Of a stretch of 64,000 nucleotides of DNA, positions 1 to 64,000 are shown piece by piece; positions within the stretch are counted from its first letter, which is position 1; each line of letters starts with the position of its first letter. The stretch comes from an uncultured Anaerolineales bacterium. GTDB lineage: Bacteria; Chloroflexota; Anaerolineae; B4-G1; SLSP01. The position numbers and the translations under genes were made by a program. The stretch lies in assembly GCA_964437445.1 (NCBI GenBank), contig CAYTGR010000002.1, positions 52,406 through 116,405 of the forward strand, read 5' to 3'. The notes beneath the pieces are model-generated. The model was given only the letters and a program-made list of their open reading frames with translations. It had not been told where the DNA came from and did no database searches.

Positions 1-726
1 GTCCAACCGGTCGGCGTCAATCAGCGAGACGTTGAGGATGTCCTGGATGACCTGGCTGAGCCGGTCTACCGCGTCGGCCACTTTTTTCAGCAGATTGCGG
101 GCGGAGCCCTCTTCTTCCAGGCTGCCGGGGATGGCCGGGTTGGCCAACATGATCTGTACGTAGCCATAGATCACGGTGAGCGGTGTGCGCAACTCGTGCC
201 CCGCCAGGATGACGAAGTCTGACTTCATCTTTTCCACCCGCTGCAGCTCGCTGTTCGCCTTCTCCAACTCGCGTACTTTTTCCTCCAGGCGCGCGACCAG
301 GCGCTGGTTGTACTCTAACAGATATTCGGCGCGCTCTTCAATGGAGGAGACTTGATCCTGCATCCCGACCAGGTAAGCCCGCACCTGGTCGGGGAACTGA
401 TCAACGTCAATGGGTTTGGGGATGTAGCCGTTGCAGCCGGCCACCAGGGCCCGTTCCCGGTCTCCCCGCAGCGTCGCCGCGGTGACGGCGACCACCGGGA
501 CCTTTTCCAGCCCTTCCATGGACCGCAAGCGGGTGGTTACTTCATAGCCATCCAGGCCGCTGATGTTGATATCCATCAAGATCAGATCGGGTTTATCTTT
601 GCGCGCCGCTTCAATGGCCGAGATCCCGCTATCGGCCACGGTAACGGTGAACCCTTCCGACATCAAGATGCGCTGGACCAAGCGCTGGCTGGATGGATCA
701 TCCTCAACGTAAAGTATTCTGGTCAT
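1..726 (-). CDS. Hybrid response regulator/histidine kinase (REC + HisKA), 3' end beyond window start
   Basis: Manual translation from ATG at 726: MTRILYVEDDP...DLILMDINI...GYIPKP (receiver), then a coiled coil and H-box GHELRTPL. ATGA overlap with the stop of the upstream gene. Absent from the ORF track because it is truncated. Confidence 0.9.
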   Translation of the reverse strand, partial: MTRILYVEDDPSSQRLVQRILMSEGFTVTVADSGISAIEAARKDKPDLILMDINISGLDGYEVTTRLRSMEGLEKVPVVAVTAATLRGDRERALVAGCNGYIPKPIDVDQFPDQVRAYLVGMQDQVSSIEERAEYLLEYNQRLVARLEEKVRELEKANSELQRVEKMKSDFVILAGHELRTPLTVIYGYVQIMLANPAIPGSLEEEGSARNLLKKVADAVDRLSQVIQDILNVSLIDADRLD

Positions 727-2444
727 ACTTCTTCTCCTTTTTCCCTGCCCAGAAGGGCATTAATCCCTGCCAGGAGGTCCTCATCCATAAAAGAGCCTTT
801 TTGCAACAGCATCTGGATGCGCCCCTGGAGGCGTTGACGTTCGGTGGCAGTCAGCTCTTTGGCAGTAATGACGATGACCGGCAAATCTTTCAGCTGTTCA
901 TCGGCTTTCAATTCGTCCAATACGGCAAAGCCGTCCATATCCGGCATCATCAGGTCCAGTAACACCAGGTCGGGGCGGGTGGCGCGGATCAAATCCAGCC
1001 CTTCGTGACCCGTGTGAGCCTCGGCGATCTGGAAATCGCCGCGGGTTTGAAGGATGCGCCGGAGCAGGCGGGCGGCCTCGGGGTTGTCCTCCACGATCAC
1101 AATGCGGTGCGTGCGGGCATCCAGTTGTTCCAGCGCCCCCAACAGATCTTCGGAGGCGGGTTCCTGGCGGACCGGGGCGACTGGGGCGGCGGCGGCGGCC
1201 GGTACCACTTTGAGCCAGTCTTTCTCCAGTACGAATTTTTCGACCGCGAAGGTGTGCCCGGAGCAGTTAACGACCACTACGTCCTGCCGCTGGATCACGC
1301 CTTTCCCCAGCAGCTTGAAAAGACCGGCGAAGGCGGCTGCGGCCGCCGGCTCCATAGAAATCCCCTCCATTTTTGCCAGCACTTGCAGCGCTCTGAAAAT
1401 TTCCTCGTCGGTCACATCCTCAAAAACGCCCCCGTGTTCCTTGACCACGTGGTAGAGGTGGGTATAAGCCGGGCCAGGCGTGCCGGTGGCAATAGTAATG
1501 ACGCGGGTGGTGGGGTTCAAGACGGGGATGGCCTCAGCGCGGTCAGCGCGGAAGGCCTGGACCATCGGCGCACAGCCGTTCGCCTGGATCAACGCCAGCT
1601 TGGGCACCCGGTCCACCAATCCCATCTGATAGAGCTCCTGGTAGCCTTTCCAGAAGCCGATGGGGCCTAAGCCACCACTGATGGCCTGGATGAACCAGTC
1701 AGGCGCTCGCCAGGGGATGCCGGGTTGGGGCGGGCCGAACCGCTCGGCCAGCTGCTCGGCCAGCTCAAACGCGATCGTTTTCATGCTTTCCCGCGTGCCG
1801 ATGTCGCGCATTCCCCGGTCGGCCAGAATGCCTTTGTGGCTGGCAAAGCGCGCGGCCACCTTCTTGGTGATGTCGTAAGTCGCACTTACCTTGATCACTT
1901 CACTGCCGTAAATCGCGATCTCCCGCATTTTCTCGGGGGGAACCAGACTGGGCAGGAAAGTCCAGAGCTTGATGCCGGCATGGGCCGAGTAAGCCGAATA
2001 GGAGATCGCGACGTTCCCGGTGGAGGCGACCACCAGCTCGGTGACACCGGATTCTTTCATCAGGGAAATCACCAACGCTGCCTGGCGGTCTTTGAAGGAG
2101 TTGGTGGGGTTTTGCCGCTCGTCCTTGATAAAAAGGTTGGGGGTGCCCAACATCATGCCCAGGTTACGGGCGTGCAGCAAGGGTGTGCCCCCTTCTCCCA
2201 TGGTGATCAGGTACTGGTCGTTGCGCAAGGGGAGCAGCTCCCGGTACCGCCACATCTTGAAGGCGCGCGAGCGCAAAATGTCCGGCCAGATGCGACTGAC
2301 CCGCGCGTAGTCATAGCGGGCCTCCTGCCACTCATGGCCGCAGCGTGGGCAGACCGGTGTGGGAATTTGATAAGGATGCCGCTGACCACAGGCGGCACAT
2401 TCCAGTTCGATCTCCAACGGGATAGCAGGGGGACTTAACCACAT
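723..2444 (-). CDS. Threonine synthase-like PLP enzyme fused to a C-terminal receiver domain
   Basis: N-terminal CxxC pairs, PLP lysine motif NPTNSFKDR, ASTGN, SMEPAAAAAFAG. C-terminal IVIVEDN...DLVLLDLMMPDMDG...ITAK receiver. Start placed at ATG 2444 (track TTG 2540 overlaps the promoter). Confidence 0.88.
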   Translation of the reverse strand: MWLSPPAIPLEIELECAACGQRHPYQIPTPVCPRCGHEWQEARYDYARVSRIWPDILRSRAFKMWRYRELLPLRNDQYLITMGEGGTPLLHARNLGMMLGTPNLFIKDERQNPTNSFKDRQAALVISLMKESGVTELVVASTGNVAISYSAYSAHAGIKLWTFLPSLVPPEKMREIAIYGSEVIKVSATYDITKKVAARFASHKGILADRGMRDIGTRESMKTIAFELAEQLAERFGPPQPGIPWRAPDWFIQAISGGLGPIGFWKGYQELYQMGLVDRVPKLALIQANGCAPMVQAFRADRAEAIPVLNPTTRVITIATGTPGPAYTHLYHVVKEHGGVFEDVTDEEIFRALQVLAKMEGISMEPAAAAAFAGLFKLLGKGVIQRQDVVVVNCSGHTFAVEKFVLEKDWLKVVPAAAAAPVAPVRQEPASEDLLGALEQLDARTHRIVIVEDNPEAARLLRRILQTRGDFQIAEAHTGHEGLDLIRATRPDLVLLDLMMPDMDGFAVLDELKADEQLKDLPVIVITAKELTATERQRLQGRIQMLLQKGSFMDEDLLAGINALLGREKGEEV

Positions 2445-2546
2445 GTCAATTGGCTCTCTCTCTATGTTCAGGCTTCTTGAAAAGTTTCCATAGCGAAATA
2501 TTACTCCCCTATAGAGTATCATAAGTTGTGAGAAGGGCAAGTTTTA

Positions 2547-2573
2547 TTCTTAAAAAGGGGGACTTTTTAAGAA
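2547..2573. promoter_or_regulatory. 11-bp perfect inverted repeat in a divergent promoter region (candidate operator)
   Basis: TTCTTAAAAAG-GGGGA-CTTTTTAAGAA. Confidence 0.45.
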
Positions 2574-2640
2574 ATGAGCCGTGACGGTGTTGAAAAAGGC
2601 GGTTGGCCTGAAAATTGCCTGCTCCTTTTTCCATGACAGT

Positions 2641-2669
2641 TTGTCATTTCTCCAACTTGCTCTTATAAT
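2641..2669 (+). promoter_or_regulatory. Sigma70-type promoter of the kinase operon
   Basis: TTGTCA (2641-2646), 17 nt, TATAAT (2664-2669); about 100 nt upstream of ATG 2768. Confidence 0.75.
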
Positions 2670-2767
2670 CATAGTAGTATTGGTGACCTAGGTGGGTAGA
2701 TAACGCAAATTGTCGTGGGGTCATAGGCCGGGGAAGACCATTGGGGGGATTATTATTGAAGGGTGAT

Positions 2768-4867
2768 ATGGCAAACTCAGACGATTCTGCCCAACGCAAC
2801 ATTCCACCTCAAGATCTGGGGACGCGCCAGATCCGGGGACTCTCGCAGCGTTTGCGCCGCCCGCTGACGCCGGAGGCCAATCTGCCGCCTGATGCCGCTC
2901 CGCCCGCGCCACCACCGGAGCCGGCGGAATCTGCTCCGCCGCTGGCTGAGGCAACTGTGCCGCCGGCTCCCCAACCGCCGCCGGCAGATTCTTCGCTGCA
3001 CACGCGCCCGGTCAGCTCACAGGCTAAACCGTCACGGGATGGCCTGTTGACTGAGGGGACGATCCTGCAATCGCGGTACAAGATCTTGGGGGTCATCGGA
3101 ATCGGTGGGATGGGGGCCGTGTACAAAGCCCAGGATTTGCGTTTTGCCAACGTGACTCGCATTTGCGCGGTCAAAGAGATGATCAACACGGCGACCGATC
3201 CGCAGGTGCGGCAGATGATCGTTCACAACTTTGAGCGGGAAGCCAGTATTCTGGCGACGCTCAGCCATCCGGCTATCCCGCAGGTCTACGATTTTTTCAC
3301 GGAGGGAGCGCGCAGCTACCTGGCGCTGGAGTTCATCAACGGCAAGGACCTGGAAGCCATCCTATCGGAGACGGAAGGATTTATCTCTGAAGTCCAGGTC
3401 ATTGACTGGGCGATCCAGTTGTGTGATGTTTTGATGTATTTGCACAGTCACAAGCCCCGGCCGATTATCTTCCGCGACTTGAAACCCTCCAATATCATGC
3501 TGGACGACCACGACCGGATCCGGTTGGTAGACTTTGGCATCGCCAAGCTTTTCCAGAGCGGGGAGCGAGGCACCATGATCGGGACGGAAGGGTATTCGCC
3601 CCCTGAGCAGTACCGGGGGATGGCCGAACCGCGCAACGACATCTATTCTTTGGGGGCGACACTCCACCATCTGTTGAGCAAACAGGACCCGCGTCTGGAG
3701 CCACCGTTTTCTTTCCATGAGCGGCCGATCCACAAGACCAATCCCACCGTCTCGCGGGAGCTGACCGAGATTGTGGAGAAGGCGCTGATGTACGACGTCA
3801 ACCAGCGCTGGGGCTCGGCCGATGAGATGAAACGGGCCTTGCTGACCCTCCCCGGTGCACGGGGGATCGCGGGCGGGGCTCCCAAAGAGACGGCGGCTTT
3901 CGCCGCGGGCAGTGTCAAGCCGCTCTGGCGCTTTGCCTGTGAGGACGAAATCCGGGTGGCGGTGGCTGTGTCAGAAGGGGTGGTCTATGTGCCCTCCTAT
4001 GACCACAATGTCTACGCTTTGGAAGCGTCTTCCGGCAAGTTCATGTGGAAGTATGCCACGGAAGGAGGCATTGCTTCCACTCCCTGGGTGCTGGAGGATT
4101 TTGTGGTCTTTGGCTCCACCGATACAGTAGTTTACGCCGTGGAAGCCCGGACCGGACGGTTAGTCTGGACTGCGCCCACCAAGGGGAAGATTTTCTCCTC
4201 GCCCTACGGTGAATTTGGGCACCTGTTTATCGGTTCAGATGATAGCAACTTGTATGCGATCCATGGGCCGAGCGGCCGGATCGCCTGGACCTATCATGCC
4301 GATGGGCAGGTCCGTACGCGCCCCATTCTACAGGAAAATATGATTTTCTTTGCCTGCCAGATGGGCATGGTCTACGCCTTGGGGCTTAACCGGGAGCTCA
4401 AATGGCGTTTCCACGCCCGGCGCGGGTTCCTGGCCGCCCCCACGCTGGGCAAAGGATTGGTTTTGATCGGTTCGCTGGACTGGAACCTGTATGCTCTGGA
4501 CCTGCGTTCCGGTTGGACGGCCTGGCGCTATCACACCGGTGGGTCCATCGTCTCCACGGCGGCCGTGGCTGAAAATCTGGTGTTGTTTGGCTCGGCCGAC
4601 AACTTCATTTATGCGTTGGATACAGCGGAGGGCCGGTTAGTCTGGCGCTATCAAACGGAGGGGCAGGTGACAGGCTCACCAGCCGTCTACGGGGAAAATG
4701 TCTATATCGGCGGGGTTGACGGATCGCTCTACTGTTTAGAGGTACGCACGGGGAAGCTGCGCTGGCGCTATCAGATGGGCGGCGCCATCACCGGGGCTCC
4801 GGTGATTGAAGACGGTGTGCTTTACATTGGCTCCAATGACCGTTACGTTTACGCTATTCCGGCCTGA
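2768..4867 (+). CDS. Hanks-type Ser/Thr kinase with C-terminal PQQ-like beta-propeller (AfsK-like architecture)
   Basis: GIGGMGAVY, AVKE, RDLKPSN, DFG and GTEGYSPPE motifs; repeated 'G..vW.y' propeller blades; Pro-rich N-terminus; no transmembrane helix seen. Confidence 0.93.
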   Translation: MANSDDSAQRNIPPQDLGTRQIRGLSQRLRRPLTPEANLPPDAAPPAPPPEPAESAPPLAEATVPPAPQPPPADSSLHTRPVSSQAKPSRDGLLTEGTILQSRYKILGVIGIGGMGAVYKAQDLRFANVTRICAVKEMINTATDPQVRQMIVHNFEREASILATLSHPAIPQVYDFFTEGARSYLALEFINGKDLEAILSETEGFISEVQVIDWAIQLCDVLMYLHSHKPRPIIFRDLKPSNIMLDDHDRIRLVDFGIAKLFQSGERGTMIGTEGYSPPEQYRGMAEPRNDIYSLGATLHHLLSKQDPRLEPPFSFHERPIHKTNPTVSRELTEIVEKALMYDVNQRWGSADEMKRALLTLPGARGIAGGAPKETAAFAAGSVKPLWRFACEDEIRVAVAVSEGVVYVPSYDHNVYALEASSGKFMWKYATEGGIASTPWVLEDFVVFGSTDTVVYAVEARTGRLVWTAPTKGKIFSSPYGEFGHLFIGSDDSNLYAIHGPSGRIAWTYHADGQVRTRPILQENMIFFACQMGMVYALGLNRELKWRFHARRGFLAAPTLGKGLVLIGSLDWNLYALDLRSGWTAWRYHTGGSIVSTAAVAENLVLFGSADNFIYALDTAEGRLVWRYQTEGQVTGSPAVYGENVYIGGVDGSLYCLEVRTGKLRWRYQMGGAITGAPVIEDGVLYIGSNDRYVYAIPA

Positions 4868-4887
4868 GCCAGTAAGGTGAACGAATC

Positions 4888-5835
4888 ATGCGACAGTGGA
4901 TTGGTTGGTTAAGTGATCGGCTGAGAGCCAGAGGGGCAGAATCCCCGGCCGATGTATCGGATACGCCCCCCTTGCCGGAATTCATGCCTGAATTAACGTT
5001 GGAAGAATCGGAAGAAAAAACTATGACAATGCCTCTACCACTTTCAAAACAGCCGGCTCATTTGATCAGGTTGGCCTGGAAGACCGACGTAGGACAATTG
5101 CGCAACCATAATGAGGATACCCTGGTTGTTTTTCTGGGCCAGCAGGAGGGGATGGTGCCCCTGGTCTCGTTTGGATTGTGCATTGTGGCCGATGGGATGG
5201 GAGGGCATCAGGCCGGTGAATTGGCCAGCGCGCTGGCCAGCCGTGTCGTGGCCAGCTATCTGCTGGAACATGTCTACCTTCCCTTGTTGCAGGAAGACGC
5301 CCCGGAACCCGAGCCGGATTCGTTGGCCGAGATGGTGCGGACGGCCATTGCCCAGGCCAATGACGCGGTCATTGAGACCTTCCCGGGCAGTGGCACAACC
5401 CTCACCAGCGCCCTGCTGTTGGGGGCCCATTTGTTGATTGGACATGTGGGTGACAGCCGGGCCTACCTGTTGCGGCCGGAGGATGGCCTCCAGCAGCTAA
5501 CCGCGGACCATTCATTGGTTTACCGGTTGGTGGAAATGGGGCAACTCAGCCCCGAGGAAGCGGGGGTACACCCGCAGCGTAACGTTCTGTACCAGGCAGT
5601 GGGCCAGGGAGCGCCATTGCAAGTGGATGTGATAGCGCAGACTTTGCAACCTGGCGAGCGGGTGCTCCTGTGCAGTGATGGACTGTGGGAGATGGTCAAC
5701 GATGCGACTATCCAGCGTCTCGTTGAGGAATCCTCCTCCATCCAGGCTGCCTGCGAGTCCCTGGTCGGTGCCGCCAACGAGGCCGGCGGCACCGATAACA
5801 TCACTGTGATGATGGCAGAACTAGCTGAGAGTTAG
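4888..5835 (+). CDS. PP2C/PPM family Ser/Thr phosphatase
   Basis: RNHNED, VADGMGGH, HVGDSRAY, LCSDGLW and GGTDNITV motifs. Confidence 0.93.
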   Translation: MRQWIGWLSDRLRARGAESPADVSDTPPLPEFMPELTLEESEEKTMTMPLPLSKQPAHLIRLAWKTDVGQLRNHNEDTLVVFLGQQEGMVPLVSFGLCIVADGMGGHQAGELASALASRVVASYLLEHVYLPLLQEDAPEPEPDSLAEMVRTAIAQANDAVIETFPGSGTTLTSALLLGAHLLIGHVGDSRAYLLRPEDGLQQLTADHSLVYRLVEMGQLSPEEAGVHPQRNVLYQAVGQGAPLQVDVIAQTLQPGERVLLCSDGLWEMVNDATIQRLVEESSSIQAACESLVGAANEAGGTDNITVMMAELAES

Positions 5836-5844
5836 GATTGTAAC

Positions 5845-7305
5845 ATGGGTGCGTTTGATCCAGAAAAAGATTATTACGCCGCTTTGGGCGTCCCTGTGGA
5901 GGCCAGTGAAGAGGAGATCAAAGTGGCCTACCGCGATCTGGCGCGCCGTTACCATCCAGATTCCGGTGGCGATGCGGAGCGCTTCCGCCAGATCCAAGAG
6001 GCCTATGAGATCTTGCGCGATCCCACTCTACATCGGGCTTACGACCGTCAACGCGAAAGCCGGGGATTGTCTCAGGAATCGCCCTTAGTAATAGGATTGA
6101 CCCTCAACCGGACCAACATGCAACCGCTGGAAGTCCCCCAGATGCTTTATGTGCTGGTGGATATCCGGCCGCGTGTGGATCTGCCGAGCCAACGGCTCCC
6201 GTTGAACTTGGCTTTGGTGATTGACCGCAGCACCTCTATGCAGGGAGTGCGGATGGAGAACGTGAAGCTGGCCGCCCTGGACCTGGTGGAGTCGTTGTTG
6301 CCCGGCGATCGTCTCTCGCTGGTGGCCTTCAGCGATCGGGCCGAGGTGATCGCTTCGGGGCTGTCGGTCAGCGATAAACGCGCTTTGCGCTCGGCCATTT
6401 CGGCCCTCATGCCCGGCGGCGGAACCGAGATCTGCCGCGGGTTGACGGCCGGCCTGGACGAGCTCCGCCGTTACGTCAGTGATCAATATCTCAACCACTT
6501 GATCTTGCTGACCGATGGGCGTACTTATGGGGATGAAGAGCAATCTTTGAGCGAGGTGCGGCGGGCCGGTGCCCAAAAGATCGGCATTTCCGCGTTAGGA
6601 ATTGGCGAGGACTGGAACGATCTTTTCCTGGATGCCCTGGCGCGTCAGGGGGGTGGAATCTGCCAGTATATCCGTTCACCCTCACAGGTGCGGCAGTTGT
6701 TGCGCGATCAAATCCGTGGCCTCAGTGCCGTGGTGGCCCGCCAGGTGCGATTGGTCATCAATCCTGCGCCCAATGTCAAAATCCAGGCGGCGTTCCGGGC
6801 GGCCCCTTACATGGAATATCTCACGCTGGAAAACGGTACGACGCTGAAGTTGGGCAACATGGGGGTGGATGAGCCGATTGCGTTAATCCTGGACCTGGTC
6901 GTCCAGCAGCCGGAACCGGGGGAGCGACGCCTGGCCCGGTTGGAATTGGAGGCCGCAACAGCCAACGACACTGCTGTGACACTTCAGTTGCGCCGGGATC
7001 TGGCGATGACCTTTTCTTACAGCGCCCAGGATGAGCCGGTCCCTGGTCGGTTGTTGAATATGCTGTCACGGTTGAGCATTTTCCGGCTACAAGAGCGGGC
7101 TTGGGAACTGGCGGAATCTGGCGACGTTCAGCAAGCGACGAATATGTTGCAAGCGGCGGCAACGCGGCTCTTTGACCTGGGTTACAAGGAATTGGCCCAG
7201 GTGGCATTGACCGAAGTGGGGCGGCTTTCTGCCGGGGGAGCCCCCACCTCGGAAGGTCGGAAGCGTGTACGCTATGGCACACGAAGTTTAACCAGTCCTG
7301 TTTAG
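5845..7305 (+). CDS. DnaJ-domain / vWA-domain fusion protein
   Basis: J domain (DYYAALGV...RYHPD); vWA MIDAS motifs DRSTS, GGT and LLTDG. Confidence 0.88.
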
Positions 7306-7317
7306 GAGGGGCGAAAA

Positions 7318-7845
7318 ATGCCTGACAAGAGTGTAAAAGTCATTTGTCCGTCTTGTGGTGCCGAGAATTTGACGGGTACGTTGTTTTGTGTGCAGTGTGG
7401 CATTTATCTACCCTTTGGTGGGCCGTTGCGGACGGAGCCGCTTCCGGAGCAGGGCCAGGGCCAGCGGCCGACGGCGACTGACCGGCGTACGGATACGCAG
7501 GAGGGGAAGGCCCTGAGTCTGGAGATGGAAATCCTGGATACCGGGCGTAAAGTTTGGTTGTCGGCCGAGCGCGAAATTTTGGTCGGCCGGCTGGATGCAG
7601 CGCATGGTATTTTCCCTGAGCTGGATTTGGGAGTAGACGGTGGGTTGGAGCACGGTGTCTCCCGCCGTCAGGCTCGCATTTATACCAAGGATGGGGTCTG
7701 TCTGTTGGAGGACCTGGATAGCACTAACGGCACTTTTCTCAACGGCGAGCGGTTGACCCCTTATTTGCCCTACACTTTGCACAACGAAGATGTTTTGACC
7801 TTCGGCACCATGCGCCTGAAGATCTATATTTACACCAGTAAATAG
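7318..7845 (+). CDS. Zinc-ribbon + FHA domain protein
   Basis: CPSCG...FCVQCG; FHA motifs VGR, VSRRQA and STNGTFLNG. Confidence 0.88.
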   Translation: MPDKSVKVICPSCGAENLTGTLFCVQCGIYLPFGGPLRTEPLPEQGQGQRPTATDRRTDTQEGKALSLEMEILDTGRKVWLSAEREILVGRLDAAHGIFPELDLGVDGGLEHGVSRRQARIYTKDGVCLLEDLDSTNGTFLNGERLTPYLPYTLHNEDVLTFGTMRLKIYIYTSK

Positions 7846-7862
7846 CCCGGCGGAGGGGAACG

Positions 7863-8105
7863 ATGCCTTATACGATTCTTATTCATTTACTCAATGAGGA
7901 CCCCGTGGTTGGGGAAGTGGAGGAATTGCCCGAGGCCAGCATCAGCTTCCTCAAAGTGACCAGCCCGCGCTTGCGCGATGGCCGGGATGTGCCCTATCTC
8001 ATGCCAGAAACGGCCACTGTGCTCTACCCCTTGGGCCGCATTCATAGTGTGGAGATCTTGCCGACTGAGGGAGAGGAAAAGATTGTCACTTTCATCCGGG
8101 AGTAG
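7863..8105 (+). CDS. Small hypothetical protein (80 aa, beta-rich)
   Basis: RBS GGAGG upstream, tight operon spacing, globular-looking sequence. Confidence 0.7.
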
Positions 8106-8838
8106 CAGTTCTCAGAGCCATCCGTTGGTTTTGATCGTGGACGACGAGCCACGGATCATCCGCTTTGTCCGGATTAACCTGGAAATGGAAGGGTTCCGGG
8201 TGGTGGAGGCCCGGAACGGCCTGGAGGCTTTGGATCAGGTGCGGGAGAAGATGCCGGACCTGGTGTTGTTGGATGTGATGATGCCGGAGATGGATGGGTT
8301 TGAGACGCTCCGGCTCATCCGTGAGACTTCCAACGTGCCGGTGATCATGCTGACGGTACGCAACGAAGAGGAGGATAAAATCCACGGGCTGGACCTGGGG
8401 GCGGATGACTACGTGACCAAGCCGTTCAGCCCCCGCGAGCTGGTCAGCCGGGTCCGGGCGGTGTTGCGCCGGATGCAGCCGCTCACTCCGGCGGGCTCTT
8501 CCGTGCTGGAGGTGGATGAGCGTCTCAGCGTGGATTTTAATACCGGCGAGGTGATTGTGGCCGGGGAGCGGATCAAACTGCGGCCTACCGAATTCCGCCT
8601 GCTCCGCCAGCTCATTGAGAACGCCGGCTGGACGGTGCCGCATGCGACCCTGTTGGCCAAAGTGTGGGGCTATGAATATCAGGACGCCACTCCTTACCTG
8701 CGTCTTTACATCAACTACCTGCGACAAAAAATAGAGCCGGATCCCGAACACCCACGTTATATATTTACGGAACGAGGGTTGGGGTACCGTTTTGTGGAAC
8801 TGGCGCCACCCGCCAAAAGCGCCGCCGGGGCTAAATAG
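8083..8838 (+). CDS. OmpR/KdpE-family response regulator
   Basis: [27 protein letters not shown] and winged helix ([16 protein letters not shown]...TERGLGYRF). Start uncertain: TTG 8083 after GAGGA is preferred. Confidence 0.9.
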
Positions 8839-8899
8839 TCTCGCCGGCCGTAGTCATCTCAATAATCAGACGTGAGAAAGGTTTTCAGGGGAGGGAACG

Positions 8900-9433
8900 A
8901 TGCCTGCTTATAAAATTGTGGTCGCCGGTCCCTTTAATGCGGGAAAAACGGCCTTTATCCGCACGGTCAGCGATATTGAGATTGTCACCACCGAGCGGCG
9001 GGTCACCAATCCCGAAGTGGCGGCAGTGAAGGAAGAAACGACGGTAGCCATGGATTATGGCCGCACGCGGCTGGGCGATGTGGTGTTGCATCTCTACGGG
9101 ATGCCCGGGCAGAGCCGGTTTGAATTTATGTGGGATATTTTGATGCGGGAGATGGACGGGTTTATCCTGATGGTGGATAGCGAAGACCGCGCCAGCCTGA
9201 TGGAGGTCAAACAGCTCTTGCGGCTCTACCGGCGCGGCGGGCGTGTGCCCTTTGTGATTGCCGCCAACAAGCAGGATGGCAGTGCTCCGCTGCCCCCCGC
9301 CGAGATCGCCCGCCTGCTCAACCTGCCGGAAGCGGTCCCCGTGGTGGCCTGTGTGGCGCTGGATCCGGCGCGCGCCCGCCCGGTCCTGGAGACAATGGTG
9401 CAGCTGTTAACGCGGGCCAAAGCGGCTGCCTGA
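8900..9433 (+). CDS. Small Ras-like GTPase, MglA/CvnD family
   Basis: G1 GPFNAGKT, TTVAMDYG, G3-like YGMPGQ.RF and G4 NKQD. Confidence 0.85.
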   Translation: MPAYKIVVAGPFNAGKTAFIRTVSDIEIVTTERRVTNPEVAAVKEETTVAMDYGRTRLGDVVLHLYGMPGQSRFEFMWDILMREMDGFILMVDSEDRASLMEVKQLLRLYRRGGRVPFVIAANKQDGSAPLPPAEIARLLNLPEAVPVVACVALDPARARPVLETMVQLLTRAKAAA

Positions 9434-9494
9434 ACGGTGCCTTGTCGCGTCTCATTCCGGGCCGGGAGCCTCCCCGGTCGTAGCTGGAACTTTT

Positions 9495-9525
9495 CACAGC
9501 CCCCCTGACCGGGGGCTGTGTTATT
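9495..9525 (+). terminator. Probable intrinsic terminator between convergent genes
   Basis: CACAGCCCCC / GGGGGCTGTG 10-bp stem, 6-nt loop, followed by TTATT. Confidence 0.6.
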
Positions 9526-9528
9526 GTA

Positions 9529-9603
9529 CACGAATGGGGCACGAATACACGAATCACAGGCGGGGGCACTACGGCCGTTTGTGAACTCGTGTCCCGATTT
9601 GTG
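9529..9603. repeat. CACGAAT-type imperfect inverted repeat element
   Basis: ACACGAAT...CACGAATACACGAAT then GTGAACTCGTG...ATTTGTGG. A related copy lies at 20203-20238 (CCACGAAT...ATTCGTGTATTTGTGG). Confidence 0.45.
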
Positions 9604-9626
9604 GACGGCAGGGGGCGGCCGGGCAG

Positions 9627-10460
9627 TTATCCTGGGCCTTGATAATGGCGGCTCAGCAGCCTTTCGCCTGCCTGGCCCGGGAGCAGCTGGTAGAGCAGCG
9701 GCGACAGCCGTTGCAGCCACGGCCCCACCCGGTAGCGACGGCGGGGAGCGCGGGCCGCGATGATCCGTTCCACCAGCCGGGCCACCACCAGGGGCGGTGG
9801 CCCCTGGGTCTCGTCGTGCTCCATGATGGCTAAGGCTTGCTCAAAGGCCGCCCGGTAGGGGGAATCTGCTAAGGGGGCGGCCACGCGCTGCCGGTGGTGG
9901 GTGAAGCCGGTGCGGAGATCGCCCGGCTCCACCAGCACCACCTGGATGCCGAACGGCGCTACCTCCAGCCGCAACGTCTCGCTCAGCGCCGCCAACGCCG
10001 CTTTACTGGCACAGTACAGTCCCTGATAGGGCAGGGGGACCCGGGCGGCTATGGAGCCGATGTTGATGATCCGCCCGCTGCGCTGGGCGCGCATGGTCGG
10101 TAAGACGGCCCGACAAAGGCGCAGCACGCCCAGCAGATGCACTTCCAGGAGCGCTTGCGCTTCCTCCGGCGTGGTCTCCTCCAACGGGCCGGCCAGACCG
10201 TAGCCCGCGTTGTTGATGACCACATCCAGCCGTCCGGCCTCGGCCAGCACCTGCGCCACGGTTGCTTGCACCGAGCGGTCATCGGTCAGGTCCAGGGGCA
10301 GCAGAGGGAAAGTCCCGGCGTGGGCCCGGGCGGTGGGGGCGCGACTGGTGCCGAAGACGCGCTGGCCACACGCCGTCAACCACGCCGCGCAAGCTTGCCC
10401 GATCCCCGAGGAAGCCCCGGTGATTAAGATGACCTGCGGGGAACGGGCCGGCGTGTTCAT
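9627..10460 (-). CDS. Short-chain dehydrogenase/reductase (SDR)
   Basis: TGASSGIG, NNAG and YCASK motifs. Confidence 0.92.
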   Translation of the reverse strand: MNTPARSPQVILITGASSGIGQACAAWLTACGQRVFGTSRAPTARAHAGTFPLLPLDLTDDRSVQATVAQVLAEAGRLDVVINNAGYGLAGPLEETTPEEAQALLEVHLLGVLRLCRAVLPTMRAQRSGRIINIGSIAARVPLPYQGLYCASKAALAALSETLRLEVAPFGIQVVLVEPGDLRTGFTHHRQRVAAPLADSPYRAAFEQALAIMEHDETQGPPPLVVARLVERIIAARAPRRRYRVGPWLQRLSPLLYQLLPGQAGERLLSRHYQGPG

Positions 10461-12994
10461 AACGTCACCCGCTCTTCCATCAAGGAGCGCGCTTCGGCCA
10501 GCGCCGCATCGCGGATTTCCACCGGGAAGCGGTTGTGCAGGGGGCTGATCCGGGCGCCGGCAGCGGTGGCGGCCCAGAAGAGCCAGGCCAGCGGGCGCAT
10601 GAAGCTGCTCAGGTTGACCGCCCGGCGCAGCTCATCCAGCTGGGGTTGATCCCAGCCGCCGAACAAGCCGTAGAAGAACATGAAAAGCGGGTACGAGGGC
10701 AAAATCCCGATAAAGAAAATCAGCACGCTGGTGAGCTGGTCGCCCTGCCAGAGCAGGCCGGTGAGCGGGCGCAGGACGGCGTAATGGGCCGCTCCCGCCA
10801 GCAGCGGCGCGATCAGCGCTTGCCAGAGATAAAAACGTTGTGGGAAGCAGAGCCGGTGGTTGACCAGGTAGGCCACCAGGTCTTTGATCACAATGGCAAT
10901 GATGTAGGCAAAAATCAGGGCGTTGATCTGATAGCGGGCCAGCAGCAGGTAGGCCAGGCCGATGCGGATCAACTGCTCCATGCCGACTAAGGCGGCTTTG
11001 AGGTAGGGGCGGTTGGCGGCCAGCTGCACAATATCGCCCACCCAGGAAGGATATTGCAGCGCGCCCCAGAAGATCAGCGGGATCACATAGCGGGCGGCGC
11101 GCGCGAACTCCGGCCCGCTGGCCCCTAAGATGAAGCGGTCGGCCACCGCCAGCAAGATCGCGCCGATGAAGGCGCTGACCAGCGCCCCCCATTTATACGC
11201 CAGCGTCGCGTAGTACTGGCTTAACGCCTGCCGGGCATTGGAGATCGCTTCGGAGATGGAGGGCATCAGGTTGTTGTAGAGTGTCCAGGCCCCGTTGTAG
11301 GCGAAGATGAAGTTCTGCGCCAGAGTCCAGTTGCCCCAGATTTCGGCGTAATTGACCAAGCGGGTTTGCGTGATGAGAATCTCCACCGATTGTCCCACCG
11401 CCCAGGCCACCGAGCCGAGCATCTCAAACAGCCCAAAGCGGAACGCTTCCTTGACGATGGTCCAATCAAAATGGGCCAGGAAGAAGACCCGCGCGTTGTA
11501 CCCCAGCCGGCGGTAGAGCCAGAGCCCCAGCACCAGCGCCAGCACCTCAGTCGCGTAGGCCGCCACACCCAGCCCGATCACACCACCCATCGCCAGACCG
11601 AAGATCGGATGGCTCCGCCCCCAGGCGACGAAGAGAAGCACGAAGATCGGCTGCGTCAGCATGGGGAAGAGCAGGCTGTGGGCCACCTCTACCACCTGGC
11701 CGTAATCATATCGCTGCATCCCCAGCAACGCATGGCGCATCAGCATGTAGAAGCCGGGAATCTGGATGGCGACGTGGACGATGAGACTCCAGGCGTAGAA
11801 GCCGTAGGCCGTGTTGGGCAACAGCGTGCTGGCAATGGCGGTGACGATGGCGACCTGCACGGCGCCGGAGAGCGCCTGCCACCAGACAAAGACCTGCCCG
11901 TATTGCACCCCCCGCCGGGGATCGTGGACGCGGTACTCCGCCAGGTACTTGACGAAAGCGGCGCTGGTGCCCATATCCAGCAGCAGCCAGAAGAGGTTGA
12001 AAAACTGCGTCACCCGGCCCCAGAGGCCCAGCGCCTGCGCCGAGGGCAGAATGTATGAGGGCAGGATCAGGTTCTGGTAAATGATCAGCGGGATGAAGAA
12101 AATCAGGGCCAGTAGGAAGGCAAACAGGAAGCCGCCCAGGGGGCGGTGGAAACCGATCTCGTCCCAATCTGTTTGCGCCTGCCGGGCGGTGAACTCCTCC
12201 CGGTCAATGACCAGGCGGTCCAGTTCTTCGGGATGGGCGCGGCTGTACCGGCGCACCAGGACAAAGGCCACCCCGGCTATGACCAGCATCCCCGCCAGCA
12301 GGATGAAGATCACGGTGCGCTCGGCGGCATGGGGCACCGGCGAGCCGGGGTAATCGCCATAAGAAAGGGGCGTTTGTCCGCCAGCCTGCCCTACCAGCGC
12401 ATAGAGCAGATAGTTGAAGTAGGCCCAATCCTGAAATTGCGGGTTGGTCGTTTCCAGCCAGACGGTCAACAGGTAGACCTGCCCGCTGCCCACCCGCCCG
12501 CCGCTCAAGACCGGTTCCGCGTCCTCAAAGCCCTGGGCCACCGGCTGCCAGCCGGCAGGTAAGGGCGTGATCAGCGAGCGCTCCCGGACCTGAGGCGCGC
12601 TGTTCCAGATGATGTCGGTGGTCAGCGGGTCGGTGCCGGCCGGCGCTGCCGTCAGACTGAGCTCCTCGTCGCGCGTCTCCGTGGTGACCGGCGTCCCCAG
12701 CAACGTGGGCAGCGCAGCGGCGGGTAGATCAGGGCCGGCGATCAGCACCAGGCCGGCGCCTGCCTGCACCCGCGCGGCGATCGTTTCGGACTGCGGGAGG
12801 GTGCCGTTGAGTACGAACACGTCGGCGGCTGCCGGGTCGGTGACCAGCGTGAAGGTTTCGGCCAGCCCCAACGCTGTCTTCACCCGACCTTCCGGCCCGG
12901 CGTAGTAAACCCGCAGCGGGTCGGCGGCAGCCAGCGGCGCGGCGGGCAGCAACCAGAGAGCGATCAACAAGCTGGCGAGGACGAGTTTGCGCAT
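10457..12994 (-). CDS. MOP-superfamily flippase-like membrane protein with N-terminal exported domain
   Basis: Signal peptide MRKLVLASLLIALWLLPAAPLAAA after RBS GGAGG; about 200-aa soluble domain; then many TM helices including flippase-like LLDMGTSAAFVKYLAEY. Confidence 0.72.
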   Translation of the reverse strand: MRKLVLASLLIALWLLPAAPLAAADPLRVYYAGPEGRVKTALGLAETFTLVTDPAAADVFVLNGTLPQSETIAARVQAGAGLVLIAGPDLPAAALPTLLGTPVTTETRDEELSLTAAPAGTDPLTTDIIWNSAPQVRERSLITPLPAGWQPVAQGFEDAEPVLSGGRVGSGQVYLLTVWLETTNPQFQDWAYFNYLLYALVGQAGGQTPLSYGDYPGSPVPHAAERTVIFILLAGMLVIAGVAFVLVRRYSRAHPEELDRLVIDREEFTARQAQTDWDEIGFHRPLGGFLFAFLLALIFFIPLIIYQNLILPSYILPSAQALGLWGRVTQFFNLFWLLLDMGTSAAFVKYLAEYRVHDPRRGVQYGQVFVWWQALSGAVQVAIVTAIASTLLPNTAYGFYAWSLIVHVAIQIPGFYMLMRHALLGMQRYDYGQVVEVAHSLLFPMLTQPIFVLLFVAWGRSHPIFGLAMGGVIGLGVAAYATEVLALVLGLWLYRRLGYNARVFFLAHFDWTIVKEAFRFGLFEMLGSVAWAVGQSVEILITQTRLVNYAEIWGNWTLAQNFIFAYNGAWTLYNNLMPSISEAISNARQALSQYYATLAYKWGALVSAFIGAILLAVADRFILGASGPEFARAARYVIPLIFWGALQYPSWVGDIVQLAANRPYLKAALVGMEQLIRIGLAYLLLARYQINALIFAYIIAIVIKDLVAYLVNHRLCFPQRFYLWQALIAPLLAGAAHYAVLRPLTGLLWQGDQLTSVLIFFIGILPSYPLFMFFYGLFGGWDQPQLDELRRAVNLSSFMRPLAWLFWAATAAGARISPLHNRFPVEIRDAALAEARSLMEERVTL

Positions 12995-13020
12995 CACAAG
13001 TTCCTCCAGGGTGATTTCTG

Positions 13021-13110
13021 TGGTCTGGCTGGACCACAGACCACGGACCACAGACCACGGAAGACAGACTATAGCTTTCCGGGTGGTCTGTGGTCAGTCG
13101 TCAGCGGTCT
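13021..13110. repeat. Heptamer tandem/inverted array (GACCACA/GACCACG)
   Basis: GGACCACAGACCAC x2 at 13031-13058 with inverted arm GTGGTCTGTGGTC at 13083-13095. Confidence 0.8.
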
Positions 13111-13129
13111 AAAAGCAACGGCTCACGGT

Positions 13130-14467
13130 TCACTCCAACCCGTTCTGCCGGACGACCTCCGCGTACCACCGCCCGCTGTCTTTCATGATCCGGGCCTGAG
13201 TCTCGTAATCCACGTAGATCAGCCCAAAACGCATCTGGTAGCCGTAAGCCCACTCAAAGTTATCCAGCAGTGACCAGACGAAGTAGCCGCGCAAGGGGAC
13301 GCCGGCCTCCAATGCCCGATGGCATTGGGCGATGTGAGCGCGCAGGTAGCGGATGCGCCGTTCGTCGCGCACACGGCCGTCGGCGTCAGGCGCATCGGCC
13401 ACCGGGATGCCGTTCTCGGTGACGTAAAGCACCGCCGGCCGGTAGTCACGCCAGACGCGGGTCAGCATATGATACAGCCCTTCCGGGTAGATTTCCCACA
13501 TCTGCGAGTATTCATTGCCCACCGGCTGTACGGCTGAAGCCTGGATGACCGGGAACTCCGGGTCGTGGCGGATGACGTCGCGCGAGTAGTAGTTGACGCC
13601 CAGGAAATCCAGGGGGGCGGCGATGCGTTCCAGATCGCCGGGCTGGATAAGTCCCGCCCTGGTGCTCAATTGCGGCAGCATGGCCTCCGGATAAGCACCC
13701 CGGTAGAGCGGATCCAGGAAGAGCTGGTTGAGGGCCGCGTCAAAGCGGAACGCGGCGGCCTGGTCCAGTTCGCTCGCGCTGGCCGGTTGCACGTCGCTGA
13801 GATTGAGCGTGATGCCGACCTGGACGGGCCGGCGGGCGGCGGCGCGAATGGCGGCCACTGCCTCACCGTGGGCCAGCAGCAGATGGTGGACAGCGGCAAA
13901 GGCGGCTGCCGGCTCACGGCAGCCCGGCGCATGTTCGCCCGCGAAGTAGCCACCCATCGCCGCGACCCACGGCTCGTTGAGCGTGATCCAGTGCGTCACC
14001 CGGTCACTCAACCGTTCCGCGACGACGCGGGCATACTCCCCGAAGGCGAATGCCGTCTCGCGGACGGGCCAGCCCCCGCGCTCCTCCAGCGCTTGCGGCA
14101 GATCCCAGTGGTAGAGCGTGATGAAAGGCTCAATCCCCTTTTCCAATAGCGCATCCACCAGCCGGTCGTAGAAATCCAGCCCCGCCGGGTTGACCGGGCC
14201 GGTGCCGGTGGGGATGATCCGCGGCCAGGCGATGGAGAAGCGGTAGGCATTGAGCCCCAGTTCGGCCATCAGGGCCACATCTTCTTGCCAGCGGTGATAG
14301 TGGTCGGCGGCCACGTCACCGGTAGCGCCGTGGTAAGTCTTGCCCGGCGTGTGGCTGAAGGTGTCCCAGATCGAGAGCCCGCGCCCGTCTTCGTTCCAGG
14401 CGCCTTCAATCTGGTAGGCGGCGGTCGCCGTCCCCCAGCGGAAACCGATGGGAAAGGGATGGTTCAT
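13130..14467 (-). CDS. GH1 beta-glucosidase (paralog 1)
   Basis: ATAAYQIEG, AYRFSIAWPRI, acid/base TLNEP, nucleophile VTENG, DNFEWA. Start ATG 14467 after AAGGAGG. Confidence 0.95.
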   Translation of the reverse strand: MNHPFPIGFRWGTATAAYQIEGAWNEDGRGLSIWDTFSHTPGKTYHGATGDVAADHYHRWQEDVALMAELGLNAYRFSIAWPRIIPTGTGPVNPAGLDFYDRLVDALLEKGIEPFITLYHWDLPQALEERGGWPVRETAFAFGEYARVVAERLSDRVTHWITLNEPWVAAMGGYFAGEHAPGCREPAAAFAAVHHLLLAHGEAVAAIRAAARRPVQVGITLNLSDVQPASASELDQAAAFRFDAALNQLFLDPLYRGAYPEAMLPQLSTRAGLIQPGDLERIAAPLDFLGVNYYSRDVIRHDPEFPVIQASAVQPVGNEYSQMWEIYPEGLYHMLTRVWRDYRPAVLYVTENGIPVADAPDADGRVRDERRIRYLRAHIAQCHRALEAGVPLRGYFVWSLLDNFEWAYGYQMRFGLIYVDYETQARIMKDSGRWYAEVVRQNGLE

Positions 14468-14497
14468 GGATGTGTCCTCCTTGTCAAGATGTTTTAA

Positions 14498-14570
14498 GAG
14501 ACCACTGACCACGGACCACCGACCACTCCTGATTTCTGCGTGGTCTGCGGTCTGTCGTCTGTGGTCATTG
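14498..14570. repeat. Heptamer tandem/inverted array (GACCAC.)
   Basis: GACCACT GACCACG GACCACC GACCACT ... GTGGTCT GCGGTCT GTCGTCT GTGGTC. Confidence 0.8.
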
Positions 14571-14573
14571 CTG

Positions 14574-15080
14574 TCAAGTAGTGTATTTTGGGCCTTCATG
14601 CGTGGATGGCAAACCGACCAGGAACGCGGCCAGATGCTCCAACGCGGCCTGCGCCGAGGCGGCTTGATTGGCGGTGCGGTCGCCGCTCCAGAGGTGCCGC
14701 CAGACCCGCCGCTCGCCGGGAACCGCTAACCCGATGTAGACCAGCCCCACCGGTTTGAGCGGGGTCCCACCGCCCGGCCCGGCGAGGCCGGTGAGGCTCA
14801 CTCCCAGCGTGGCCCCGGTCAGCCGGCAAACCCCCACGGCCATCTCCAGCGCGGTCTGTGGGCTGACCGCGCCCCAGCGCTCTAAGGTCTCCGGGTGTAC
14901 CCCCAACAGCGTCAGCTTGACCGCGTTGGCGTAGGCAATCACGCCGCCGAGAAAATAAGCCGAGCTGCCGGCGACCGTGGTGAGCCGGTAGCCGAGCAAC
15001 CCGCCGGTGCAGGATTCGGCTACGGCCAGCTGCCAGCCGCGCGCGCGCAGCGTCTCACCGATTTGGGCTTCCAGGGTCAT
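14574..15080 (-). CDS. Stand-alone CinA C-terminal domain (NMN deamidase PncC-like)
   Basis: [37 protein letters not shown]...KPVGLVYI. Confidence 0.9.
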
Positions 15081-15099
15081 CGGGCCTCCGGGGGATAAA

Positions 15100-15184
15100 G
15101 AGACCACGGACCACAAGACCGCAGACCACGGTTTTCCGGGTGGTCTGCGGTCTGTCGTCTGTCGTCCATTGTCTGTTGTCTCTC
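15100..15184. repeat. Heptamer tandem/inverted array (GACCAC.)
   Basis: GACCACG GACCACA..GACCGCA GACCACG then GTGGTCT GCGGTCT GTCGTCT GTCGTCC. Shares TTTCCGGGTGGTCTG with the 13021 copy. Confidence 0.8.
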
Positions 15185-15189
15185 ATCCA

Positions 15190-15900
15190 TTATCTGGCGT
15201 CCGTTGTCGGTTGCGCGCACTCCAGCCAGGCCGGGAGCGCCGTTAACAACCGGGGCAGGAGCAGGGCAGTCTGGTCGGCAAAGAGCGCACCGCTGCCGTC
15301 ATAAGCTTCGCCACCCCCCACGCCCACCAGGTCGGTGACGAAGCGTAAAATCAGGCAGCGGATGCCGTTCCGCGTGGCGACCCAGGCAATCGCGCCTGAT
15401 TCCCAATCGCCGACCGTCGCGCCGTAAGTGGCCTGGAGCCTGGGGAGCTCCTCCACGATCAGGTCGCGGTCGCCGGAGATGAGCAGCGTGCGCCGCACCG
15501 GTTGCGGATAGGGTTCGCGCAGCCAGCTCAGGTCCAAGGAGGTGGTGTAATGGGCGATGGCCGCTTGCGGATCCAGCATTTGTTCCACGATGTCGTAGAC
15601 CAGCGTTCGTTCGGCCAGGATGAGCTCGCCGCGCCGGGCCGCGCCGGCGAAGCCGCCGCAGGTGCCTAAGTTGACCAACAGGGTGGGGGACCAGCGATCT
15701 ATGGCGTATTGGGTGGAAGCGGCGGCGGCAATTTTGCCCCAGCCACCGTGCAGGAAGATCACCGGTTGTTCCGCGCCGGTGACCCGGAGCGGCCAGGTGA
15801 ACCAGGCGCCGAAAGGGGACTCCTGGAGTGCGGCGGCCGGGTAGCAGGCGCGTACCGTTTGCCATTCGGTTGTAGCTGAGATAAGCACGACTGTAGACAT
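15190..15900 (-). CDS. MTA/SAH nucleosidase-like (PNP/UDP phosphorylase fold)
   Basis: GGWGKIAAA, NLGTCGG, LISGD, DWESGAIA and LRFVTD motifs. Confidence 0.8.
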   Translation of the reverse strand: MSTVVLISATTEWQTVRACYPAAALQESPFGAWFTWPLRVTGAEQPVIFLHGGWGKIAAAASTQYAIDRWSPTLLVNLGTCGGFAGAARRGELILAERTLVYDIVEQMLDPQAAIAHYTTSLDLSWLREPYPQPVRRTLLISGDRDLIVEELPRLQATYGATVGDWESGAIAWVATRNGIRCLILRFVTDLVGVGGGEAYDGSGALFADQTALLLPRLLTALPAWLECAQPTTDAR

Positions 15901-16043
15901 GGCAGTCTTATTGTAACTCAAATGGGCAAATTTTGTAGTATGCAGAAAAGTCGTTTCACCGCCGAGTTGCAGAATGCGCAGAGGTCACACCAATCTGTGC
16001 TCTTGGCATCTCAGCGGTGAGTTTTTGCGGTGAAGTCAAAGAT

Positions 16044-16082
16044 CTTCAGCGCGGCGGAGCCAGCGCTTAAGCGCCTGACTGC
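16044..16082. repeat. Degenerate GTAG-type REP-like hairpin
   Basis: CTTCAGCGCG...AGCGCTTAAGCGCCTGACT matches the core of copies at 28016, 43171 and 59779. Confidence 0.55.
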
Positions 16083-16083
16083 T

Positions 16084-17484
16084 TCAGGAGCGGTTGGCGC
16101 CGGCCGGCAGCCAAAAGGCCAGAGTCAGGCCGCCGCCGGGGGTTGGCTCGGCGTGGATGTGACCGCCGTGTGCTTCCACGATTTGCCGCGCGATGGCTAA
16201 CCCCAGGCCGGAGCCACCGGTGGTGCGGCTGCGCGAGGGGTCGCTGCGCCAGAAGCGCTCAAAGAGCCGGGACAGGTCAGCGGCGGGGACGCCGGGCCCG
16301 TTATCGGCCAGGCGGACCGAGACCCCGTTCTTTTCAGCCCGGGCGCTGACCCATATGGTGCAGCCGGCGGGCAGATAGCTGACGGCATTGCTCAGGATAT
16401 TGCCGATCACCTGTGCCAGCCGGTCACTATCGGCGTTGACCAGGGGCAGGTTGGTTGGGATGTTGACCTCCAAAGCCAGCCCTTTTTCCTCCAGGCGGAT
16501 GCGGTAGGCTTCAGCGGTGCGGGTGAGCAGCTCGCCTAAATCCAGGGGGCCGCGTTCCAGGCGTAGCTGCCCGGCATCGGCCAGTGCCAGCAGCCGCAAG
16601 TCTTCCACCAACCGGTTGAGCGTTTGCACTTGATCCAACGCCGGTTGGATGTTCTCGGTGGTTGGCGTATAGATACCGTCGGCGAGTGCTTCCAACGTCC
16701 CCTGGAGCACGGCCAGCGGATTGCGCAGCTCGTGGGCGATGTCGGCGGTCTGGGCCCGGCGGGCAGTTTCGGCGCGCGCCAGGCTCTCGGCCATCTGGTT
16801 GAAGGTCTGCGCCAGCTGGGCAACCTCGTCATGGCCCTGGATGGGAGCGCGCGCCTGCAAGTTGCCGGCGGCGATGGCCTGAGCTGCCTGTGTCAGCTTG
16901 TGCAGCGGTGCAACGATCCCCCGTACCAACAGGCCGCCGGCCAGCAGTGCCGTGGCAAACGCGGCGAGGACGCCGTAGAGCAGTGCCGTGCGGGTTTGGG
17001 TGAGGAAGGACTGGGCCGGGGCGGCCAGCGAGTTGGATTCCGCCACCAGGATGAGCAAATATCCCACGGTGGTCCCTTCTACCTGGATGGGAAGCGCTCG
17101 CTGCAGATCGCTGTGCGAAAAATTACCGCTCGGCGGCCCGGCGGAATCGGCCACGCGCTGTCCGGTGGCGTCGGCGACCTGGTAGATGAATTGTTGTCCC
17201 GCGCCGCCCATGGGGCCGTGCATCCCCCCTTGACCTCGTCCTCGCTCCGTTATGGGGAGGGTAGTGGGGAGTTCGGCCAACGCTGCCTGCAGGCCATCCC
17301 AGGAACCGGTTTGCGTGTAGTAATCGGCCAGGGAGGCAGCCAGCTCTTGCGCCAGGTTGCTGTTCACCATCGCGTAGCGCCGAAAGGCCGCCTCGGTGCG
17401 CGTCGCCACCATTGCCGCGATGGTTCCTACGGCAACGAGGATGACCAGGGCAAAAGCTAACAGCCACTTTTGGTACAGGTTCAT
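16084..17484 (-). CDS. HAMP-domain sensor histidine kinase (BaeS-like)
   Basis: Two TM helices, HAMP, H-box DIAHELRNPL, N-box LSNA, DNGPG, FERFWR and GSGLGLAI. Confidence 0.93.
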   Translation of the reverse strand: MNLYQKWLLAFALVILVAVGTIAAMVATRTEAAFRRYAMVNSNLAQELAASLADYYTQTGSWDGLQAALAELPTTLPITERGRGQGGMHGPMGGAGQQFIYQVADATGQRVADSAGPPSGNFSHSDLQRALPIQVEGTTVGYLLILVAESNSLAAPAQSFLTQTRTALLYGVLAAFATALLAGGLLVRGIVAPLHKLTQAAQAIAAGNLQARAPIQGHDEVAQLAQTFNQMAESLARAETARRAQTADIAHELRNPLAVLQGTLEALADGIYTPTTENIQPALDQVQTLNRLVEDLRLLALADAGQLRLERGPLDLGELLTRTAEAYRIRLEEKGLALEVNIPTNLPLVNADSDRLAQVIGNILSNAVSYLPAGCTIWVSARAEKNGVSVRLADNGPGVPAADLSRLFERFWRSDPSRSRTTGGSGLGLAIARQIVEAHGGHIHAEPTPGGGLTLAFWLPAGANRS

Positions 17485-17495
17485 ACAAAAAGACC

Positions 17496-17527
17496 TGATA
17501 CGTGATGCGTGATACGTGATGCGTGAT
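17496..17527. repeat. Heptamer tandem array (TGATACG/TGATGCG)
   Basis: TGATACG TGATGCG TGATACG TGATGCG TGAT between the regulator and kinase genes. Confidence 0.8.
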
Positions 17528-17554
17528 GGGTGGACCGGTAATGGATAAAACTTA

Positions 17555-18238
17555 TCATATTTCCAGCCGATACCCGACGCCGCGCACGGTGGCGATGTAA
17601 CGCGGGTTGGCCGGATCGGGTTCTACTTTGCGGCGCAGGTTCTTGATGTGGGCATCTATCGTCCGCTCGTAGGCTTCAAAGGCGACGCCTTGCACGGTTT
17701 CCAGCAGGTCGGCGCGCGAGAAAACGCGCCCCGGCGCGCTTAAGAGCACGGCCAGCAGCTCAAATTCGGTGGGGGTCAGCTCCACTGGCTGACCGTCTAC
17801 CGTTACTTCCCGGCGGCCACGATCCAGCACAAAGGGCCCGGCGCGCAGGATTTCGGCAGGAGCGGGAGCGGCTTGCGTCCGCCGCAACACGGCCCGGACG
17901 CGCGCCACCAGCTCGCGCGGGCTGAAGGGTTTGGGGACGTAATCATCGGCGCCTAATTCCAGACCGATGATGCGGTCGGTCTCTTCCACCCGCGCGGTGA
18001 GCATGATGATCGGCAGCTGGGGCTGTTCGGTGCGGATACGGCGGGTGAACTCCAATCCATCCAGCCGGGGCATCATCAGGTCCAGCACCACCAGGTCGGG
18101 CTTCTCCTGCCGGGCAACGAAGAGCGCCTCCTGCCCATCCCGCGCCGTGACGACGCGGAAGCCGGCCTGCTCTAAGTAACCGCGTACTACCCGCACGAGC
18201 TGGGCTTCATCATCAGCCACTAAGATGGTCTGGGCCAT
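17555..18238 (-). CDS. OmpR-family response regulator (BaeR-like)
   Basis: ILVADDE, DLVVLDLMMP, GADDYVPKPF, RTIDAHIKNLRRK and TVRGVGY. Confidence 0.93.
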   Translation of the reverse strand: MAQTILVADDEAQLVRVVRGYLEQAGFRVVTARDGQEALFVARQEKPDLVVLDLMMPRLDGLEFTRRIRTEQPQLPIIMLTARVEETDRIIGLELGADDYVPKPFSPRELVARVRAVLRRTQAAPAPAEILRAGPFVLDRGRREVTVDGQPVELTPTEFELLAVLLSAPGRVFSRADLLETVQGVAFEAYERTIDAHIKNLRRKVEPDPANPRYIATVRGVGYRLEI

Positions 18239-18239
18239 G

Positions 18240-18971
18240 TCATTCTCCGGCTGCCAGGGCCGCTCCAATCATGCCGGCGTCGTTTTGCAACTGGGCCGGG
18301 ACGACCGGCGTCTTCAGGGTCAGGTAGGGCAGGAAGTGCTCGGGCTTTTTGCTGACCCCGCCGCCGACAATGATCAGGTCAGGCCAGATGAGCGCTTCCA
18401 TCCGGTGGAGGTATTCGTCAAAGCGGGCCGCCCATGCTTCCCACGAGAGGCCTTTGCGTTGCCGGGCGGCGTCGGAGGCCCGCCGTTCGGCTTCCTTGCC
18501 CCGGATTTCAATGTGGCCCAGCTCGGTGTTGGGCAACAGGTGACCGTCAATGAAGAGCGCTGACCCGATACCAGTGCCCACGGTGACGATGAGGACCACT
18601 CCCGGCTGCCCTTTGCCGGCGCCAAAGGCCATTTCGGCCAGACCGGCCGCGTCGGCATCGTTGAGCGCGCGGATGGGGCAGCCGGTGGCCTGCTGTAACA
18701 GCGCGGCGAGGTCGGTGCCGATCCAGCTCTCGTGGATGTTGGCGGCCGTCACGACGATCCCGCGCCGGATGGCGGCCGGGAAGCCGCAGCCGATTGGCCC
18801 CTGCCAGCTGAAGTGTTGGACCAGTTCGGCGACCGTGTGGGCCACTTCAGCCGGCGCGGCCGGGTTGGGCGTGGGCAGCCGGTAACGCTCGGCCAGCAGG
18901 ACGCCCGTTTCCGTTTCCACCGGTGCGCCTTTGATCCCTGAACCGCCGATGTCAATACCCAGACAGTGCAT
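18240..18971 (-). CDS. ppgK: Polyphosphate glucokinase (ROK family)
   Basis: [50 protein letters not shown] and [10 protein letters not shown]. Confidence 0.88.
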
Positions 18972-19138
18972 CGCTCACCTCCTGCTTGCTGATTCACTGA
19001 CTCATGGAAACGCTGTGCCGCTTATGTTTTACATCCATTGAGCCAGATGGCAAATCTTTGCCGGGAGGGAGACCCGCTGAATGTTGCTGAGAGCTCAATG
19101 CTGACCGCTGACGGCTGACTGCTGTTCGCTGCAATACG

Positions 19139-19168
19139 AACCGGGGGAGTATGGTGGCTCCCCCGGTT
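19139..19168 (-). terminator. Hairpin after the secreted repeat protein gene
   Basis: AACCGGGGGAG / CTCCCCCGGTT 11-bp stem, 16 nt past the stop codon. Confidence 0.6.
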
Positions 19169-19184
19169 AATGGAAAGGTGGTGG

Positions 19185-20024
19185 TTACGGCTGCGTCTGC
19201 CAGCCGCCGCCGTGGAACTTGCCGCCACCGCGCAGCATCCCGCTGCCCATCAGTCCGCCTCCGCGTAGCATCGTACCGCTGCCGGCCGTCCAGGTCTTCG
19301 CCACCTGTTGGGTGAGGGTCTCGCGCATCAGCTCCACCATCAAGTCGGCTTGCTTCTGCGTCAATTTCCCCGCTTTGACGGCCTCATCCAGGTCGGCCTT
19401 GCGCTCGGCGACCAGGGCTTCCACAATGTCCGAGGCTTTCTTCCCGGCGCTCTCGGCAATCTCGGCGAAGGTTTTGCCTTCTTCGAGTGCGGTCACCACT
19501 TGCTCCTCGCTCAGGCCGGTGACTTCAGCCGTAGTGGTCACCAGTGGACCTCCCGGTTGCCCGCCATTGCGAGTTGGCCAGGTCTTGTCCAGCTGTTGCG
19601 TGGCATCTTCACGGGCCAGTTCCAGCATGAGATCGGCTTGCTTCTGGGTGAGGTTGCCCGCTTTCACCGCGGCATCCAGCTCCGTCTTGCGGGCGGCCAC
19701 GAAGGCTTCCACGATATCCGTGGCTTTCTTCCCGGCGCCCTCGGCGATCTGGGCGATGGTCTGGCCCTCTTGCAGGGCGGTGGTGACTTTGTCCTCGCTC
19801 AGCCCGGTGACTTCGGCGGTGGCGCTCACCAGGGAGCCGTTGCCTCGCCCGAAGCCTTTCATCCCGCCGTGACCGCCGCGCCCGCCATAAGAGGAGCAAT
19901 CGCACGTACAGCTATTATCCGTAGTGACCGGCGGTTGAGTATCCTGGGCTAAGGTGACCCCCGCCACTCCCAACACCAGCACTCCGGCCAACACCAAAGC
20001 AATCCACAGGCTTTTCTTTAACAT
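19185..20024 (-). CDS. Secreted protein with two ~95-aa helical repeats and Gly/Met-rich linkers
   Basis: Signal peptide (MLKKSLWIALVLAGVLVLGVAGVTLA); repeats A(E)VTGLSE..V.TAL.EG.T.A.IAE.AGKKA.DIVEA.VA.RK..LD.AVKAG.LTQKQADLM. Confidence 0.85.
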   Translation of the reverse strand: MLKKSLWIALVLAGVLVLGVAGVTLAQDTQPPVTTDNSCTCDCSSYGGRGGHGGMKGFGRGNGSLVSATAEVTGLSEDKVTTALQEGQTIAQIAEGAGKKATDIVEAFVAARKTELDAAVKAGNLTQKQADLMLELAREDATQQLDKTWPTRNGGQPGGPLVTTTAEVTGLSEEQVVTALEEGKTFAEIAESAGKKASDIVEALVAERKADLDEAVKAGKLTQKQADLMVELMRETLTQQVAKTWTAGSGTMLRGGGLMGSGMLRGGGKFHGGGWQTQP

Positions 20025-20072
20025 TCATACACCTCCTTAAATAGGCTGTATCGTTTTGCCTGAACTGCTCAT

Positions 20073-20107
20073 AGTATAGCCGGCTTGTGTGAAGATTTGA
20101 TGAAGAA
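20073..20107 (-). promoter_or_regulatory. -10 element plus OmpR-type direct repeat upstream of the secreted protein gene
   Basis: Minus-strand TATACT (20073-20078). TCTTCA direct repeat with 11-nt period (20090-20095, 20101-20106) in the -35 position. Confidence 0.5.
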
Positions 20108-20249
20108 ACATCGTGGAGTGTGTGGAGGTCGCCGTGTGGGGGCAAAGGTTTCCCAAACGCCAAATCTGAGTACAATCTCATTCAGTGAAGGTTCGCCGGC
20201 CGTCCACGAATGATTTAACGAATATTCGTGTATTTGTGGGCGGCAAGCC

Positions 20250-20283
20250 AGCGCGTTGAACGGCGCTCCAGCGCCTGACGACG
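20250..20283. repeat. Degenerate GTAG-type REP-like hairpin
   Basis: AGCGCGTTGAACGGCGCTCCAGCGCCTGACGAC resembles the reverse complement of the 43171 copy. Confidence 0.55.
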
Positions 20284-20358
20284 TACTTTCCACAACTCTT
20301 TTCAACTGCTCACGATTCTCTACCCACTGCTCACCAGTTATGTTAAGGAGTGTCGGCG

Positions 20359-22245
20359 ATGGAAGCTGTGACCGGGACAAGCATGGAGATTGAAGCTAAA
20401 TTTAGCGTGCGGGAGGCGGAGACCTTCCGGCGGCTTCTGGAGGTGCCGGAACTGGCCGGATTGGCGCTTTCGGCGGGGCGGCCCAGGCCCCTGCGCGATA
20501 CCTACCTGGATACGCCGGCGTGGTCCATTTTGGCCGCCGGCTACGTGCTGCGCCGCCGCGAGGAAGCGGAGGGGATCCGGCTCACGCTCAAGGGGATGGG
20601 GGGCGTGACCGGGGCAGTACACCGCCGGGAGGAGGTGGAACTGGTACTGCCGGCCGATCTGCCCCCGGCGGAATGGCCGGCCGATCCCTTGCGTGAGCGG
20701 GTGTTGGCCTGGAGCGGGGAATCCGCGTTGCTGCCGCTGGTGACATTGACGCAGACGCGCTTCATCCGCCGGTTGAGTGAGGGCGAGCGCGAGGTGGCCG
20801 AATTCAGCCTGGACGAGGTGACGCTGAGCGCCGGGGAGCGCCAGACCTCTTTCCGGGTGTTGGAGATAGAGCTGGCCCCGGCGGGCACAGAGGCCGACCT
20901 GGCCGCGCTGGTCAGCGTACTGCGGTCGGCCTGGCGGCTGCGGCCGGAGCCGCTTTCTAAGTTTGAGCGGGCCTTCGCGTTTGCCGGCGGGCGACTGCTC
21001 TTGCCCTATGAGGAGCCGGTCCTGCAACGTTGGGCGACGCGGGCCGACCGCCAGGGGCAGCGGGCGCGCGCCTTGCTGGCCCTGGCCGAGGGGCAGGGGG
21101 TAGACGAGGTGGCTGCGCTGACCGGGTTGACGGTGGGCGCGGTGCGTTATCTCCGCCGGCGCTTTCGGCAGCAGCGGCTGGCGCTCTTCCCCCCGGCAGT
21201 GGAGGAAGCGAGTGAGCCGCCGGCGGTTGTCCCTGCGCCGCCGACGCCTTCCGCGACCCCTGCTCCGGCTCTCACCCGCCCCGGCCTGGAGCCGGATGAT
21301 CCCATGCCCGAAGCTGCCCGCAAAGTCCTGGCCTTCCATTTCCAACAGATGCTGGCGCACGAGGCCGGCACGCGGCTGGGCGAGGACCCGGAGGAGCTGC
21401 ACGATATGCGGGTGGCTACGCGGCGGATGCGGGCCGCGTTCAACCTTTTCACCGATTTCCTGGATGCCAGGCAGATGAGGCCGTTTCTCAAAGGGTTGCG
21501 GCGGACCGGGCGGACCTTGGGGGCTGTCCGCGACCTGGATGTCTTTTACGAGAAGGCGCAGCACTATCTCGCTGCGTTGCCGCCGGAACGCCAGGATGAG
21601 CTGGCGCCCCTGCTCACCGCCTGGGCCGCCGAGCGGGAGCAGGCGCGCGCCTATCTGCTGGCCTACCTGGATAGTGATCTCTACCGGCAGTTTGTGGAGA
21701 CCTTTGGCGAGTGGTTGGCACGGCCACAGGCGTGTTCCCCACGTCTCTCAGCGGAAGGGGCCCCGCTGCCGTATCGTGTGCGCCATGTCGCGCCGGGGCT
21801 GATTTACGGTCAGCTGGCCGCGGTTCGCGCTTACGATGAGTGGCTCACCGGCCCTGACGTGCCGTTGGCCCGTTTCCACCAGCTGCGCATCGCTTTCAAA
21901 GGGCTCCGTTACACGCTGGAATTTTTCCAGGAGGTGCTGGGACCGGAGATTAAACCGGCGATCAATTTGCTCAAGGGGTTGCAGGACCACCTGGGCGATT
22001 TGCAGGACGCGGTGGTGGCCAGCACGCTCCTGCGCGACTTTTTGACCTGGGGGACCTGGCGCCCTCCGACCGGCAAGAAAGCCGGGGCCCCGGCAGAGCC
22101 GGTCATTGCGCCGGGTGTGGCGGCCTATCTGGGCGCGCGCCAGGCGGAGTTACAGCAGCTGGTGGCGACCTTCCCGCCGGTTTGGGAGCCGGTCCGGGGG
22201 GGAGAATTGGGGCGGTTAGTAGCCGCGGCGGTGGCCGCGTTATGA
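20359..22245 (+). CDS. CYTH - HTH - CHAD fusion protein
   Basis: CYTH EIEAKF, DTYLDT, SLDEV, LEIEL, SKFERA. HTH RARALLALAEG.GVDEVAALTG. CHAD LHDMRVATRRMRA, LGAVRDLDV, FHQLRI..KGLRY, LQDHLGDLQD. Confidence 0.88.
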   Translation: MEAVTGTSMEIEAKFSVREAETFRRLLEVPELAGLALSAGRPRPLRDTYLDTPAWSILAAGYVLRRREEAEGIRLTLKGMGGVTGAVHRREEVELVLPADLPPAEWPADPLRERVLAWSGESALLPLVTLTQTRFIRRLSEGEREVAEFSLDEVTLSAGERQTSFRVLEIELAPAGTEADLAALVSVLRSAWRLRPEPLSKFERAFAFAGGRLLLPYEEPVLQRWATRADRQGQRARALLALAEGQGVDEVAALTGLTVGAVRYLRRRFRQQRLALFPPAVEEASEPPAVVPAPPTPSATPAPALTRPGLEPDDPMPEAARKVLAFHFQQMLAHEAGTRLGEDPEELHDMRVATRRMRAAFNLFTDFLDARQMRPFLKGLRRTGRTLGAVRDLDVFYEKAQHYLAALPPERQDELAPLLTAWAAEREQARAYLLAYLDSDLYRQFVETFGEWLARPQACSPRLSAEGAPLPYRVRHVAPGLIYGQLAAVRAYDEWLTGPDVPLARFHQLRIAFKGLRYTLEFFQEVLGPEIKPAINLLKGLQDHLGDLQDAVVASTLLRDFLTWGTWRPPTGKKAGAPAEPVIAPGVAAYLGARQAELQQLVATFPPVWEPVRGGELGRLVAAAVAAL

Positions 22246-22760
22246 GGAGGCAGGGGGTGACGATTGACGAGCTCAAAACGTGGTTGCATCTCCAACCTTT
22301 GCTGCCGGAGGGCGGATTTTTCGCCGAGACCTATCGGGCCGACGAGGTGATCCCGGCCGAGGCGTTGCCGGAGCGTTATGGGGCGCCGCGCGCTTACGGC
22401 ACAGCCATCTATTACTTGTTGACGCCGGAGACCTTTTCGGCGCTGCACCGCCTGCACTCCGACGAGGTCTATCATTTCTACCTGGGCGATCCGGTAGAGT
22501 TGCTCCAACTGTTGCCAGACGGCACCGGCCGGGTCGTGCGGTTAGGAACCGCACTGGCGCAGGGCGAGCGCCCACAGACGGTGGTGCCGCACGGCGTCTG
22601 GCAGGGCTCGCGACTGGCTCCCGGTGGGCAGTGGGCCCTGCTGGGCACTACCGTCGCGCCGGGCTTTGATCCTGCCGATTTTGAGGCCGGTGAGCGAGAA
22701 GCGTTACTGGCCGCTTATCCGGCGTTCCGGGAGTGGATCCTATTATTGACTCACGGCTGA
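22242..22760 (+). CDS. Cupin_5 / DUF985 family protein
   Basis: PEGGFFAETY, TAIYYLL, HRLHSDEVYHFYLG and VAPGFD..DF motifs. ATGA overlap with CHAD stop. Confidence 0.85.
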   Translation: MRRQGVTIDELKTWLHLQPLLPEGGFFAETYRADEVIPAEALPERYGAPRAYGTAIYYLLTPETFSALHRLHSDEVYHFYLGDPVELLQLLPDGTGRVVRLGTALAQGERPQTVVPHGVWQGSRLAPGGQWALLGTTVAPGFDPADFEAGEREALLAAYPAFREWILLLTHG

Positions 22761-22778
22761 GCACGGGTTGGTTGGGGG

Positions 22779-22807
22779 TTGCCAAACCGGGCTTTTTGAG
22801 GTATAAG
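22779..22807 (+). promoter_or_regulatory. Sigma70-type promoter ~600 nt upstream of the Mg-transporter genes
   Basis: TTGCCA, 17 nt, TATAAG. Confidence 0.7.
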
Positions 22808-22960
22808 AGAGGGGCGCAGGCGGATACCCCGGTTCTCCGCGCCTGCAGGTAGCCATAATTATCCATGGAAACTGATTCTACTAATCGGCAAACAGAGCCT
22901 TACTTAGCTTACTGGCTATCTCTGCCCGACCTGGTGCTCGCAGTTGAGAGGAGGTGCGCT

Positions 22961-22978
22961 ATGCTGCCTCCTTCGTGA
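22961..22978 (+). other. Candidate leader uORF MLPPS
   Basis: GGAGG (22950-22954), 6 nt, ATG CTG CCT CCT TCG TGA. CCTCC is complementary to its own RBS. Confidence 0.35.
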
Positions 22979-23076
22979 CGCGCACTTGCCGGGCCGGCCG
23001 GGCTTTGTCTGCCGCACTGGGGCTGTTAGCCGCTTCAGCACGGAGCGAAAAAACCATTCTCTTAAGGAGGCAGGCA

Positions 23077-23394
23077 ATGATTACCATTCTCAGATCATCT
23101 GAAGCCGGTCCGGTGACGCTCAACGAGGTCTATCCAGGCACCCGGGTCAACGTGGTTGACACCACGGCTAAGCAGCATTCCCTCCCCGAAGCAGAGGGAG
23201 TGCTCTTTGTTTATCTTGCTCTCACGGCTCGTCGCAGCGGGCCAGAACCCCGTTTGCTGCGACCAAGTTCTATTTCGTTAACCGCGCTCTATTCTCAAGC
23301 CCCGTTCGGACGCACTACGAGCCTGCCGGCTGAGTCTCAGCGCTACCTGACCGATGGTGGCTGCTTGCCTGCCTGGGTCTCATCTGAAGGTTGA
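23077..23394 (+). CDS. Possible 105-aa hypothetical protein, or a structured non-coding leader
   Basis: Strong AAGGAGG RBS and a stop 15 nt before the next gene, but no recognisable family, atypical codons and several hairpins. Confidence 0.3.
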   Translation: MITILRSSEAGPVTLNEVYPGTRVNVVDTTAKQHSLPEAEGVLFVYLALTARRSGPEPRLLRPSSISLTALYSQAPFGRTTSLPAESQRYLTDGGCLPAWVSSEG

Positions 23395-23409
23395 AGTAGG
23401 AGGACTGCC

Positions 23410-24672
23410 ATGCTATATCTCAGCCAATTGCAAGGACGACAGGTCTGGGACGCCTGGGGACATCCTGTGGGGCGTTGTGTAGATGTGCTGGTGGGGGCGG
23501 TGGAGCAACCCTTCCCGCTGGTCCGGGCGTTGGTGCTCCGTGACGGCGACGAGGGGCGCCATTTCATTCCGGCGGCGGAGATCAGCACGCTCTACCCCAG
23601 TATTACTCTAAACGTTCCCAAAGAGCGGAGCAAGCCTTATATGCCGGTGGGCGATGAGCTCTGGTTGGTGGATCGTATTCTGGACCGCCAGATTGTGGAT
23701 ACCGATGATCGGCGCGTCGTGCGCGTCAATGATTTGCAGCTGGCCCGGGTCGGCGAGCGGTATTGCCTGACGGGAGTGGACGTGGGGACGTTCGGCTTGT
23801 TACGGCGGCTGGGATTAGAGAAAATGGGGCGTTGGGTGGCCCGGCTCCTCAAATATCACGCCAAGAGCAACGTGATCCCCTGGGAAGATGTAGCCCCCTT
23901 ACAACAGGAGGATCCATTGCGGTTGCGGGTCTCCCGCGATCGCATCATCCAATTACCTCCGGCCGATATTGCCGCCATCCTCAACGACCTGGACCACCAT
24001 ACCGGCGAGGCGTTGTTGCAAACTTTTAACAATGAGACGCTGGCCGATGCGTTGGAAGAAAGCCCCGCTGATGTGCAGGTAGCGGTACTTTCGCAACTAT
24101 CGCCGGAGCGGGCGGCTGACGTTTTGGAGGAGATGGGTCCCGATGAGGCGGCAGATCTGTTGGCTGATTTACCCACGGCCACCAGTGAGCAGCTGCTCTC
24201 GTTGATGGAAGGCGATGAAGCGGCTGAAGTGCGCTCATTGCTGGCCTACCCTGAGGATTCCGCGGGGGGCATTATGACCACCGAGTTTGCCCGCGCCCCA
24301 CGGGGGTTGCGGGCGGGGGAACTCCTGGACTATCTGCGCCATTCAGAGGCGGCCCAGGAGGATGAAGCCATGTACTACGTCTACCTGGTTGATGATGAAC
24401 AGTGCCTGTGTGGCGTCATCAGCTTGCGCGATTTGGTGATGTTGCCCCCCGAGGCGGAGCTGGCTCCCTGGATCACTGCGGAGCCGGTCACGGTGACCCC
24501 GTTGACATCGCAGGAGGATGTGGCCTACACGGTGGCAAAGTATGATTTGCTGGCCGTGCCGGTAGTGAACCCTGACAGCGGCGTATTGCTGGGAATTGTG
24601 ACGGTGGATGATGCCATTGATGCGGTGTTGCCGACGGCCTGGAAGAAACGTCTGCCCCGTTTCTTTCAATGA
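23410..24672 (+). CDS. MgtE intracellular-region protein (PRC-barrel + MgtE_N + CBS pair, no TM domain)
   Basis: DRQIVD.D.RRVVRVND, PADIA.IL, ADVLEEM.PDEAADLL, SAGGIMTTEF, YYVYLVD and GIVTVDDAID. Confidence 0.88.
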   Translation: MLYLSQLQGRQVWDAWGHPVGRCVDVLVGAVEQPFPLVRALVLRDGDEGRHFIPAAEISTLYPSITLNVPKERSKPYMPVGDELWLVDRILDRQIVDTDDRRVVRVNDLQLARVGERYCLTGVDVGTFGLLRRLGLEKMGRWVARLLKYHAKSNVIPWEDVAPLQQEDPLRLRVSRDRIIQLPPADIAAILNDLDHHTGEALLQTFNNETLADALEESPADVQVAVLSQLSPERAADVLEEMGPDEAADLLADLPTATSEQLLSLMEGDEAAEVRSLLAYPEDSAGGIMTTEFARAPRGLRAGELLDYLRHSEAAQEDEAMYYVYLVDDEQCLCGVISLRDLVMLPPEAELAPWITAEPVTVTPLTSQEDVAYTVAKYDLLAVPVVNPDSGVLLGIVTVDDAIDAVLPTAWKKRLPRFFQ

Positions 24673-24712
24673 GAGGCAATCGGGAAGCTGCTAACTTTTT
24701 CTGGAGAATGAG

Positions 24713-25963
24713 ATGATGAAGCGTAATTTGCGAATTCCTGCCTGGTTGCGGAGAGTTTTCTTTTACCTGTCCATTCTGGGGCCGGGGATGATTACGGCCA
24801 GCGCTGACAATGATGCGCCGGGGATTGCCACCTACTCCATGGCCGGTTCCACCTACGGGTATCGTTTCCTGTGGCTGATCGTGATCATCACGATCGGAGA
24901 GGTCATTGTTCAGGAGATGGCGGCCCGCATGGGCGCGGTGACCGGCAAGGGCACGGCGGATCTGATCCGCGAGCGGTTTGGGGTGCGTATCACCGCTTTT
25001 GCCATGTTTTGTCTGCTGCTGGGCAACCTGGGCACCACGATTGCAGAATTTGCAGGCGTAGCCGCCGGTACGGAGCTGTTGGGCATCAGCCGCTACATTA
25101 CTGTGCCGTTGGCTGCCCTGTTGGTCGGCTTTCTCGTGCTGCGCGGCTCGTATGAGCGTGTGGAAAAAGTGCTGCTGGTGCTCTGTCTGGCGGCCTTGAG
25201 TTATGTGGTCACCGCCTTTGCCGTGCGCCCCCCCTGGATGGAGGTGCTCCGCGATGCTGTCACGCCTACTTTCAAGGGTGATACCAATTACATCCTGGCA
25301 GTGCTGGCGACCATTGGGACGACGATCACCCCGTGGGGGATTGTCTATATGCAGGCTTCGGTCGCCGATAAGGAGATTAATTTAAAGGATTATGCTAACA
25401 CCCGGCTGGATGTTTCTTTTGGGGCGGCCTGGGGGAATGTGGTTTCAGCCTTCATCGTGATTACGACTGCGGCCACGTTGTATGTCCACGGCATTCAGGT
25501 GGAGACGGCAGAGCAGGCGGCGCAGGCGTTGGCGCCCCTGGCCGGAGCCGGCGCGCGCTATCTATTCACCGCCGGCCTGCTGGGCGCTTCTTTGTTGGCC
25601 GCTTCGGTGCTGCCGCTTTCCACGACTTACGCGGTTTGCGAGGCTTTCGGCTGGGAGCGCGGTCTGGATCAAAAATTTAACAACGCGCGGGTCTTTTACG
25701 GGCTCTATATCGGGATTATCGTGTTAAGCGTGCTGGTGGTGCTCATTCCGGGGATTCCCCTCTTCCCGATTATGTGGCTCTCGCAGTCGCTCAACGCGAT
25801 TTTGCTGCCGGTGTTGTTGGTGCTGGTGCTCAAGTTGGTCAACGACCGCCGGCTTATGCGGGACTGGGTCAACGCGCGCTGGCAAAATCTGCTGGCCGGC
25901 GGGTTGACCATTTTGATTGCGCTGGTCACGGTGACCTTGCTGGCCTCGCCACTGCTGAAGTGA
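24713..25963 (+). CDS. NRAMP/SLC11-family divalent metal transporter (non-canonical, probably Mg-type)
   Basis: LGPGMITASADNDAPGIATYS, QEMAARMG.VTG.G and GTTITPW (no DPGN/MPH); about 11 TM helices. Confidence 0.88.
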   Translation: MMKRNLRIPAWLRRVFFYLSILGPGMITASADNDAPGIATYSMAGSTYGYRFLWLIVIITIGEVIVQEMAARMGAVTGKGTADLIRERFGVRITAFAMFCLLLGNLGTTIAEFAGVAAGTELLGISRYITVPLAALLVGFLVLRGSYERVEKVLLVLCLAALSYVVTAFAVRPPWMEVLRDAVTPTFKGDTNYILAVLATIGTTITPWGIVYMQASVADKEINLKDYANTRLDVSFGAAWGNVVSAFIVITTAATLYVHGIQVETAEQAAQALAPLAGAGARYLFTAGLLGASLLAASVLPLSTTYAVCEAFGWERGLDQKFNNARVFYGLYIGIIVLSVLVVLIPGIPLFPIMWLSQSLNAILLPVLLVLVLKLVNDRRLMRDWVNARWQNLLAGGLTILIALVTVTLLASPLLK

Positions 25964-26134
25964 GCAGGTCCAGCGACTCTTTGAGGTTGGAAGAAGGGGA
26001 GTTTGCGCGCGGCCAGGCCACGCCAAACTTCCCTGCAAACTCTCTTTGAAATACCCCCGCGCGACGGCTAATTTGACTTCTCCCTCTTTTGTGATTTACT
26101 CCCGGTCTGTATAGCCTGGGATGGAAGGGGAAGG

Positions 26135-27946
26135 GTGTTGAAGAAGATCGTTGGCTGGTTATTCCGCCCGCGTACAGTACGGTTGCCTTTACTGTTATGG
26201 CTGCTGGTGTTGGCAGGCCTGGTTTTATCACTCTGGCGACCTCCCATGACGCCTTCCTCACTTCCAGGTGAAGTGCGTTATCTTGTGGCGACCCCAACGC
26301 CAGGCGTGGGGCCGGCTACACCCGGCCCCACGCCGACGCCGGTGGGCAGTGGCGGCACCTTAGCCTTCACTATGCGCCACAACGGTAATAGTGACATCTA
26401 TCTACTTTCCCAAAGTGATCGGCAACTGCTCCGACTGACCTTTGACCCGGCGGAGGACCGCGATCCGGCCTGGTCGCCCGATGGCCGCTGGCTGGCTTTC
26501 GCCTCGCACCGGGGCGGTAACTGGGATCTTTACCTGATGGACATGACCTCCGGCACTGTCGTTCGCCTGACCCGCGACCCCGGTTTTGATGCCGGCCCCA
26601 CCTGGTCGCCCGATGGCCAATGGCTGGCCTACGAATCGTACCGCGATAACAACCTGGACCTGCGGATCATCAGCGTGGACGGGGAACAGAATTACCGGCT
26701 GACAACCGCCCCCGCCCCGGATTATTCACCGGCCTGGTCGCCGGATGGTCGCCATATTGTCTTCACCTCTTATCGTAATGGCAACCGTGATCTTTACCTT
26801 TTCCCCCTGGATACCGGCGAGAGCGGCGTCATCAATTTGACCCAGACGCCGGAAGAGGATGAGGACCGGGCGGCCTGGTCGCCGGATGGCACGTTCCTGG
26901 CCTATACCACCGGTGTGGCGGGCAATGAGACGCTCTGGTTCCTGCCGGTCGTTCCCGAACAGAGCACTTCCACCGAAGAGAGCCTGGTGCGCCCCACGCT
27001 CTTTGGGTTGGGCGGCAACGCGGCCTGGGCGCCGGACGGCAAGGCCCTGGCCTTCATTGCACGCCGCCAGTCTCAATCGTACCTGGTAGCGGCTGACATC
27101 GCCGGCTGGGGGGTGGCGCAGGAGGGGTACAGTACCGGCGATTGGCTGGATCACCCCACCTGGACCCATGTGGCGTTGGAAGCGGAACTGGTCAACCGGC
27201 TGCGAGCCCGGATGGCGGAAGCCGAATCGCCGCTCTATACGGAGCTGCACCTTTCGGCCAGCGTGCAGCCGACGCAATACCGGCTGGTAGGGCTACCCGA
27301 TGTCAACGGCGGGGACGGGCGTGAGCAGCTCAGCGATCAGGTGAACGATAGCTTCAATGCCCTCCGGCGAGCCGTTTTAGAGCAAACGGGTTGGGATTAC
27401 CTTTCGGTACTGGGGGATTCCTGGCGGCCCATGAATCACACCCCGCGCCCCGGACAGGGGCGGATCTCCTGGCATGTCTGTGGCCGGGCGGTAGACATTG
27501 ATCAGGGCTATCTGCGCAGCGGTAACGCGGAGCTGGTGAAAGAGGAGATCGGCGGGGTCACTTACTGGCGTGTCTACATCAAGGCCAAAGTCCAGGATGG
27601 GACGCTGGGAGAGCCGTTACGGGTCGCGCCGTGGGACCTGGCCGCCCGCGACAAAGGAGGCGCGGCCACGGCGCAGGGGGGGGAACTCAAGGCGCAGGTG
27701 TCGGCCGGGTACTACGTGGATTTCACCGCTTTGGCGGCGGATTACGGTTGGGAGCGGCGGAACGCGCTTTCCAATTGGCGCAGCTCGTATTACGATATTG
27801 AGTGGTGGCACTTCCAGAAGACCGAGGGGATCAGCTGGTACGATTGCATGTTGGAACTCTACAGCGCGGAAGAGGTCAAGGCTTCTTACGGTGACCTGCC
27901 CTGGTGGACGAAGTGGCCGGAGTGGAAGATCCTGGCGCTGCCGTGA
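26135..27946 (+). CDS. Membrane-anchored TolB-like (PD40) propeller fused to an M15-type Zn peptidase domain
   Basis: N-terminal TM, Pro/Thr linker, repeated P.WSPDG. C-terminal SWHVCGRAVD (SxHxxGxAxD) and EWWH. Confidence 0.82.
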   Translation: MLKKIVGWLFRPRTVRLPLLLWLLVLAGLVLSLWRPPMTPSSLPGEVRYLVATPTPGVGPATPGPTPTPVGSGGTLAFTMRHNGNSDIYLLSQSDRQLLRLTFDPAEDRDPAWSPDGRWLAFASHRGGNWDLYLMDMTSGTVVRLTRDPGFDAGPTWSPDGQWLAYESYRDNNLDLRIISVDGEQNYRLTTAPAPDYSPAWSPDGRHIVFTSYRNGNRDLYLFPLDTGESGVINLTQTPEEDEDRAAWSPDGTFLAYTTGVAGNETLWFLPVVPEQSTSTEESLVRPTLFGLGGNAAWAPDGKALAFIARRQSQSYLVAADIAGWGVAQEGYSTGDWLDHPTWTHVALEAELVNRLRARMAEAESPLYTELHLSASVQPTQYRLVGLPDVNGGDGREQLSDQVNDSFNALRRAVLEQTGWDYLSVLGDSWRPMNHTPRPGQGRISWHVCGRAVDIDQGYLRSGNAELVKEEIGGVTYWRVYIKAKVQDGTLGEPLRVAPWDLAARDKGGAATAQGGELKAQVSAGYYVDFTALAADYGWERRNALSNWRSSYYDIEWWHFQKTEGISWYDCMLELYSAEEVKASYGDLPWWTKWPEWKILALP

Positions 27947-27980
27947 GCTGTCAGCGGCCAACCATCAGGAACCGGCTTAG

Positions 27981-27998
27981 CGCCAACTTCAGTTGGCG
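27981..27998. repeat. Perfect 8-bp hairpin between convergent genes
   Basis: CGCCAACT-TC-AGTTGGCG. Confidence 0.5.
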
Positions 27999-28015
27999 AT
28001 TCAAAAGGGAGAAAG

Positions 28016-28063
28016 GTTTGTAGTAGCGCGCTCAAGACGGCGCTAAAGCGCCTCACTACAAAC
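28016..28063. repeat. GTAG-type REP-like element
   Basis: GTTTGTAGT...GGCGCTAAAGCGCC..ACTACAAAC with terminal inverted repeats. Confidence 0.75.
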
Positions 28064-29140
28064 TTGAGCGATGGCTTGCTCCAGGGCCGTGTAAAAGCGT
28101 TCCGGGGCGAACCGCGCGGCGTTGGCCTGGCAGACAGTTGGGTCCACGGCCTCAGCGTCAAAGGTGCGGACTGCTTCCGCTAACGCGGCCGGCGTCGGTT
28201 CGTAGAAGAAAGTCCCCGTCACGCCGGCCTGGACCGTATCCAGGGCGCCCCCTGCGCCGAAGGCAATTACCGGCCGCCCGGCGGCCTGCGCTTCCACCGG
28301 CGTGATCCCAAAATCCTCCCGCCCTGGGAAGACAAAGGCCCGGCAGCGTGCGAAGAGCTCCGGCAAGGCGGCATCGGGCACGCGGCCCAGGAAGCGGATG
28401 GTGGGGCCGGCCAGCGCCTCCAACGCAGCCCGGTCGCGCCCATCACCAGCGATCCAGAGCGGCAGCCGCAGTTCATTGAACGCCTGGATCGCCAGGTCAA
28501 TCCGCTTGTAGGGGATCAGCCGTGAGACGATGAGGTAATAGTCGTCGTGGGTGGGAGTGGGGCGGTAGCGCGTCACGTCCACCGGTGGGTAAATGATGGT
28601 GGATTCGCGCCCATAGTAGCGGAGGATCCGCTCCTGGATTTCGGTGGAGATGGCGACAAAACGGGTGACACGCCGGGCGGCAGCATAGTCCCAGCGGCGC
28701 AGCAGTGCGATGAGGGGGCGCAGCGCCACCCGCAGGAGTGGCGGGAGCGCCTCGCGTGCTGCGTAAGCCTCGTACTCCCAGACGTAACGGGTCGGCGCCA
28801 GACAGTAGCAGAGATGGGGCGTAGTGCCCGCGCGCAGCCCGTGACAGAAGCCGCTCTTGTTGCTGAGAATGAGGTCGTAGCCGGCGAGGCTCAGATCCAG
28901 GCGGGCAAAGGCCAGCGCGTAGAGCGGGAAGTAGGCCTGATGGTGGCGGTAAATCCCCGGCAGGCGGTCCAGCCAGGTGGTGTGAATGTCCCACTCGCGG
29001 TAAGCGGGGGGCATCCCTGCGCGCCAGTACATACTGGTGTAGACCGGCGCGCCAGGGAAATGGGCTACCAGGGCTTCCAGCACGCGCTCGGCGCCGCCGT
29101 ACTGGTTGAGCCAGTCATGGACGAGGGCAATCCGGGTCAT
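28043..29140 (-). CDS. GT4 family glycosyltransferase
   Basis: IALVHDWL...GGAERVL and EDFGITPVEAQAAGRPVI. Confidence 0.92.
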   Translation of the reverse strand: MTRIALVHDWLNQYGGAERVLEALVAHFPGAPVYTSMYWRAGMPPAYREWDIHTTWLDRLPGIYRHHQAYFPLYALAFARLDLSLAGYDLILSNKSGFCHGLRAGTTPHLCYCLAPTRYVWEYEAYAAREALPPLLRVALRPLIALLRRWDYAAARRVTRFVAISTEIQERILRYYGRESTIIYPPVDVTRYRPTPTHDDYYLIVSRLIPYKRIDLAIQAFNELRLPLWIAGDGRDRAALEALAGPTIRFLGRVPDAALPELFARCRAFVFPGREDFGITPVEAQAAGRPVIAFGAGGALDTVQAGVTGTFFYEPTPAALAEAVRTFDAEAVDPTVCQANAARFAPERFYTALEQAIAQVCSEAL

Positions 29141-30675
29141 GCGGTGGGCAGCGTGTTCAGCGTCTCGCCGTGCAGCGCCCGGCGCAGGGCTTCACGGTCG
29201 TCCCAGGGGTACTCCATGGTGCCGAAGCACATGCTCTGTTCGTGCCCTTTGCCGCAGGTGATCACCACATCGCCGGGCCGGGCCAATGTCACCGCGTGGC
29301 GCAGCGCTTCTCCCCGGTCGGCCACGCGGAAGAAGTCACGTCCCTCCTGGCGGCCGGCGCGGGTCAACGCGGCAGCCGTCTCGCCCATGATGGCTTCCAG
29401 CGGCTCGGTGCGTGGGTCTTCCGCCGTTACCACTGTGATGTCGGCCAGCGCGGCGGCGACTTCGCCCATGAGCTGCCGTTTGGCGCGGTCACGCAAGCCG
29501 GCGCAGCCGAAGACCACGATCACCCGTCCGCCCGGCGGCGTGAGCTGGCGAACTGTCTCCAGGGCGCGTTGCAGAGCGTTCGGCGTGTGGGCAAAATCTA
29601 CGATGGCGGTGAAGGGCTGACCTTCGTCAATCCGTTCCATGCGGCCTGGTACGCCGCGCACGGCCGCAACCCCGGCGGCGATGGCTTCAGGGGCGAGCTC
29701 CAGTCCCAGCCCTACCGCGACCGCCGCCAGCAGGTTGCTCACGTTAAAAGCGCCCACCAGCGGTGAGGTGACGGCGACTTCCCCCCACGGGCTGACCGCC
29801 TGGAAACGGAGTCCGGCGGGGGGGTACTCAAGCGCCTGCGCTTTGACCTGCGCTTCCGGGTGCGCTATGCCGTAGACGATCTGGCGGTCGGCGGGCAGCG
29901 CCTTGAGATAGGCGTAGGAACCGGGATCGTCGGCGTTGAGCACAGCCAGCTTGGGCACGCCCGGTTTGCGGTAGGCCGTGGCCAGCTGGTGGAAGAGTCG
30001 TGCTTTGGCGTCGCGGTAGGCTTCAAACGTGCCGTGGTAGTCCAGGTGCTCATGGGTGATATTGGTGACCACGGCGACATCAAAATCGCAGCCGGCGAGC
30101 CGCCCCTGGGCCAGGCCATGCGAGGTGGATTCCAGGACGGCGTGGGTGGTGCCGGCCGCGACCATCTCGGCCAGGTAGTGCTGGACTTCTGGCGCGGGCG
30201 GCGTGGTGGTGTGCAAGCCGGTGTCGTAACTGCGGTCGCCGATCTGGGCGTTGACGGTGCTGATCATCCCGGCGTTGTAACCGGCAGCTTTGAGGATGGC
30301 GTAGATGAGGTTGGTGGTGGTGGTTTTACCATCGGTGCCGGTGACGCCGATCAGCGTCAGGCGGCGCGCGGGGAAGCCGTGCCAGGCGGCATGGAGCCAG
30401 CCTAAGGCCTCGCGGGCCTCGGTGACGCGCACGTAGGGGAACCCGGCCGGCAGTCCCGTTTCGGCCAACGGGCGCTCACCCACCACGGCGCCGGCGCCGG
30501 CGGCCACGGCCTGCGGGATGAAGCGATGTCCATCTACGGCCAGCCCGGGCACGGCGACGAAGAGGGCTCCCGGCTGCACCTGACGCGAGTCATCGGTGAT
30601 AGCGGTTAACTCCGGGTCAGTAACCGGGCGTTCCTGGATCCCTGGCACAGCGGCCAGCAAGGTGCTCAAGTGCAT
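29137..30675 (-). CDS. murE: UDP-MurNAc-dipeptide:diamino acid ligase MurE
   Basis: GVTGTDGKTTT, TTP, E.TSHGL, TNITHEHLDYH, VPGRME, VDFAHTP, FGCAG.RD..KR and GKGHE. The track's N-terminal extension is a translated heptamer repeat; true start ATG 30675 follows GGAGGAG. Confidence 0.95.
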   Translation of the reverse strand: MHLSTLLAAVPGIQERPVTDPELTAITDDSRQVQPGALFVAVPGLAVDGHRFIPQAVAAGAGAVVGERPLAETGLPAGFPYVRVTEAREALGWLHAAWHGFPARRLTLIGVTGTDGKTTTTNLIYAILKAAGYNAGMISTVNAQIGDRSYDTGLHTTTPPAPEVQHYLAEMVAAGTTHAVLESTSHGLAQGRLAGCDFDVAVVTNITHEHLDYHGTFEAYRDAKARLFHQLATAYRKPGVPKLAVLNADDPGSYAYLKALPADRQIVYGIAHPEAQVKAQALEYPPAGLRFQAVSPWGEVAVTSPLVGAFNVSNLLAAVAVGLGLELAPEAIAAGVAAVRGVPGRMERIDEGQPFTAIVDFAHTPNALQRALETVRQLTPPGGRVIVVFGCAGLRDRAKRQLMGEVAAALADITVVTAEDPRTEPLEAIMGETAAALTRAGRQEGRDFFRVADRGEALRHAVTLARPGDVVITCGKGHEQSMCFGTMEYPWDDREALRRALHGETLNTLPTA

Positions 30676-30687
30676 GGTTACTCCTCC

Positions 30688-30791
30688 GTCGTGAAACGTG
30701 AAGCGTGAAACGTAAAACGTGATGCGTGAAGCGTGAAACGTAAAACGTGAAACGTAAAACGTGAGAAGAGTCACGTTTCACGTTTCACGTT
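30688..30791. repeat. Heptamer tandem/inverted array (CGTGAAA family)
   Basis: About 11 units CGTGAAA/CGTGAAG/CGTAAAA/CGTGATG, then inverted TCACGTT x3. Confidence 0.88.
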
Positions 30792-30822
30792 TGGGTTGCA
30801 GAAGCGGGCCGTTACTTTGCCG

Positions 30823-31590
30823 CTAAGCGCAGACGACGCCACCACTGACCGCGCGGCGCAGCTGCTCCAGCTGGCCGGCCATGCTGCCATCAACGACCTG
30901 ATTGCCCAGGCGCAATACCACTCCGCCCAAGAGCGCCGGGTTGACTTTGAAGGTCACGGTTGGCTCATGGCCCAGGCGGCGGGTCAGGTCGGCGCGGAGG
31001 GTGGCCTGTTCGGCCTCCGTCAGCGGGACGGCGCTGGTAATCTCCACATCGGCAGCCTCACCCGGCTGGACCATTTCCAGGATGGGCACACGCTCTTCCT
31101 GGATGCCACTGAAGAACGAAGCTACCAGCTGGCGCTGACGCTGCTCGTCCAGCGACTCGCCGATCAGCCGGTTGGTAGCGGCGATGGCCAGGGCGGTGAT
31201 CTCGTCGCGGGTGCGCGAGAGGATGCGCTCTTTTTCGCGCTGCGCATCGGTGCGGGATTGCTCCAGCAGGCGACGGGCTTCCTCGTTGGCGCGCTCCACG
31301 ATCTCTTCACGGATCTTCTGGGCCTCTTGCGAGGCGGTGGCGATGACCTGGCGGGCTTCATCGCGGGCCGCGGCCAGCAGCTGAGCGTGTTCTTCTTCAG
31401 CGCGGGCGCGGGCCGCCGCCGTCTCCTGGGCTTGCTGCTGCATCTGTTCCAGCAACGCACGCCGGGCTGCCAGCCGCTTCATCGCCGGTTTCCAGAGCAA
31501 CGCCGTGAGGGCCGCGAACAAGATCAAGAAATTGACAATCTGGGCCAGGATATAGCTGGGGATAATCCCCAGAGTTCCTAAGGTGTCCAC
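30823..31590 (-). CDS. atpF: F0F1 ATP synthase subunit b fused to the C-terminal part of subunit delta
   Basis: b signature AQIVNFLILF...LLWKP and coiled coil, then delta-type ITSAVPL...KVNPALLGGVVLRLGNQVVDGS..GQL. RBS AGGAGG before GTG. Confidence 0.88.
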   Translation of the reverse strand: MDTLGTLGIIPSYILAQIVNFLILFAALTALLWKPAMKRLAARRALLEQMQQQAQETAAARARAEEEHAQLLAAARDEARQVIATASQEAQKIREEIVERANEEARRLLEQSRTDAQREKERILSRTRDEITALAIAATNRLIGESLDEQRQRQLVASFFSGIQEERVPILEMVQPGEAADVEITSAVPLTEAEQATLRADLTRRLGHEPTVTFKVNPALLGGVVLRLGNQVVDGSMAGQLEQLRRAVSGGVVCA

Positions 31591-31616
31591 AGTGGACCTC
31601 CTGAAAGGGTTGAGTG

Positions 31617-31886
<270 letters not shown>

Positions 31887-31893
31887 TTAAAAT

Positions 31894-32796
31894 TTAGCTG
31901 TGATGTTCTGCTTCCTCACCGTGCTGTTGCGCAGCCATCATGAAGAAAATCAGCGAAAGCATAGAGAAAATCAGGGCCTGCACCACGCCTACAAACAGCT
32001 CTAAGCCCATGAAAGGCAGCGAGACCACGAACGCGGCCAGGTAACTGATGACAATGAGCAGGACTTCACCGGCGAAGACGTTGCCAAACAACCGGAAGGC
32101 AAACGAGAAGATCTTGATGAATTCACTGATCAGTTCCAGCAGGCCGGCAAACCCGTTAGAGAACATCAAAAGGGGCCGCAAAGCACCACTATCCTTGGGG
32201 GCCGTGAAATTGAAGAATTTCCGCAGATAGTGCTGACCCTGGAAGCGGAACCCGAAGTACTGAATGGCAACGAACGAGATCAACGCCAGGGCGAGCGTCA
32301 CGCTCAGGTCGGCATCTGCGCCGCGCAACAGGGGGACCAATATCGCCTCGCCGTTATGTTCCTCCCAGACGCCGATAGAGCCCACGCCGGGCAGCAGGCC
32401 CATCCAGTTGGCGGTGAGGATGAAGAAAAAGAAAGTGCCTACCAGCGGAAACAGGATTGGGGTCAGCTGGGGGCCGGCAATATTGCTCACGAAGTTATAA
32501 ACGGTTTCAAAGATGCCATCGACTGTCGCGATCCAGCCGCTACCGCCTTCGGTGGGGGACAGCCGGCGTACACCCCGCCAGTAGGAGAGGCCTACTCCCA
32601 GCAAAATCAAGGTGGTCAGCAGGGTGGTGGGCAGGGTGTTGGGGATGGCGTACCCGAACAGGTGGAACTTTTCGGGCGCCATGCTGATCTCCGGCATCTC
32701 CTTGCCCGGCAGCAGCAGGCCACCCACGCATAGGAAAAGCAGCAACAGGATCCCCAGGATCAGCCAGGGCTGCTTGCGCGATTTTTCAGGCGCCAT
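31894..32796 (-). CDS. atpB: ATP synthase subunit a
   Basis: FILTANWMGLLPG, LELISE...SFAFRLFGNVFAGE (essential Arg) and LELFVGVVQALIF. Confidence 0.96.
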   Translation of the reverse strand: MAPEKSRKQPWLILGILLLLFLCVGGLLLPGKEMPEISMAPEKFHLFGYAIPNTLPTTLLTTLILLGVGLSYWRGVRRLSPTEGGSGWIATVDGIFETVYNFVSNIAGPQLTPILFPLVGTFFFFILTANWMGLLPGVGSIGVWEEHNGEAILVPLLRGADADLSVTLALALISFVAIQYFGFRFQGQHYLRKFFNFTAPKDSGALRPLLMFSNGFAGLLELISEFIKIFSFAFRLFGNVFAGEVLLIVISYLAAFVVSLPFMGLELFVGVVQALIFSMLSLIFFMMAAQQHGEEAEHHS

Positions 32797-32897
32797 AGCA
32801 CCTCCTCAGAAATAGTCGGTTGGTCATTGAGTTGCCTTGTCAATCGGTTCCGTCGTTTTACCGTTAGTCTGGGCCACTTGTGGCTGGAGACGCCGGC

Positions 32898-33194
32898 TTA
32901 AGGTTCTGAAATATCCGTTGGCTCCGAGGGGGGTGCGGTCTCCGGCGGCCTCTGCTTCATCCGGTTGGCCACCCGTTGCAGGACCCACCGGTAAACCATC
33001 ACCGGTCCCACGATCATCCCCACCAAAACCAGGAGCAAGGTGAAAAGCGGCAGGGTCTTCAAATGGGTGTCCACGATATAACCCAACGCCAGACCGAGCA
33101 GGACCGGGAAAACGAGCAGAAAGCCGGCCTGGCTGCCTACTGTCAGCCCCCAGGCCACGTCTCGCCATTGCTCATGCTGCGGTTCTTGCTGCAT
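32898..33194 (-). CDS. AtpZ/AtpI-family protein
   Basis: Two TM helices with LALGYIVD...PLFTLLLVLVG; first gene of the atp block. Confidence 0.8.
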   Translation of the reverse strand: MQQEPQHEQWRDVAWGLTVGSQAGFLLVFPVLLGLALGYIVDTHLKTLPLFTLLLVLVGMIVGPVMVYRWVLQRVANRMKQRPPETAPPSEPTDISEP

Positions 33195-33236
33195 GGAACC
33201 TTACTCCTGCGGTTCACTCAACGGCATAATGTGCTG

Positions 33237-33264
33237 ATTATAACATAACCTGCCGGGCAATCAA
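33237..33264 (-). promoter_or_regulatory. Extended -10 promoter of the atp block
   Basis: Minus strand TTGATT, 16 nt ending in TGT, then TATAAT (33237-33242). Confidence 0.55.
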
Positions 33265-34736
33265 CCGGCGAAAAAGAGCTGCGCCGCAGATTCCAGCCAG
33301 GGCAGGACCAGGCTGGGGAACAATCCTACCAGCAGCACCGCGCCTAAGGTTAGACCCAGGGCAATTTTCAACAGCGGTGGGGTCTCCAGCTTGTCCTCCC
33401 GGATCATGGGGGCCAGATAGAGGGCCTGGATCACTTTCCAGTAGTAGCCGACTGAGATGACGCTGTTGATGACGCCCAACACGGCCAGCCAGACCAGGCC
33501 GCTTTCTATGGCGGCGGAGAAGAGCCAGAGCTTGCCCATGAAACCGGCGGTGCCCGGAATCCCGGCCAGCGAGAGCAGGCAGATGGTCAGCACGGCCGCC
33601 AGCAGAGCCGCCCGTTTGTGGCCGCCGGCGTAGCTGGCGATCAGCTCGCTGCCGGTCTGGTTGGCAAAGGCGATGATGGCGGCAAAGGCGCCCAGGTTGG
33701 TGAGGGCATAGGCGACCAGGTAGAAAAGCACAGCGGTCACGCCCCGGCTGGTGGCAACCGCCACGCCGATCAGGATGTAGCCCGCTTGCGCGATGCTGGA
33801 GTAGGCCATCAGCCGTTTGATGTTTTCCTGGCCCAACGCGGCCAGGTTGCCCACCACCATCGCAAACGCCGAGAGGAAGGTCAGCAGCGGCCAGCGCAGA
33901 TCGCTGCCTAAGGTCAGGACGCCGGGGAAGAGCACCAGCACCACGCGCACCAACAGGGCGAAGCCGGCAATTTTGGGCGCGACCGAGAGAAAAGCCGTGA
34001 CCGGGGTGGGGGCCCCTTCGTAAGCATCTGGCGCCCAGTGGTGGAAAGGAGCGGCGGCCACTTTGTAGGCCAGCCCGGCCAGGATCAGGATCAGGATGGG
34101 GACCAGCGCCAGGGGCGAGATGAATTGCTCAATCATGCGGAGACTGGCTGCAATCCAGAGCAGGTCGGTGCTGCCGGTCAGCCCATAGAGCCAGGAGAAG
34201 CCATAGAGCATGACCGCCGAGAGCGTCGCCCCGTAGATGAAGTACTTAAAAGCGGCCTCGGTGCCGTATTTGTCGTGGCGCAGGTAGCCGGTGAGCAGGT
34301 AAGAGAGGATGCTCAGCAGGTCAAACAGCAGGAAGATGGTAATGAGCTCGGTAGCGGCCCCCAGCAGGCTGATGGAGAGCGCGGCCAGCAGTAGCAGGGC
34401 ATAGAAGAGCGCCGGCTGGTCGGTATGCGCGCGCAGGTAATCCTCGGAGACCAGCACCAGCAGCGTCATCGTCACCCAGGTGATGGCCTTGATGCAGACG
34501 GCAAACAGGTCCAGCTGAAAGACCGCCAGCACTCGCTCCGTTTGCTGTCCCAGCGTCACCGTGGCGACCAGCGCTAAGGTCAGCCCGGCCAGCGAGACAT
34601 AGGGCAGCCAGTGCTGGACCCGCTGGTGTTCAACCAGGTCCAGGCCCAGCAGGAGGAGCGCCGTGGCCAGGACGATCAGCTCGGGCGAGAGGTACCAGGC
34701 GATGGCTCCCCAATTGAGCAGTGTATCCCCATACAA
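33261..34736 (-). CDS. nuoN: NADH-quinone oxidoreductase subunit N
   Basis: EAAFKYF.YG, YKVAAAPFHHWAPDAYEGAPTP, KRLMAYSSIAQAGY, SLAGIP.TAGF.GK and YYWK. Confidence 0.95.
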   Translation of the reverse strand: MYGDTLLNWGAIAWYLSPELIVLATALLLLGLDLVEHQRVQHWLPYVSLAGLTLALVATVTLGQQTERVLAVFQLDLFAVCIKAITWVTMTLLVLVSEDYLRAHTDQPALFYALLLLAALSISLLGAATELITIFLLFDLLSILSYLLTGYLRHDKYGTEAAFKYFIYGATLSAVMLYGFSWLYGLTGSTDLLWIAASLRMIEQFISPLALVPILILILAGLAYKVAAAPFHHWAPDAYEGAPTPVTAFLSVAPKIAGFALLVRVVLVLFPGVLTLGSDLRWPLLTFLSAFAMVVGNLAALGQENIKRLMAYSSIAQAGYILIGVAVATSRGVTAVLFYLVAYALTNLGAFAAIIAFANQTGSELIASYAGGHKRAALLAAVLTICLLSLAGIPGTAGFMGKLWLFSAAIESGLVWLAVLGVINSVISVGYYWKVIQALYLAPMIREDKLETPPLLKIALGLTLGAVLLVGLFPSLVLPWLESAAQLFFAG

Positions 34737-34748
34737 GGTTTACCTCCC

Positions 34749-36278
34749 TTAAGGCAGCGCTCGCAACAACGTGGTCATAGCCGCATTGAACATTTGCAGC
34801 AAGGGGGTGGGATAGAAGCCCAGGAAGACCATGCCCAGGACGAGCGGCCAGAGGGTCACTTTTTCCCACCAGGTCATGTCAGGCAGCTGGCCCCAGCGCT
34901 CTTTATCCAGGGTGCCCAGGAAGACGTATTGCACGATTTTCCAGAGAATGTAGCCGGCGGTGAAGACCATGCCCAGGACGCCGATGAAGGCCGCGGCCGG
35001 GATGAAATAGACGGTGCCCCGGAAGACGAAGAGCTCGCTCCAGAAGCCGGCCAGCCCCGGCAGCCCCAACGACGCGAAGCCGGTGACCATCGTGATCCCG
35101 TAGTAGTAGGGGACCTGCGAGGCCAGCCCGCCGAAGGCTTTGATCTCGCGGGTGTGCGCCCGCTCGTAGATGATGCCGACCAGGAAAAACAGCGCGCCCG
35201 TGATGAGACCGTGGGCGAACATCTGCATCGCGGCCCCGTTCAGGCCCGAAGCGGCGGCGCTCAGCGCGTTCTCCGGTTGCAGGTTGGGATACCCGGCGGC
35301 AGCCGAAGCGATCCCCAACGTGACGTATCCCATGTGTGCCACTGAGGAATAGGCGATCAGCCGTTTGAGGTCCCACTGGGCCATGCAGACCAGCGCACCG
35401 TAGACGATGCTGACGACCGCCAGGACCGGGATAATCGGGACATCCACCACGTAGTAGTGGAACTGCTGCGGGAAAAGCGGCAGGGCGATGCGGATCAGCC
35501 CGTAGGCGCCCAACTTCAGCAGGATGCCCGCCAGGATGACGCTGCCGGCGGTCGGCGCTTCGGTGTGCGCATCCGGCAACCAGGTATGGAAGGGGAAGGA
35601 GGGCACTTTGATGGCAAAGGCGATGAAGAAGGCCCAGAAGGCCATGCTGGCCCAGGTGAAGTTATGGGCAAACGGCTGCGCCTTAGCCGCTTCCAGGATG
35701 TTGAAGGTGCCGGTCTGGAAGTAGACGCTCAGGATCGCCAGCAGCATGAAGACGCTACCGGCCAGCGTATACAGGAAGAACTTGATGGCCGCGTATTCCC
35801 GCCGTTTGCCGCCCCAGACGCCGATGAGCAGGAACATGGGGACCAGGCCGATCTCCCAGAACAGGTAGAACAGCACCAGGTCCAGCGCCATGAAGACGCC
35901 CATCATCCCCAGTTCCAGCAGCAGGAAGAGGAAGAAGTATTCCTTGACCCGTAGCTTGATGACATAGGACGAGTAGAACAGGGAGAGCGTGGTCAGCAGG
36001 CCGGTCAGGAAGATCATGGGGGCGCTCAACCCATCGGCGGCTACTTCGTACCAGATGTGGAAAGAGGGAATCCAGGCGTAACGTTCGGTCAGCTGCATGG
36101 TCTCGGCGCCCTGTTGGGCGACCAGCCACCAGATGAGAGCCCCCTGCACCAGCGTGATGAAGGCAAAAGCCGTGCCGATGCGCCGGATGGTCTTCTCATC
36201 CTCGCGTGGGATAATCAACACGAGCAGGGCTCCCACCAATGGAGTAAACAGGGTGACGCTCAAAATTGGAAAATTCAT
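34749..36278 (-). CDS. nuoM: NADH-quinone oxidoreductase subunit M
   Basis: FWEIGLVPM, IKVP.FPFHTWLPDAHTEAPT, LLKLGAYG, KRLIAYSS.AHMG and GLPGLAGFWSE. Confidence 0.95.
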   Translation of the reverse strand: MNFPILSVTLFTPLVGALLVLIIPREDEKTIRRIGTAFAFITLVQGALIWWLVAQQGAETMQLTERYAWIPSFHIWYEVAADGLSAPMIFLTGLLTTLSLFYSSYVIKLRVKEYFFLFLLLELGMMGVFMALDLVLFYLFWEIGLVPMFLLIGVWGGKRREYAAIKFFLYTLAGSVFMLLAILSVYFQTGTFNILEAAKAQPFAHNFTWASMAFWAFFIAFAIKVPSFPFHTWLPDAHTEAPTAGSVILAGILLKLGAYGLIRIALPLFPQQFHYYVVDVPIIPVLAVVSIVYGALVCMAQWDLKRLIAYSSVAHMGYVTLGIASAAAGYPNLQPENALSAAASGLNGAAMQMFAHGLITGALFFLVGIIYERAHTREIKAFGGLASQVPYYYGITMVTGFASLGLPGLAGFWSELFVFRGTVYFIPAAAFIGVLGMVFTAGYILWKIVQYVFLGTLDKERWGQLPDMTWWEKVTLWPLVLGMVFLGFYPTPLLQMFNAAMTTLLRALP

Positions 36279-36294
36279 ACCTGCGCTCCTCAAA

Positions 36295-38535
36295 TCAGAT
36301 TTGACGGAATAAGATGACAATGACAATCAACACGACAATCATCATGATTGCGTTCCAGAGATAATCCTGGATCAGGCCGGTCTGCATCTCGCGCATCCGG
36401 CGGCCCAACGAACGGGTCAAGTCGGCGGTGGCGTTGACCAGGCCGTCCACGATTTTCTCATCAATCACGTTGCCCAGCCAGGAGAGGAACCGGCCCAGCA
36501 TCCCGGCAGCATTGACCAGACCGTCCACAATCGTGGCATCCAGCCAGTTGAACAGCGTCGAGAGTCCTCGCACCAGGCGCGGCACAAAGTTGACCACGCC
36601 ATCCACGACGGTGCGGTCAAACCAGGCGCTCAGCTCCGAGGCCCGCAGCGCCAACCAGACAAACGTGTGCTGGTAGAGCCAGTCAAAATAGAAGCGTTCG
36701 CGCATGGCATCATACAGCCAGCCCAGGTAAAGCGCGCGCAGTGCCCGCTCCAACCGGTCCGGTTCGCCGGCCACCATCGGCTTCCACCCGTAGACCAGAT
36801 AGCCCAACAGCAGGCCGCCCAGGGCGGCAGTCAGCCCGGCCGCCAGTGGCTGCCAGACGAAAGCCGCCGGCTCGGAAGCGGCGGCCAGGCCGGCCGCGAG
36901 CCGCCCGATTTCATGCCCCCCTTCCAGTGTGGAGCCGACAAAGTGGTGGAACCAGTTGGGCAGCAGCCCGCCCAGCACCGGGAAATGCTCCGGGATGCCG
37001 GCCCAGCCTAAGGTGACCGAGAAGAAGGCCAGAATCATGAGCGGGACGGTCATGGAGGGGACACTTTCGGGCACGTGGGCCGCTGCCTCGGTGCGCGGCT
37101 CGCCCAGGAAGGTGAGGCTGATCTGCCGCATGGTGTAGAAAGCGGTCAGACCGGCGGCCACGGCCAGCACCCAGAAGATCGTGGGGTTGAGCTCCCAGGC
37201 CTGCGCCAGAATCTCATCCTTAGACCAGAAGCCGGCGGTGAAGAGCGGGAAGCCGGCCAGCGCCAGCCCGCCGATGAGGAAAGTCCAGAAGGTGCGGGGC
37301 ATTCGCCGGGCCAACCCGCCCATGTTCATCATGTCGTTGGGATTGAAGGGCGCGGCGGGATGGTGCTCCTCCTCGCCATGCCCGGCGTGCCCGTGCTCGT
37401 GAGCGTGGTGGTGGCCGTGTTCCATCCCGTGGATGACCGACCCAGAGCCGAGGAAGAGCAGGGCCTTGAAGAAAGCGTGCGTGATGAGGTGGAAAGCGCC
37501 GGCCACGTAAGCGCCCATTCCCAGCGCGGCGACCATGTAACCCAGCTGGCTGATGGTGGAGAAGGCCAGCACCCGCTTGATGTCGTTCTGGGCCAGGGCG
37601 ATCACGGCGGAGAAGATGGCGGTGAAAGCTCCAATCCAGGCCACCGTGGTCAGCTGGATGCCGCCCGGCACGGCGCTCAGCAGCGGGAAGGTGCGCACCA
37701 CCAGATAGACGCCAGCCGAGACCATCGTCGCGGCGTGGATCAACGCCGAGACCGGGGTCGGGCCTTCCATCGCGTCGGGCAGCCAGACGTGCAGCGGGAA
37801 CTGCGCGCTCTTGCCCACCGTCCCGCCGAAGATCAGCAGCGCGATCACCGTCGCATACGAGAGCGGCGTCCCCAGGAAGGGCGTCGTCGCCAGATGGTGC
37901 AGGACTTCGGCGCTGAAGACTTCGCGGTAAGAGAGCGTGCCGACTTCAGCATACAGGACCACCAGCCCCAACATCAGGAAGAGGTCGCCGACTTTGGTGA
38001 CCAGGAAAGCTTTCAGCCCGGCGTTGAAGGCCGATTTCTTCTCGTACCAGAAGCCGATCAGGAGGTAGGAGCAGGTGCCCATGATCTCCCAGAACAGGAA
38101 GAGCGTCAGCAGGCTGTTGAAGACGACCATGCCCAACATCGCCATCGCAAAAAGCGAAATGTAGGCGAAGAAGCGGCTGTAGCGCGGGTCGCCGTGCATG
38201 TAGCCCACGCTGTAAATAAAGATCATCAGACAGACCAGCGGCACCATGAAGAGCATGATGGTGCTGGCCGGGTCAATATAAATCCCCACGCCCAGGTTGA
38301 GCGTGCCGGCCGGCAGCCAGGACTCCAGCACCGACTCAAACGCCTGCTCGCCCCCGCCGACCGGCAACGTCACCGCCCGCCAGAAGACCAGTTGCGCCAG
38401 CAAGAAGGCGATGGCAATGCCGGCAATGGCGACCGTGTGGCTCAGCTTGCGGTTGGCGCCGGTGAAGAGCGCAATCGCCACAAATGCCAGAAAGGGAAAA
38501 AGCGGAATCAGCCAGGCCAGTTGCAAAAGCTCCAT
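36295..38535 (-). CDS. nuoL: NADH-quinone oxidoreductase subunit L with extended lateral helix and His-rich loop
   Basis: FWEIMG, GKSAQFPLHVWLPDAMEGPTPVSALIHAATMV, HAFFKALLF and FWSKDEI. Three D..(I/V)VDG.VN repeats before QTG. Confidence 0.95.
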   Translation of the reverse strand: MELLQLAWLIPLFPFLAFVAIALFTGANRKLSHTVAIAGIAIAFLLAQLVFWRAVTLPVGGGEQAFESVLESWLPAGTLNLGVGIYIDPASTIMLFMVPLVCLMIFIYSVGYMHGDPRYSRFFAYISLFAMAMLGMVVFNSLLTLFLFWEIMGTCSYLLIGFWYEKKSAFNAGLKAFLVTKVGDLFLMLGLVVLYAEVGTLSYREVFSAEVLHHLATTPFLGTPLSYATVIALLIFGGTVGKSAQFPLHVWLPDAMEGPTPVSALIHAATMVSAGVYLVVRTFPLLSAVPGGIQLTTVAWIGAFTAIFSAVIALAQNDIKRVLAFSTISQLGYMVAALGMGAYVAGAFHLITHAFFKALLFLGSGSVIHGMEHGHHHAHEHGHAGHGEEEHHPAAPFNPNDMMNMGGLARRMPRTFWTFLIGGLALAGFPLFTAGFWSKDEILAQAWELNPTIFWVLAVAAGLTAFYTMRQISLTFLGEPRTEAAAHVPESVPSMTVPLMILAFFSVTLGWAGIPEHFPVLGGLLPNWFHHFVGSTLEGGHEIGRLAAGLAAASEPAAFVWQPLAAGLTAALGGLLLGYLVYGWKPMVAGEPDRLERALRALYLGWLYDAMRERFYFDWLYQHTFVWLALRASELSAWFDRTVVDGVVNFVPRLVRGLSTLFNWLDATIVDGLVNAAGMLGRFLSWLGNVIDEKIVDGLVNATADLTRSLGRRMREMQTGLIQDYLWNAIMMIVVLIVIVILFRQI
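36400..36630 (-). repeat. Intragenic 78-bp tandem repeat x3 in nuoL
   Basis: GTTGACCAGGCCGTCCACGAT (36433), ATTGACCAGACCGTCCACAAT (36511) and GTTGACCACGCCATCCACGAC (36589); exact 78-nt period. Confidence 0.9.
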
Positions 38536-38543
38536 CGCTTCCC

Positions 38544-38852
38544 TCAACCCTTGAGCAATTTCATCTTATCGGTCAACACCACCTCGCGGTTGCGCCAGAT
38601 GGCGATGATCAGGGCCAGGCCCACGCCGGTCTCCGCGGCGGCTAAAGCGAAGACGAACAGGGTGAACGTCTGCCCTACCACCGCGCCCGCTTCCAGGTAG
38701 CGCGCTAAGGCGACCAGATTGAGATTGACCGCGTTGAGCATCAGCTCCAGCGACATCAACACCGCCACCACATGCCGCCGGGCCAGCACACCGTAAAGTC
38801 CAATGGCAAATAAGACCGCTGCCAGAATCAAATACCAGCTCAGAGGCACCAT
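38544..38852 (-). CDS. nuoK: NADH-quinone oxidoreductase subunit K
   Basis: LFAIGLYG, LMSLELMLNAVNLN and LAAAE.GVGLAL (both conserved Glu); ends LKG. Confidence 0.96.
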   Translation of the reverse strand: MVPLSWYLILAAVLFAIGLYGVLARRHVVAVLMSLELMLNAVNLNLVALARYLEAGAVVGQTFTLFVFALAAAETGVGLALIIAIWRNREVVLTDKMKLLKG

Positions 38853-39362
38853 TTAGCGCTCCTTTGCGATATAAATGGCTCCTAACAGAACCACCAGCAA
38901 GAGCAAAGAGGTGATTTCAAAGGGGGCGACGAACTTGCCGGGGTCCACTAAAGCCTGCCCCAAGGCCAGGAGATTATCCTGCGCCGGGTGTAACGGCTCT
39001 TTCGGCCAGGGGATTTGCACGATCATCCAGACCACCCCGGCCAGGACTAACAGCGCTGTTACCAGGGCGGTCAGCGGCTCGTTGACACTCTTTTCGGTCG
39101 GGTGCATCACCTGCCGCGAGACCATGATGACCATGACGATCAGGACGGCGATGCCGCCGATGTAGATGAAAAGCTGGAGGCCGGCGATGAAAGGGGCCTC
39201 CAGCAGCATGTAAAGCGCGGCCAGGCCGAAGAGGGCCAGCACCAGCCAGAGGGCGGTGTGGAAGAGATTGCGGCTGGTGACGACGCAAATGGCCGCACCC
39301 ACCGTCAAAGCGGCAAAAATGGCGAACAGCACGGTTTGCACGGTGATAGGTATGGCCGTCAT
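38853..39362 (-). CDS. nuoJ: NADH-quinone oxidoreductase subunit J
   Basis: NLFHTALWL, LQLFIYIGGIAVL and PFEITSLLLLVVLLGAI. Confidence 0.94.
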   Translation of the reverse strand: MTAIPITVQTVLFAIFAALTVGAAICVVTSRNLFHTALWLVLALFGLAALYMLLEAPFIAGLQLFIYIGGIAVLIVMVIMVSRQVMHPTEKSVNEPLTALVTALLVLAGVVWMIVQIPWPKEPLHPAQDNLLALGQALVDPGKFVAPFEITSLLLLVVLLGAIYIAKER

Positions 39363-40606
39363 CCTGCGTTCTCCCCTTCTGGGCTGGTGAGATTGAGTGT
39401 GGCGAACCGCCGGGCTGCTAAGCGGCGCTGTTGGCGCTTCCCTGCCAGATAGAGCAGGCCATAGGTGCCTAAAGCGATCAGGACATTGGTCAGGAAGAGC
39501 AGGCCCGCCTGGCCCCAGGCCGAGGTGATCCCCGCATCCCGGATCAGCCGGTCGGCAATGGCGATGACTACCACTGTGACCAGCGCCAATGGCGTCAGGA
39601 ACTTCCAGTTGAAGTTCAAGATGTGGTCAATCCGCATCCGGGGCATGGCGGCCCAGAAGGCAAAGAGCACGGTGACGACGATCATCGTCTTGAGCATGAG
39701 CCAGAAGATGCCCAGGATGGGGACGGCTTCCACGCCGGGGCCGCGCCAGCCGCTCCAGAAAAGCATCACAAAGATGAGCGCCACGGTGAAGTTGTTGATG
39801 AACTCGCCCAGATAGAAAGCGCCGAACATCATGCCGCTGTACTCGGTCTGGTAGCCGGCCACGATTTCCGCGTCGGCCTCGGCCAGCTCAAAGGGCAGCC
39901 GCCCGATTTCGGCGGTGATGGCGAGGAAGAAGATCAGCGCCGGGATCGGCAGCGCGATGAAGAACGGCACGCTTTGGGCTTGAATCAGGCCTTGCATGGA
40001 GAGCGTGCCGGCCAGCATCACCGGGGCCAGCAGGGATAACATCTGCGGAATCTCGTAGCTGATGAGCAGTGAGGCCGCGCGGAAGGCCCCCACATCGGCG
40101 TATTTGTTCCGGGAGCTCCACCCGCCCATCAACATGGTGAACAGGCTGGCCGAGGAGATCGCCAGGATGTAGAAGATGCCGATGTTGAGATCCACCCCCT
40201 GCATCCCGTTTGGCCCGAAGGGGAGCACCGCCCAGACCGCCAGGGACATGGCTACCATCAGGACCGGCGCCAGGACGAAGACCACCACGTCGGCCCCTTC
40301 CGGGATGATCAGCTCTTTGGTGAGGATTTTGATGGCGTCGGCAAACGATTGCAACAGCCCGTAAGGGCCGTTGAAGACGCCGGAGTTGTTGGGGCCGATC
40401 CGGTCCTGGATGCGGGCGACGATCTTGCGGGCATACCAGATGAAAAACAGGGTGGCCAGCAAAGGGATAGTTGCCAGAATCAGCCCGCCGAGGATGCGCA
40501 GGATGAGGGCCGCCCAGAACGGGGTCAGCCTCCAGCCCAACAGCAGGTCGTTCAACCAGGCCCCGGCGTTGACAAAGAAGTCCGCAATGAAAGCCCAAAA
40601 GGTCAT
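39359..40606 (-). CDS. nuoH: NADH-quinone oxidoreductase subunit H
   Basis: RKIVARIQDR.GPN, GLLQSFADAIK...KE, ISYEIP, RLPFELAEADAE.VAGY.TEYSG and PRMRID. Confidence 0.95.
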   Translation of the reverse strand: MTFWAFIADFFVNAGAWLNDLLLGWRLTPFWAALILRILGGLILATIPLLATLFFIWYARKIVARIQDRIGPNNSGVFNGPYGLLQSFADAIKILTKELIIPEGADVVVFVLAPVLMVAMSLAVWAVLPFGPNGMQGVDLNIGIFYILAISSASLFTMLMGGWSSRNKYADVGAFRAASLLISYEIPQMLSLLAPVMLAGTLSMQGLIQAQSVPFFIALPIPALIFFLAITAEIGRLPFELAEADAEIVAGYQTEYSGMMFGAFYLGEFINNFTVALIFVMLFWSGWRGPGVEAVPILGIFWLMLKTMIVVTVLFAFWAAMPRMRIDHILNFNWKFLTPLALVTVVVIAIADRLIRDAGITSAWGQAGLLFLTNVLIALGTYGLLYLAGKRQQRRLAARRFATLNLTSPEGENAG

Positions 40607-40642
40607 CTTACCTCCTGGAATTCAGACGGGGTGCGGAGGGAC

Positions 40643-40999
40643 TTACATCCACTCCAGATCGCCTTTGAGCCAGACGTAGACCAGCCCGGCGACCAGCAAC
40701 AACAGAAATAGGACCGCTTCCAAGATGGCGTAAAGGGGCAGCTGGCGGTAGGCAATCGCCCAGGGCAGCAACAGCGCTGCTTCCACGTCAAAGACCAGGA
40801 AGGCAATGGCAAACAGATAGAATTGGGGCTTGAAGCGGATCCAGGTCTCGCCAAACGTTTTGATCCCCGACTCGTAAATCTGTTGTTTGCGGGCGCTGAG
40901 CTTTTTAGGGCTGAGCAACCAGGCCAGTACAATAGGGGCGGCGCCAAAGAAAAGTGCAATCAGCAGAAAAATCCCAATGTAGGCATATTCGCTGACCAA
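40643..40999 (-). CDS. nuoA: NADH-quinone oxidoreductase subunit A
   Basis: IYESG, FYLFAIAFLVFDVEAALLLPWA and KGDLEW. TTG start at 40999 after AGGAGG. Confidence 0.94.
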   Translation of the reverse strand: MVSEYAYIGIFLLIALFFGAAPIVLAWLLSPKKLSARKQQIYESGIKTFGETWIRFKPQFYLFAIAFLVFDVEAALLLPWAIAYRQLPLYAILEAVLFLLLLVAGLVYVWLKGDLEWM

Positions 41000-41045
41000 G
41001 AGGACCTCCTGCCATCCAGAGAATGGGATACGGAATAACGGCAAA

Positions 41046-41073
41046 ATTATAACACGGTCTGGGATAAGGACAA
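41046..41073 (-). promoter_or_regulatory. Sigma70-type promoter of the nuo operon
   Basis: Minus strand TTGTCC, 16 nt ending in TGT, then TATAAT; about 45 nt upstream of nuoA. Confidence 0.65.
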
Positions 41074-41081
41074 CTTTCCCA

Positions 41082-42599
41082 TCAAGGAGCTTTGGCCCGC
41101 CGGTAGAGCTTTTGGAACTCCGCCAGATAGCGCTGGGCGAGCTCCGGGCTGCGCATGACCAGGGCGAGCTCGTCTTCATCCGGCGGCAGGTCTTCGGCGC
41201 CGTGGAAGAAGCCGGTGATGGTGATGGCTTCATCCACTATGATGACCTGAGGGGCCTGTCCGGCCAGCCCCTCGGCCAGCCGTACATCCAGCCCGGCCTT
41301 TTGCCAGCCGGCCCAGGCTGCTGCTTGCTGGCGGACCAGGGCCGCATCCAGGATGGCCTGCACCGCCAGCCCGGCCTTCTGCTTTTTCTGGAGGATGGCC
41401 TGCAGGGTGTTGTCGGCGGGGGCGAAACCGGCGCAGCGCAGGCTGGTTTTAGCGCCCTTGAGGAGCGGCAAGAGCGGCAACAGCACATCCTCTTCCGGTG
41501 CGGCGTACAGGTCCAGTTGTAGCTCGCCCACCTTGAGCGCCAGATGGGGGCGCGCGGGGGCACGGCCGGTGCGCTTCTCAAACAGGGTGTTGAACCGGGT
41601 GACGTGGGAGCCAACCAGATCGGGTGCTGTGAACACCAGCGCGCCGGTGCGCTGGCGGTAGGTGCTCTGCACGGTGAACTCCCAGGCGCCGGTCCACAGC
41701 TGCTTCTGGTCAAGGATGACCAGGCTGGCGGGCTTGAGCAGCTCCGGGGCGATTTCTGCCACCGGCACGCCCGCCGCTTTCAGCGCCTTGAGGGGGGGCC
41801 GGCTCAGGGCGGCGGTCGTGGTCAGCAGCCGGACTTTGACGCCGCGCTGGTGTGCGCGGAGCAGCGCCTCGGCCAGCCGGGGCAGGTCCGGCGCGGCGGC
41901 AGCCAGGTCCACGCTGGTTTTGGTGGTATCCAGCGCAGCGACCAGCAGCTCTTCCAGACCGCCCTTCTCCTCCTGGCCGGGGAGGCTCAGGTGAAGCTGG
42001 AGCTGGACCGCCCCGTCTTTATACTTGAAGGTGTGGAGCTGCGCCGGCCCGCTGGCCACGGCCGGGGCCGGAGCCGGTTTGGGCTGACCGGCTGGCTTGG
42101 GGGCGGCGGCTGCCGGGTGGGATTGGCCGGCCGGCCGGGGGGATGGCGTGCCGGAGGTGGTCGTGGCGGGTTTGGCGGGTTGCTGAGCGGCCGGTGAGCT
42201 GGGGGTTGGGCGGGGAGCGGCGGCCGGTTGGGCCGCGACGTGACTTTTGCAGACGCCGCGTTGCTCATCAAAATCCTTCAGGCAGACAATCTTGCTGCAG
42301 GTGGGGCACTGGCGGAATTGCTGGCTGACCGTGGCCCAGGCCAGATTGACCTGGGGGACGGTCAGGACCGCCGGGCGCAGCAGCTCCGATTGGGAGACGT
42401 TTTGGGCGGCGGTGCTGCCCAGCACTTTGCCCAGCAGGCTGCTGATGGCCTGCTCGCCCAATTCCTGAACGGCGCTGCTGATAGCGTCCGGCGCGGTGCG
42501 CGTGCCCTGACCGCACAGTTCGCAGAAGAAGACGACATAAGGGCCGGCGCCATCGTTCTGCACTTTGTAAGGGGGTAGGCGGGTGGGGGTTGTGCTCAT
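41082..42599 (-). CDS. Cys-rich N-terminal domain + Pro-rich linker + two degenerate PLD-like domains
   Basis: FCELCG and CPTCSKIVC. PLD-like folds SVDLAA..LPRLAEALLRAHQRGVKVRL / VILDQKQLWTGAW.FT and LRCAGF / VIIVDEAITITG, both lacking HxKxxxxD. Confidence 0.7.
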   Translation of the reverse strand: MSTTPTRLPPYKVQNDGAGPYVVFFCELCGQGTRTAPDAISSAVQELGEQAISSLLGKVLGSTAAQNVSQSELLRPAVLTVPQVNLAWATVSQQFRQCPTCSKIVCLKDFDEQRGVCKSHVAAQPAAAPRPTPSSPAAQQPAKPATTTSGTPSPRPAGQSHPAAAAPKPAGQPKPAPAPAVASGPAQLHTFKYKDGAVQLQLHLSLPGQEEKGGLEELLVAALDTTKTSVDLAAAAPDLPRLAEALLRAHQRGVKVRLLTTTAALSRPPLKALKAAGVPVAEIAPELLKPASLVILDQKQLWTGAWEFTVQSTYRQRTGALVFTAPDLVGSHVTRFNTLFEKRTGRAPARPHLALKVGELQLDLYAAPEEDVLLPLLPLLKGAKTSLRCAGFAPADNTLQAILQKKQKAGLAVQAILDAALVRQQAAAWAGWQKAGLDVRLAEGLAGQAPQVIIVDEAITITGFFHGAEDLPPDEDELALVMRSPELAQRYLAEFQKLYRRAKAP

Positions 42600-42601
42600 C
42601 T

Positions 42602-43138
42602 TTATTCTGCAATGTAGTGGTGCCGGGGCTGGGGCTGCTGCGGGGGCGCCTCGTCATCGGGCAGCGTTTCCGGTGGTTGCTCCGTACCGGCTGCCTGCGG
42701 TGGCTGTTCCGTATCGGCTGCTGGCGGTGGCTCTGCCGACAGCGGTGCTGCTGGCGCCCGGTCGGCGTCGCCCGCTAAGGGCAGCTCGGGTGCCGGTTCG
42801 GCCGTAGGCGACGGTGGCGCGGTGGGGGCAGGGGTGGCAACCGGTTGGCTAAGCGAGTAGGGCTGGGCTAACAGAGTCTGGAGGGTGAGGGCCGGCTCGG
42901 CGGAGCGCGCGGCCACCCTGGCGATCTGACGCAGGTGAAGCCGCAGCGCGTGTAACTGGGGCTCTAACATCTTCCAGGCTGCCGTGCCGCCCACTGACTC
43001 AAACTGGGTCAGCCATTGGGTAACCTGGCCTTCTGCCCAATCCAGCAGAGCTTTGGCCTCGGTGTCGGCCAGATCACCGGTCAGCGCCTCATCATCCCTA
43101 ATGAACTCCATCGCTTTCCGTAGCTGTTTGTTAGCCAT
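42602..43138 (-). CDS. Hypothetical protein with Pro-rich C-terminus
   Basis: RBS GGAGA before ATG 43138; FIRDDEALTGDL.D.EA..LL.WAE helical domain; 2-nt gap to the next gene. Confidence 0.7.
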   Translation of the reverse strand: MANKQLRKAMEFIRDDEALTGDLADTEAKALLDWAEGQVTQWLTQFESVGGTAAWKMLEPQLHALRLHLRQIARVAARSAEPALTLQTLLAQPYSLSQPVATPAPTAPPSPTAEPAPELPLAGDADRAPAAPLSAEPPPAADTEQPPQAAGTEQPPETLPDDEAPPQQPQPRHHYIAE

Positions 43139-43170
43139 TTTCCTGCCATCTCCTTTGAAAATAGCGCTTT

Positions 43171-43280
43171 GCTTGTAGTCAGGCGCTTTAGCGCCGTCCA
43201 ACGCGCTGAAGCGCGTTACTACGAGCCAATTTTCATCCCACGGCTGGTGAACGCCAGTTCATGGGGAATTCCTCTGAAAA
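43171..43280. repeat. Composite REP/MITE-like element, copy 1
   Basis: GTAG-type double hairpin (43171-43226) plus a TTTTCA...TGAAAA-bounded unit. Reverse complement aligns with 59732-59834. Confidence 0.8.
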
Positions 43281-43289
43281 TAGAAACCA

Positions 43290-43346
43290 GTTAAGTAGTG
43301 AGCAGAGAGCAGTTTGCTCACTGCTCACTTTTTTCTGCTCACTGCT

Positions 43347-43348
<2 letters not shown>
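43290..43348. repeat. Heptamer tandem/inverted array (TGCTCAC/GTGAGCA)
   Basis: GTGAGCA GAGAGCA then TGCTCAC TGCTCAC ... TGCTCAC TGCTT. Confidence 0.65.
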
Positions 43349-44711
<1,363 letters not shown>

Positions 44712-44734
44712 TTAGCTGCATCGGCAGGCAAGAA

Positions 44735-44766
44735 AGTGCGACGCACTCCCGGGAGTGCGTCGCACT
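44735..44766. repeat. Perfect 32-bp palindrome
   Basis: AGTGCGACGCACTCCC|GGGAGTGCGTCGCACT; each arm also contains GTGCG-n-CGCAC. Confidence 0.85.
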
Positions 44767-44779
44767 GCAAAACATGGGC

Positions 44780-45883
44780 TTACTTTTTCATCCAGATTTC
44801 GTGAATCTGGCCGTTCTTGCCCCGATAGATGACGTGCTGCGTCTTGTCACCTTCCCAGGCATAGCCACTGGGCTTGCCGACGGCCTGGGGGGCGTTGGCG
44901 GCCTGACCGATGGGGTTGTGAGCCCACTTGCCATCACGACACCAGAGTTCATGGATCATTCCATCCGTGCCGGTGTAAATGACGTGCTGCGTGTCATCCC
45001 GCTCCCAGGCGAATCCACCGGGATCGCCGGCGGCCGCCGGCGCGCCGGTGAGCTGACCGATGGGGTTGTGGTGCCAGTCCACCTTTTGCAGCATTTCGTG
45101 GCGGAACCAGAGCTCGTGGATCTGACCGTCCTTGCCCCGGTAGACGATGTGTTGGGTGCCGTCTTTTTCCCAGGCATAGCCGTAGGGCGTTCCTGCCGCT
45201 GGCGGTGCCCCGGTGATCTGACCGACCGGGTTGTGGCCCCACTTATCGCGATACCAGAGCTCCTGGATCATCCCATCCTGGCCGACGTAAACGACATGCT
45301 GGCTCTTGTCCTTCTCCCAGGCGTAGGCGCTGGGGTCGCCGGCCGCCGCTGGGGCATTGGCGAGCTGGCCAACCGGATTGTGGTGCCAGTCCACCTTTTT
45401 CAGCAGTTCGTCGCGGTACCAGAGCTCGTGAATGGCGCTATCCTTGCCCCGATAGAGCACATGCTGGGTCTCGTCGCGCTCCCAGGCGAACCCGAAGGGG
45501 TTGCCTACAGCATCAGGGGCATGGGTGAGGTTGCCGATGGGGTTGTGTGCCCACTTGCCACTCCGGCACCAGAGCTCGTGAATGTCTCCATCCGTGCCAA
45601 TGTAGATGACATGCTGAGTCTTATCCTTCTCCCAGGGATAGCCTATGGGATCGCTGGCCGCCTGCGGTGCGCCTGCTGCTGACCCGATGGGGTTGTGCTC
45701 CCAGGTAGACTTGCTGCCCAACAAACCACCGTGCCGGAACCAGAGCTCATGAATCTGACCGTCTTGACCGCGGTATACGACATGCTGCGTGTCGTCCTTT
45801 TCCCACGCAAACCCAAAGGGGTCACCCGCGGCCGGCGGAGCGCCGGCACTCTGTCCGATTGGCAGATGCTCCCACTTTGCCAT
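44780..45883 (-). CDS. Seven-repeat Trp/His-rich beta-propeller, fucose-lectin-like
   Basis: 7 copies of W.HNP(I/V)G...AP.A.G.P.G(F/Y)AWE.D.TQH..Y.G.DG.IHELW; RBS AAGGAGG; no signal peptide. Confidence 0.85.
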   Translation of the reverse strand: MAKWEHLPIGQSAGAPPAAGDPFGFAWEKDDTQHVVYRGQDGQIHELWFRHGGLLGSKSTWEHNPIGSAAGAPQAASDPIGYPWEKDKTQHVIYIGTDGDIHELWCRSGKWAHNPIGNLTHAPDAVGNPFGFAWERDETQHVLYRGKDSAIHELWYRDELLKKVDWHHNPVGQLANAPAAAGDPSAYAWEKDKSQHVVYVGQDGMIQELWYRDKWGHNPVGQITGAPPAAGTPYGYAWEKDGTQHIVYRGKDGQIHELWFRHEMLQKVDWHHNPIGQLTGAPAAAGDPGGFAWERDDTQHVIYTGTDGMIHELWCRDGKWAHNPIGQAANAPQAVGKPSGYAWEGDKTQHVIYRGKNGQIHEIWMKK

Positions 45884-46120
45884 TTTATCCTCCTTAAACT
45901 GTTCCTGACGTGAATGGGTACAACTACACTTCTATTGTAAGCAAATATGGTGGTTTTGCAATAGCAGCAGGGTTGGTGCATCTTCAGTAGAATGAACCGT
46001 TTGCCCGGTCCTGGTTGTTTCCCGCGACGCTACGCGCCGCGGGAAGAAAAAATTAGATGCACTTGCCTTAGTTCCCAAGGACGTCGGCCCGTTCAGAGGG
46101 GTTACGAAACTCTTTGAGAG

Positions 46121-46129
46121 TGATATAAT
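46121..46129 (+). promoter_or_regulatory. Extended -10 promoter of the GT2 gene
   Basis: TGATATAAT, adjacent to palindrome ACTCT-TTG-AGAGT (46109-46121). Confidence 0.5.
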
Positions 46130-46262
46130 ACTCATGCCTGCTACTTATTTCACCGGTGTGACGTATTAAGTGCTGTGAGTTCTGTGGTGGTAGCCGGCAC
46201 ATGCTGGCGGGACAAAAGAGTGAAATGCGCTAATCGCGAATAGATGAGGGCATAGGTTTAAA

Positions 46263-47723
46263 ATGATTTCTCAATGGATCGGTTACATCTACACAGCGGT
46301 CCTGGCGGGGTTGGCCCTGTACGCTGCTTATCTGGTGGTCCTGATTGGACTTTACCTGTGGCATCGGCGTGAGGGCTTGCCTGACCTGCCGGCGTTGCCG
46401 GAGTCGGAGCTGCCGCTGGTTACGGTGCAGATCCCGCTCCGCAATGAACGGTATGTGGTGCAGCGGATTCTGGAGGCGGTGGCCGGCTTGGATTGGCCCC
46501 ACGACCGGCTGCAAATTCAGGTGCTGGACGATTCCACGGATGATACGCTGGAGCTGGTGCAGGCGGAAGCGGCCCGCCTTGGAGCGACCAGGGTCACCAT
46601 TGACGTGTTGCACCGGGATCAACCCACCGGCTACAAAGCCGGCGCCCTGGCCGCGGGGTTGCCCCAGGCGCGGGGTGAGTACATCGCGATCTTTGATGCG
46701 GATTTCTGCCCGCCAGCTGATTTCCTGCGGCGCAGCGTGCCCTATCTGATTGCCAATCCGGCACTGGGCATGGTCCAGACGCGCTGGGAGCACCTGAATG
46801 CCGAGTACTCATTGGTCACACGTGCCCAGGCGCTGGCGCTGGATGCTCACTTTGCGGTGGAGCACATCGCCCGCAACCGTTCCGGGTTGTTGATGAATTT
46901 CAATGGAACCGGCGGTATCTGGCGGCGGCAGGCCATTGAGGAGGCCGGCGGCTGGCAGTGTGATACGGTGGCCGAAGATCTGGACTTGAGCTATCGGGCG
47001 CAGCTGGCCGGTTGGAAGGCCTTGTACCTGCCGGAAGTCACTGCGCCGGCTGAACTACCTCCCCTGGTACTGGCGTTTAAGAACCAGCAGTATCGTTGGG
47101 CCAAAGGGGCTACCCAGTGTTTGCGTAAACTGGCCGGACCGATTTTACGCTCGCGCCGGCTCAATGTTTTTCAGAAAATCATGGCCCTTTTGCACCTGAG
47201 CGGCTATCTCAATCAACCGCTGTTGCTGTTAATGATTTTTCTTACCTTGCCCATGGTGATGTATACACCCCATTTGCCTGAGCTGGCAGCTCTCTTGGGC
47301 ACCCTGGCCTCCATTCCGCCGGTGCTGTACTTGCTGGGCCAGATGGCGTTGCGTCCCGATTGGCTGCGCCGGATTCTCTACTATCCCATGTTGATGTTCT
47401 TTGGCATCGGATTGGCCTGGAGTAACACCCTGGCGATCATAGATGGGCTAAGCCATTGGGGCGGCACCTTTGTCCGTACACCCAAATTTCATCTCCAGGG
47501 GCGCAAAGGGGATTGGAAGCGTTCCAGCTATCGCGCGCCGGCCAATTACACCCTGTTGGGTGAGCTGCTGATCGGTCTATATGCTTTTGTGGCGGTATGG
47601 CAGGCTATCCAACTCCGGCAGCAGGGCTTGGTGCCGTTTATCATGATTTACGTGGTGGGTGAAATGCTGATGATCTGGGCGACGCTCACCCAGACCGCCC
47701 GGCCGGCCACCCTCAGAAAATAA
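46263..47723 (+). CDS. GT2 processive glycosyltransferase (cellulose synthase-like)
   Basis: QVLDDSTD, YKAGAL, FDADF, AEDLDL and QQYRWAKG (D,D,D,QxxRW); C-terminal TM helices. Confidence 0.93.
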   Translation: MISQWIGYIYTAVLAGLALYAAYLVVLIGLYLWHRREGLPDLPALPESELPLVTVQIPLRNERYVVQRILEAVAGLDWPHDRLQIQVLDDSTDDTLELVQAEAARLGATRVTIDVLHRDQPTGYKAGALAAGLPQARGEYIAIFDADFCPPADFLRRSVPYLIANPALGMVQTRWEHLNAEYSLVTRAQALALDAHFAVEHIARNRSGLLMNFNGTGGIWRRQAIEEAGGWQCDTVAEDLDLSYRAQLAGWKALYLPEVTAPAELPPLVLAFKNQQYRWAKGATQCLRKLAGPILRSRRLNVFQKIMALLHLSGYLNQPLLLLMIFLTLPMVMYTPHLPELAALLGTLASIPPVLYLLGQMALRPDWLRRILYYPMLMFFGIGLAWSNTLAIIDGLSHWGGTFVRTPKFHLQGRKGDWKRSSYRAPANYTLLGELLIGLYAFVAVWQAIQLRQQGLVPFIMIYVVGEMLMIWATLTQTARPATLRK

Positions 47724-47741
47724 GCCGGCTTTGATATGCCG

Positions 47742-47767
47742 CGGCCGGACCCCTCAGGGTCCGGCCG
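47742..47767. terminator. Hairpin between convergent genes
   Basis: CGGCCGGACCC-CTCA-GGGTCCGGCCG 11-bp stem. Confidence 0.6.
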
Positions 47768-47795
47768 TTAAGCAAGCCAGCTATGTTGGCCGATG

Positions 47796-48290
47796 CTACT
47801 TCTTGGGTTCTGGCTCCACATCTACGACCACGCCGGCCTGCGGAACGGGCTTGGCCGGCTTAGGCGGCTCCAGCTGGGGGGGTTGTAAATCCTGCGGCAT
47901 GAACGTTTGTCCACGCAGGTAAGCCCCTTCGTTGATCAGGAGTGACTTGATCGTCAGGTCGCCCCATACCCGGCCCGTGTCCAGGATTTCCACCCGGTTG
48001 GCTGTGATGTTGCCTCTGACTGCCCCGGCGATGGAAATGTTGTTGGCCTTGATTTCGGCCAGAACCTTGGCGCTCTCGGTGATCACCAGATTGCCGGTGG
48101 TCTCCACGGTGCCTTCTACAATGCCTTCAATACGAATGCCGCCATCGCTGCGGACTTCACCCTTGATGTGGGTGTTGGGACCGATGACGGTTTCAATGGC
48201 CTGCGGCGCTCCTGCCGGGCGCACGCCCGCAGCCATGGGTTGAGAGGGCGGCTGAGCAGCGGTAGGAGCGGGTTTGTCTTTTCCAAACAT
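47796..48290 (-). CDS. Bactofilin (polymer-forming cytoskeletal protein)
   Basis: ETVIG...IKGE...IRIEG.VEG.V...I.G.V.GNI.A..VEI...G.VWGD.....L.INEGA beta-helix with Pro-rich tails. Start MFGK at 48290. Confidence 0.92.
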   Translation of the reverse strand: MFGKDKPAPTAAQPPSQPMAAGVRPAGAPQAIETVIGPNTHIKGEVRSDGGIRIEGIVEGTVETTGNLVITESAKVLAEIKANNISIAGAVRGNITANRVEILDTGRVWGDLTIKSLLINEGAYLRGQTFMPQDLQPPQLEPPKPAKPVPQAGVVVDVEPEPKK

Positions 48291-48375
48291 TGGATTCCTC
48301 CTTACTTGGGTTGAATTCAACTACAATCATATGTGGTCTGGGAAGATTGTCAAACGGTGGCGTGGCCAGAGACCT

Positions 48376-48867
48376 TCACTGAGCGGCGGATTCACACATT
48401 TGCCGGGCCTGCCCCAGAGCCTGTTGTTCTTCAGCGCTGAGGCTGTAGGAAGAGCGCCACTGGACGAGCGGTTTGGCGTAGAGGCGGGTTTCGTCGCGCC
48501 CATGCAAGCTGGTCAGGATGAGACCGCTGCCGGCTTCATCTACCAGGGCCACCGAGAAGCTCTGGTCGCCGCCGATACCGCTGAAGGCTTGATAGCGGAC
48601 AATCCCGTAGCCCTGAATGGTGTGCGGCAGGATAGCTCCGTGGCGTTTGAGGGTAGCCTCAGAGCGCTCCAGGCGCGCGGTTTGTTCCTCCAGCCGGGTC
48701 AACAGGCGGGCGATGGTGGCTTGATCGGCGTCGTCAGCCAGCGCCAGCAGCCGTTGATAGCGTTCCTCCAGCTTGCCGAGGCGCTTTTCCAGGGTGTAGA
48801 TCCAATAAGCGGCGATGAACAACAAGAGCGTGGCGGCAATGATCCACGGCAGCACAAATCCTTCCAT
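48376..48867 (-). CDS. DUF4446-like membrane-anchored protein
   Basis: N-terminal TM, coiled coil, GIVRYQAF..IGGDQSFSVAL.D..GSG..LTSLHGR...R.YAKP and LS.EE. Confidence 0.8.
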   Translation of the reverse strand: MEGFVLPWIIAATLLLFIAAYWIYTLEKRLGKLEERYQRLLALADDADQATIARLLTRLEEQTARLERSEATLKRHGAILPHTIQGYGIVRYQAFSGIGGDQSFSVALVDEAGSGLILTSLHGRDETRLYAKPLVQWRSSYSLSAEEQQALGQARQMCESAAQ

Positions 48868-48952
48868 GAACTTACCTCTTCGGTTCAGATGACGGGTCCC
48901 TAATCGATCTGATTATACCTGCTTTCCCATCCTTGTCTAACTGCGAGTGAGG

Positions 48953-48980
48953 TTGAACTGCTTTCGTCCTGTGTTATACT
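48953..48980 (+). promoter_or_regulatory. Promoter of the L,D-transpeptidase gene
   Basis: TTGAAC, 16 nt ending in TGT, then TATACT. Confidence 0.5.
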
Positions 48981-48999
48981 ACTGGATCAGAGGTGTGTT

Positions 49000-50067
49000 A
49001 TGACGGTACGGTTGACCCGCCGGCAATTTCTCAAGCTCATTGTCGCCAGCGCGGCTGCCACGGCGCTCTCGCCGGCCTGGCACGCGCGGGCCGATTATCC
49101 GCTCCCGCCTGAAGAGGGTTACACGGGGAAATCTCCCTGGGTCTGGATGGGACGTCCCATCCACACCGTGACGTTTTACGAGGAAGCCAGCACTTCCTCT
49201 AAACGCTTGGCCACCCGCGCCCGCGACCAGGGGTTCCAAATTTTAGAAGAGGTGCGTGCCCCTTACACGCCCCACAACAATCTCTGGTACAAAACTTTGC
49301 TGGGGTACGTGCCTTCGGCGTGGGTGTTGCCCGTGCGGGTTTACGGCCCGCAGCCGTTTATTGAAACGATAGGGGAATGGGGCTTTTGGGGCGAGGTGGC
49401 GCAGATCTCAACCGTCGCTTACACTGCGCCAAGCCTCTCGGCCGGGCAGGTGTACCGCTTCTACGGCGGGACGGTTTACCATGTGATAGAGGCCTTCAAG
49501 GACGAGCAGGGGACCGGCTGGTACAAGGTCTACGATGAATATCCGCCGACCTCGCCTTCGGCGCAGTGGGTGCTGGCTAAGGACATCCGGCGTATCCCGC
49601 GTGACGAACTGGCGCCGATCCACCCTTTTGTCGGCCAAAAGCGCATAGAGGTGGATCTGCAACTCCAGCAGTTGACCTGCTACGAGGGTGAGCGGCTGGC
49701 CTTCACCACGCAGGTGGCCTCCGGACTGCCGGGGGAGACAGCCACACCCGTGGGCGACCATGTCGTGCGGCTCAAGCAACCGTCGCGCCACATGAGCAAT
49801 ATTCCCTATCCGGGCGGACCGGAACCGCTGGGCGATCCTTTTGATCTGCCGGGGGTGCCGTGGAACACCTTCTTTGATCTGAGCGGCACGGCGATCCACG
49901 GGACCTACTGGCACAATGATTTCGGCATCCCGCGCAGTCACGGCTGCCTGAACGTTTCCACCGAGGCCGCGCACTGGATCTATCGCTGGGTTTACCCCAT
50001 TGGCGGCTACGAGGACGATTTCATCCGCAGCGATGAGCGGGTTGGTACCCCGGTGTTGATTCGGTAG
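49000..50067 (+). CDS. Tat-exported L,D-transpeptidase (YkuD family)
   Basis: Twin-arginine RRQFLK; IEVDL..Q.L; TP.G; AIHGTYWH...G.PRSHGCLN. Confidence 0.93.
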   Translation: MTVRLTRRQFLKLIVASAAATALSPAWHARADYPLPPEEGYTGKSPWVWMGRPIHTVTFYEEASTSSKRLATRARDQGFQILEEVRAPYTPHNNLWYKTLLGYVPSAWVLPVRVYGPQPFIETIGEWGFWGEVAQISTVAYTAPSLSAGQVYRFYGGTVYHVIEAFKDEQGTGWYKVYDEYPPTSPSAQWVLAKDIRRIPRDELAPIHPFVGQKRIEVDLQLQQLTCYEGERLAFTTQVASGLPGETATPVGDHVVRLKQPSRHMSNIPYPGGPEPLGDPFDLPGVPWNTFFDLSGTAIHGTYWHNDFGIPRSHGCLNVSTEAAHWIYRWVYPIGGYEDDFIRSDERVGTPVLIR

Positions 50068-50094
50068 ACATTGGGAAGCGCGGCTTTGTTCTGT

Positions 50095-51006
50095 CTACCG
50101 TTTATTTTCTACCTGGAATGTTTGCGCTAACAGTAGCAGGAGTGGGGTTAGCTGCTGGCGGCCTTCCACCTTCACCCGCAGTACATAAAGCCGGTAATCC
50201 GGCCCCTGCATGACCCACGCCCGCCCCGGCCCGCCGTTGGATCCAGGCCACGTTTCCTCAAACACAAAGGCTGGCCGCTCCTGCCAGGTGGATTCCTTCA
50301 CAGCGCCGACTTGTGGCAGGTGTTGTGGATCGTAAGTCGCTTCCAGCAGGGCCAGGGCGTTGTTGAGCAGCAGCGGCTCAGTGGGGCCGGGGGCCCAGGC
50401 CAGGGAGAGCTCTTCGTTCCGGTAGCGCCATCTCCGGCGGCCTGCGGCCGTGTCCCCTTCGGCGCTCGCCTCGGTGAAATTTTCCGGCACTGCCAGCGTG
50501 ACCCCGGCGGGCAACGCGGTGCTCAGGTCCCGCAGCCGGAGCGGGCGCGGCTGGAAGGTGAGGCTGCGTTCGCCGCTCACCTCCAGCGGGGTGTGGACAG
50601 TCACGACTAACCGCCATTCGCCGGTGGCCGTTAACGGCAATTGCAGCGGCTCCGGCGCGACGTACAGGCTCCCCGTCTGGGGCTGGAGCCGGAACATCTG
50701 ATAAGGACGGTCCTGGTCGTCCAGGACCAGGGCGGTAACCGTCGCCTCTGCTTGGAGACCGGCCGGTGGGATCAGCGCCACCTCCACCGGGATGGCCTGC
50801 AAGGCCGAGACTTGCGTCGGCCAGTGGATCGCCAGTACGAGCGGTGGGAGGGGCGTGGGCGTGGGCGTGGGGGCCGGCGTTGGCGTCGGCGTGGGCGGCC
50901 GGGGCGTGACCGTCGGCGGGCTGGCGGTGGGAGTTGAGGCCGGCGTCGGTGCGCAGGCCGCCAGCAGCAGGCCGGCGAACAGGAGGAATACCAGCGTGCG
51001 TTTCAT
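50095..51006 (-). CDS. Lipoprotein with Pro/Thr-rich linker
   Basis: MKRTLVFLLFAGLLLAAC lipobox. True start ATG 51006; the track's 330-aa N-terminal extension crosses a heptamer repeat and is antisense to the MFS gene. Confidence 0.8.
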   Translation of the reverse strand: MKRTLVFLLFAGLLLAACAPTPASTPTASPPTVTPRPPTPTPTPAPTPTPTPLPPLVLAIHWPTQVSALQAIPVEVALIPPAGLQAEATVTALVLDDQDRPYQMFRLQPQTGSLYVAPEPLQLPLTATGEWRLVVTVHTPLEVSGERSLTFQPRPLRLRDLSTALPAGVTLAVPENFTEASAEGDTAAGRRRWRYRNEELSLAWAPGPTEPLLLNNALALLEATYDPQHLPQVGAVKESTWQERPAFVFEETWPGSNGGPGRAWVMQGPDYRLYVLRVKVEGRQQLTPLLLLLAQTFQVENKR

Positions 51007-51026
51007 GCTTTTGTTGTGAGCTCCAT

Positions 51027-51095
51027 TAAACGTGAAACGTGATACGTGAAACGTGAAACGTGATAAAGTGTCCCGCTGGACTTCAGGTTTCACGT
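51027..51095. repeat. Heptamer tandem array (CGTGAAA/CGTGATA)
   Basis: AAACGTG AAACGTG ATACGTG AAACGTG AAACGTG, with a short inverted TTTCACGT; same family as 30688. Confidence 0.8.
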
Positions 51096-51237
51096 CGCCT
51101 ACCAGGTACAATGGCGCAGTGTAACACGTGAACCGGATTTCGCCAAGCGCAAAAATCTCAGGTTCGCATATAATCCGCCATGCTAAACTTGACTGCGCGA
51201 TCCTTGATTCCTGATTCTTGATTCTATGGAGCCACCT

Positions 51238-52527
51238 ATGATTACTCGTCGCCTTTGGATTGCTGTCGTTTTGTTGGGCTTTGCCGGGCAACTGGCCTGG
51301 GCGGTGGAAAACCAGTTCTTCAACACCTTCATCTATGACCAGATCACTCCCGACCCGCGCCCGATCTCCTGGATGGTCGCAGCGAGTGCCGTCACGGCGA
51401 CGCTGACCAGCATCTTGATGGGCGCGCTGAGTGACCGGACCCGCACCCGCTGGGGCCGGCGCAAACCCTTCATCCTGCTGGGCTATCTGGCCTGGGGCGT
51501 GTTGACGGCGCTCTACCCCACGGCGGCCTTTTTCCATCCCGTGGCGCTGGCCGTGGCGCTGGCGATCCTGTTTGATTGTGTGATGACCTTCTTCGGCTCC
51601 ACTGCCAACGACGCCACGCTCAACGCCTATGTGACCGACATTACCACGCCGGCCAACCGGGGCCGGATGGTGAGCGTGCTGGAGATTATGACCTGGGTGG
51701 CCGTGCTCATTGTCTATGGCGGCTCCGGGCTGATCATTGAGGCGTGGGGTTACTACACCTTTTTCTATTTGATCGGCGGCCTGGTTTTTGTCGTCGGCCT
51801 GATCGGTGGGCTGCTGATCCGGGAGCCGGAGTCGCCACCGCGCCCCACCACCGGCTACTGGGTCGATATCGCTGCAACTCTGCGCCCGGCGACGTTGCGC
51901 GCGCACCGCGATCTGTTCCTGTTGTTGCTGGCGATGGGGTTGTGGGGGGTAGCGCAGCAGATCTTCTTCCCCTACCTGATGATTTATCTCAACCACTTTA
52001 TCGGTGTTACGGCGGCGCAGTCGTCGTTGTTGATCTTCCTGGCGATTTTCATCGGCGGCATTGTGCTCTCGTTCCCGCTGGGACTGGCGGTAGATCGCTG
52101 GGGGCGGCGGCCGGTGGCGTTGGCGGCAGTGCTCGGTGAACTGGTGGGACTCGTGGCCTTCTCGCTGGCGCGCTCGTTCCCGCTGCTGGTCCTCACAGGC
52201 GTGCTCTGGCTGGCCCCGTTGACCGCCTGGACGATTGCGACCGGTGCCTGGAGCAAAGATCTCTTCCCGGAGGCCCAGCGCGGTCAGTTTGCCGGTTACG
52301 TGATCCTCTTCACGGTCGCCTTCACCATGGTGCCGGGACCGCTGCTCGGCGGCTGGCTGGCGACCCGTTTTGGCATCCCGACGGTGCTGGAGGGCCGCGC
52401 CGGATTTATCCCAACGCCGGTCATCTTCCAGGCGGCCGCGGCGGTGACCTTGCTGGCGGCGCTGCCGCTCTTCTGGATCAAGACAAAAGAGACGATGGAC
52501 GACAGACCACTGACCACCACTGAGTAA
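51238..52527 (+). CDS. MFS transporter (sugar-type)
   Basis: GALSDRTRTRWGRRKPFI, AYVTDIT....RG and DRWGRR motifs; about 12 TM helices. Confidence 0.9.
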   Translation: MITRRLWIAVVLLGFAGQLAWAVENQFFNTFIYDQITPDPRPISWMVAASAVTATLTSILMGALSDRTRTRWGRRKPFILLGYLAWGVLTALYPTAAFFHPVALAVALAILFDCVMTFFGSTANDATLNAYVTDITTPANRGRMVSVLEIMTWVAVLIVYGGSGLIIEAWGYYTFFYLIGGLVFVVGLIGGLLIREPESPPRPTTGYWVDIAATLRPATLRAHRDLFLLLLAMGLWGVAQQIFFPYLMIYLNHFIGVTAAQSSLLIFLAIFIGGIVLSFPLGLAVDRWGRRPVALAAVLGELVGLVAFSLARSFPLLVLTGVLWLAPLTAWTIATGAWSKDLFPEAQRGQFAGYVILFTVAFTMVPGPLLGGWLATRFGIPTVLEGRAGFIPTPVIFQAAAAVTLLAALPLFWIKTKETMDDRPLTTTE

Positions 52528-52550
52528 AGCGACTATTTTCAGAGGGTGCT

Positions 52551-54800
52551 ATGCCCGCGTTAATCCGTTTCCTGTTGTCCAATGCCGTGCGGATCACCCA
52601 CGCGCCGCCCGGCACGCCGGAACGGCCCTGGCTGGAGCACGTCTTGTTGCCTGCGCCGGCAGTGCCGCCGGAGCAGGTCCGGCTGGCCGTGAGCGAAGCG
52701 GCCGGCTGTATCCGCGTTACCGCCCCGGATGGAACGGCGTTGCTGGAGGAGGCCCGGCCGGCCGAGGTGCGCGCCGGCGGGCGCGTCCGGCTGGCCTTCC
52801 ACCTGCGGCCCGGCGAGGGCTTCTACGGCGGCGGCGAGTGGTTCAACGCTTTCCGCCGGGAGCGCGGCGTGGTGCATCTGCGCGCGCGGGAATCCCCGGC
52901 GCTCTTGCAACACCGGCAGACCTACTCCACGCTCCCCTTTTTCCTCAGCGACCGGGGATACGGGCTTTTCTTGCTCAACAGCCACGCGAGCACCTGGCGC
53001 TGGGCCCCGGAGCGCGGCGTGCTGGAAGTGGACGCGATTGGGCCGCCGGCCGATTACGTCGTTTTCTACGGCCCCGGCTTCAAGGAAATCGTGGCGGCCT
53101 ATACGGCCTTGACCGGGCGGCCGCCACTCCTGCCCCGCTGGGCCTTCGGCCTCTGGGTGACCGGCTACCCGCAGGCCCCTCAGGATGAGGTGGTGACGCA
53201 TGTGGCCGAGCACCGGCGGCGGGCCATCCCGCTGGATGCGGTGATCCTGGACTATCATTGGGAAGAGCGCTTCCACAATTTCCGCTGGCGGCGTGAGATC
53301 GTCCCCGATCCCAACCGGCTGATCGCCGACCTGCGGGCGCAGGGCGTCCGCCTGGGTCTGATCCTGACGCCGTTCCAGAACAACCGGACCCGCTGGCTGC
53401 TCAAGGTGTTGCTCTACCTGTTCATCAAGGACATTCCACCGGGGTTGTTCACCGCCGACGAGCGGGTGCTGCCGGAGTATGAAGCGGCCCGTGCGCATGG
53501 TTACTTCGCCCACACGCGCGCCGTCTGGTGGTTCGGCGGCGGCGGAATGGTAGATTTCACCAACCCGGCGGCCGCCGCCTGGTGGAACGCGCAGCTCAAG
53601 CCGCTCTATGACCAGGGAGTCGCTTTTTTCAAGAACGACGACGGCGAATATCTGCCCGACGACGCGGTGAGCGCGCTGGGCATGGATGGGCGCGAATACC
53701 ACAATCTCTACGGCTTCTTTTACGGGCGGGCATTGTATGAGGGAATGGCCGCGTTAGATGACCGGCGGCCGCTTGTCTACGCCCGCTCGGTCTGGGCCGG
53801 CTCGCAGCGCTACCCGGCGCTTTTCCTCGGTGACCAGCAGCCGACTTTTGACCACAGCCGCAGCACGCTGCGCGCCGGGCTGAACCTGGGGCTGGCGGGC
53901 TTCGCCTATTGGACGGCCGACGTCTTCGGCCTGGACGGCAAAACAACACCGGAGACGCATATGCGCTACGCCCAATGGGCGCTGCTCGTGCCGGTGGCGC
54001 GTTATTTCATTCGCCCGCCGGCGGTGGATGCCACCCGCTTCCCCTGGTCGCATAACGCGGCGGTGGAGGCCAATTTCCGCGCCTGCGCGCAATTGCGCTA
54101 TCGGTTGTTGCCGACCTACAGTGCCCTCGCCTGGCAGGCCCATCAGACCGGTTTACCGTTGCTGCGCCCCTTGTTGCTGGAGTTCCCGGACGATCCCCGT
54201 TTGCGGATGGTGGAGGATGAGATCATGCTCGGCCCGTCGTTGTTGCTCGCGCCGGTAGTGGAGCCGGGGGCGACGCAGCGGCGTATCGTCCTGCCTGCCG
54301 GCCGGTGGCATGATTTCTGGACTGACCGGAGTTGGGAGGGCGGTGGAACGATTGAGTACGACGCGCCGCTGGAGCGGCTGCCGTTGCTCGTGCGCGGCGG
54401 TTCGCTCCTGCTGTTGGGCCCGCCGTTAGAGTGCATCCCTGACGGTCACCGCTTTGATCGGCTGGAACTCCATGCCTGGCCGCCCTATCCGGCCACGACG
54501 TTGCTCTACGACGATGACGGGCAGACGCGCGCCTACGAACGCGGCGCTTGCTCCGTCACCCGGATGGTGGCCGAGGCGAGCCTGGATGGCATCGTGGTGT
54601 GCATCAGCGCCGCCGAGGGCAGCTTCCCGGAGCAGGTCGCCGTGCGAGAGATCACCGTTATCTTGCATCGTGTGGCGCTTCCCGCCGGCGTCACTGTCAA
54701 TGGGCGGCCGGTGGCGGGGTGGGAGCATTCCGGTGACGAGACCCGCATCGTGGTAGCGTGCCCGGTGGATCAGGAGACCGTCGTCGCTGTGCAGGGCTGA
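52551..54800 (+). CDS. GH31 alpha-glycosidase (alpha-xylosidase-like)
   Basis: YTALTGRPPLLPRWAFG, IPLDAVILDYHW, VDFTNP.A..WW, nucleophile FFKNDDGE, SVWAGSQRY and acid/base WTADVFG. Confidence 0.92.
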   Translation: MPALIRFLLSNAVRITHAPPGTPERPWLEHVLLPAPAVPPEQVRLAVSEAAGCIRVTAPDGTALLEEARPAEVRAGGRVRLAFHLRPGEGFYGGGEWFNAFRRERGVVHLRARESPALLQHRQTYSTLPFFLSDRGYGLFLLNSHASTWRWAPERGVLEVDAIGPPADYVVFYGPGFKEIVAAYTALTGRPPLLPRWAFGLWVTGYPQAPQDEVVTHVAEHRRRAIPLDAVILDYHWEERFHNFRWRREIVPDPNRLIADLRAQGVRLGLILTPFQNNRTRWLLKVLLYLFIKDIPPGLFTADERVLPEYEAARAHGYFAHTRAVWWFGGGGMVDFTNPAAAAWWNAQLKPLYDQGVAFFKNDDGEYLPDDAVSALGMDGREYHNLYGFFYGRALYEGMAALDDRRPLVYARSVWAGSQRYPALFLGDQQPTFDHSRSTLRAGLNLGLAGFAYWTADVFGLDGKTTPETHMRYAQWALLVPVARYFIRPPAVDATRFPWSHNAAVEANFRACAQLRYRLLPTYSALAWQAHQTGLPLLRPLLLEFPDDPRLRMVEDEIMLGPSLLLAPVVEPGATQRRIVLPAGRWHDFWTDRSWEGGGTIEYDAPLERLPLLVRGGSLLLLGPPLECIPDGHRFDRLELHAWPPYPATTLLYDDDGQTRAYERGACSVTRMVAEASLDGIVVCISAAEGSFPEQVAVREITVILHRVALPAGVTVNGRPVAGWEHSGDETRIVVACPVDQETVVAVQG

Positions 54801-54845
54801 ATTGAACTATGGTACAATCAACCTCAGCCGTGATCGTGGTATCGG

Positions 54846-54909
54846 CGATAAGTGTTATTCACGATTTTAACCCTGGCCCATCATCGGTTATAATATACAC
54901 TTATCGTGA
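54846..54909. promoter_or_regulatory. Promoter and inverted repeats upstream of fabF
   Basis: CGATAAGTGT (54846-54855) / ACACTTATCG (54897-54906) flank a TATAAT. Confidence 0.4.
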
Positions 54910-54943
54910 CTGACACGGGTTATTACTTTTAGAGGAGGGAAGG

Positions 54944-56194
54944 ATGAGCGAACGACCACGGGTGGTCATCACCGGCGTAGGGGCGCTGACCCCGTTGGGT
55001 TTGACCGTCCGCGAGACCTGGGATAACTTGCTCGCGGGGAAATCGGGCGTTGGTCCCATCACGTTTTTTGATGCCTCTCAATTGCCCACACGGATTGCTG
55101 GTGAAGTCAAAGGTTTTGATCCCGGCCAATACATGTCACCGAAAGAGGCGCGACGGATGGCCCGCTGTTCGCAACTGGCGGTGGCTTGCATTCAAGAGAC
55201 GCTGAGCGACGCCGGACTGCCCACCCCAGTTCCTGACGGCGAGCGGACCGGCACGGCGATCGGGGTCGGAATGGGGGGGCTGGATTTTGCGCTGGCCCAG
55301 TCGCGCACTTTCTGGGCGAAGGGATTGCGGGCGACCAGTCCTTTTGCGCTGGTGGCCTCGCTGCCCAATATGCCTTCGTATCATGTCAGCCTGCATGCTA
55401 AGGCGATGGGGCCGATCACGACGCCGGTGGCAGCCTGCGCGGCGGGCGTTCAGGCCATCGGTGAGGCCACCGAGATGATCCGCATGGGCCGTGCCGATCG
55501 GATGCTGGCCGGTGGTGTGGAGGGGCTGGTAGACGAAGTGCCCATTGCCGCTTTCAGTGTGATGGGGGCGCTTTCTACGCGCAACGACGAGCCGCAACGG
55601 GCCAGCCGGCCGTTTGACAGGGACCGGGATGGTTTTGTTTATGCCGAGGGGGCCGGCATCGTCGTGGTGGAGCGGCTGGACCTGGCGCTGGCGCGCGGCG
55701 CGCGCATCTATGCTGAGGTGCTCGGCTACGCCTCCTCGTCGGATGCGTACCACATCGCGCAGCCGGACCCCGAAGGCAAAGGGGCGCAACGGGCGATGCG
55801 CTGGGCGCTGGCGGATGCCGGGGTCGCGCTGGAGGAGGTGGATTACATCAACACCCACGGGACCGGCACGCCGCTTAACGATCCCATTGAGACTTTCGCC
55901 ATCAAGCAGGTTTTTGGCGCGCACGCTTACCGCCTGGCGATCAATTCTACCAAATCCATGATCGGCCATGCGATGGGGGGCGCTTCGGCCATTGAGACGA
56001 TTGTGATGGCGCTGTCTCTGCTGGAAGGGGTGCTTCATCCCACGGCTAATCTGGAGCATCCCGATCCGGCTTGCGACCTGGATTACATCCCCGGAGCAGC
56101 ACGCAAGGCCGATGTGCGGGTGGCGCTCAAAAATGCTTTTGGCTTTGGCGGTCAGAACGCTTGCCTGGTATTGCGACGATGGGAGGGGCGGTAA
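54944..56194 (+). CDS. fabF: 3-oxoacyl-ACP synthase II
   Basis: RVVITGVGALTPLG, catalytic ACAAG, NTHGTGT, KSMIGH and NAFGFGGQNA. Confidence 0.95.
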   Translation: MSERPRVVITGVGALTPLGLTVRETWDNLLAGKSGVGPITFFDASQLPTRIAGEVKGFDPGQYMSPKEARRMARCSQLAVACIQETLSDAGLPTPVPDGERTGTAIGVGMGGLDFALAQSRTFWAKGLRATSPFALVASLPNMPSYHVSLHAKAMGPITTPVAACAAGVQAIGEATEMIRMGRADRMLAGGVEGLVDEVPIAAFSVMGALSTRNDEPQRASRPFDRDRDGFVYAEGAGIVVVERLDLALARGARIYAEVLGYASSSDAYHIAQPDPEGKGAQRAMRWALADAGVALEEVDYINTHGTGTPLNDPIETFAIKQVFGAHAYRLAINSTKSMIGHAMGGASAIETIVMALSLLEGVLHPTANLEHPDPACDLDYIPGAARKADVRVALKNAFGFGGQNACLVLRRWEGR

Positions 56195-56198
56195 TCCA

Positions 56199-56903
56199 AT
56201 GCGTATCTATGTTCATGATTCCTATATCAAGACCCGTTACCGGGTCGGGCAAATTGCCATGTTTGGGGGCATGGGCTTGCTGTTGGCCGGGGCCGTCGTG
56301 GCGCTGGTGCGCCCGACCTGGTGGGTGCCCGTGATGGTGGCGCTGGTGGGGGGATATATCCTCTCCAGCGTGGGGAGCTACTATGGCGACCGTTTTGCCG
56401 GCGACCTGGCTCACTACAAAAAGGTGCCGGAGGCGCTCAAGGGGCTGGATGATCGCTTTGTGCTGTTAGAGTATCTATCACCGACGCCTTTTCTTTTGTT
56501 GGATCCGGGCGGTGCTACCGCAATCCTGGTCAAAACTCAGGGGGGGGCCATTACTTTTGTCAACGGCAAGTGGCAGCACAAGCAATCCATGGGTTGGTTC
56601 CGCCGGTTGGGTGGTCAGGAGACCATTGGTCAACCGGAACGTGAGGCTGAGGCCGAGGCGGAACGGGTGCGGCAGGCGTTCCAGGCCAGGTTGCCCGATA
56701 AGGAAGTGCCGGTGCGCTCAATCATCCTGTTTGTTAACCCCAGAGTGGAGTTGGAGGCCAAGGATTCCCCTGTGCCGGCCTTGATCCCCGAAAAGGTGAA
56801 GGAGTGGCTGCGGGGACCAGGCCGGCGGCCGGCCATGCCGATTGAGACCCGGCGCGCCCTGCTGGACCTCTTGGGCGTGGGGGAAGAAGAGACGGAAGAC
56901 TGA
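56199..56903 (+). CDS. Membrane protein with NERD-like cytoplasmic domain
   Basis: Two TM helices, LKGLDDRFVLL, LLLDPGG..AILVK..GG.I, P..QA-like ETIGQP.RE and VPV..IILF. Start ATG 56199, 4 nt after the fabF stop. Confidence 0.6.
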   Translation: MRIYVHDSYIKTRYRVGQIAMFGGMGLLLAGAVVALVRPTWWVPVMVALVGGYILSSVGSYYGDRFAGDLAHYKKVPEALKGLDDRFVLLEYLSPTPFLLLDPGGATAILVKTQGGAITFVNGKWQHKQSMGWFRRLGGQETIGQPEREAEAEAERVRQAFQARLPDKEVPVRSIILFVNPRVELEAKDSPVPALIPEKVKEWLRGPGRRPAMPIETRRALLDLLGVGEEETED

Positions 56904-56912
56904 ACGGTCACA

Positions 56913-56949
56913 AAAGTGGCCGGTACGAAAAGTACCGGCCACTTTCATT
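56913..56949. terminator. Bidirectional intrinsic terminator
   Basis: AAAGTGGCCGGTAC-GAAAA-GTACCGGCCACTTT 14-bp stem with A/T tails between convergent genes. Confidence 0.85.
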
Positions 56950-56965
56950 TCACTCACAGCTTCAT

Positions 56966-58042
56966 TTATGGCCGCATAGCCTTCAGGCGGGCTTCCCACT
57001 TGGCGTAGAGCCGGTTGTAGGTTTCCTCGCTGATTTTCCCCTGGGCCAGTTGCGTGTCCAGATTGTCCAGCAGAGCCTCAATTTCCGCCGGCGTGGTGGG
57101 GTTGGCCGGCGCGGCCGCGGCTGCACCGGCCGCGGCACCAGCGGCCGCCGGAGCGGCGCCGGGCGCAGCGGGCGCAGCCGGTTGACCGGGCCGTTGTACT
57201 GCCTGGCCGACCATCTGTGCCATCGCTACCCCCAGGCCCAGACCGGCGCCCAGCTCAGCGCCGGTGGCAGCGGCGCCCCCGCTGGGATTGGCGGCGGCAT
57301 CGCGCAGCGCCTGGGCGGCCTGGTATTGCATGTAAGCGTTCATGTCGCCGATGGCGCCCATAGAAGCGCGGGCGTCAATGGCTTTCGCGGTCTCCTCGGT
57401 TGGCGCCAGGGCTTCAATGTAAAACGAGGTCAGTGTAACACCGCGAGCGGCAAATTCTTCCGCTGCTTTGGCCCGTACCCCGGCGGTGATCTCTTCAGCA
57501 AACGCGGCCATCTGGATGACCGACTTGCCGATCTCGCCGAAGATGTCCATCAGCTTCGTCATGATGATGCTGCGGAAGAAGCCTTCAATATCACGCGTGG
57601 CATACAGGCCCTGGGTGCCGACGATCTTGGCGACAAAGAGCTGCGGGTCGTGCACGGTGATCGCGTAAGTGCCGTGGCCGGTCAGCCTGGCCATGCCCAG
57701 GATGGGGTCCTGGATGGTGATGGGCTGAGCGGTGCCCCATTTCATGTCGGTTAGCTCGCGCAGGGTCACAAAATAGATCTCGGCCTTGAACGGGGTCTGG
57801 CCGGAAAAAGCTTTGCCGATCAGGTCAACCAGCAGGGGGACGTTGGCCGTCGTGAGCGTGTGGCGTCCCGGCCCGAACACGTCCAGCGCCTTGCCGTCGC
57901 GGAAGAAGACCGCGGCCTGGCTCTCACGGACAATCAGCTGCGTGCCGATGCGAAAGTCGCCGGATCCCTGTTCCGGGACGCGATGCACGATTTCATTACG
58001 TCCCTCATCTACGTATTCCGCTATATCAAGAATGCGTGCCAT
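56966..58042 (-). CDS. SPFH/Band 7 domain protein (YdjI-like) with Ala-rich linker and short C-terminal helical (SHOCT-like) domain
   Basis: QLIVRESQAAVFFRDG...DVFGPGRHTL.T.N.P, KWGT..PI and G..G.G.G motif. C-terminal L.NLD..LA.GKISEE.Y. Confidence 0.85.
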   Translation of the reverse strand: MARILDIAEYVDEGRNEIVHRVPEQGSGDFRIGTQLIVRESQAAVFFRDGKALDVFGPGRHTLTTANVPLLVDLIGKAFSGQTPFKAEIYFVTLRELTDMKWGTAQPITIQDPILGMARLTGHGTYAITVHDPQLFVAKIVGTQGLYATRDIEGFFRSIIMTKLMDIFGEIGKSVIQMAAFAEEITAGVRAKAAEEFAARGVTLTSFYIEALAPTEETAKAIDARASMGAIGDMNAYMQYQAAQALRDAAANPSGGAAATGAELGAGLGLGVAMAQMVGQAVQRPGQPAAPAAPGAAPAAAGAAAGAAAAAPANPTTPAEIEALLDNLDTQLAQGKISEETYNRLYAKWEARLKAMRP

Positions 58043-58099
58043 GGTGCTCTCCTCTGTTTAATGAAAAGTTCTTTCTTAATGGGATGCTCGCCCTCAGGT

Positions 58100-58639
58100 C
58101 TATTCCCCGGCCGGCACCTGGCCGGCGGCGCCGCTGAGCAATTCCCGCCGCTGATCAAAAGTGGTATTGGCCTCACGGCAGAGGTCGCGTACCAGCAGGA
58201 TCAGAGAACGGGCATCTTCGCCGGTTATGCCCTCGCGGGCGTGGCTGATGGCGGCTTCAATGCGGCTCGCGTAATCCAGCAGCGCAGCGTCAAACTGGTA
58301 GACCGCATCCAGTTCTTCTTCTTTCACCCGGACGGCGTCAAAGAAGCCGCCGTAGCCATAGGCGGCAGTGCGCACCCGGTCGATAAAAGTCTGCAATTGG
58401 GTGGCCGCGCTGCCGGTCTCGTCCAGCAGATCAAACCGGCCCGCAGCTATCAGGTCTTGCTGCAGGCCGTCCAGATGTGTTTTGACCGTGCGCATCCGGT
58501 TGGCGATGGTATCGCGCAGCAGTTTATCAGCTTCACGGCGTAGTTCTTTTTGCTTGTAGCCGTTGTATCCCGGCACGACCTCAGCAATACCACGTTCCAG
58601 GCCGTACATATTCCCCTTGATCCGGTCCAGCAAACTCAT
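58100..58639 (-). CDS. Conserved-looking all-helical hypothetical protein
   Basis: RBS GAGGAGG before ATG 58639; PGY.GY..KELRREADKLLR and GY.GFFDAV...EEELD..YQFD. Confidence 0.8.
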   Translation of the reverse strand: MSLLDRIKGNMYGLERGIAEVVPGYNGYKQKELRREADKLLRDTIANRMRTVKTHLDGLQQDLIAAGRFDLLDETGSAATQLQTFIDRVRTAAYGYGGFFDAVRVKEEELDAVYQFDAALLDYASRIEAAISHAREGITGEDARSLILLVRDLCREANTTFDQRRELLSGAAGQVPAGE

Positions 58640-58846
58640 GGGTTCCTCCTCGTTTGAATTGATCCAATGACTTTCAACGTCAGCTCGTGCTCCCCTCAAC
58701 AAATGTATTGTAGCATAAAAAAGAGCACAAGGGAAGTCACAGCCGACGATGGGCGTGAGACTTACACCACGAATGCCCCCCGGTGGTCATGTGACAGGCC
58801 GCTGCCATGGATGCCTGTGGAGGGCAGATCATTTGTGCAAGTCCTG

Positions 58847-58855
58847 TGCTATAAT
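58847..58855 (+). promoter_or_regulatory. Extended -10 promoter of the ECF S gene
   Basis: TGCTATAAT about 90 nt upstream of the ATG. Confidence 0.5.
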
Positions 58856-58947
58856 AGGTTACGTAGTGCTACGCTAAAAGTTGCTAGGGGCTGAAAAGAC
58901 GGGGCGCAAGGGACGCTTATTTTGACATCAACCAAAAGGGAGAAATC

Positions 58948-59505
58948 ATGTCACAGGATCGTACGCGTAAAACCGTGATTGCTGGGGTTTTGGGGGCCAT
59001 TGCGGCGCTGTTGGGTTGGACGCACTGGGGCTTTATCCCCTGGATCGGCGGGGCGGCGTTGACCATCATGCATGTCCCGGTCATCATTGGGGCCGTGCTG
59101 GAAGGGCCGGCGGTCGGAGTGGCGATCGGCGTCATTTTTGGGTTGTTCAGTATGTTGCAGGCGGCGATTGCGCCAACGGGACCCTCCGACGTGCTCTTTA
59201 CCAACCCTCTGGTGGCGCTGGTACCGCGGCTATTCATTGGACCGGTGGCCTGGTTGTGCTGGCGGGCGTTAGAGCGCTGGCCGGCGGCCGGGTTGATCAC
59301 CGCCGGGATTGCAGGGAGTTTGACCAACACGGTGCTGGTGCTGGGGGCGATTGGTCTGTTGGGGGCAGCCCCCTGGGCGGCTTTGCTCCCGTTAGTGGTC
59401 ACCAATGGTTTGCCTGAAGCGGTCGCTTCGGCCGTGATCACGCTGGCGGTGGTGGCAGCCTGGCGGCGGATTGAGGTGGGACGGCGTAAAGGCGCTAATC
59501 TGTAA
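58948..59505 (+). CDS. ECF transporter S component (pantothenate PanT-like)
   Basis: GFIP...LTIMHVPVIIGA.LEGP..G..IG.IFGL.S, NPL.AL.PR.FIG and TNTVLVLG. Confidence 0.85.
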   Translation: MSQDRTRKTVIAGVLGAIAALLGWTHWGFIPWIGGAALTIMHVPVIIGAVLEGPAVGVAIGVIFGLFSMLQAAIAPTGPSDVLFTNPLVALVPRLFIGPVAWLCWRALERWPAAGLITAGIAGSLTNTVLVLGAIGLLGAAPWAALLPLVVTNGLPEAVASAVITLAVVAAWRRIEVGRRKGANL

Positions 59506-59632
59506 GGCAGTCTCGCCGCGACCGGCATGGCTGAAGCGGCTGTGCTGGTATGTCACTGGGGGGGCCAACCGGGCAACGGTTGGCCCCCCCCAGTTTTTCG
59601 TTTCGCGCGGAAAAGCGAACTTTTGGGTTTTA

Positions 59633-59717
59633 TTGACTTTTCGTTCACCTTTATGATACGATTCTTTGGTATAGTGTTTACAGCCTTAATTAAGAAATTT
59701 AAGAATTCCATTAAGAA
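59633..59717 (+). promoter_or_regulatory. AT-rich promoter region of the polysaccharide locus
   Basis: TTGACT, 18 nt ending in TGA, then TACGAT. Three TTAAGAA copies at 59690, 59699 and 59711. Confidence 0.45.
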
Positions 59718-59731
59718 ACAGCGCAAACCAC

Positions 59732-59834
59732 AGGAATTCCCCATGAACTGGTGTTCACCAGCCGTGGGATGAAAATAGGCTCGTAGTGCCGCGCTTCAGC
59801 GCGTGGGACGGCGCTCAAGCACCTCACTACAAAC
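59732..59834. repeat. Composite REP/MITE-like element, copy 2
   Basis: About 9 mismatches over 103 nt versus the reverse complement of 43171-43273 (manual alignment). Confidence 0.8.
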
Positions 59835-59881
59835 TCAGAACGTTATTTTCATTATTTTCAATTATTTTCAAAGGAGGGACG

Positions 59882-60832
59882 ATGGGACAAGGCAAAGTTT
59901 TGGTGACCGGGGGGGCCGGGTTTATCGGCTCGCATGTGGTGGATGGGTTGATTGAGGCGGGATATGATGTTGCTATTGTAGACGATCTTTCTACAGGCCA
60001 TCGGCGCAATCTTAACCCCAAGGCGCGTTTCTACGAAATCAGTATCTGCGACCCGGGGCTGGCCCAGGTGTTTGAGCAGGAGCGCCCGGACTATGTGGAC
60101 CACCACGCCGCGCAGATGAACGTGCGCCGGTCTATCATTGACCCGGAGTATGACGCCCGGGTGAACATTTTAGGCTCGCTGAACCTCATTCAGTGTGCCG
60201 TGAAGTACGGCGTCAAAAATTTCGTTTACATTTCTTCTGGGGGGGCAGCTTATGGTGAGCCGGAGTATCTGCCCTGTGACGAAGCGCATCCGATCAACCC
60301 CATCTGTCAGTACGGCGTCACCAAGCACACGGTGGAGCATTACCTGTTCCTTTATGGCCGGAATTACGGGCTGAACTATGCTGTACTGCGTTACCCGAAC
60401 GTCTACGGGCCCCGTCAAGATCCCTATGGGGAGGCCGGGGTGGTGGCTATTTTTACCCGCCAGATGCAACATGGGCAGCAGGTTTACATCAACGGCAGCG
60501 GCGAGCAGGTGCGCGACTTTGTCTATGTCTCCGATTGTGCCCGGGCTAACGTGATGTTGATTGAGGATGGCGGCCGCGAGATCTTTAATCTGGGTTGTGG
60601 AGAGGGAACCTCTGTCAACGAAATTTACCAGCATTTGAAGGAAATCAACCAGTATCCGCTGGAGGCCAGGCACAACCCGGCGATCGTCGGGGAAACTTTC
60701 CGCATTTACCTGGATGCCAGCAAGGCCAGGCGGATGTTGAACTGGGAGCCCACTGTTGGCCTGCGTGAGGGGTTGGAACGGACGGCGGCCTATTTCCGGG
60801 AGCATGATCAGGAGCCAGGGAGCGGTGATTAG
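59882..60832 (+). CDS. NAD-dependent sugar epimerase/dehydratase (GalE-like)
   Basis: VTGGAGFIGSH, HHAAQ, YGVTK, LRYPNVYGPRQ and RDFVYV.D. Confidence 0.93.
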   Translation: MGQGKVLVTGGAGFIGSHVVDGLIEAGYDVAIVDDLSTGHRRNLNPKARFYEISICDPGLAQVFEQERPDYVDHHAAQMNVRRSIIDPEYDARVNILGSLNLIQCAVKYGVKNFVYISSGGAAYGEPEYLPCDEAHPINPICQYGVTKHTVEHYLFLYGRNYGLNYAVLRYPNVYGPRQDPYGEAGVVAIFTRQMQHGQQVYINGSGEQVRDFVYVSDCARANVMLIEDGGREIFNLGCGEGTSVNEIYQHLKEINQYPLEARHNPAIVGETFRIYLDASKARRMLNWEPTVGLREGLERTAAYFREHDQEPGSGD

Positions 60833-60953
60833 TGAGGAGTGTATGGTAATAGTTACATAAAGTAGCAGGATGAAACCCTTGAATCTTGCGGCGCTCAGGA
60901 AGAATTGGGCGACTATTGGACGAGAACTAAGTGACTATTTTTTGAGGAGAGCG

Positions 60954-61694
60954 ATGGACGAGAAAGTTTTAGTGATTGATAACGATCCAGGACTGCTCAC
61001 CCTGCTCAAGTTGGGGCTGGAGAGGGACGGCTTCACGGTTTATACGGTGGCCAGCGGACAGGAAGGGCTGCGCCAGGCCTATGAAATCCACCCGGATGTG
61101 ATCATTCTGGACATCATGATGCCGGATATGGATGGTTGGACGACCTGTCAGCGGTTACGCAATATTTGCGATACCCCCATTATCATGCTCACGGCCAAGA
61201 CTTCGCAGATGGATGTGTTGAAAGGATTATCGCTGGGGGCCGACGATTACCTGGCCAAGCCGTGTAGCCTGGATGAGCTGAAGGCGCGCATCCGCACGGT
61301 CTTGCGGCGAAGCGGGGGCCGCAAAAGTGAATCGTGGCAGCTGGTCTACGATGACGGGAATCTGCGCATTGATCTGCGGGATGGGGCGGTCATGTTGCAA
61401 GGGAAGATTGTGGATCTTACGCCTACCGAGTCGCGGCTGCTGCTCTACCTGGTGAGTCAGAAGGGGCGGATCGTGCCCCACAAAGAGCTGCTCACCAGTG
61501 TCTGGGGGCCGGAGTATGCGAAAGAGGTGGGGTATCTCAGCGTCTACGTGCGGTATCTCCGGCGCAAGATTGAGGACGATCCGGAACACCCTGCCTACAT
61601 CCGCACCCGCTGGGGCGTGGGATATTATTTTGCCGGTAGCGGCATGTTAGAGAAATTTCAGAGCCCCAGCTTTGCCGAAAGTGCGCTGCAATGA
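60954..61694 (+). CDS. OmpR/KdpE-family response regulator (orphan)
   Basis: VLVIDND, DVIILDIMMP, GADDYLAKP, LSVYVRYLRRKIEDDP and TRWGVGY. Confidence 0.9.
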   Translation: MDEKVLVIDNDPGLLTLLKLGLERDGFTVYTVASGQEGLRQAYEIHPDVIILDIMMPDMDGWTTCQRLRNICDTPIIMLTAKTSQMDVLKGLSLGADDYLAKPCSLDELKARIRTVLRRSGGRKSESWQLVYDDGNLRIDLRDGAVMLQGKIVDLTPTESRLLLYLVSQKGRIVPHKELLTSVWGPEYAKEVGYLSVYVRYLRRKIEDDPEHPAYIRTRWGVGYYFAGSGMLEKFQSPSFAESALQ

Positions 61695-63499
61695 ACAAAA
61701 AAATCAATGTTCTCCATCTCCTGCGCCGGTGGTGGTGGATGTTGTTAATCAGTCTGTTGGTGCCGGTCGGCGGGGCGCGGTATTTGACTGCCCGGCAGCC
61801 CGACTACTATCAGGCGCGGGTCACCTTGATGATCGGGACCAACTTGCAGAGCGCAGAACCCGATCCGTGGAAGATCAACGTGACCAACAGCCTGGCGAGC
61901 GCCTATGCGCTGCTGGTCAAAGAGCGACCGGTGACCGAAGCGGTGATTAAGCGCCTGGCTTTGCCGTTAACACCGGAGCAACTGGCCCAACGGATCACTA
62001 CCCAGGTTTCAACGGAGGCGCAGCTGTTGACCCTGATGGTGGTGGATGGTAATCCTGATACGGCGGCGTTGATTGCCAACGCTCTGGCCGACGAGTTGGT
62101 GCGGCGCAGCCCGGTCTCGGGCGAGGAACAGCGGCGGCGGCAGGCTTTTGTCAAGGCGCAGATGGATGATCTGGAAAAGCGGATTGATTTCCTCAACCAG
62201 GAAATTGATAAAGTACGCGCTTCACTGTTGGAACTGACCTCGGCGGCGGAGCTGGAGGAAGCGCAGAGCCGGCTCACCCAGCTGGAGAAGTCCAAGGTAG
62301 ATTATCAGACCGCCTACGCCGGCCTGTTAGCCTCCTATAGCCAGGATTCCCCTAATATTGTCTCGGTGTTTCAGCAGGCGGTCAAGCCCTCCTCGCCATT
62401 GCCGCGCCGCGATCTGCTGATTGTCGGGGTTGCTGCGTTGGGCGGCCTGGCGCTGGGGGTTGCCGCAGCGCTCTTGATTGAATACCTGGACGATTCGTTG
62501 CGTTGGGAAGGGGAGTCCAAGCGCACGCTGTTGGACCTGCCGGTGGTAGGAGCGATTCCCACCTCCCGATATTCCAATGTCATGAACAATTTTGACCCGC
62601 TCTCGCCGGCCACCGAGATGATCCGAGCCTTGCGGACAAATATTTTTCTGGTGGCAGGCGACCGCCCGCTGCGGACGTTGTTGGTTACCAGCCCTGACAT
62701 CCAGGCCGGCAAGACGTTTACGGTAGCCCGGCTGGGGCTGGCGATGGCGAACAGCGGCAAACAGGTCATCCTGGTGGATTCCGATCTGCGGCGGCCAGCA
62801 CTGCACGAACAATTTGATCTGCCCAACCTGGAAGGGCTTTCCGATGTGCTGGTCAATCCAGAATCCATGCTGGGCAATTTGTCGGCGCTGCTTCAGCCCA
62901 GCGGTCATCCCAATCTGGCAGTGCTGACGGCCGGGAAGCCCCCTATTGATCCCAGCCTGTTGCTCACTATGCCGCGGCTCAAAGAGCTGTTGCAGGCGTT
63001 GGAGGGATTGGCCGACGTGGTTGTGATTGACAGCCCCCCTGTCATGGTGGGACCGGATAGCACGTTGTTGGCGATGGCATCCGACGGGGCGGTGTTGGTG
63101 GTCAGCTCAGGACGGAGCACCCGGTCGGCGCTGACCACGGCTAAAGAGCAGCTAACCGAACATGGCGATGTGACTCTGTTGGGGGTGGTTTTCAACCGGG
63201 TGACTCCGAGCTCCAATGGCTATTACTACTATGGTTATGGGTTGCCACGCCAGCGCCGGTTCCGTCGCGCCTGGAAATGGCTCAAGGTGCATCTGCCGTT
63301 TTTGCATTTGCCCGAGCTCAAGCGAGAGAAGGTAGATGTGCTGGCGCTGGCCGAGGTGGCAGACATTCTGGGGGTTCAGCGTGCCACGGCGCGGCGCTGG
63401 TGCCAGAGCGGTCGCCTCAAGGCTTACCGTTCCGGGCTGCGGTGGTATGTCAAAAAGGACGATTTTCGGGCCTTTGTAGAACAGTTTTCTAAACCATGA
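61691..63499 (+). CDS. Wzc-like chain-length regulator/BY-kinase with C-terminal MerR-like (HTH_17) domain
   Basis: Two TM helices flanking a coiled coil; Walker A QAGKT, A' VDSDLRRP, B IDSPP; Tyr cluster GYYYYGY; then LAEVADILGV...TARRWCQSGRLKA.R.G..WYV. Confidence 0.88.
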   Translation: MNKKINVLHLLRRWWWMLLISLLVPVGGARYLTARQPDYYQARVTLMIGTNLQSAEPDPWKINVTNSLASAYALLVKERPVTEAVIKRLALPLTPEQLAQRITTQVSTEAQLLTLMVVDGNPDTAALIANALADELVRRSPVSGEEQRRRQAFVKAQMDDLEKRIDFLNQEIDKVRASLLELTSAAELEEAQSRLTQLEKSKVDYQTAYAGLLASYSQDSPNIVSVFQQAVKPSSPLPRRDLLIVGVAALGGLALGVAAALLIEYLDDSLRWEGESKRTLLDLPVVGAIPTSRYSNVMNNFDPLSPATEMIRALRTNIFLVAGDRPLRTLLVTSPDIQAGKTFTVARLGLAMANSGKQVILVDSDLRRPALHEQFDLPNLEGLSDVLVNPESMLGNLSALLQPSGHPNLAVLTAGKPPIDPSLLLTMPRLKELLQALEGLADVVVIDSPPVMVGPDSTLLAMASDGAVLVVSSGRSTRSALTTAKEQLTEHGDVTLLGVVFNRVTPSSNGYYYYGYGLPRQRRFRRAWKWLKVHLPFLHLPELKREKVDVLALAEVADILGVQRATARRWCQSGRLKAYRSGLRWYVKKDDFRAFVEQFSKP

Positions 63500-64000
63500 G
63501 CGCTTTTTCCCGTATCGTTGCTAAAAACTCTTTCTTCAGCTTGCTCGGCCAGGTCGGCATCAAGGCGTTGAGTTTTGTCTTTTCCGTCTTTGTGGTGCGC
63601 CGGCTGGGCGGTGAGAGCTACGGCCAATACATGACGGTATTGGCCTACGTCAACATCTTTGCCATTTTCTCGGACCTGGGGCTGGCTCCGTATGCGTTGC
63701 GCGAGATCGCGAAGGATAAGAGCAAGACCTTCAACCTCTTTTCCAATGTCGTGGCGCTCCGGCTGCTGCTCTCCATCCCGGCGGTGGCGCTGGCGACCGG
63801 GTCGGCGTGGTTTTCCGGCCGTGACCCGGCGTTGGTCTGGGGGATTTTCGTCTATAGCTGCGGCCTCTTTATCTATGCCGTTCAGGGTCCACTGGATGCG
63901 CTGCTCATAGCAAAAGAGCGACTGGATTACTCTTCGCTTTTCAGTGTTATCAATCAGCTGGTCTTTGTCATGCTGGGCACGCTGGTGTTGGTGCAGGGCT
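63496..64000 (+). CDS. Wzx-type polysaccharide flippase (5' part, truncated by window end)
   Basis: Manual translation from ATG 63496: MSAFSRIVAKNSFFSLLGQ...VVRRLGGESYGQY...IFSDLGL..YALREIA. ATGA overlap with the upstream stop. Confidence 0.88.
   Translation, partial: MSAFSRIVAKNSFFSLLGQVGIKALSFVFSVFVVRRLGGESYGQYMTVLAYVNIFAIFSDLGLAPYALREIAKDKSKTFNLFSNVVALRLLLSIPAVALATGSAWFSGRDPALVWGIFVYSCGLFIYAVQGPLDALLIAKERLDYSSLFSVINQLVFVMLGTLVLVQG

Follow-up and report, generated by a model that had tools for sequence, protein, structure and literature searches.

Can the receiver domain of a two-component system control an amino-acid enzyme directly? This question is raised by a gene of an uncultured Anaerolineales bacterium that lies in the window (the whole stretch of DNA analysed here, 64 000 nucleotides) and joins a threonine-synthase-like PLP domain to a receiver (PALP-REC). 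The original prediction offered two readings of it, a metabolic enzyme switched by phosphorylation or a PLP/O-phospho-amino-acid sensor feeding a phosphorelay. On balance we think it probable that PALP-REC is a phospho-switched PLP enzyme that acts on a transported amino-acid-like compound in a remodelled pocket of the threonine synthase (ThrC) fold, as a branch of a His-Asp pathway.

Domain organization of PALP-REC

PALP-REC is a single open reading frame that encodes, in order, a Cys4 zinc ribbon, a ThrC-fold PLP domain, a linker and a complete receiver (Table 1). The motifs named in the original prediction (the SFKDR lysine, the CxxC pairs, the acidic pocket, Asp, Thr and Lys of the receiver, and the ATGA overlap) were all located in the sequence. 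The reading frame starts with the ATG at 2444; homologues lack the 32 aa that would be gained from an alternative TTG start at 2540.

Table 1. Positions in the window of the PALP-REC gene, its parts and its neighbours
Feature	Position	Strand	Basis
Whole PALP-REC gene, 573 aa	723..2444	-	ORF and translation; Pfam PALP and Response_reg; >120 two-domain homologues
N-terminal Cys4 zinc ribbon (C16, C19, C32, C35)	2340..2399	-	alignment A1
Fold-type-II PLP domain, residues 80-395	1260..2207	-	Pfam, AF2, Foldseek, residue table against solved threonine synthases
PLP lysine K118 in SFKDR	codon 2091-2093	-	motif positions read directly
PLP-domain loops: ASTGN carboxylate loop 140-144; SGGLGP loop 256-261; S395-G-H-T			
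Ala/Pro-rich linker, ~50 aa, residues 397-445	1110..1256	-	AF2 and alignment
Receiver domain, residues 446-565	750..1109	-	Pfam (78 bits) and conserved residues
Predicted phospho-acceptor D497	codon 954-956	-	conserved receiver position
ATGA stop/start overlap of PALP-REC with downstream kinase gene	723..726	-	sequence
REC-HisKA-HATPase_c kinase, first 242 codons	1..726	-	Pfam on window part and full gene
Divergent neighbour operon, conserved	2741..8838	+	ORFs and gene order

The ribbon has the form C16xxC19 and C32xxC35, with C16, C19 and C32 invariant and C35 kept in 57/58 sequences (alignment A1), and it is also present in ThrC proteins of the PRK08197 type and in the canonical ThrC of the source genome. 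Pfam matched PALP over residues 80-395 (203.2 bits; cut-off 35) and Response_reg over residues 448-551 (78.2 bits; profile positions 1-101 of 111; PF00072 cut-off 30.2). The linker between them is poorly conserved, without conserved columns, and is predicted to be disordered (AF2 pLDDT <50 over residues 397-429). In the AF2 model, pLDDT was ~90 for the enzyme domain and low for the α4-β5-α5 face and C-terminal third of the receiver; neither a confident inter-domain contact nor docking of the receiver on the enzyme was found in this model. Because of the missing contact, the disordered linker and the low confidence at the receiver face, no structural basis for a switch was obtained.

The receiver contains the motifs VEDN (451-454, with the acidic pocket E452-D453), LLD497LMMPDMDG, VIT527AK and QK549G. 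Conservation of these positions is nearly complete: D497 and T/S527 occur in 58/58 sequences, and E/D452, D453 and K549 in 57/58 each. The residue after K549 is Gly (G550, 56/58) in place of the common Pro, and the receiver of the distant member P0127 is degenerate. Together with the weakly modelled C-terminal third, these two features would suit a pseudo-receiver that is not phosphorylated and serves the enzyme only as a docking or dimerization module. Against this, the residues of phospho-chemistry are all essentially invariant and the gene always adjoins histidine kinases, and we consider a pseudo-receiver highly improbable.

Authenticity, distribution and phylogeny of the fusion

More than 120 homologues with 64-99% identity carry PALP and Response_reg in a single ORF, and independent metagenome contigs from other studies cross the domain junction without insertion or deletion. 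Among the single-base variants in four metagenome runs, 32/34 were synonymous (29/31 inside the PALP-REC gene). These findings rule out an assembly or frameshift artefact and confirm that the predicted fusion is real and conserved. Since 29 of the 31 population variants within the gene are synonymous, the enzyme domain, linker and receiver are alike under purifying selection.

The exact PALP-REC gene occurs in runs from wastewater, sludge and biofilm settings whose labels name 10 different studies. Members of the family occur in Chloroflexota only, most of them in Anaerolineae, and many genomes have two paralogues; the second paralogue of the source genome has the architecture PALP-REC-REC. 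PALP-REC is a real and conserved Chloroflexota gene, without prior study in the literature searched.

In our tree, the fusions form a clade separate from the characterized threonine synthases (SH-aLRT 100), on a stem of 1.51 substitutions per site that is the longest inner branch. Eight stand-alone proteins of 375-435 aa join the fusions in one clade (SH-aLRT 99) outside the threonine synthase groups. Stand-alone lineages are basal in this clade and one stand-alone member is nested among the fusions, which looks like a secondary loss of REC. The tree gives the fusion a single origin and, because stand-alone lineages branch at the base of the clade, its topology indicates that the ancestry of PALP-REC is enzymatic. 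The stand-alone relatives have as neighbours a gene for a PylC-like ATP-grasp protein, an epimerase and a methyltransferase gene, or housekeeping genes, and two lie on contigs too short to be of use here (L039 and L063); comparison of their gene contexts revealed neither a common theme nor a consistent clue to the reaction.

Comparison of the PLP domain with threonine synthase

The PLP domain bears the ThrC-type fold-type-II signature: the PALP profile, K118 at the position of the Schiff-base lysine and the S-T-G-N loop. Foldseek returned threonine synthases as best matches (TM 0.81-0.84). Across 58 sequences with identities as low as 42%, K118, S141, G143, N144, E219, G258, G260, P261, P323, G396, H397 and T398 never vary and position 395 holds S or T throughout; T142 of the S-T-G-N loop is kept in 31/32 fusions.

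Scores against the NCBIfam models for threonine synthase were below the cut-offs (PRK08197: 265.2 versus 303; TIGR00260: 153.6 versus 167.1; PRK05638: 189 versus 421). As a control, non-fused ThrC genes of the same phylum passed at 510-576 bits (PRK08197) and 278 bits (TIGR00260). Five residues are invariant in five solved threonine synthases (T88, N154, S155, R160 and N188 in Thermus numbering), and we take them to line the O-phosphohomoserine phosphate site in the 1V7C complex. The equivalents in the fusions are V/A/I, R/M/Q/K, G, A/T/S/G and G, and the threonine synthase residue was kept in 0/32.

The source genome was also checked for a second, canonical thrC. It was found on contig C94, where it passes the cut-off with 215 bits and adjoins a proposed homoserine kinase gene (TIGR02535; 473 bits, cut-off 446). 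A canonical ThrC scoring higher than the family member was present in every examined genome that has such a member, and a search among the examined genomes for one with this clade as its only ThrC yielded none. A housekeeping threonine synthase is ruled out by the scores below cut-off, the replaced residues, the separate clade and the presence elsewhere of a canonical thrC with a proposed homoserine kinase. Cysteate synthase (TIGR03844) was ruled out as well, since the score was 108.5 bits and the cut-off is 324.9.

PALP-REC might nevertheless be a genuine second threonine synthase that converts O-phosphohomoserine to threonine and responds to phosphorylation in its activity, in analogy to the plant enzyme with its activation by SAM. 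All best database matches of the window protein are threonine synthases, and lysine, ASTGN loop and fold are kept. R/K at position 218 (26/32) adjoins the position of the threonine synthase arginine and might replace it, and the nested stand-alone protein P0129 scores just above two NCBIfam ThrC cut-offs (305.5 versus 303; 180.9 versus 167). The window protein itself, however, stays under all cut-offs, and none of the 32 fusions has any of the five residues. The long stem of the separate clade, the better canonical ThrC in each examined genome with a member and the proposed homoserine kinase beside the canonical gene of the source genome also speak against this explanation, which we regard as quite improbable. 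PALP-REC resembles threonine synthase yet, judged by its residues and profile scores, is probably not one. The O-phospho-amino-acid part of the original prediction is not sustained: the distal-site residues that threonine synthases share are replaced family-wide, and neither the ThrC nor the cysteate synthase cut-offs were reached.

Adjacent kinase and other neighbouring genes

The PALP-REC stop codon TGA (723-725) overlaps the ATG of the downstream kinase gene (724-726), and the same 4-nt overlap is present in the orthologous loci L007 and L009 (7725-7728). Judging from this arrangement, PALP-REC is translationally coupled to the REC-HisKA-HATPase_c kinase (REC-HK) in the source lineage and its nearest relatives. 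The full kinase comprises 419 aa (L004:11467-12726), extends 534 nt past the start of the window and has no sensor domain besides its own receiver; orthologues in the same position are 85 and 68% identical. Contigs from sludge runs labelled 'RNA-Seq' cross the ATGA junction but cover the intergenic region too, and we do not claim co-transcription because DNA carry-over is possible in these runs.

All of the examined fusion loci (40/40) sit in two-component (His-Asp) gene clusters, each with an adjacent histidine kinase gene. In 35/40 loci this gene is the immediate upstream neighbour in the same orientation, and in most relatives it encodes a giant PAS/GAF hybrid sensor kinase. In the remaining 5/40 (the source lineage and L020), a REC-HK gene lies directly downstream, with the 4-nt overlap in the source lineage.

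On the other side of PALP-REC, the divergent operon encodes a Ser/Thr kinase with a PQQ β-propeller, PP2C, DnaJ-vWA and Zn-ribbon-FHA proteins, an 80-aa protein and an OmpR-type response regulator (8128-8838). In L007/L008 and L009, the PALP-REC orthologues adjoin an operon of the same gene order. We treat this operon as context and as a possible input or output of PALP-REC.

Co-occurrence with an EamA transporter

Among 301 Chloroflexota genomes, the main-clade fusions and one subfamily of EamA transporters were found in an identical set of 26 genomes (26/26). A naive Fisher test, which ignores shared ancestry, gave p=4e-38 (within the class: 24/0/0/10, p=8e-9). The EamA gene is the next gene or one gene away after the fusion in 24 loci (23 downstream of a giant hybrid kinase gene, and L020). 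Co-occurrence also holds where the genes are unlinked (G000, G210 and G250), and in family f4 the transporter is present only in the genus that has the fusion. In the source genome, the EamA gene is unlinked, on another contig than PALP-REC (C5:16945-17892).

Phospho-switched enzyme or sensor

Much of the evidence fits both alternatives of the original prediction: a real fusion of single origin, His-Asp clusters, coupling to REC-HK and a gene that is additional to canonical thrC are compatible with a switched enzyme and with a PLP sensor in a relay. As a sensor or connector, the PLP domain would bind an amino-acid ligand as external aldimine without net turnover and tune receiver phosphorylation or the contact with the REC-HK receiver, so that a metabolite would tune the relay. 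The REC-HK requires an input, and neither gene of the two-gene unit of the source lineage has another sensory domain. CheV-type and hybrid-kinase modules likewise have their receiver at the C-terminus, and a ligand-binding role would conserve the PLP site equally. On the other hand, most relatives need no extra sensor, with large PAS/GAF sensor kinases directly upstream; the basal stand-alone relatives have no signalling partner; and a receiver alone cannot hand phosphate to a kinase. The perfect co-occurrence with the transporter is also more simply explained as a substrate or product relation, although the transporter might instead import a signal. We judge the sensor fairly unlikely. Stand-alone enzyme ancestors and the transporter co-occurrence favour an enzyme over a pure sensor.

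We therefore return to the phospho-switched enzyme as the preferred reading. The ThrC-fold enzyme would be catalytically competent with a remodelled distal substrate pocket, and a His-Asp signalling pathway would have taken it over as an enzymatic branch. Enzyme activity would change when D497 is phosphorylated in the receiver tethered at the C-terminus. The likeliest phosphate donor would be the coupled REC-HisKA-HATPase kinase in the source lineage and, in most relatives, the giant PAS/GAF hybrid kinase encoded just upstream. Because the tether is disordered and 50 aa long, the likeliest mode of switching would be dimerization of the receiver or its docking on the enzyme dimer. The substrate may be an α-amino acid-like compound that the dedicated EamA-family transporter carries over the membrane in one direction or the other. 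The direct target of the kinase signal is thus probably an amino-acid enzyme that operates together with an EamA-type transporter.

Several observations count against a phospho-switched enzyme. Its receiver is C-terminal, unlike in classic regulators with an enzymatic output. Within the two-gene unit, no domain other than the PLP domain is a candidate for ligand binding, which fits a sensor too. Furthermore, the EamA linkage is broken in the source genome, and the statistic takes no account of shared ancestry. The AF2 model without a confident inter-domain contact and the mixed gene contexts of the stand-alone relatives weigh on the same side.

A broader version of the enzyme hypothesis is conceivable, which we hold to be distinctly unlikely: PALP-REC and EamA would together be gated by a phosphorelay and would produce and export an extracellular compound derived from an amino acid, a signal or public good of a kind typical for the filamentous Anaerolineae of sludge and biofilms. 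In the source lineage, giant PAS/GAF kinases would have been exchanged for a REC-kinase beside the Ser/Thr-kinase/PP2C/FHA operon. If this were true, both major bacterial phospho-signalling systems would be linked to one metabolic output.

Known outputs of two-component systems include transcription, motility and second messengers. Direct control of a PLP-dependent amino-acid enzyme by a receiver would, if confirmed, be a new output class and would let environmental signals reach amino-acid-type metabolism post-translationally. Anaerolineae are filamentous bacteria that abound in wastewater, sludge and biofilms. New PLP chemistry may reside in the remodelled ThrC pocket, and co-occurrence with EamA makes the idea of an enzyme-transporter pair testable with ordinary tools.

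Comparison with known systems

PALP-REC shares the fold, the SFKDR lysine, the ASTGN loop, E219, the S/T-G-H motif at the PLP nitrogen and the N-terminal Cys4 ribbon with short bacterial threonine synthases (Thermus 1UIM/1V7C, Aquifex 2ZSJ, M. tuberculosis 2D1F and B. subtilis 6CGQ/6NMX) and zinc-ribbon ThrC (PRK08197). In contrast to these enzymes, to which it is 27-31% identical, it belongs to a separate clade, has a receiver attached and is not the only or best ThrC of its genome. GNAGN of threonine synthases is replaced by SGG(L/M/I)GP and AIxIGNP by (A/S)TGxPGxxY.

Plant threonine synthase (1E5X and 2C2B, among the Foldseek matches) is a ThrC-fold enzyme under allosteric control of an appended region. 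Its regulator, however, is a SAM-responsive N-terminal extension and not a phospho-receiver, and the residues specific to threonine synthase are kept in the plant enzyme, as in the canonical ThrC of the source genome. Cysteate synthase (CapA2, 9K3C; rank 10 of the structural matches) is a zinc-ribbon ThrC-fold enzyme whose new reaction evolved from threonine synthase. Besides the failed profile score, it is only 21% identical to PALP-REC and lacks a receiver.

GabR/MocR regulators use a PLP-fold domain of enzymatic ancestry as ligand sensor, a fold-type-I aminotransferase joined to a winged-helix DNA-binding domain. They resemble PALP-REC in the fusion of a PLP-binding domain to a signalling module and are the precedent for the sensor alternative. 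The MocR architecture is absent from PALP-REC, which has a fold-type-II ThrC domain and a receiver; Pfam finds PALP and Response_reg only.

Our full-text literature search found no PALP-receiver fusion and no PLP-dependent amino-acid enzyme as receiver output. Response regulators with enzymatic output include the methylesterase CheB, the diguanylate cyclases PleD and WspR and the phosphodiesterase RpfG. CheB, PleD, WspR and RpfG likewise combine a phosphorylatable receiver and an enzyme in one polypeptide encoded beside a kinase, with post-translational rather than transcriptional control. In CheB, PleD and RpfG the receiver is N-terminal and the linker short, whereas PALP-REC has a C-terminal receiver, a long disordered tether and a PLP-dependent output.

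Integrity of the fused gene

Direct inspection bore out the features originally predicted for PALP-REC: the SFKDR lysine, the CxxC pairs, a receiver with acidic pocket, Asp, Thr and Lys, and an ATGA overlap with a REC-HisKA gene. That gene extends past the window, and the genome sequence gives a 419-aa REC-HisKA-HATPase_c kinase (REC-HK), in which no further sensory domain was found.

Coordinates of PALP-REC and of related features in the window, elsewhere in the same genome and at one sampled locus
Feature	Location	Strand	Details
PALP-REC	723-2444	-	single unbroken ORF, 573 aa
PALP (PLP-dependent-enzyme) domain	residues 80-395		Pfam, 203 bits
Response-regulator receiver	residues 448-551		Pfam, 78 bits
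CxxC pairs	C16/C19 and C32/C35		direct inspection
PLP lysine	K118		within SFKDR; direct inspection
Receiver residues	E452-D453, D497, T527, K549		direct inspection
ATGA overlap	723-726		PALP-REC stop codon on start of next gene
Divergent operon	2741-8838	+	Ser/Thr kinase-PQQ propeller, PP2C, DnaJ-vWA, Zn-FHA, 80-aa protein, OmpR-type regulator
Canonical thrC	contig C94, locus L006 3569-4894		own genome
TIGR02535 gene	contig C94, locus L006 5041-6267		own genome
PALP-REC-REC	contig C14, locus L005 4219-6300	-	second paralogue, 693 aa, 48% identical
Orphan EamA orthologue	contig C5:16945-17892	-	306 bits
PylC-like ligase and stand-alone P0140	locus L040 223-2605		P0140 8 nt downstream of ligase

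We looked for a stop codon or frameshift between the two domains and found none: both domains were present in all of more than 120 homologues (64-99% identity), contigs from two studies besides the best-matching one spanned the junction without insertion or deletion, and 32 of 34 single-base variants in four runs were synonymous. These variants fall in the enzyme domain and the receiver, in the linker between them, and in the beginning of the kinase gene. The exact PALP-REC sequence recurred in metagenome runs from wastewater, sludge, biofilms and fermenters, which carry the labels of 10 different studies. Contigs from sludge libraries labelled RNA-Seq (X8 and X9; window 1-2800) extend over the two genes, their ATGA junction and also the intergenic region, which may reflect real transcription or DNA carry-over.

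An AF2 model (58-sequence alignment) had a mean pLDDT of 80.5 and a pTM of 0.75. The pLDDT was about 90 in the enzyme domain, below 50 in the linker (residues 397-429) and moderate in the receiver, with a poor last third; the model gave no confident placement of the receiver against the enzyme. In 56 of the 58 sequences the receiver Lys is followed by Gly, not the usual Pro. We give very little credence to the idea that the domain is a pseudo-receiver; its acidic pair, Asp, Thr and Lys are all in place.

Is PALP-REC a threonine synthase?

Database names of the homologues are 'pyridoxal-phosphate dependent enzyme' or 'threonine synthase', and threonine synthases (TS) are the solved structures closest to PALP-REC in both sequence and fold. 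PALP-REC nevertheless fell short of all the curated NCBIfam cut-offs (PRK08197, 265 vs 303; TIGR00260, 154 vs 167; cysteate synthase model, 108 vs 325), while ThrC genes without a fusion from the same phylum passed the ThrC cut-offs comfortably.

We aligned 32 fusions with five solved TS (Thermus, Aquifex, M. tuberculosis, B. subtilis and Arabidopsis). The fusions keep the PLP/alpha-carboxylate scaffold (K61, S84, T85, G86, N87, E162, G244, P246, T317 and G318; Thermus numbering). At five other positions all the solved TS agree, yet every one of the 32 fusions differs: T88 is replaced by V/A/I, N154 by R/M/Q/K, S155 by G, R160 by A/T/S/G and N188 by G. In a Thermus substrate-analogue complex these five reportedly line the O-phosphohomoserine phosphate site. 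The TS loop GNAGN reads SGG(L/M/I)GP in the fusions, and AIxIGNP reads (A/S)TGxPGxxY. Maximum-likelihood analysis gathered the enzyme domains of the fusions into a single clade (SH-aLRT 100), separate from the solved TS, from the TIGR00260-passing group and from the PRK08197 group; the branch leading to it, at 1.51 substitutions per site, is the longest inner branch of the tree.

A second, canonical thrC was sought in the genome and found on another contig (215 bits, above cut-off), directly adjoining a proposed homoserine kinase gene (TIGR02535, 473 vs 446). This ThrC has its own Cys4 ribbon and intact plant-type TS motifs (HTGSFKDLG, ASTGDT and GNLGN); the TIGR02535-passing gene, which comes after it, encodes a cofactor-independent phosphoglycerate-mutase homologue. 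No genome examined had a fusion-clade member as its sole ThrC. The cut-offs, the replaced residues, the separate clade and the canonical thrC elsewhere thus all oppose a TS function, and it is highly improbable that PALP-REC is a genuine phospho-regulated TS isozyme, despite its fold.

Origin of the enzyme domain

A search of 1.84 billion representative proteins turned up only about eight clusters of full-length fusions (50% identity level), along with stand-alone proteins of 375-435 aa with the fusion signature SFKDRQ, SGGxGP and TGxPG. At least one of the stand-alone proteins (P0134) is a complete ORF, its stop codon lying within the contig. In a second tree, stand-alone lineages were basal within a joint clade with the fusions (support 99). 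Because signature-bearing stand-alone proteins are basal in the joint tree, the fused PLP domain derives from an uncharacterised stand-alone enzyme family. One stand-alone protein, P0129, was nested among fusions, which looks like secondary loss of the receiver. MAGs labelled Rhizobium sp. and Pseudanabaena sp. (loci L064 and L065) contain stand-alone PALP genes 90-92% identical to P0129; the relatives ranking next are fusions from Anaerolineae, at about 60-65% to the P0129 query, which suggests mis-binned contigs or recent transfer after receiver loss.

The stand-alone neighbourhoods vary (a PylC-like ATP-grasp ligase; an epimerase with a methyltransferase; housekeeping genes), and no common functional clue was found in them. 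The position of the distant stand-alone P0140 (42% identical), next to the PylC-like ligase, gives a hint that part of the wider clade acts in small amino-acid-ligation pathways. Among 301 sampled genomes, the closest full-length relatives (61-64% identity) came from two genomes labelled 'same phylum' only (G002 and G015), 'same class' genomes reaching only 53-57%; a natural group may have been split by the classification, or else the gene has passed from one class to another.

Genomic contexts and the EamA transporter

We typed 40 fusion loci in Chloroflexota genomes by local profile searches checked with Pfam. In type I (23 loci), the gene directly upstream encodes a PAS/GAF hybrid kinase of up to about 1,770 aa (HK-REC or HK-REC-REC), and PALP-REC is followed, either at once or one gene later, by a gene for an EamA-family transporter; in most cases the unit converges on a GAF-kinase / REC-GAF-kinase / OmpR set. 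The gene order in type II is kinase, PALP-REC, stand-alone receiver, then often a non-fused PRK08197 ThrC. Type III, comprising this window and orthologues 70-82% identical, lacks the upstream kinase and EamA; PALP-REC and REC-HK overlap by 4 nt and the pair is divergent from a conserved Ser/Thr-kinase operon. A bridging locus (L020) has the order PALP-REC, REC-HK, EamA, and with it the EamA gene is just downstream in 24 loci. The Ser/Thr-kinase operon is also divergent beside PALP-REC orthologues at L007/L008 and at L009 (there without PP2C); the two operons therefore travel together. The paralogue PALP-REC-REC belongs to a different fusion subclade, which does not co-occur with the EamA transporter; it is clustered with genes for a 1425-aa PAS/GAF histidine kinase, two stand-alone receivers and a receiver-adenylate/guanylate cyclase.

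When seven of the fusion-linked EamA proteins were made into a profile, it had one strong match in the own genome (306 bits vs 46 and 33 for the other EamA genes). No signalling genes were found near this orphan, an orthologue of the transporter that comes after PALP-REC in most relatives; a 1986-aa protein is among its neighbours. The 301 Chloroflexota genomes were queried with PALP-REC and with one linked EamA protein. The EamA subfamily (E <=1e-25) and the main-clade fusions (E below 1e-190) occurred in the identical 26 genomes, with none having only one (naive Fisher p = 4e-38; within class 24/0/0/10, p = 8e-9; both inflated by shared ancestry). Three of these genomes carry the two genes unlinked, and in one family (f4) the transporter is present in only the fusion-bearing genus. 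Genomes with only other fusion subclades lacked the transporter, which weakly matches TIGR00950. This co-occurrence is the strongest functional clue: the fusion enzyme and a carboxylate/amino-acid-type EamA transporter appear to work together.

Proposed function and comparison with known systems

The original prediction offered a phospho-switched enzyme or a PLP/O-phospho-amino-acid sensor in a phosphorelay. Its signalling link holds up and its O-phospho-amino-acid specificity does not; of its two alternatives, the enzyme is now favoured. That the PLP domain is a ligand sensor gating the relay seems unlikely to us. We lean, by a modest degree, towards the following joint reading. The ThrC-fold domain would be catalytically competent with a new specificity, and aspartyl phosphorylation of the tethered receiver would control it directly. 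The enzyme would act on a compound that the EamA transporter handles. In the window lineage, the translationally coupled REC-HK would be the likely phosphodonor; candidates for input and parallel output are the Ser/Thr-kinase/FHA operon next to the pair and the OmpR regulator of that operon.

Full-text literature searches turned up no account of a PALP-receiver protein. In the window, its context also shows a lineage-specific rewiring. Like response regulators with enzymatic output, PALP-REC pairs a receiver with an enzyme; unlike them, its output is a PLP enzyme, which is without precedent in the literature searched, and its domain order is inverted.

Follow-up and report, generated by a model that had tools for sequence, protein, structure and literature searches.

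A complex I membrane-arm operon with lineage-typical gene order in an uncultured Anaerolineales bacterium

The operon nuoA-H-J-K-L-M-N, which lies on the minus strand at positions 33261-40999 of the window (the whole 64-kb stretch of DNA that was analysed), probably encodes the intact membrane arm of a complex I-type redox-driven proton pump, in the gene order that is normal for its lineage and with the hydrophilic subunits supplied from another locus. The seven genes were identified by Pfam and NCBIfam, and they represent all seven core membrane subunit families of NDH-1 (NuoA, H, J, K, L, M and N):

40643-40999, minus strand: nuoA, 118 aa, TTG start 7 nt after GGAGG; PF00507, E = 7.5e-32
39359-40606, minus strand: nuoH, 415 aa; PF00146, E = 3.8e-98; NF004741, 305 bits
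38853-39362, minus strand: nuoJ, 169 aa; PF00499; 4-nt overlap with the nuoH stop (ATGA)
38544-38852, minus strand: nuoK, 102 aa; PF00420, NF004322; both membrane glutamates kept
36295-38535, minus strand: nuoL, 746 aa from the ATG at 38535; NF005141, 624 bits, TIGR01974
34749-36278, minus strand: nuoM, 509 aa; TIGR01972, 554 bits; the operon's only nuoM
33261-34736, minus strand: nuoN, 491 aa; TIGR01770, 371 bits

Gaps between neighbouring genes range from -4 to 36 nt: nuoA and nuoH are 36 nt apart, nuoH and nuoJ overlap by 4 nt (ATGA), and the J-K, K-L, L-M and M-N junctions measure 0, 8, 16 and 12 nt, respectively. With junctions this tight, nuoB, nuoC, nuoD and nuoI cannot fit inside the operon. 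The family calls and junction lengths thus bear out an earlier description of this locus as a tightly coupled A-H-J-K-L-M-N operon holding the membrane arm only. A GGAGG-like ribosome-binding site is present at every nuo start, and the seven genes contain 0 internal stops. For nuoL, a longer ORF of 750 aa can also be read from a TTG at 38547. NuoL has a His-rich loop and a lengthened C-terminal lateral helix (HL), and NuoH extends at its C-terminus by ~65 aa relative to E. coli. NuoH is at a similar distance to every solved complex I ND1/NuoH chain (E ~1e-52); no Chloroflexota complex I structure was found in the PDB.

Key residues were mapped through alignment to the E. coli subunits, with which the window subunits share 33-43% identity. 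NuoK keeps E36 and E72, NuoM keeps E144, K234, K265 and E407, NuoL keeps E144, D178, K229, K342, K399 and D400, and NuoA keeps the equivalents of D79 and E81. In NuoN, K217, K247 and K395 are kept and E133 is replaced by D. NuoH retains R37, D63, E157, R209, E216, E220, E228, E241 and K274; its substitutions are E218 to D and D213 to E, both conservative, and E36 to A. Its acidic TM5-6 loop and E-channel residues are conserved. As the catalytic residues are intact, the operon is judged from its sequence to be functional and not decaying. The first-pass annotation had likewise taken intact charged residues as an argument against decay, and the retained key residues, together with the lack of internal stops, confirm it. 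The same proteins occur in identical order on a JGI contig from a separate assembly (Ga0248168_1003333, 14.5 kb), with a matching nuoA gene call. This independent contig excludes an assembly break, a possibility that had been raised for the A/H and H/J junctions.

A genome scan retrieved 17 related Anaerolineae MAG loci, and the order A-H-J-K-L-M-N was found in all of them (17/17), with no NuoB, CD, E, F or G match within 10 kb of nuoH. L020 and L021 agree in both respects, and L001 has this order as well. Among NuoL homologues, the 120 closest measure 706-908 aa, and every organism-named member among them belongs to Anaerolineae/Anaerolineales or Chloroflexi/Chloroflexota. AHJKLMN is the normal, conserved arrangement of the Anaerolineae lineage. 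The survey of Chloroflexota suggested earlier recovered the order in every Anaerolineae locus retrieved, and the idea of an unusual stand-alone module is not supported.

The layout is already published. According to a summary of Chadwick 2018 (PMC7117926, McGonigle 2020), nuoBCDI is separated and nuoCD is fused in Chloroflexi complex I, and a partial second operon, nuoAHJKLMN, is described for the marine actinomycetes Salinispora, Streptomyces and Kocuria (Penn & Jensen 2012, via PMC6676996). As described there, the actinomycete operon matches that of the window in its seven genes and in their order, and it too is without B, C, D, I, E, F or G. All three genera also have a complete nuo operon, and the second-copy status of their nuoAHJKLMN is established genome-wide, whereas the Anaerolineae parallel is one relative only (L032, below), and the phyla differ. 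The question common to both phyla is which hydrophilic module the orphan NuoAHJKLMN docks and why a second arm is kept. The operon in the window is thus confirmed but unremarkable, except that the clamp helix of its NuoL is unusually long; it is a further example of an arrangement documented in Chloroflexi and, independently, in marine actinomycetes, and it leaves the understanding of complex I unchanged.

Compared with the canonical 14-subunit nuoA-N operon (E. coli and T. thermophilus; L029 and L119 among the loci retrieved here), the seven membrane subunits belong to the same families and their key residues are identical, whereas the window lacks B, CD, E, F, G and I and its NuoL is ~120 aa longer. 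Dispersed genes are familiar from cyanobacterial and chloroplast NDH-1, in which ndh genes are spread over several loci and the complex is assembled after translation. The cyanobacterial split (ndhCKJ, ndhAIGE, ndhF/D/B) does not, however, track the membrane/soluble boundary, while that of the window leaves the membrane arm only.

No homologue of nuoB, C, D, I, E, F or G was detected in the 64-kb window (tblastn, E. coli NuoB, CD, E, F, G and I as queries, E<1e-5), and Pfam scans of its other ORFs revealed no Q-module homologue either. The Q-module-free stretch spans ~23 kb on the nuoA side and ~33 kb on the nuoN side. The 17 relatives likewise have no NuoD- or NuoB-like match within 10 kb of nuoH. 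NuoH and NuoA are not known to have any role in the absence of a NuoB/NuoD-type module; hence the genes for the peripheral arm must lie at another site. Separate encoding of the peripheral arm, which had been suggested from the start, is supported by this need of NuoH and NuoA for a NuoB/NuoD-type module. The accompanying suggestion of an interchangeable hydrogenase or formate dehydrogenase (FDH) arm is not supported: no hydrogenase large or small subunit gene and no FDH gene was found next to any retrieved locus. The window's NuoH and NuoL homologues thereby differ from group 4 [NiFe] hydrogenase and FHL-type systems.

In the mechanism that we propose, NuoH, NuoA, NuoJ and NuoK would form the quinone-tunnel and E-channel part of the pump, and NuoL, NuoM and NuoN its antiporter-like part. 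NuoB, fused NuoCD and NuoI, with or without NuoE, NuoF and NuoG, would be transcribed from another locus, presumably elsewhere in the genome, and would assemble onto NuoH and NuoA post-translationally. Docking of a NuoB/CD/I-type module is expected on two grounds: NuoH and NuoA have been described only in association with homologues of NuoD and NuoB, and both have kept the loop and channel residues involved in coupling to these homologues.

Candidate Q modules were sought more widely. A metagenome scan that used the Anaerolineae-like NuoCD clade gave at least 600 matches, of which the top 80 were considered; these were mostly canonical operons from other taxa, and none came from sample 3300022666. 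No Chloroflexota plasmid was present among the 60 records listed of 251 matching ones in PLSDB (tblastn, E. coli NuoCD). Cluster look-ups for 20 fused-NuoCD representatives returned four organism names (Eisenbacteria, Limnochordaceae, Binatia and Planctomycetota), none of them Chloroflexi, and the contexts of two proteins outside the clade, P0487 and P0427, were ordinary 14- and 11-subunit operons, respectively.

Within the Anaerolineae-labelled clade of fused NuoCD, every nuoCD found sits in a canonical-type nuo operon. Two of these loci (L029 and L119) reach nuoL/M and are complete that far (nuoA-B-CD-E/F-G-H-I-J-K-L-M, NuoL 628 aa), and L023, L027, L031, L032 and L116 are partial views of such operons. 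L032 carries, on the same contig, a window-type nuoM-nuoN-murE segment (NuoM 67%, NuoN 48% and MurE 61% identical) and, 6.7 kb beyond it, nuoA'-B-CD-E-F. The right half of this contig is repeated in two independent assemblies, L116 and L117; the co-occurrence of both operon types is seen on one metagenome contig, L032. Together with the placement of all fused nuoCD in canonical-type operons, this contig suggests that AHJKLMN may be a second membrane arm, paralogous to the canonical one, as is the case in Salinispora and Streptomyces, and this is the version of the proposed mechanism that we prefer. The Q module of such a second arm would come either from a small nuoB-CD-I cluster dedicated to it or, along with the N module, from the canonical operon. 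As the AHJKLMN-type NuoH and the canonical-type NuoH of L023 share only ~37% identity, one Q module serving both arms is not self-evident.

A less likely, though still credible, explanation is a simple split of a single-copy complex I, consisting of this membrane-arm operon and one dedicated nuoB-nuoCD-nuoI cluster at another locus, with no second complete nuo operon. The first-pass annotation had named an ordinary nuo cluster elsewhere as the sign of such a split. Clusters of this kind were found in relatives, as canonical-type operons with fused nuoCD (one of them on L032), and the summarised literature reports the same for Chloroflexi. The split matches the Chloroflexi arrangement as summarised from Chadwick 2018 (PMC7117926), and it agrees with the order kept in every relative. 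In addition, L116 and L117 show the murE neighbourhood of L032 and a canonical-type operon without nuoM-nuoN beside murE, so that the two types need not always co-occur. However, no isolated nuoB-CD-I cluster was found among the 80 metagenome loci or 12 context look-ups, L032 carries both types on one contig, and the nuoBCDI that was published as separate could itself belong to a canonical operon, only on a different contig.

The feature that sets the window apart is the NuoL lateral helix:

36388-36621, minus strand: three tandem 26-residue HL units (residues 643-720 of the 750-aa ORF)

The units are identical at 9-13 of 26 positions in pairwise comparison, and 0 of 20000 shuffles reached their score; no DNA-level tandem repeat underlies them. 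The HL of canonical NuoL has one 26-residue unit and that of the window three; the latter is ~55 residues longer than the E. coli HL. AlphaFold2 (mean pLDDT 87) predicted helices at 594-718 followed by a transmembrane segment at 723-745, that is, both HL and its anchoring TM16. To our knowledge, a lengthened NuoL helix has not been reported for the actinomycete partial operon.

By a published rule, as quoted in PMC9040806 for 2M complexes, one 26-residue HL insertion accommodates one extra pump subunit. In its summarised description (Chadwick 2018 via PMC7117926), 2M complex I resembles the window in its nuoA-H-J-K-L-(M)-M-N operon without nuoB, fused nuoCD or nuoI, and in a NuoL lengthened by 26-residue HL insertions; it has one extra unit and two nuoM, whereas the window has two extra units and one nuoM. 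The closest relative, L002, whose NuoH was the best match in the scan of genome contigs (67% identity), is a true 2M locus with two nuoM, and relatives carry 1-6 extra units. No second nuoM lies between nuoL and nuoN in the window despite its two extra units. HL is therefore two 26-residue units longer than L-M-N needs, and the simple model does not account for the excess. A speculative and rather improbable reading is that AHJKLMN is an alternative, exchangeable membrane arm, whose HL, lengthened in exact 26-residue steps, would either hold antiporter modules in excess of those encoded in the operon (several copies of NuoM, or subunits from other loci) or span the whole arm and stabilise a self-assembling module; different partners would dock, namely the canonical Q/N module or, in one subclade, an Hdr-polyferredoxin complex. 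If HL length truly sets the number of pumping modules, unusual H+/e- stoichiometries would follow. That HL lengthens in steps while the nuoM genes do not keep pace is a well-defined anomaly that can be tested.

It is unlikely that the arm docks a non-Nuo electron-input module, such as an Hdr-like flavoprotein with polyferredoxin, a hydrogenase or a formate dehydrogenase. Of the 13 relatives whose sequence upstream of nuoA extends for at least 2.7 kb, 11 have an hdrA(FlpD)-hdrC-hdrB-polyferredoxin operon adjoining nuoA directly upstream on the same strand; HdrA is 78-95% identical among those that have it. Complex I relatives without NuoEFG use other donors (PMC4453560). The hdr operon leans slightly toward the interchangeable arm proposed earlier. 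However, the cluster is absent from L002, L005 and the window, where a PLD-like gene lies upstream of nuoA; no hydrogenase or FDH gene adjoins any locus; and Hdr with polyferredoxin cannot substitute for the NuoB/NuoD quinone site implied by the cavity residues of NuoH.

Still less probable is a redox-independent, Mrp-like cation/proton antiporter made of complex I membrane subunits. NuoL, M, N and K have homologues in MrpA, D and C, Mrp (Mnh/Pha) operons likewise lack a redox module, and, as reported in PMC6676996, the actinomycete partial nuoAHJKLMN has been suggested to act as an ion pump in adaptation to marine life. We rejected this candidate, since Mrp lacks NuoH, NuoA and a proper NuoJ and has MrpB/E/F/G, whereas the window operon is the reverse: seven Nuo genes only, with NuoH and NuoA present and their coupling residues kept, and with best NCBIfam matches to NuoL/M/N far above the Mrp models. 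A decaying remnant or assembly artefact, to which the missing genes alone would point, was rejected as virtually impossible given the intact ORFs and key residues, subunits that are 42-78% identical across many MAGs and the identical independent contig.

The operon is flanked by promoter-like sites and, downstream of nuoN, by the membrane and stator genes of an ATP synthase:

41046-41073, minus strand: sigma-70-like promoter match, TTGTCC-16-(TG)TATAAT, 10/12 matches; consensus match only
33237-33264, minus strand: second promoter-like match, TTGATT, 16 nt, TG-TATAAT, in the 66-nt nuoN-atpZ gap; consensus match only
30823-33194, minus strand: ATP synthase membrane/stator genes adjoining nuoN (PF09527, PF00119, PF00137, PF00430+PF00213)
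32898-33194, minus strand: atpZ/I-like gene, PF09527
31894-32796, minus strand: atpB (a), PF00119
31617-31868, minus strand: atpE (c), PF00137
30823-31590, minus strand: atpF (b, OSCP-like C-terminus), PF00430+PF00213
30744-30791, minus strand: terminator-like hairpin with a 20-bp stem and T-rich tail, between atpF and murE

The promoter noted earlier upstream of nuoA corresponds to the first of these matches, between the stop of the PLD-like gene and nuoA. The 10/12 match stands, but as a consensus match only, against a background of 5 such sites in 11 kb compared with 2.6+/-1.6 in shuffles. No F1 genes follow atpF in the window, and the atp gene order is identical on L001, L002, L004 and L005.

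Seven consecutive genes in the window gave strong matches to complex I families (Pfam/NCBIfam), with Mrp and hydrogenase-4 models scoring far below the complex I models. The genes and the site preceding them are:

41073-41046, minus strand: promoter-like site with an extended -10 (consensus match), directly past the stop of a PLD-domain gene
40643-40999, minus strand: nuoA (ORF listing and Pfam/NCBIfam)
39359-40606, minus strand: nuoH (PF00146, E=3.8e-98)
38853-39362, minus strand: nuoJ (ORF listing and Pfam/NCBIfam)
38544-38852, minus strand: nuoK (ORF listing and Pfam/NCBIfam)
36295-38535, minus strand: nuoL (NF005141, 624 bits)
34749-36278, minus strand: nuoM (TIGR01972, 554 bits)
33261-34736, minus strand: nuoN (ORF listing and Pfam/NCBIfam)

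The tight junctions described in the first-pass annotation were borne out: nuoA and nuoH are 36 nt apart, nuoH and nuoJ overlap by 4 nt (ATGA), and the gaps from nuoJ to nuoN are 0, 8, 16 and 12 nt. There is no room for nuoB/C/D or nuoI inside the operon. A GGAGG-type ribosome-binding site was found at every start, and none of the seven genes contains an internal stop. In a tblastn search with the E. coli K-12 proteins, NuoB, NuoCD, NuoE, NuoF, NuoG and NuoI had no match in the 64-kb window, and Pfam scans of the remaining ORFs gave unrelated genes. The membrane-arm-only content claimed for the operon therefore holds. A promoter had also been placed upstream of nuoA; a consensus match does occur there, but such a match is no proof of a promoter. 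The gene 5' of nuoA (41082-42599, minus strand) encodes a 505-aa protein with N-terminal Cys-rich zinc-ribbon-like motifs, a long Pro/Ala-rich linker and a PLD-like domain (PF13091), and it is not kept at this position among relatives.

An assembly artefact was ruled out, since an independent JGI metagenome assembly also contains the exact window NuoH, on a 14.5-kb contig (Ga0248168_1003333) with the identical order nuoA-H-J-K-L-M-N-atpZ-atpB-atpE-atpF-murE. A search with NuoH against one genome per GTDB species returned 17 loci, all from MAGs whose labels read Anaerolineae or Anaerolineales (Chloroflexia for two), with NuoH identities of 55-67%. The A-H-J-K-L-M-N order was kept in all 17 as far as the contigs extend, and NuoB, CD, E, F and G had no match within 10 kb of nuoH in any of them; L020 and L021, examined in addition, are consistent with this layout. 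The nearest relative, L002, carries two nuoM genes and is therefore a "2M" locus (Chadwick 2018). The best 120 NuoL homologues in a collection of 5.8 billion proteins were all long (706-908 aa), and every organism name among them was Anaerolineae/Anaerolineales or Chloroflexi/Chloroflexota.

The arrangement has precedents. McGonigle et al. 2020 (PMC7117926) summarise Chadwick et al. on Chloroflexi complex I, in which nuoBCDI are separate and nuoCD is fused, and found nuoBCDI of their own Chloroflexi MAG on a separate contig. Independently, Salinispora, Streptomyces and Kocuria are known to carry, in addition to a full nuo operon, a partial nuoAHJKLMN operon (PMC6676996), and "split" nuo operons are referred to as a recognised category (PMC4758237). 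Thus the nuoAHJKLMN arrangement is already documented: the observation is correct and robust, and the arrangement is known and lineage-typical, so that there is little new in the gene layout itself. What deserves further work is the identity of the module that docks the nuoAHJKLMN arm, together with the extended NuoL lateral helix.

To evaluate functional integrity, each subunit was aligned to its E. coli counterpart, and the residues essential for proton translocation and coupling were mapped. All were conserved or conservatively replaced, save NuoH E36->A. The conserved residues include NuoK E36/E72, NuoM E144/K234/K265/E407, NuoL E144/D178/K229/K342/K399/D400, NuoN K217/K247/K395 (with E133->D), NuoA D79/E81, and NuoH R37, D63, E157, R209, E216, E220, E228, E241 and K274. 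This pattern indicates that the operon is under selection and is no remnant; the first-pass annotation had likewise argued against decay from the intact charged residues.

NuoH and NuoA are known solely as a membrane docking site for NuoD/NuoB-type modules. Together with the retained coupling residues, this best supports reading the operon as a functional complex I membrane arm with its hydrophilic partner encoded elsewhere. The separately encoded arm that had been proposed thus gains support; the proposed interchangeable hydrogenase or formate dehydrogenase arm found none. The partner might be a dedicated nuoB-CD-I set, as the literature describes; alternatively, a coexisting canonical operon may supply its Q/N modules.

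Candidate partners were sought starting from E. coli NuoCD against the protein collection. A search of 50%-identity representatives then yielded 59 fused NuoCD representatives, and a profile built from 26 of these that lack an organism name recovered a clade of about 30 fused NuoCD proteins, with a best match annotated "[Anaerolineae bacterium]". Their contexts were canonical-type operons rather than isolated B-CD-I clusters. In L029 the order is nuoA-B-CD-EF-G-H-I-J-K-L(628 aa)-M, in L119 it is nuoA-B-CD-E-F-G-H-I-J-K-L(628 aa)-M, and L023, L027, L031, L032, L033, L116 and L117 give partial views. In some of these Anaerolineae-like operons nuoE and nuoF are joined in one gene (626-640 aa; L023, L027, L029), and small HicB-, HNH- or TumE-type genes lie between nuo genes (L027 13787-14020; L119 9254-9977 and 13568-14255). 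When metagenomes were scanned with the clade, most matches were ordinary operons from other taxa; among the best 80 of at least 600 matches there were no contigs from the window's sample, and no B-CD-I-only cluster was recovered there or from the clade contexts.

A single 25-kb contig, L032 (ENA ERZ27247707 k141_1190633), bears both operon types. It starts with NuoM and NuoN 67% and 48% identical to those of the window, values within the AHJKLMN group; murE, whose product is 61% identical to the window MurE, comes next after nuoN, with synteny as in the window and L021. Then, 6.7 kb downstream, comes the start of a second operon with its own nuoA (nuoA'-B-CD-E-F). The right half of the contig recurs in two independent assemblies (L116 and L117), which argues against a chimera; in these close relatives the murE...nuoA' neighbourhood occurs without nuoM-nuoN. 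Therefore, in at least one relative a window-type membrane-arm operon is accompanied by a canonical-type operon including its own nuoA, which suggests that the Q/N modules of such a canonical operon may be the partner.

In 11 of the 13 relatives with enough upstream sequence (L007-L010, L012, L013, L015-L018 and L020), hdrA(FlpD)-hdrC-hdrB-polyferredoxin lies directly 5' of nuoA on the same strand (for example, L009 4079-9230, plus strand). Its hdrA has a FlpD/MvhD domain and its polyferredoxin is 344 aa long; in L020, aldehyde:ferredoxin oxidoreductase and ferredoxin genes precede it. Neither the window nor L002 or L005 carries the hdr operon.

The NuoL lateral helix of the window is extended by a repeat:

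36388-36621, minus strand: three tandem 26-residue units (NuoL residues 643-720)

The units (FDRTVVDGVVNF..., LDATIVDGLVNA..., IDEKIVDGLVNA...) are identical pairwise at 9-13 of 26 positions, and none of 20000 shuffles reached the observed score. A single recognisable unit is present in canonical-type NuoL of the fused-NuoCD clade (L029, L119), and the E. coli helix equals it in length. L002 has two units, the shortest helix in the group, and further relatives have four or five (group range 2-5 or more); across 87 homologues, helix-region length rises in 26-residue steps (85, 111, 137, 163, 215). AlphaFold2 (mean pLDDT 87) placed helices at residues 594-718 and TM16 after them, with confidence dropping over the last units. 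Two papers (PMC9040806 and PMC6606698) quote the published rule that a single 26-residue insertion makes room for one additional NuoM. The rule fits L002, but the window and most relatives combine a single nuoM with two to four additional units, against the simple picture; unit number does not follow nuoM gene number in the window and L002-L018. A His-rich loop (GMEHGHHHAHEHGHAGHGEEEHH...; residues about 373-405, about 37330-37430, minus strand) is also inserted in the window NuoL; Anaerolineae homologues keep it as a His-rich stretch, and it is modelled at low confidence.

Downstream of nuoN lie:

30823-33194, minus strand: atpZ-like, a, c and b (ATP synthase membrane/stator genes), directly after nuoN
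30744-30791, minus strand: terminator-like hairpin with a 20-bp stem, after atpF and before murE

A second promoter-like site precedes the atp genes, and the nuoN-atp linkage recurs in L001, L002, L004 and L005. No F1 genes (alpha/gamma/beta/epsilon) were found within the 64-kb window; thus both respiratory machines are represented here by their membrane parts. Like the NuoL helix, this atp layout and the hdr operon of relatives do not fit the simple picture. The 255-aa atpF product (30823-31590, minus strand) matches subunit b (PF00430, residues 14-143); its match to subunit delta/OSCP is confined to the C-terminal part (PF00213, profile positions 102-171), so that it resembles a fusion or chimera of b-delta type. 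The hairpin, perfect-looking and with repeated ACGTGAA units, is the strongest terminator-like element of the region. Elsewhere, a signalling cluster (2741-7845, plus strand) encodes a Ser/Thr kinase fused to a PQQ-type beta-propeller, a PP2C phosphatase, a DnaJ-VWA protein and a zinc-ribbon-FHA protein, and two family-1 glycoside hydrolase paralogues (13130-14599 and 43347-44699, both minus strand), 29 kb apart, flank the nuo/atp region.

What the first reader, a model, noticed from the sequence alone, without database searches (positions are those of the whole stretch)
36400..36630. NuoL lateral helix triplicated (3 x 26 aa) although the operon has only one nuoM
Seen: an exact 78-nt period gives WFDRTVVDGVVNFVPRLVRGLSTLFN / WLDATIVDGLVNAAGMLGRFLSWLGN / VIDEKIVDGLVNATADLTRSLGRRM, and 96 residues separate FDWLY from QTG. 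Established: this amphipathic helix straps the L-M-N pumping subunits, canonical NuoL has one such unit (roughly 41-47 residues, from memory), and published '2M' complex I variants lengthen it to fit an extra NuoM. Inference: two extra units would span two more antiporter-like subunits. These could be encoded elsewhere, or several copies of the single NuoM (or NuoN) product could be incorporated, giving a longer pump with higher H+/e- stoichiometry.
Basis: partly seen in the sequence, partly recalled or inferred. Interest (0 to 1): 0.88.

Follow-up and report, generated by a model that had tools for sequence, protein, structure and literature searches.

The report
Over-long modular clamp helix in NuoL
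The complex I subunit NuoL of this Anaerolineae bacterium has a lateral clamp helix built from three tandem 26-residue modules where every solved complex I has one, and relatives with the same L-M-N gene set carry two to seven, so module number does not follow the number of nuoM genes next to nuoL.

Summary
NuoL (window 36295-38535, minus strand, 746 aa) carries three contiguous 26-aa modules between the FYFDWLY motif and the QTG/TM16 junction. An in-register shuffle test gives z = 11 (0 of 20000). Every solved NuoL/NdhF has one module.

The repeat is old (45-59% nt identity) and positionally conserved in orthologues. It belongs to a lineage-wide trait. Among about 86 parsed Anaerolineae homologues the array has 2-7 modules, most often 3. 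It changes by in-frame 78/81-nt tandem duplication and by exact one-module deletion between proteins about 90% identical.

- 1 module: always L-M-N (9/9).
- 2 modules: L-M-M-N in 44 loci and L-M-N in 43.
- 3, 4 and 5 modules: L-M-N.
- No L-M-M-M-N in 168 loci.

The 26-aa quantum is the published "2M" insertion, and every 2M operon here has at least two modules. Extra length therefore looks necessary but not sufficient for an extra NuoM.

Best reading (about 0.45): a modular, over-length clamp that adds no pumps. The alternative is extra antiporter protomers, either unlinked genes or repeated NuoM (about 0.3). It is not excluded. It needs a genome-wide gene census or measured subunit stoichiometry.

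The parts
36295..38535 (-). nuoL, 746 aa from the ATG at 38535 (the mechanical ORF starts at a TTG at 38547). Antiporter-like core, then TM15, lateral helix HL and TM16.
   Evidence: Pfam PF00662 + PF00361. NCBIfam NuoL equivalog NF005141 scores 623.7, above its cutoff of 556. An identical product is called on a JGI contig. Foldseek top hits are NdhF1/NuoL chains. The catalytic motifs FWEIMG, GKSAQ...LIHAAT, HLITHAFFK and FWSKDE are present.
36382..36756 (-). The whole lateral helix HL, aa 594-718, about 125 residues. Comparable stretches in one-module NuoL are about 73 residues.
   Evidence: The AF2 model has helices 594-601, 605-612, 614-687 and 695-718. pLDDT is 85-96 up to about aa 660 and below 50 at 684-695 and 714-723.
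36673..36693 (-). FYFDWLY anchor motif (aa 615-621). It corresponds to E. coli D542, which lies over NuoL.
   Evidence: The motif is read directly from the sequence. It aligns to YFDELY of NdhF1. D542 is named as a partially conserved HL residue in PMC3274701. The match of D542 to the FD of the motif rests on the E. coli sequence recalled from memory.
36547..36624 (-). HL module 1 (aa 638-663), WFDRTVVDGVVNFVPRLVRGLSTLFN. This is the module that aligns to the single module of solved NuoL/NdhF.
   Evidence: Mean pairwise identity is 56% among 14 orthologues in register.
36469..36546 (-). HL module 2 (aa 664-689), WLDATIVDGLVNAAGMLGRFLSWLGN. Extra relative to solved structures.
   Evidence: Mean pairwise identity is 51% among orthologues, with a position-specific consensus NWLDxxxVDxxVNLxGxxGR.
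36391..36468 (-). HL module 3 (aa 690-715), VIDEKIVDGLVNATADLTRSLGRRMR. This is the terminal module that precedes QTG.
   Evidence: Mean pairwise identity is 45% among orthologues.
36376..36384 (-). QTG junction motif between HL and TM16 (aa 718-720).
   Evidence: Q718 and G720 are invariant in alignment A1. The same Q-[TSN]-G-x-x-Q-x-Y junction appears in NuoL with one to seven modules.
36301..36372 (-). TM16, the C-terminal anchor helix (aa 722-745).
   Evidence: AF2 helix 722-745. The sequence is hydrophobic: LIQDYLWNAIMMIVVLIVIVILF.
34749..36278 (-). nuoM, the only M-type gene in the window (509 aa).
   Evidence: PF00361. NCBIfam TIGR01972 scores 554, above its cutoff of 263.8. Gene call in L004.
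33261..34736 (-). nuoN (491 aa).
   Evidence: PF00361. NCBIfam TIGR01770 scores 370.9, above its cutoff of 332.6.
38544..40999 (-). nuoA (40643-40999), nuoH (39359-40606), nuoJ (38853-39362) and nuoK (38544-38852). Together with L, M and N this is a membrane-arm-only cluster. nuoB, C, D, I, E, F and G are absent from it.
   Evidence: Pfam, gene calls in L004, NCBIfam. No other nuo genes occur in the window.

Best explanation
This is the membrane-arm operon (nuoA-H-J-K-L-M-N) of an Anaerolineae (Chloroflexota) complex I. The lateral clamp helix of its NuoL is built from tandem 26-residue modules.

Shown:
- The window's NuoL has three modules where all solved enzymes have one.
- The three modules are old, positionally orthologous and under purifying selection within a subclade.
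- Across the lineage the array holds 2-7 modules. It changes by in-frame tandem duplication of 78/81 nt and by exact one-module deletion.
- Module number is not matched by the number of antiporter-like genes next to nuoL.

Inferred:
- The helix acts as a clamp or tether, not a piston. Its first module does the canonical job of contacting NuoM and reaching NuoN.
- The extra modules lengthen the strap without adding pumps. They lie as an amphipathic helix on the cytoplasmic membrane surface further along the arm.
- Three modules give roughly 125 residues, about 190 A if straight. That is about the length of the whole membrane arm, so TM16 may be carried towards the NuoK/J/A-NuoH end, or the helix may be slack.
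- On this reading the H+/e- stoichiometry stays that of an L-M-N enzyme.
For: Module counts and gene order:
- Searches show three in-register modules (z = 11).
- Searches show that every solved NuoL/NdhF has one module.
- Searches show that the FYFD-to-QTG distance in the closest 120 homologues is quantised in steps of 26 residues, giving 2-7 modules. Module-type strings include ABZ, ABCZ, ABBZ and AAAABBZ, which indicates several independent internal expansions.
- tabulates 1 module with L-M-N in 9/9, 2 modules with L-M-N in 43 and L-M-M-N in 44, and 3-5 modules with L-M-N. There is no L-M-M-M-N.
- Searches show A-H-J-K-L-M-N with 4 modules and J-K-L-M-N with 5.

Turnover of the array:
- Searches show recent tandem DNA repeats in relatives (81 nt x 3.0 at 95%, 78 nt x 3.6 at 80%).
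- Searches show two NuoL proteins about 90% identical that differ by exactly one 26-aa module, and the 4-module one has L-M-N. Such turnover is hard to reconcile with each module changing pump number by one.

Clamp role and predicted structure:
- (Belevich 2011) concludes that the E. coli helix is a clamp. Most insertions that make it longer or more flexible leave activity and pumping near wild type.
- Searches show that AF2 predicts the extension as helix, with no confident compact domain.

Energetics (established redox potentials, my inference): five antiporter modules plus the E-channel would mean about 6 H+/2e-. With NADH and menaquinone that leaves only about 80 mV per proton.
Against: - Each extra module keeps the same D..VDG.VN..G..R..S stripe. 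It is conserved position by position among orthologues at 45-56%, close to the flanking helix segments at 58-64%. That is more constraint than pure slack would predict.
- The equivalent of the module start is the part of the E. coli helix closest to NuoM.
- The 26-aa quantum equals one antiporter width. It is the insertion that accompanies a second NuoM in 2M enzymes.
- All 46 two-M operons have at least two modules, and none of the nine one-module operons has two M genes (Fisher p = 0.003, not corrected for phylogeny).
- The HL-TM16 junction motif is the same whatever the module number. This suggests the same docking partner, which a longer taut helix could only reach if more subunits lay in between.
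- Arrays of 4-7 modules are longer than any canonical membrane arm, so 'strap along the arm' cannot be the general answer.
- Insertions of 6-7 residues at one site in E. coli did cut pumping to 20-25%.
- No structure or stoichiometry exists for any enzyme with two or more modules.
Confidence: 0.45

Rival explanations
1. The membrane arm really is longer. Each extra 26-residue module spans one additional antiporter-like protomer, giving L-M-M-M-N here. The extra protomers would be either extra copies of the single NuoM product, with the helix acting as a ruler that sets how many are held, or paralogues encoded elsewhere in the genome. This would raise the H+/e- ratio, or favour reverse electron flow or a low-potential donor.
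For: - 26 aa times 1.5 A is about 39 A, roughly one antiporter width. This is the published rationale for the 2M insertion.
- An extended helix is a precondition for a second M in my sample: 0 of 9 one-module operons have two M genes, against 46 of 89 two-module operons.
- The modules keep a conserved polar or small stripe and positional orthology.
- The module start matches the NuoM-contacting residues of E. coli.
- The junction motif to TM16 does not change with module number.
- Genes are scattered in this lineage. nuoB, C, D and I are not in the cluster. M and N are unlinked from L in the P0021 and P0038 genomes, and N is unlinked in P0097.
- Non-operonal nuoM and nuoL copies are reported in Nitrospira.
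Against: - No operon with three M genes occurs in 168 loci.
- 3, 4 and 5 modules occur with L-M-N.
- 43 L-M-N operons from many phyla already have two modules.
- No further antiporter-like gene lies within 10 kb of the nuoL genes with three or more modules, or within the 64-kb window.
- Module number differs between proteins about 90% identical and is changed by recent duplications. That is faster than gene content is likely to follow, and a change of one pump per module should not be near-neutral.
- With 7 modules the enzyme would have 9 antiporter modules, which is implausible energetically (inference).
- No complex I with homo-oligomeric M has ever been described.
Confidence: 0.3
2. The length is an evolutionary leftover or a pre-adaptation. 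The lineage once had, or is on its way to having, additional NuoM subunits. The helix length is then a relic or a permissive state with no present function for the extra modules. Yu et al. suggested this for Manganitrophaceae NuoL proteins that carry the insertion without a second NuoM.
For: - PMC9040806 notes such insertions in complexes without an extra M and offers exactly this reading.
- Two-M and one-M operons with two modules coexist within Chloroflexota.
- One three-module NuoL (L020) is followed by two M-type genes.
Against: - The three modules are positionally conserved across a subclade whose members are only 65-72% identical overall.
- Two-module L-M-N operons are spread across many phyla.
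- A functionless 52-aa relic should decay or be deleted. Deletion is mechanistically easy here, since an exact one-module loss is seen.
Confidence: 0.12
3. The extra modules dock something other than an antiporter-like subunit. Candidates are a lineage-specific membrane protein, a neighbouring complex I in a row or dimer, or another respiratory complex.
For: - The modules are conserved, yet there are no matching antiporter genes.
- Arrays of 4-7 modules exceed the length of one complex.
- nuo membrane genes are repeatedly adjacent to ATP synthase genes in this lineage. This is only a weak hint.
Against: - No candidate partner gene is conserved next to nuoL.
- Synteny with atp genes has ordinary explanations.
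- Nothing here tests the idea directly.
Confidence: 0.08

Closest known systems
NuoL of '2M' complex I (Chadwick, Hemp, Fischer and Orphan 2018, ISME J; known to me only through PMC9040806, PMC6606698 and PMC7117926)
   Same: - The NuoL lateral helix is lengthened by a 26-residue insertion at the same place.
- The Chloroflexi type has the same split layout, with nuoB, C, D and I separate from the cluster that holds nuoL, M and N.
- My 2M loci (Thermoflexus, Anaerolineae, Acidobacteriota) all have about 76-80 residues from FYFD to QTG, which is two modules.
   Different: - The window has two extra modules, not one, and only one nuoM between L and N.
- Its modules are of the well-conserved VDGLVN type. 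The Chloroflexi 2M NuoL proteins carry divergent modules (IDGxLHG..., VINGxGD...).
- Relatives reach seven modules with L-M-N.
NuoL of 'Ca. Manganitrophaceae' Complex_I_1 and Complex_I_2 (Yu et al. 2022, PMC9040806)
   Same: A 26-aa HL insertion is present although the complex has no second NuoM. The authors called this curious.
   Different: - The insertions described there are of the size found in 2M NuoL. Tandem arrays of modules and variation in module number are not described.
- The phylum is different (Nitrospirota).
Canonical NuoL / NdhF1 / ND5 lateral helix in solved structures (3RKO, 4HEA, 6HUM, 8E9G, 8QBY)
   Same: - Same fold (Foldseek probability 1.0, target TM-score 0.80-0.84).
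- Same TM15-HL-TM16 architecture.
- Same FYFD and QTG anchor motifs and a recognisable VDGxVN module.
   Different: Solved structures have one module, about 45 residues between the anchors against 96 here. All were solved with exactly L, M and N.
MrpA of Mrp antiporters
   Same: An antiporter-like core followed by a lateral helix that straps the next subunit.
   Different: - MrpA continues into a NuoJ-like C-terminal domain.
- The window protein scores far below the MrpA model cutoffs (277 against 937).
- The window protein sits in a nuo operon.

Membership tests
NuoL (NADH-quinone oxidoreductase subunit L) | Proton_antipo_N + Proton_antipo_M domains, and a score above the curated NuoL model cutoff | tested here: met
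   PF00662 (6e-19) and PF00361 (1e-76). NF005141 equivalog scores 623.7 against a cutoff of 556, and TIGR01974 scores 603.6 against 407.5.
NuoL (NADH-quinone oxidoreductase subunit L) | Conserved charged residues of the proton path: TM5 Glu, TM7 Lys, TM8 His, TM11 His/Lys, TM12 Lys-Asp | tested here: met
   The motifs FWEIMG, GKSAQ...LIHAAT, HLITHAFFK and FWSKDE are present and nearly invariant in A1. Assigning them to specific TM helices relies on established knowledge of E. coli NuoL.
NuoL (NADH-quinone oxidoreductase subunit L) | C-terminal TM15, long amphipathic lateral helix and TM16 | tested here: met
   AF2 helices 561-583, 594-718 (with breaks) and 722-745. Module hydrophobic moments are 0.34-0.51.
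NuoL (NADH-quinone oxidoreductase subunit L) | Position in a nuo operon between nuoK and nuoM | tested here: met
   Gene order is A-H-J-K-L-M-N.
2M complex I (Chadwick 2018) | NuoL lateral helix lengthened by a 26-aa insertion | tested here: met
   The helix is two modules (52 aa) longer than one-module NuoL. That is more than the single insertion that defines the family.
2M complex I (Chadwick 2018) | A second nuoM gene in the operon (nuoL-M-M-N) | tested here: not met
   Only one M-type and one N-type gene follow nuoL. No other antiporter-like gene occurs in the 64 kb.
2M complex I (Chadwick 2018) | A second (or third) NuoM-type subunit encoded anywhere in the genome, or present in the assembled complex | not testable with these tools
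   Only 64 kb of the genome is available. Whole assemblies cannot be fetched, and there are no stoichiometry data.
2M complex I, Chloroflexi layout | nuoB, C, D and I encoded away from the cluster that holds nuoL, M and N | tested here: met
   The cluster lacks B, C, D and I (and E, F, G), and none is in the window. The layout is described in PMC7117926.
Cyanobacterial/plastid NdhF | Score above the NdhF model cutoff | tested here: not met
   NF005626 scores 515.8 against a cutoff of 963, although NdhF1 is the closest solved structure.
MrpA (Mrp antiporter subunit A) | NuoJ-like C-terminal domain, and a score above the MrpA model cutoffs | tested here: not met
   The best MrpA model scores 277.5 against a cutoff of 937. 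The protein ends 26 residues after QTG.

The most novel reading that the evidence does not exclude
The lateral helix is a molecular ruler. Each 26-residue module captures one antiporter-like protomer, and the single NuoM product is incorporated several times (L-M-M-M-N here, up to L-M7-N in relatives). A 78-nt tandem duplication in nuoL alone would then change the number of pumps and the H+/e- ratio of complex I, with no new gene needed.
Probability: 0.15. Interest if true: 0.92.

Novelty: new variant of a known kind. Interest (0 to 1): 0.62.

Why it matters
The lateral helix of NuoL/ND5 is one of the most debated elements of complex I (piston or clamp). The only known natural length variants are the single 26-aa insertions tied to a second NuoM.

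Here nature supplies a length series of one to seven modules on an otherwise constant L-M-N gene set. Some neighbouring steps are separated by about 10% sequence divergence.

- If the extra modules bind extra pumps, complex I stoichiometry would be tunable by a simple repeat expansion. The membrane arm could then be far longer than any known.
- If they do not, the series shows that the helix tolerates doubling or tripling of its length. That would argue strongly for a passive clamp or tether role. It would also mean that 'lengthened NuoL' cannot be used on its own to annotate high-stoichiometry (2M) complexes in metagenomes.

Either outcome can be reached with one cryo-EM structure or a quantitative subunit stoichiometry. 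About half of the ordinary L-M-N operons sampled across many phyla already carry a second module that no structure explains.

Tried and rejected
- Tandem Repeats Finder on the window region found nothing. The repeat is visible only at protein level, so a recent duplication or assembly artefact was rejected.
- The primary paper, Chadwick 2018, is not held. I relied on three papers that cite it.
- Looking up the ORF from its TTG start failed. The real start is the ATG at 38535.
- The genome and metagenome scans were saturated by generic NuoL peptide patterns. They returned mostly relatives 40-55% identical, which served as controls but gave few loci with three or more modules. Those came from six of the ten protein look-ups.
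- My first module-counting regexes were wrong or too strict, and one attempt was out of register. I replaced them with anchor distances, a module HMM and register-tolerant typing. Distance-based counting calls some 3-module proteins 4-module, because many carry a 6-26-aa insertion (FDYGQ...HG) before module 1.
- The search of 1.84 billion representatives with the 78-aa array gave 196 hits at E-value up to 0.001. Most of the 150 listed are short enough to be NuoL C-terminal fragments. One is a chance hit to an unrelated 2222-aa surface repeat protein (P0199). The search added no new family.
- AF2 on the window NuoL and on the 7-module P0100 predicts helix throughout the arrays. Confidence is low from about module 2 onward (pLDDT 40-65). 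Neither a compact hairpin domain nor a straight helix can be asserted.
- Multimer modelling (L+M+N against L+3M+N) could not be run with the tools.
- A genome-wide count of antiporter-like genes could not be made for any genome.
- I considered that the region before FYFD might be shorter and so compensate for the extra length. It is not: 32 residues after TM15 here, against about 26 in E. coli (the E. coli figure is from memory).
Full report
**Observation**

The minus-strand ORF 36295-38547 translates to a NuoL-type protein. Its real start is the ATG at 38535, giving 746 aa. That exact product is called on an independent JGI metagenome contig, and four other members of its 90% cluster are 745-746 aa.

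- aa 638-663, window 36547-36624
- aa 664-689, window 36469-36546
- aa 690-715, window 36391-36468

Ninety-six residues lie between FDWLY and QTG. The modules share 35-54% of residues and 45-59% of bases, and Tandem Repeats Finder sees nothing in the DNA. The repeat is therefore old. It is far beyond chance: the in-register BLOSUM62 sum is 138 against -81 +/- 20 for shuffles, 0 of 20000, z = 11.

**The gene and its surroundings**

- Pfam and NCBIfam identify nuoA, H, J, K, L, M and N in that order on the minus strand (40999 down to 33261). L, M and N score above curated cutoffs.
- The catalytic motifs of an active antiporter-like subunit are intact.
- The cluster contains no nuoB, C, D, I, E, F or G. 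tblastn and Pfam find no further nuo or antiporter-like gene anywhere in the 64 kb.
- Immediately downstream lie atpZ, atpB (a), atpE (c) and a b-delta fusion. No F1 genes are present.
- All close homologues come from Anaerolineae/Chloroflexota metagenome-assembled genomes.
- The split layout, with the membrane-arm genes together and nuoB, C, D and I elsewhere, is the one reported for Chloroflexi complex I by a paper citing Chadwick 2018 (PMC7117926).

**What is canonical**

The closest solved structure is cyanobacterial NdhF1 (6HUM chain F). It aligns without gaps through FYFD and module 1, then has only 40 residues left for the rest of the helix and TM16.

A two-module query aligns either of its modules to the single module of NdhF1, M. 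smegmatis NuoL (8E9G), P. denitrificans NuoL (8QBY) and chloroplast NdhF. So every solved enzyme has one module.

Belevich et al. (PMC3274701) map the E. coli helix. D542 is a partially conserved HL residue, P552 sits between L and M, P564-N566 are the residues closest to NuoM, and truncation at Y590 removes the C-terminal end of NuoL. Using the E. coli sequence from memory, D542 falls in the FD of the anchor motif, and the residues closest to NuoM fall at the start of the window's module 1.

**The lineage-wide picture**

- The 120 best homologues are 700-850 aa.
- The FYFD-to-QTG distance is quantised at 76, 102, 128, 154, 180 and 206 residues. There are side series about 6 and up to about 20 residues longer, caused by an insertion before module 1.
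- A module HMM and register-tolerant typing give 2 modules in 7 proteins, 3 in 44, 4 in 27, 5 in 4, 6 in 2 and 7 in 1.
- Module-type strings such as ABZ, ABCZ, ABBZ, ACCZ and AAAABBZ show that different internal modules were amplified in different branches.
- In two relatives the amplification is recent enough to see in DNA: 81 nt x 3.0 copies at 95% identity in the 5-module gene, found on several contigs from two samples, and 78 nt x 3.6 at 80% in the 7-module gene.
- P0326 (4 modules) and P0322 (3 modules) are about 90% identical outside a single gap of exactly one module.
- Within 90% clusters the length is otherwise constant, so the array is not hypervariable within populations.
- For 14 orthologues in register with the window protein, each module has its own positional consensus. 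Mean pairwise identity is 56, 51 and 45% for modules 1, 2 and 3, against 58-64% for the preceding helix segments and 57% for the TM16 region. Orthologous modules are more alike than the paralogous modules within one protein. This means purifying selection with positional identity, not concerted evolution.

**Does module number track nuoM number?**

| Modules | Gene order found |
|---|---|
| 1 | L-M-N in 9 of 9 |
| 2 | L-M-M-N in 44 (plus 2 partial variants); L-M-N in 43 |
| 3 | L-M-N in 4 plus the window; L-M-M in 1 |
| 4 | A-H-J-K-L-M-N |
| 5 | J-K-L-M-N; A-H-J-K-L with M and N elsewhere |
| 6 | K-L-M with N elsewhere |
| 7 | J-K-L-M, then the contig ends |

- The two-module L-M-M-N loci come from Thermoflexus, Anaerolineae and Acidobacteriota.
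- The two-module L-M-N loci come from Ignavibacteriota, Bacteroidota, Poribacteria, Zixibacteria, Omnitrophota, Caldithrix, Bacillota, Actinomycetota, Caldilineaceae and several Anaerolineae.
- The sister of the five-module genome has 4 modules and the same A-H-J-K-L layout, with M and N elsewhere.
- No operon has three M genes.

An extended helix thus looks necessary for a second M (0/9 against 46/89, Fisher p = 0.003, uncorrected for phylogeny). It is plainly not sufficient, and beyond two modules nothing in cis matches the extra length.

**Structure prediction**

- AF2 with a 107-sequence alignment gives a confident NuoL core (mean pLDDT 86.9). It predicts a continuous helix 614-687 covering the FYFD segment and modules 1 and 2, a break at 688-694, a helix 695-718 (module 3), and TM16 at 722-745. 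Confidence falls below 70 from about residue 670 and below 50 around the breaks.
- Foldseek confirms the NuoL/NdhF fold.
- The 7-module relative is predicted as helices of 102 and 71 residues plus the terminal module and TM16, all at pLDDT 40-65.
- The arrays are therefore predicted helical, with no confident compact domain. The path of the helix cannot be decided without its partners.

**Mechanism**

Shown: the helix is modular, over-length by two modules relative to all solved enzymes, conserved, variable in module number across the lineage, and unmatched by adjacent genes.

Inferred, and my preferred reading (about 0.45): the helix is a clamp or tether, as the E. coli mutagenesis concluded. 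Module 1 does the canonical job, and the extra modules lengthen the strap without adding pumps.

- About 125 residues is roughly 190 A if straight, which is about the whole membrane arm.
- The main arguments are the L-M-N gene sets at 3-5 modules, the one-module difference between near-identical proteins, the recent duplications, the many two-module L-M-N operons in other phyla, and energetics.
- On energetics: about 6 H+/2e- from NADH to menaquinone would leave about 80 mV per proton. This uses established potentials, and the quinone type is assumed.
- The main arguments against are the conservation of each module's polar stripe, the exact one-antiporter-width quantum, the invariant junction to TM16, and the fact that 4-7 modules exceed any single arm.

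Gene scattering in this lineage and non-operonal nuoM copies in Nitrospira keep it alive. A relic or pre-adaptation reading (about 0.12) and docking of some other partner (about 0.08) remain possible.

**Comparison with what is known**

[quoted passage not shown] The window meets the helix criterion twice over but fails the defining second nuoM in the operon. I therefore do not file it as 2M.
- Yu et al. already noted single 26-aa insertions in Manganitrophaceae NuoL without an extra M and left them unexplained.
- I found nothing in the searchable literature on tandem arrays of three to seven modules, on their copy-number turnover, or on how common two-module L-M-N operons are. The primary 2018 paper could not be read, so part of this may be known.
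- My rating is a new variant of a known kind.

**Limits**

- No whole genome could be examined.
- No multimer could be modelled.
- M/N typing rests on BLAST to the window's own subunits, although the count of antiporter-like genes does not depend on that typing.
- The sampled loci are not phylogenetically independent.
- AF2 confidence is low exactly where it matters.

Noticed in passing
window 37345-37428 (nuoL aa 370-397): A histidine- and glutamate-rich loop, GMEHGHHHAHEHGHAGHGEEEHHPAAPF. It is longer than the matching loop of NdhF1 in the pairwise alignment, and its start (GMEHGHHHxHxH) is conserved in the clade consensus. It may bind metal. AF2 leaves it unstructured.
   Followed up: partly
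window 30823-33194 (minus strand), directly downstream of nuoN: A partial ATP synthase Fo cluster: atpZ-like gene, subunit a, subunit c and a b-delta fusion. No F1 genes occur anywhere in the window. nuo membrane-arm genes and atp genes are neighbours in several relatives as well (L001, L003, L168, L169), in different orders.
   Followed up: partly
loci L005-L164 (for example L043, L045, L052, L053, L058, L068-L070, L077): About half of the ordinary L-M-N operons sampled across many phyla have a two-module helix, 26 aa longer than in any solved complex I. The phyla include Ignavibacteriota, Bacteroidota, Poribacteria, Zixibacteria, Omnitrophota, Bacillota and Actinomycetota. No published structure explains where the extra 39 A goes.
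   Followed up: partly
L001 8960-9682 and 12792-14813; L002 likewise: In the 5-module relative a nucleotidyltransferase/HEPN gene sits between nuoJ and nuoK. A 673-aa integrase follows nuoL where nuoM and nuoN would be expected. The sister genome (L168) lacks both inserts but also lacks M and N at this locus.
   Followed up: no
L001 12015-12255; L003 8224-8563: Recent in-frame tandem DNA repeats lie inside nuoL of relatives: 81 nt x 3.0 at 95% identity, and 78 nt x 3.6 at 80%. The array is still expanding in some lineages.
   Followed up: yes
homologues P0002, P0004, P0025, P0036, P0050, P0051 and others, just before module 1: A variable insertion of 6 to about 26 residues (FDYGQ...(E/K-rich, V-rich)...HG) lies between the FYFD segment and module 1. 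It is absent from the window protein. It produces side series in the anchor distances about 6 and up to about 20 residues longer than the main steps.
   Followed up: no
window 39359-40606 (nuoH): NuoH is 415 aa, with about 65 residues beyond the C-terminal end of the Pfam NADHdh model. It passes the NuoH equivalog cutoff only barely (305.2 against 305). Chloroflexota NuoH ORFs in the fetched loci are generally long (about 395-470 aa, stop to stop).
   Followed up: no
L165 16156-22409; L167 49-7613 and 14716-21210: In 4- and 5-module relatives the nuo cluster is flanked by aldehyde:ferredoxin oxidoreductase and Hdr/FlpD-like iron-sulfur genes. In L167 a V-type ATPase operon also lies alongside. 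This hints at a ferredoxin-linked, anaerobic energy metabolism.
   Followed up: no
P0148 (813 aa): A second NuoL with about 7 modules has several substitutions in otherwise invariant catalytic motifs (LIHAAT to LIQSAT, MEGPTP to VEGPAP). It may be a decaying copy.
   Followed up: no
window 40643-41233 and 41082-42599: The mechanical nuoA ORF (196 aa) is over-extended. The real nuoA is 118 aa (40643-40999). The upstream ORF is a PLD-like (PLDc_2) protein.
   Followed up: partly
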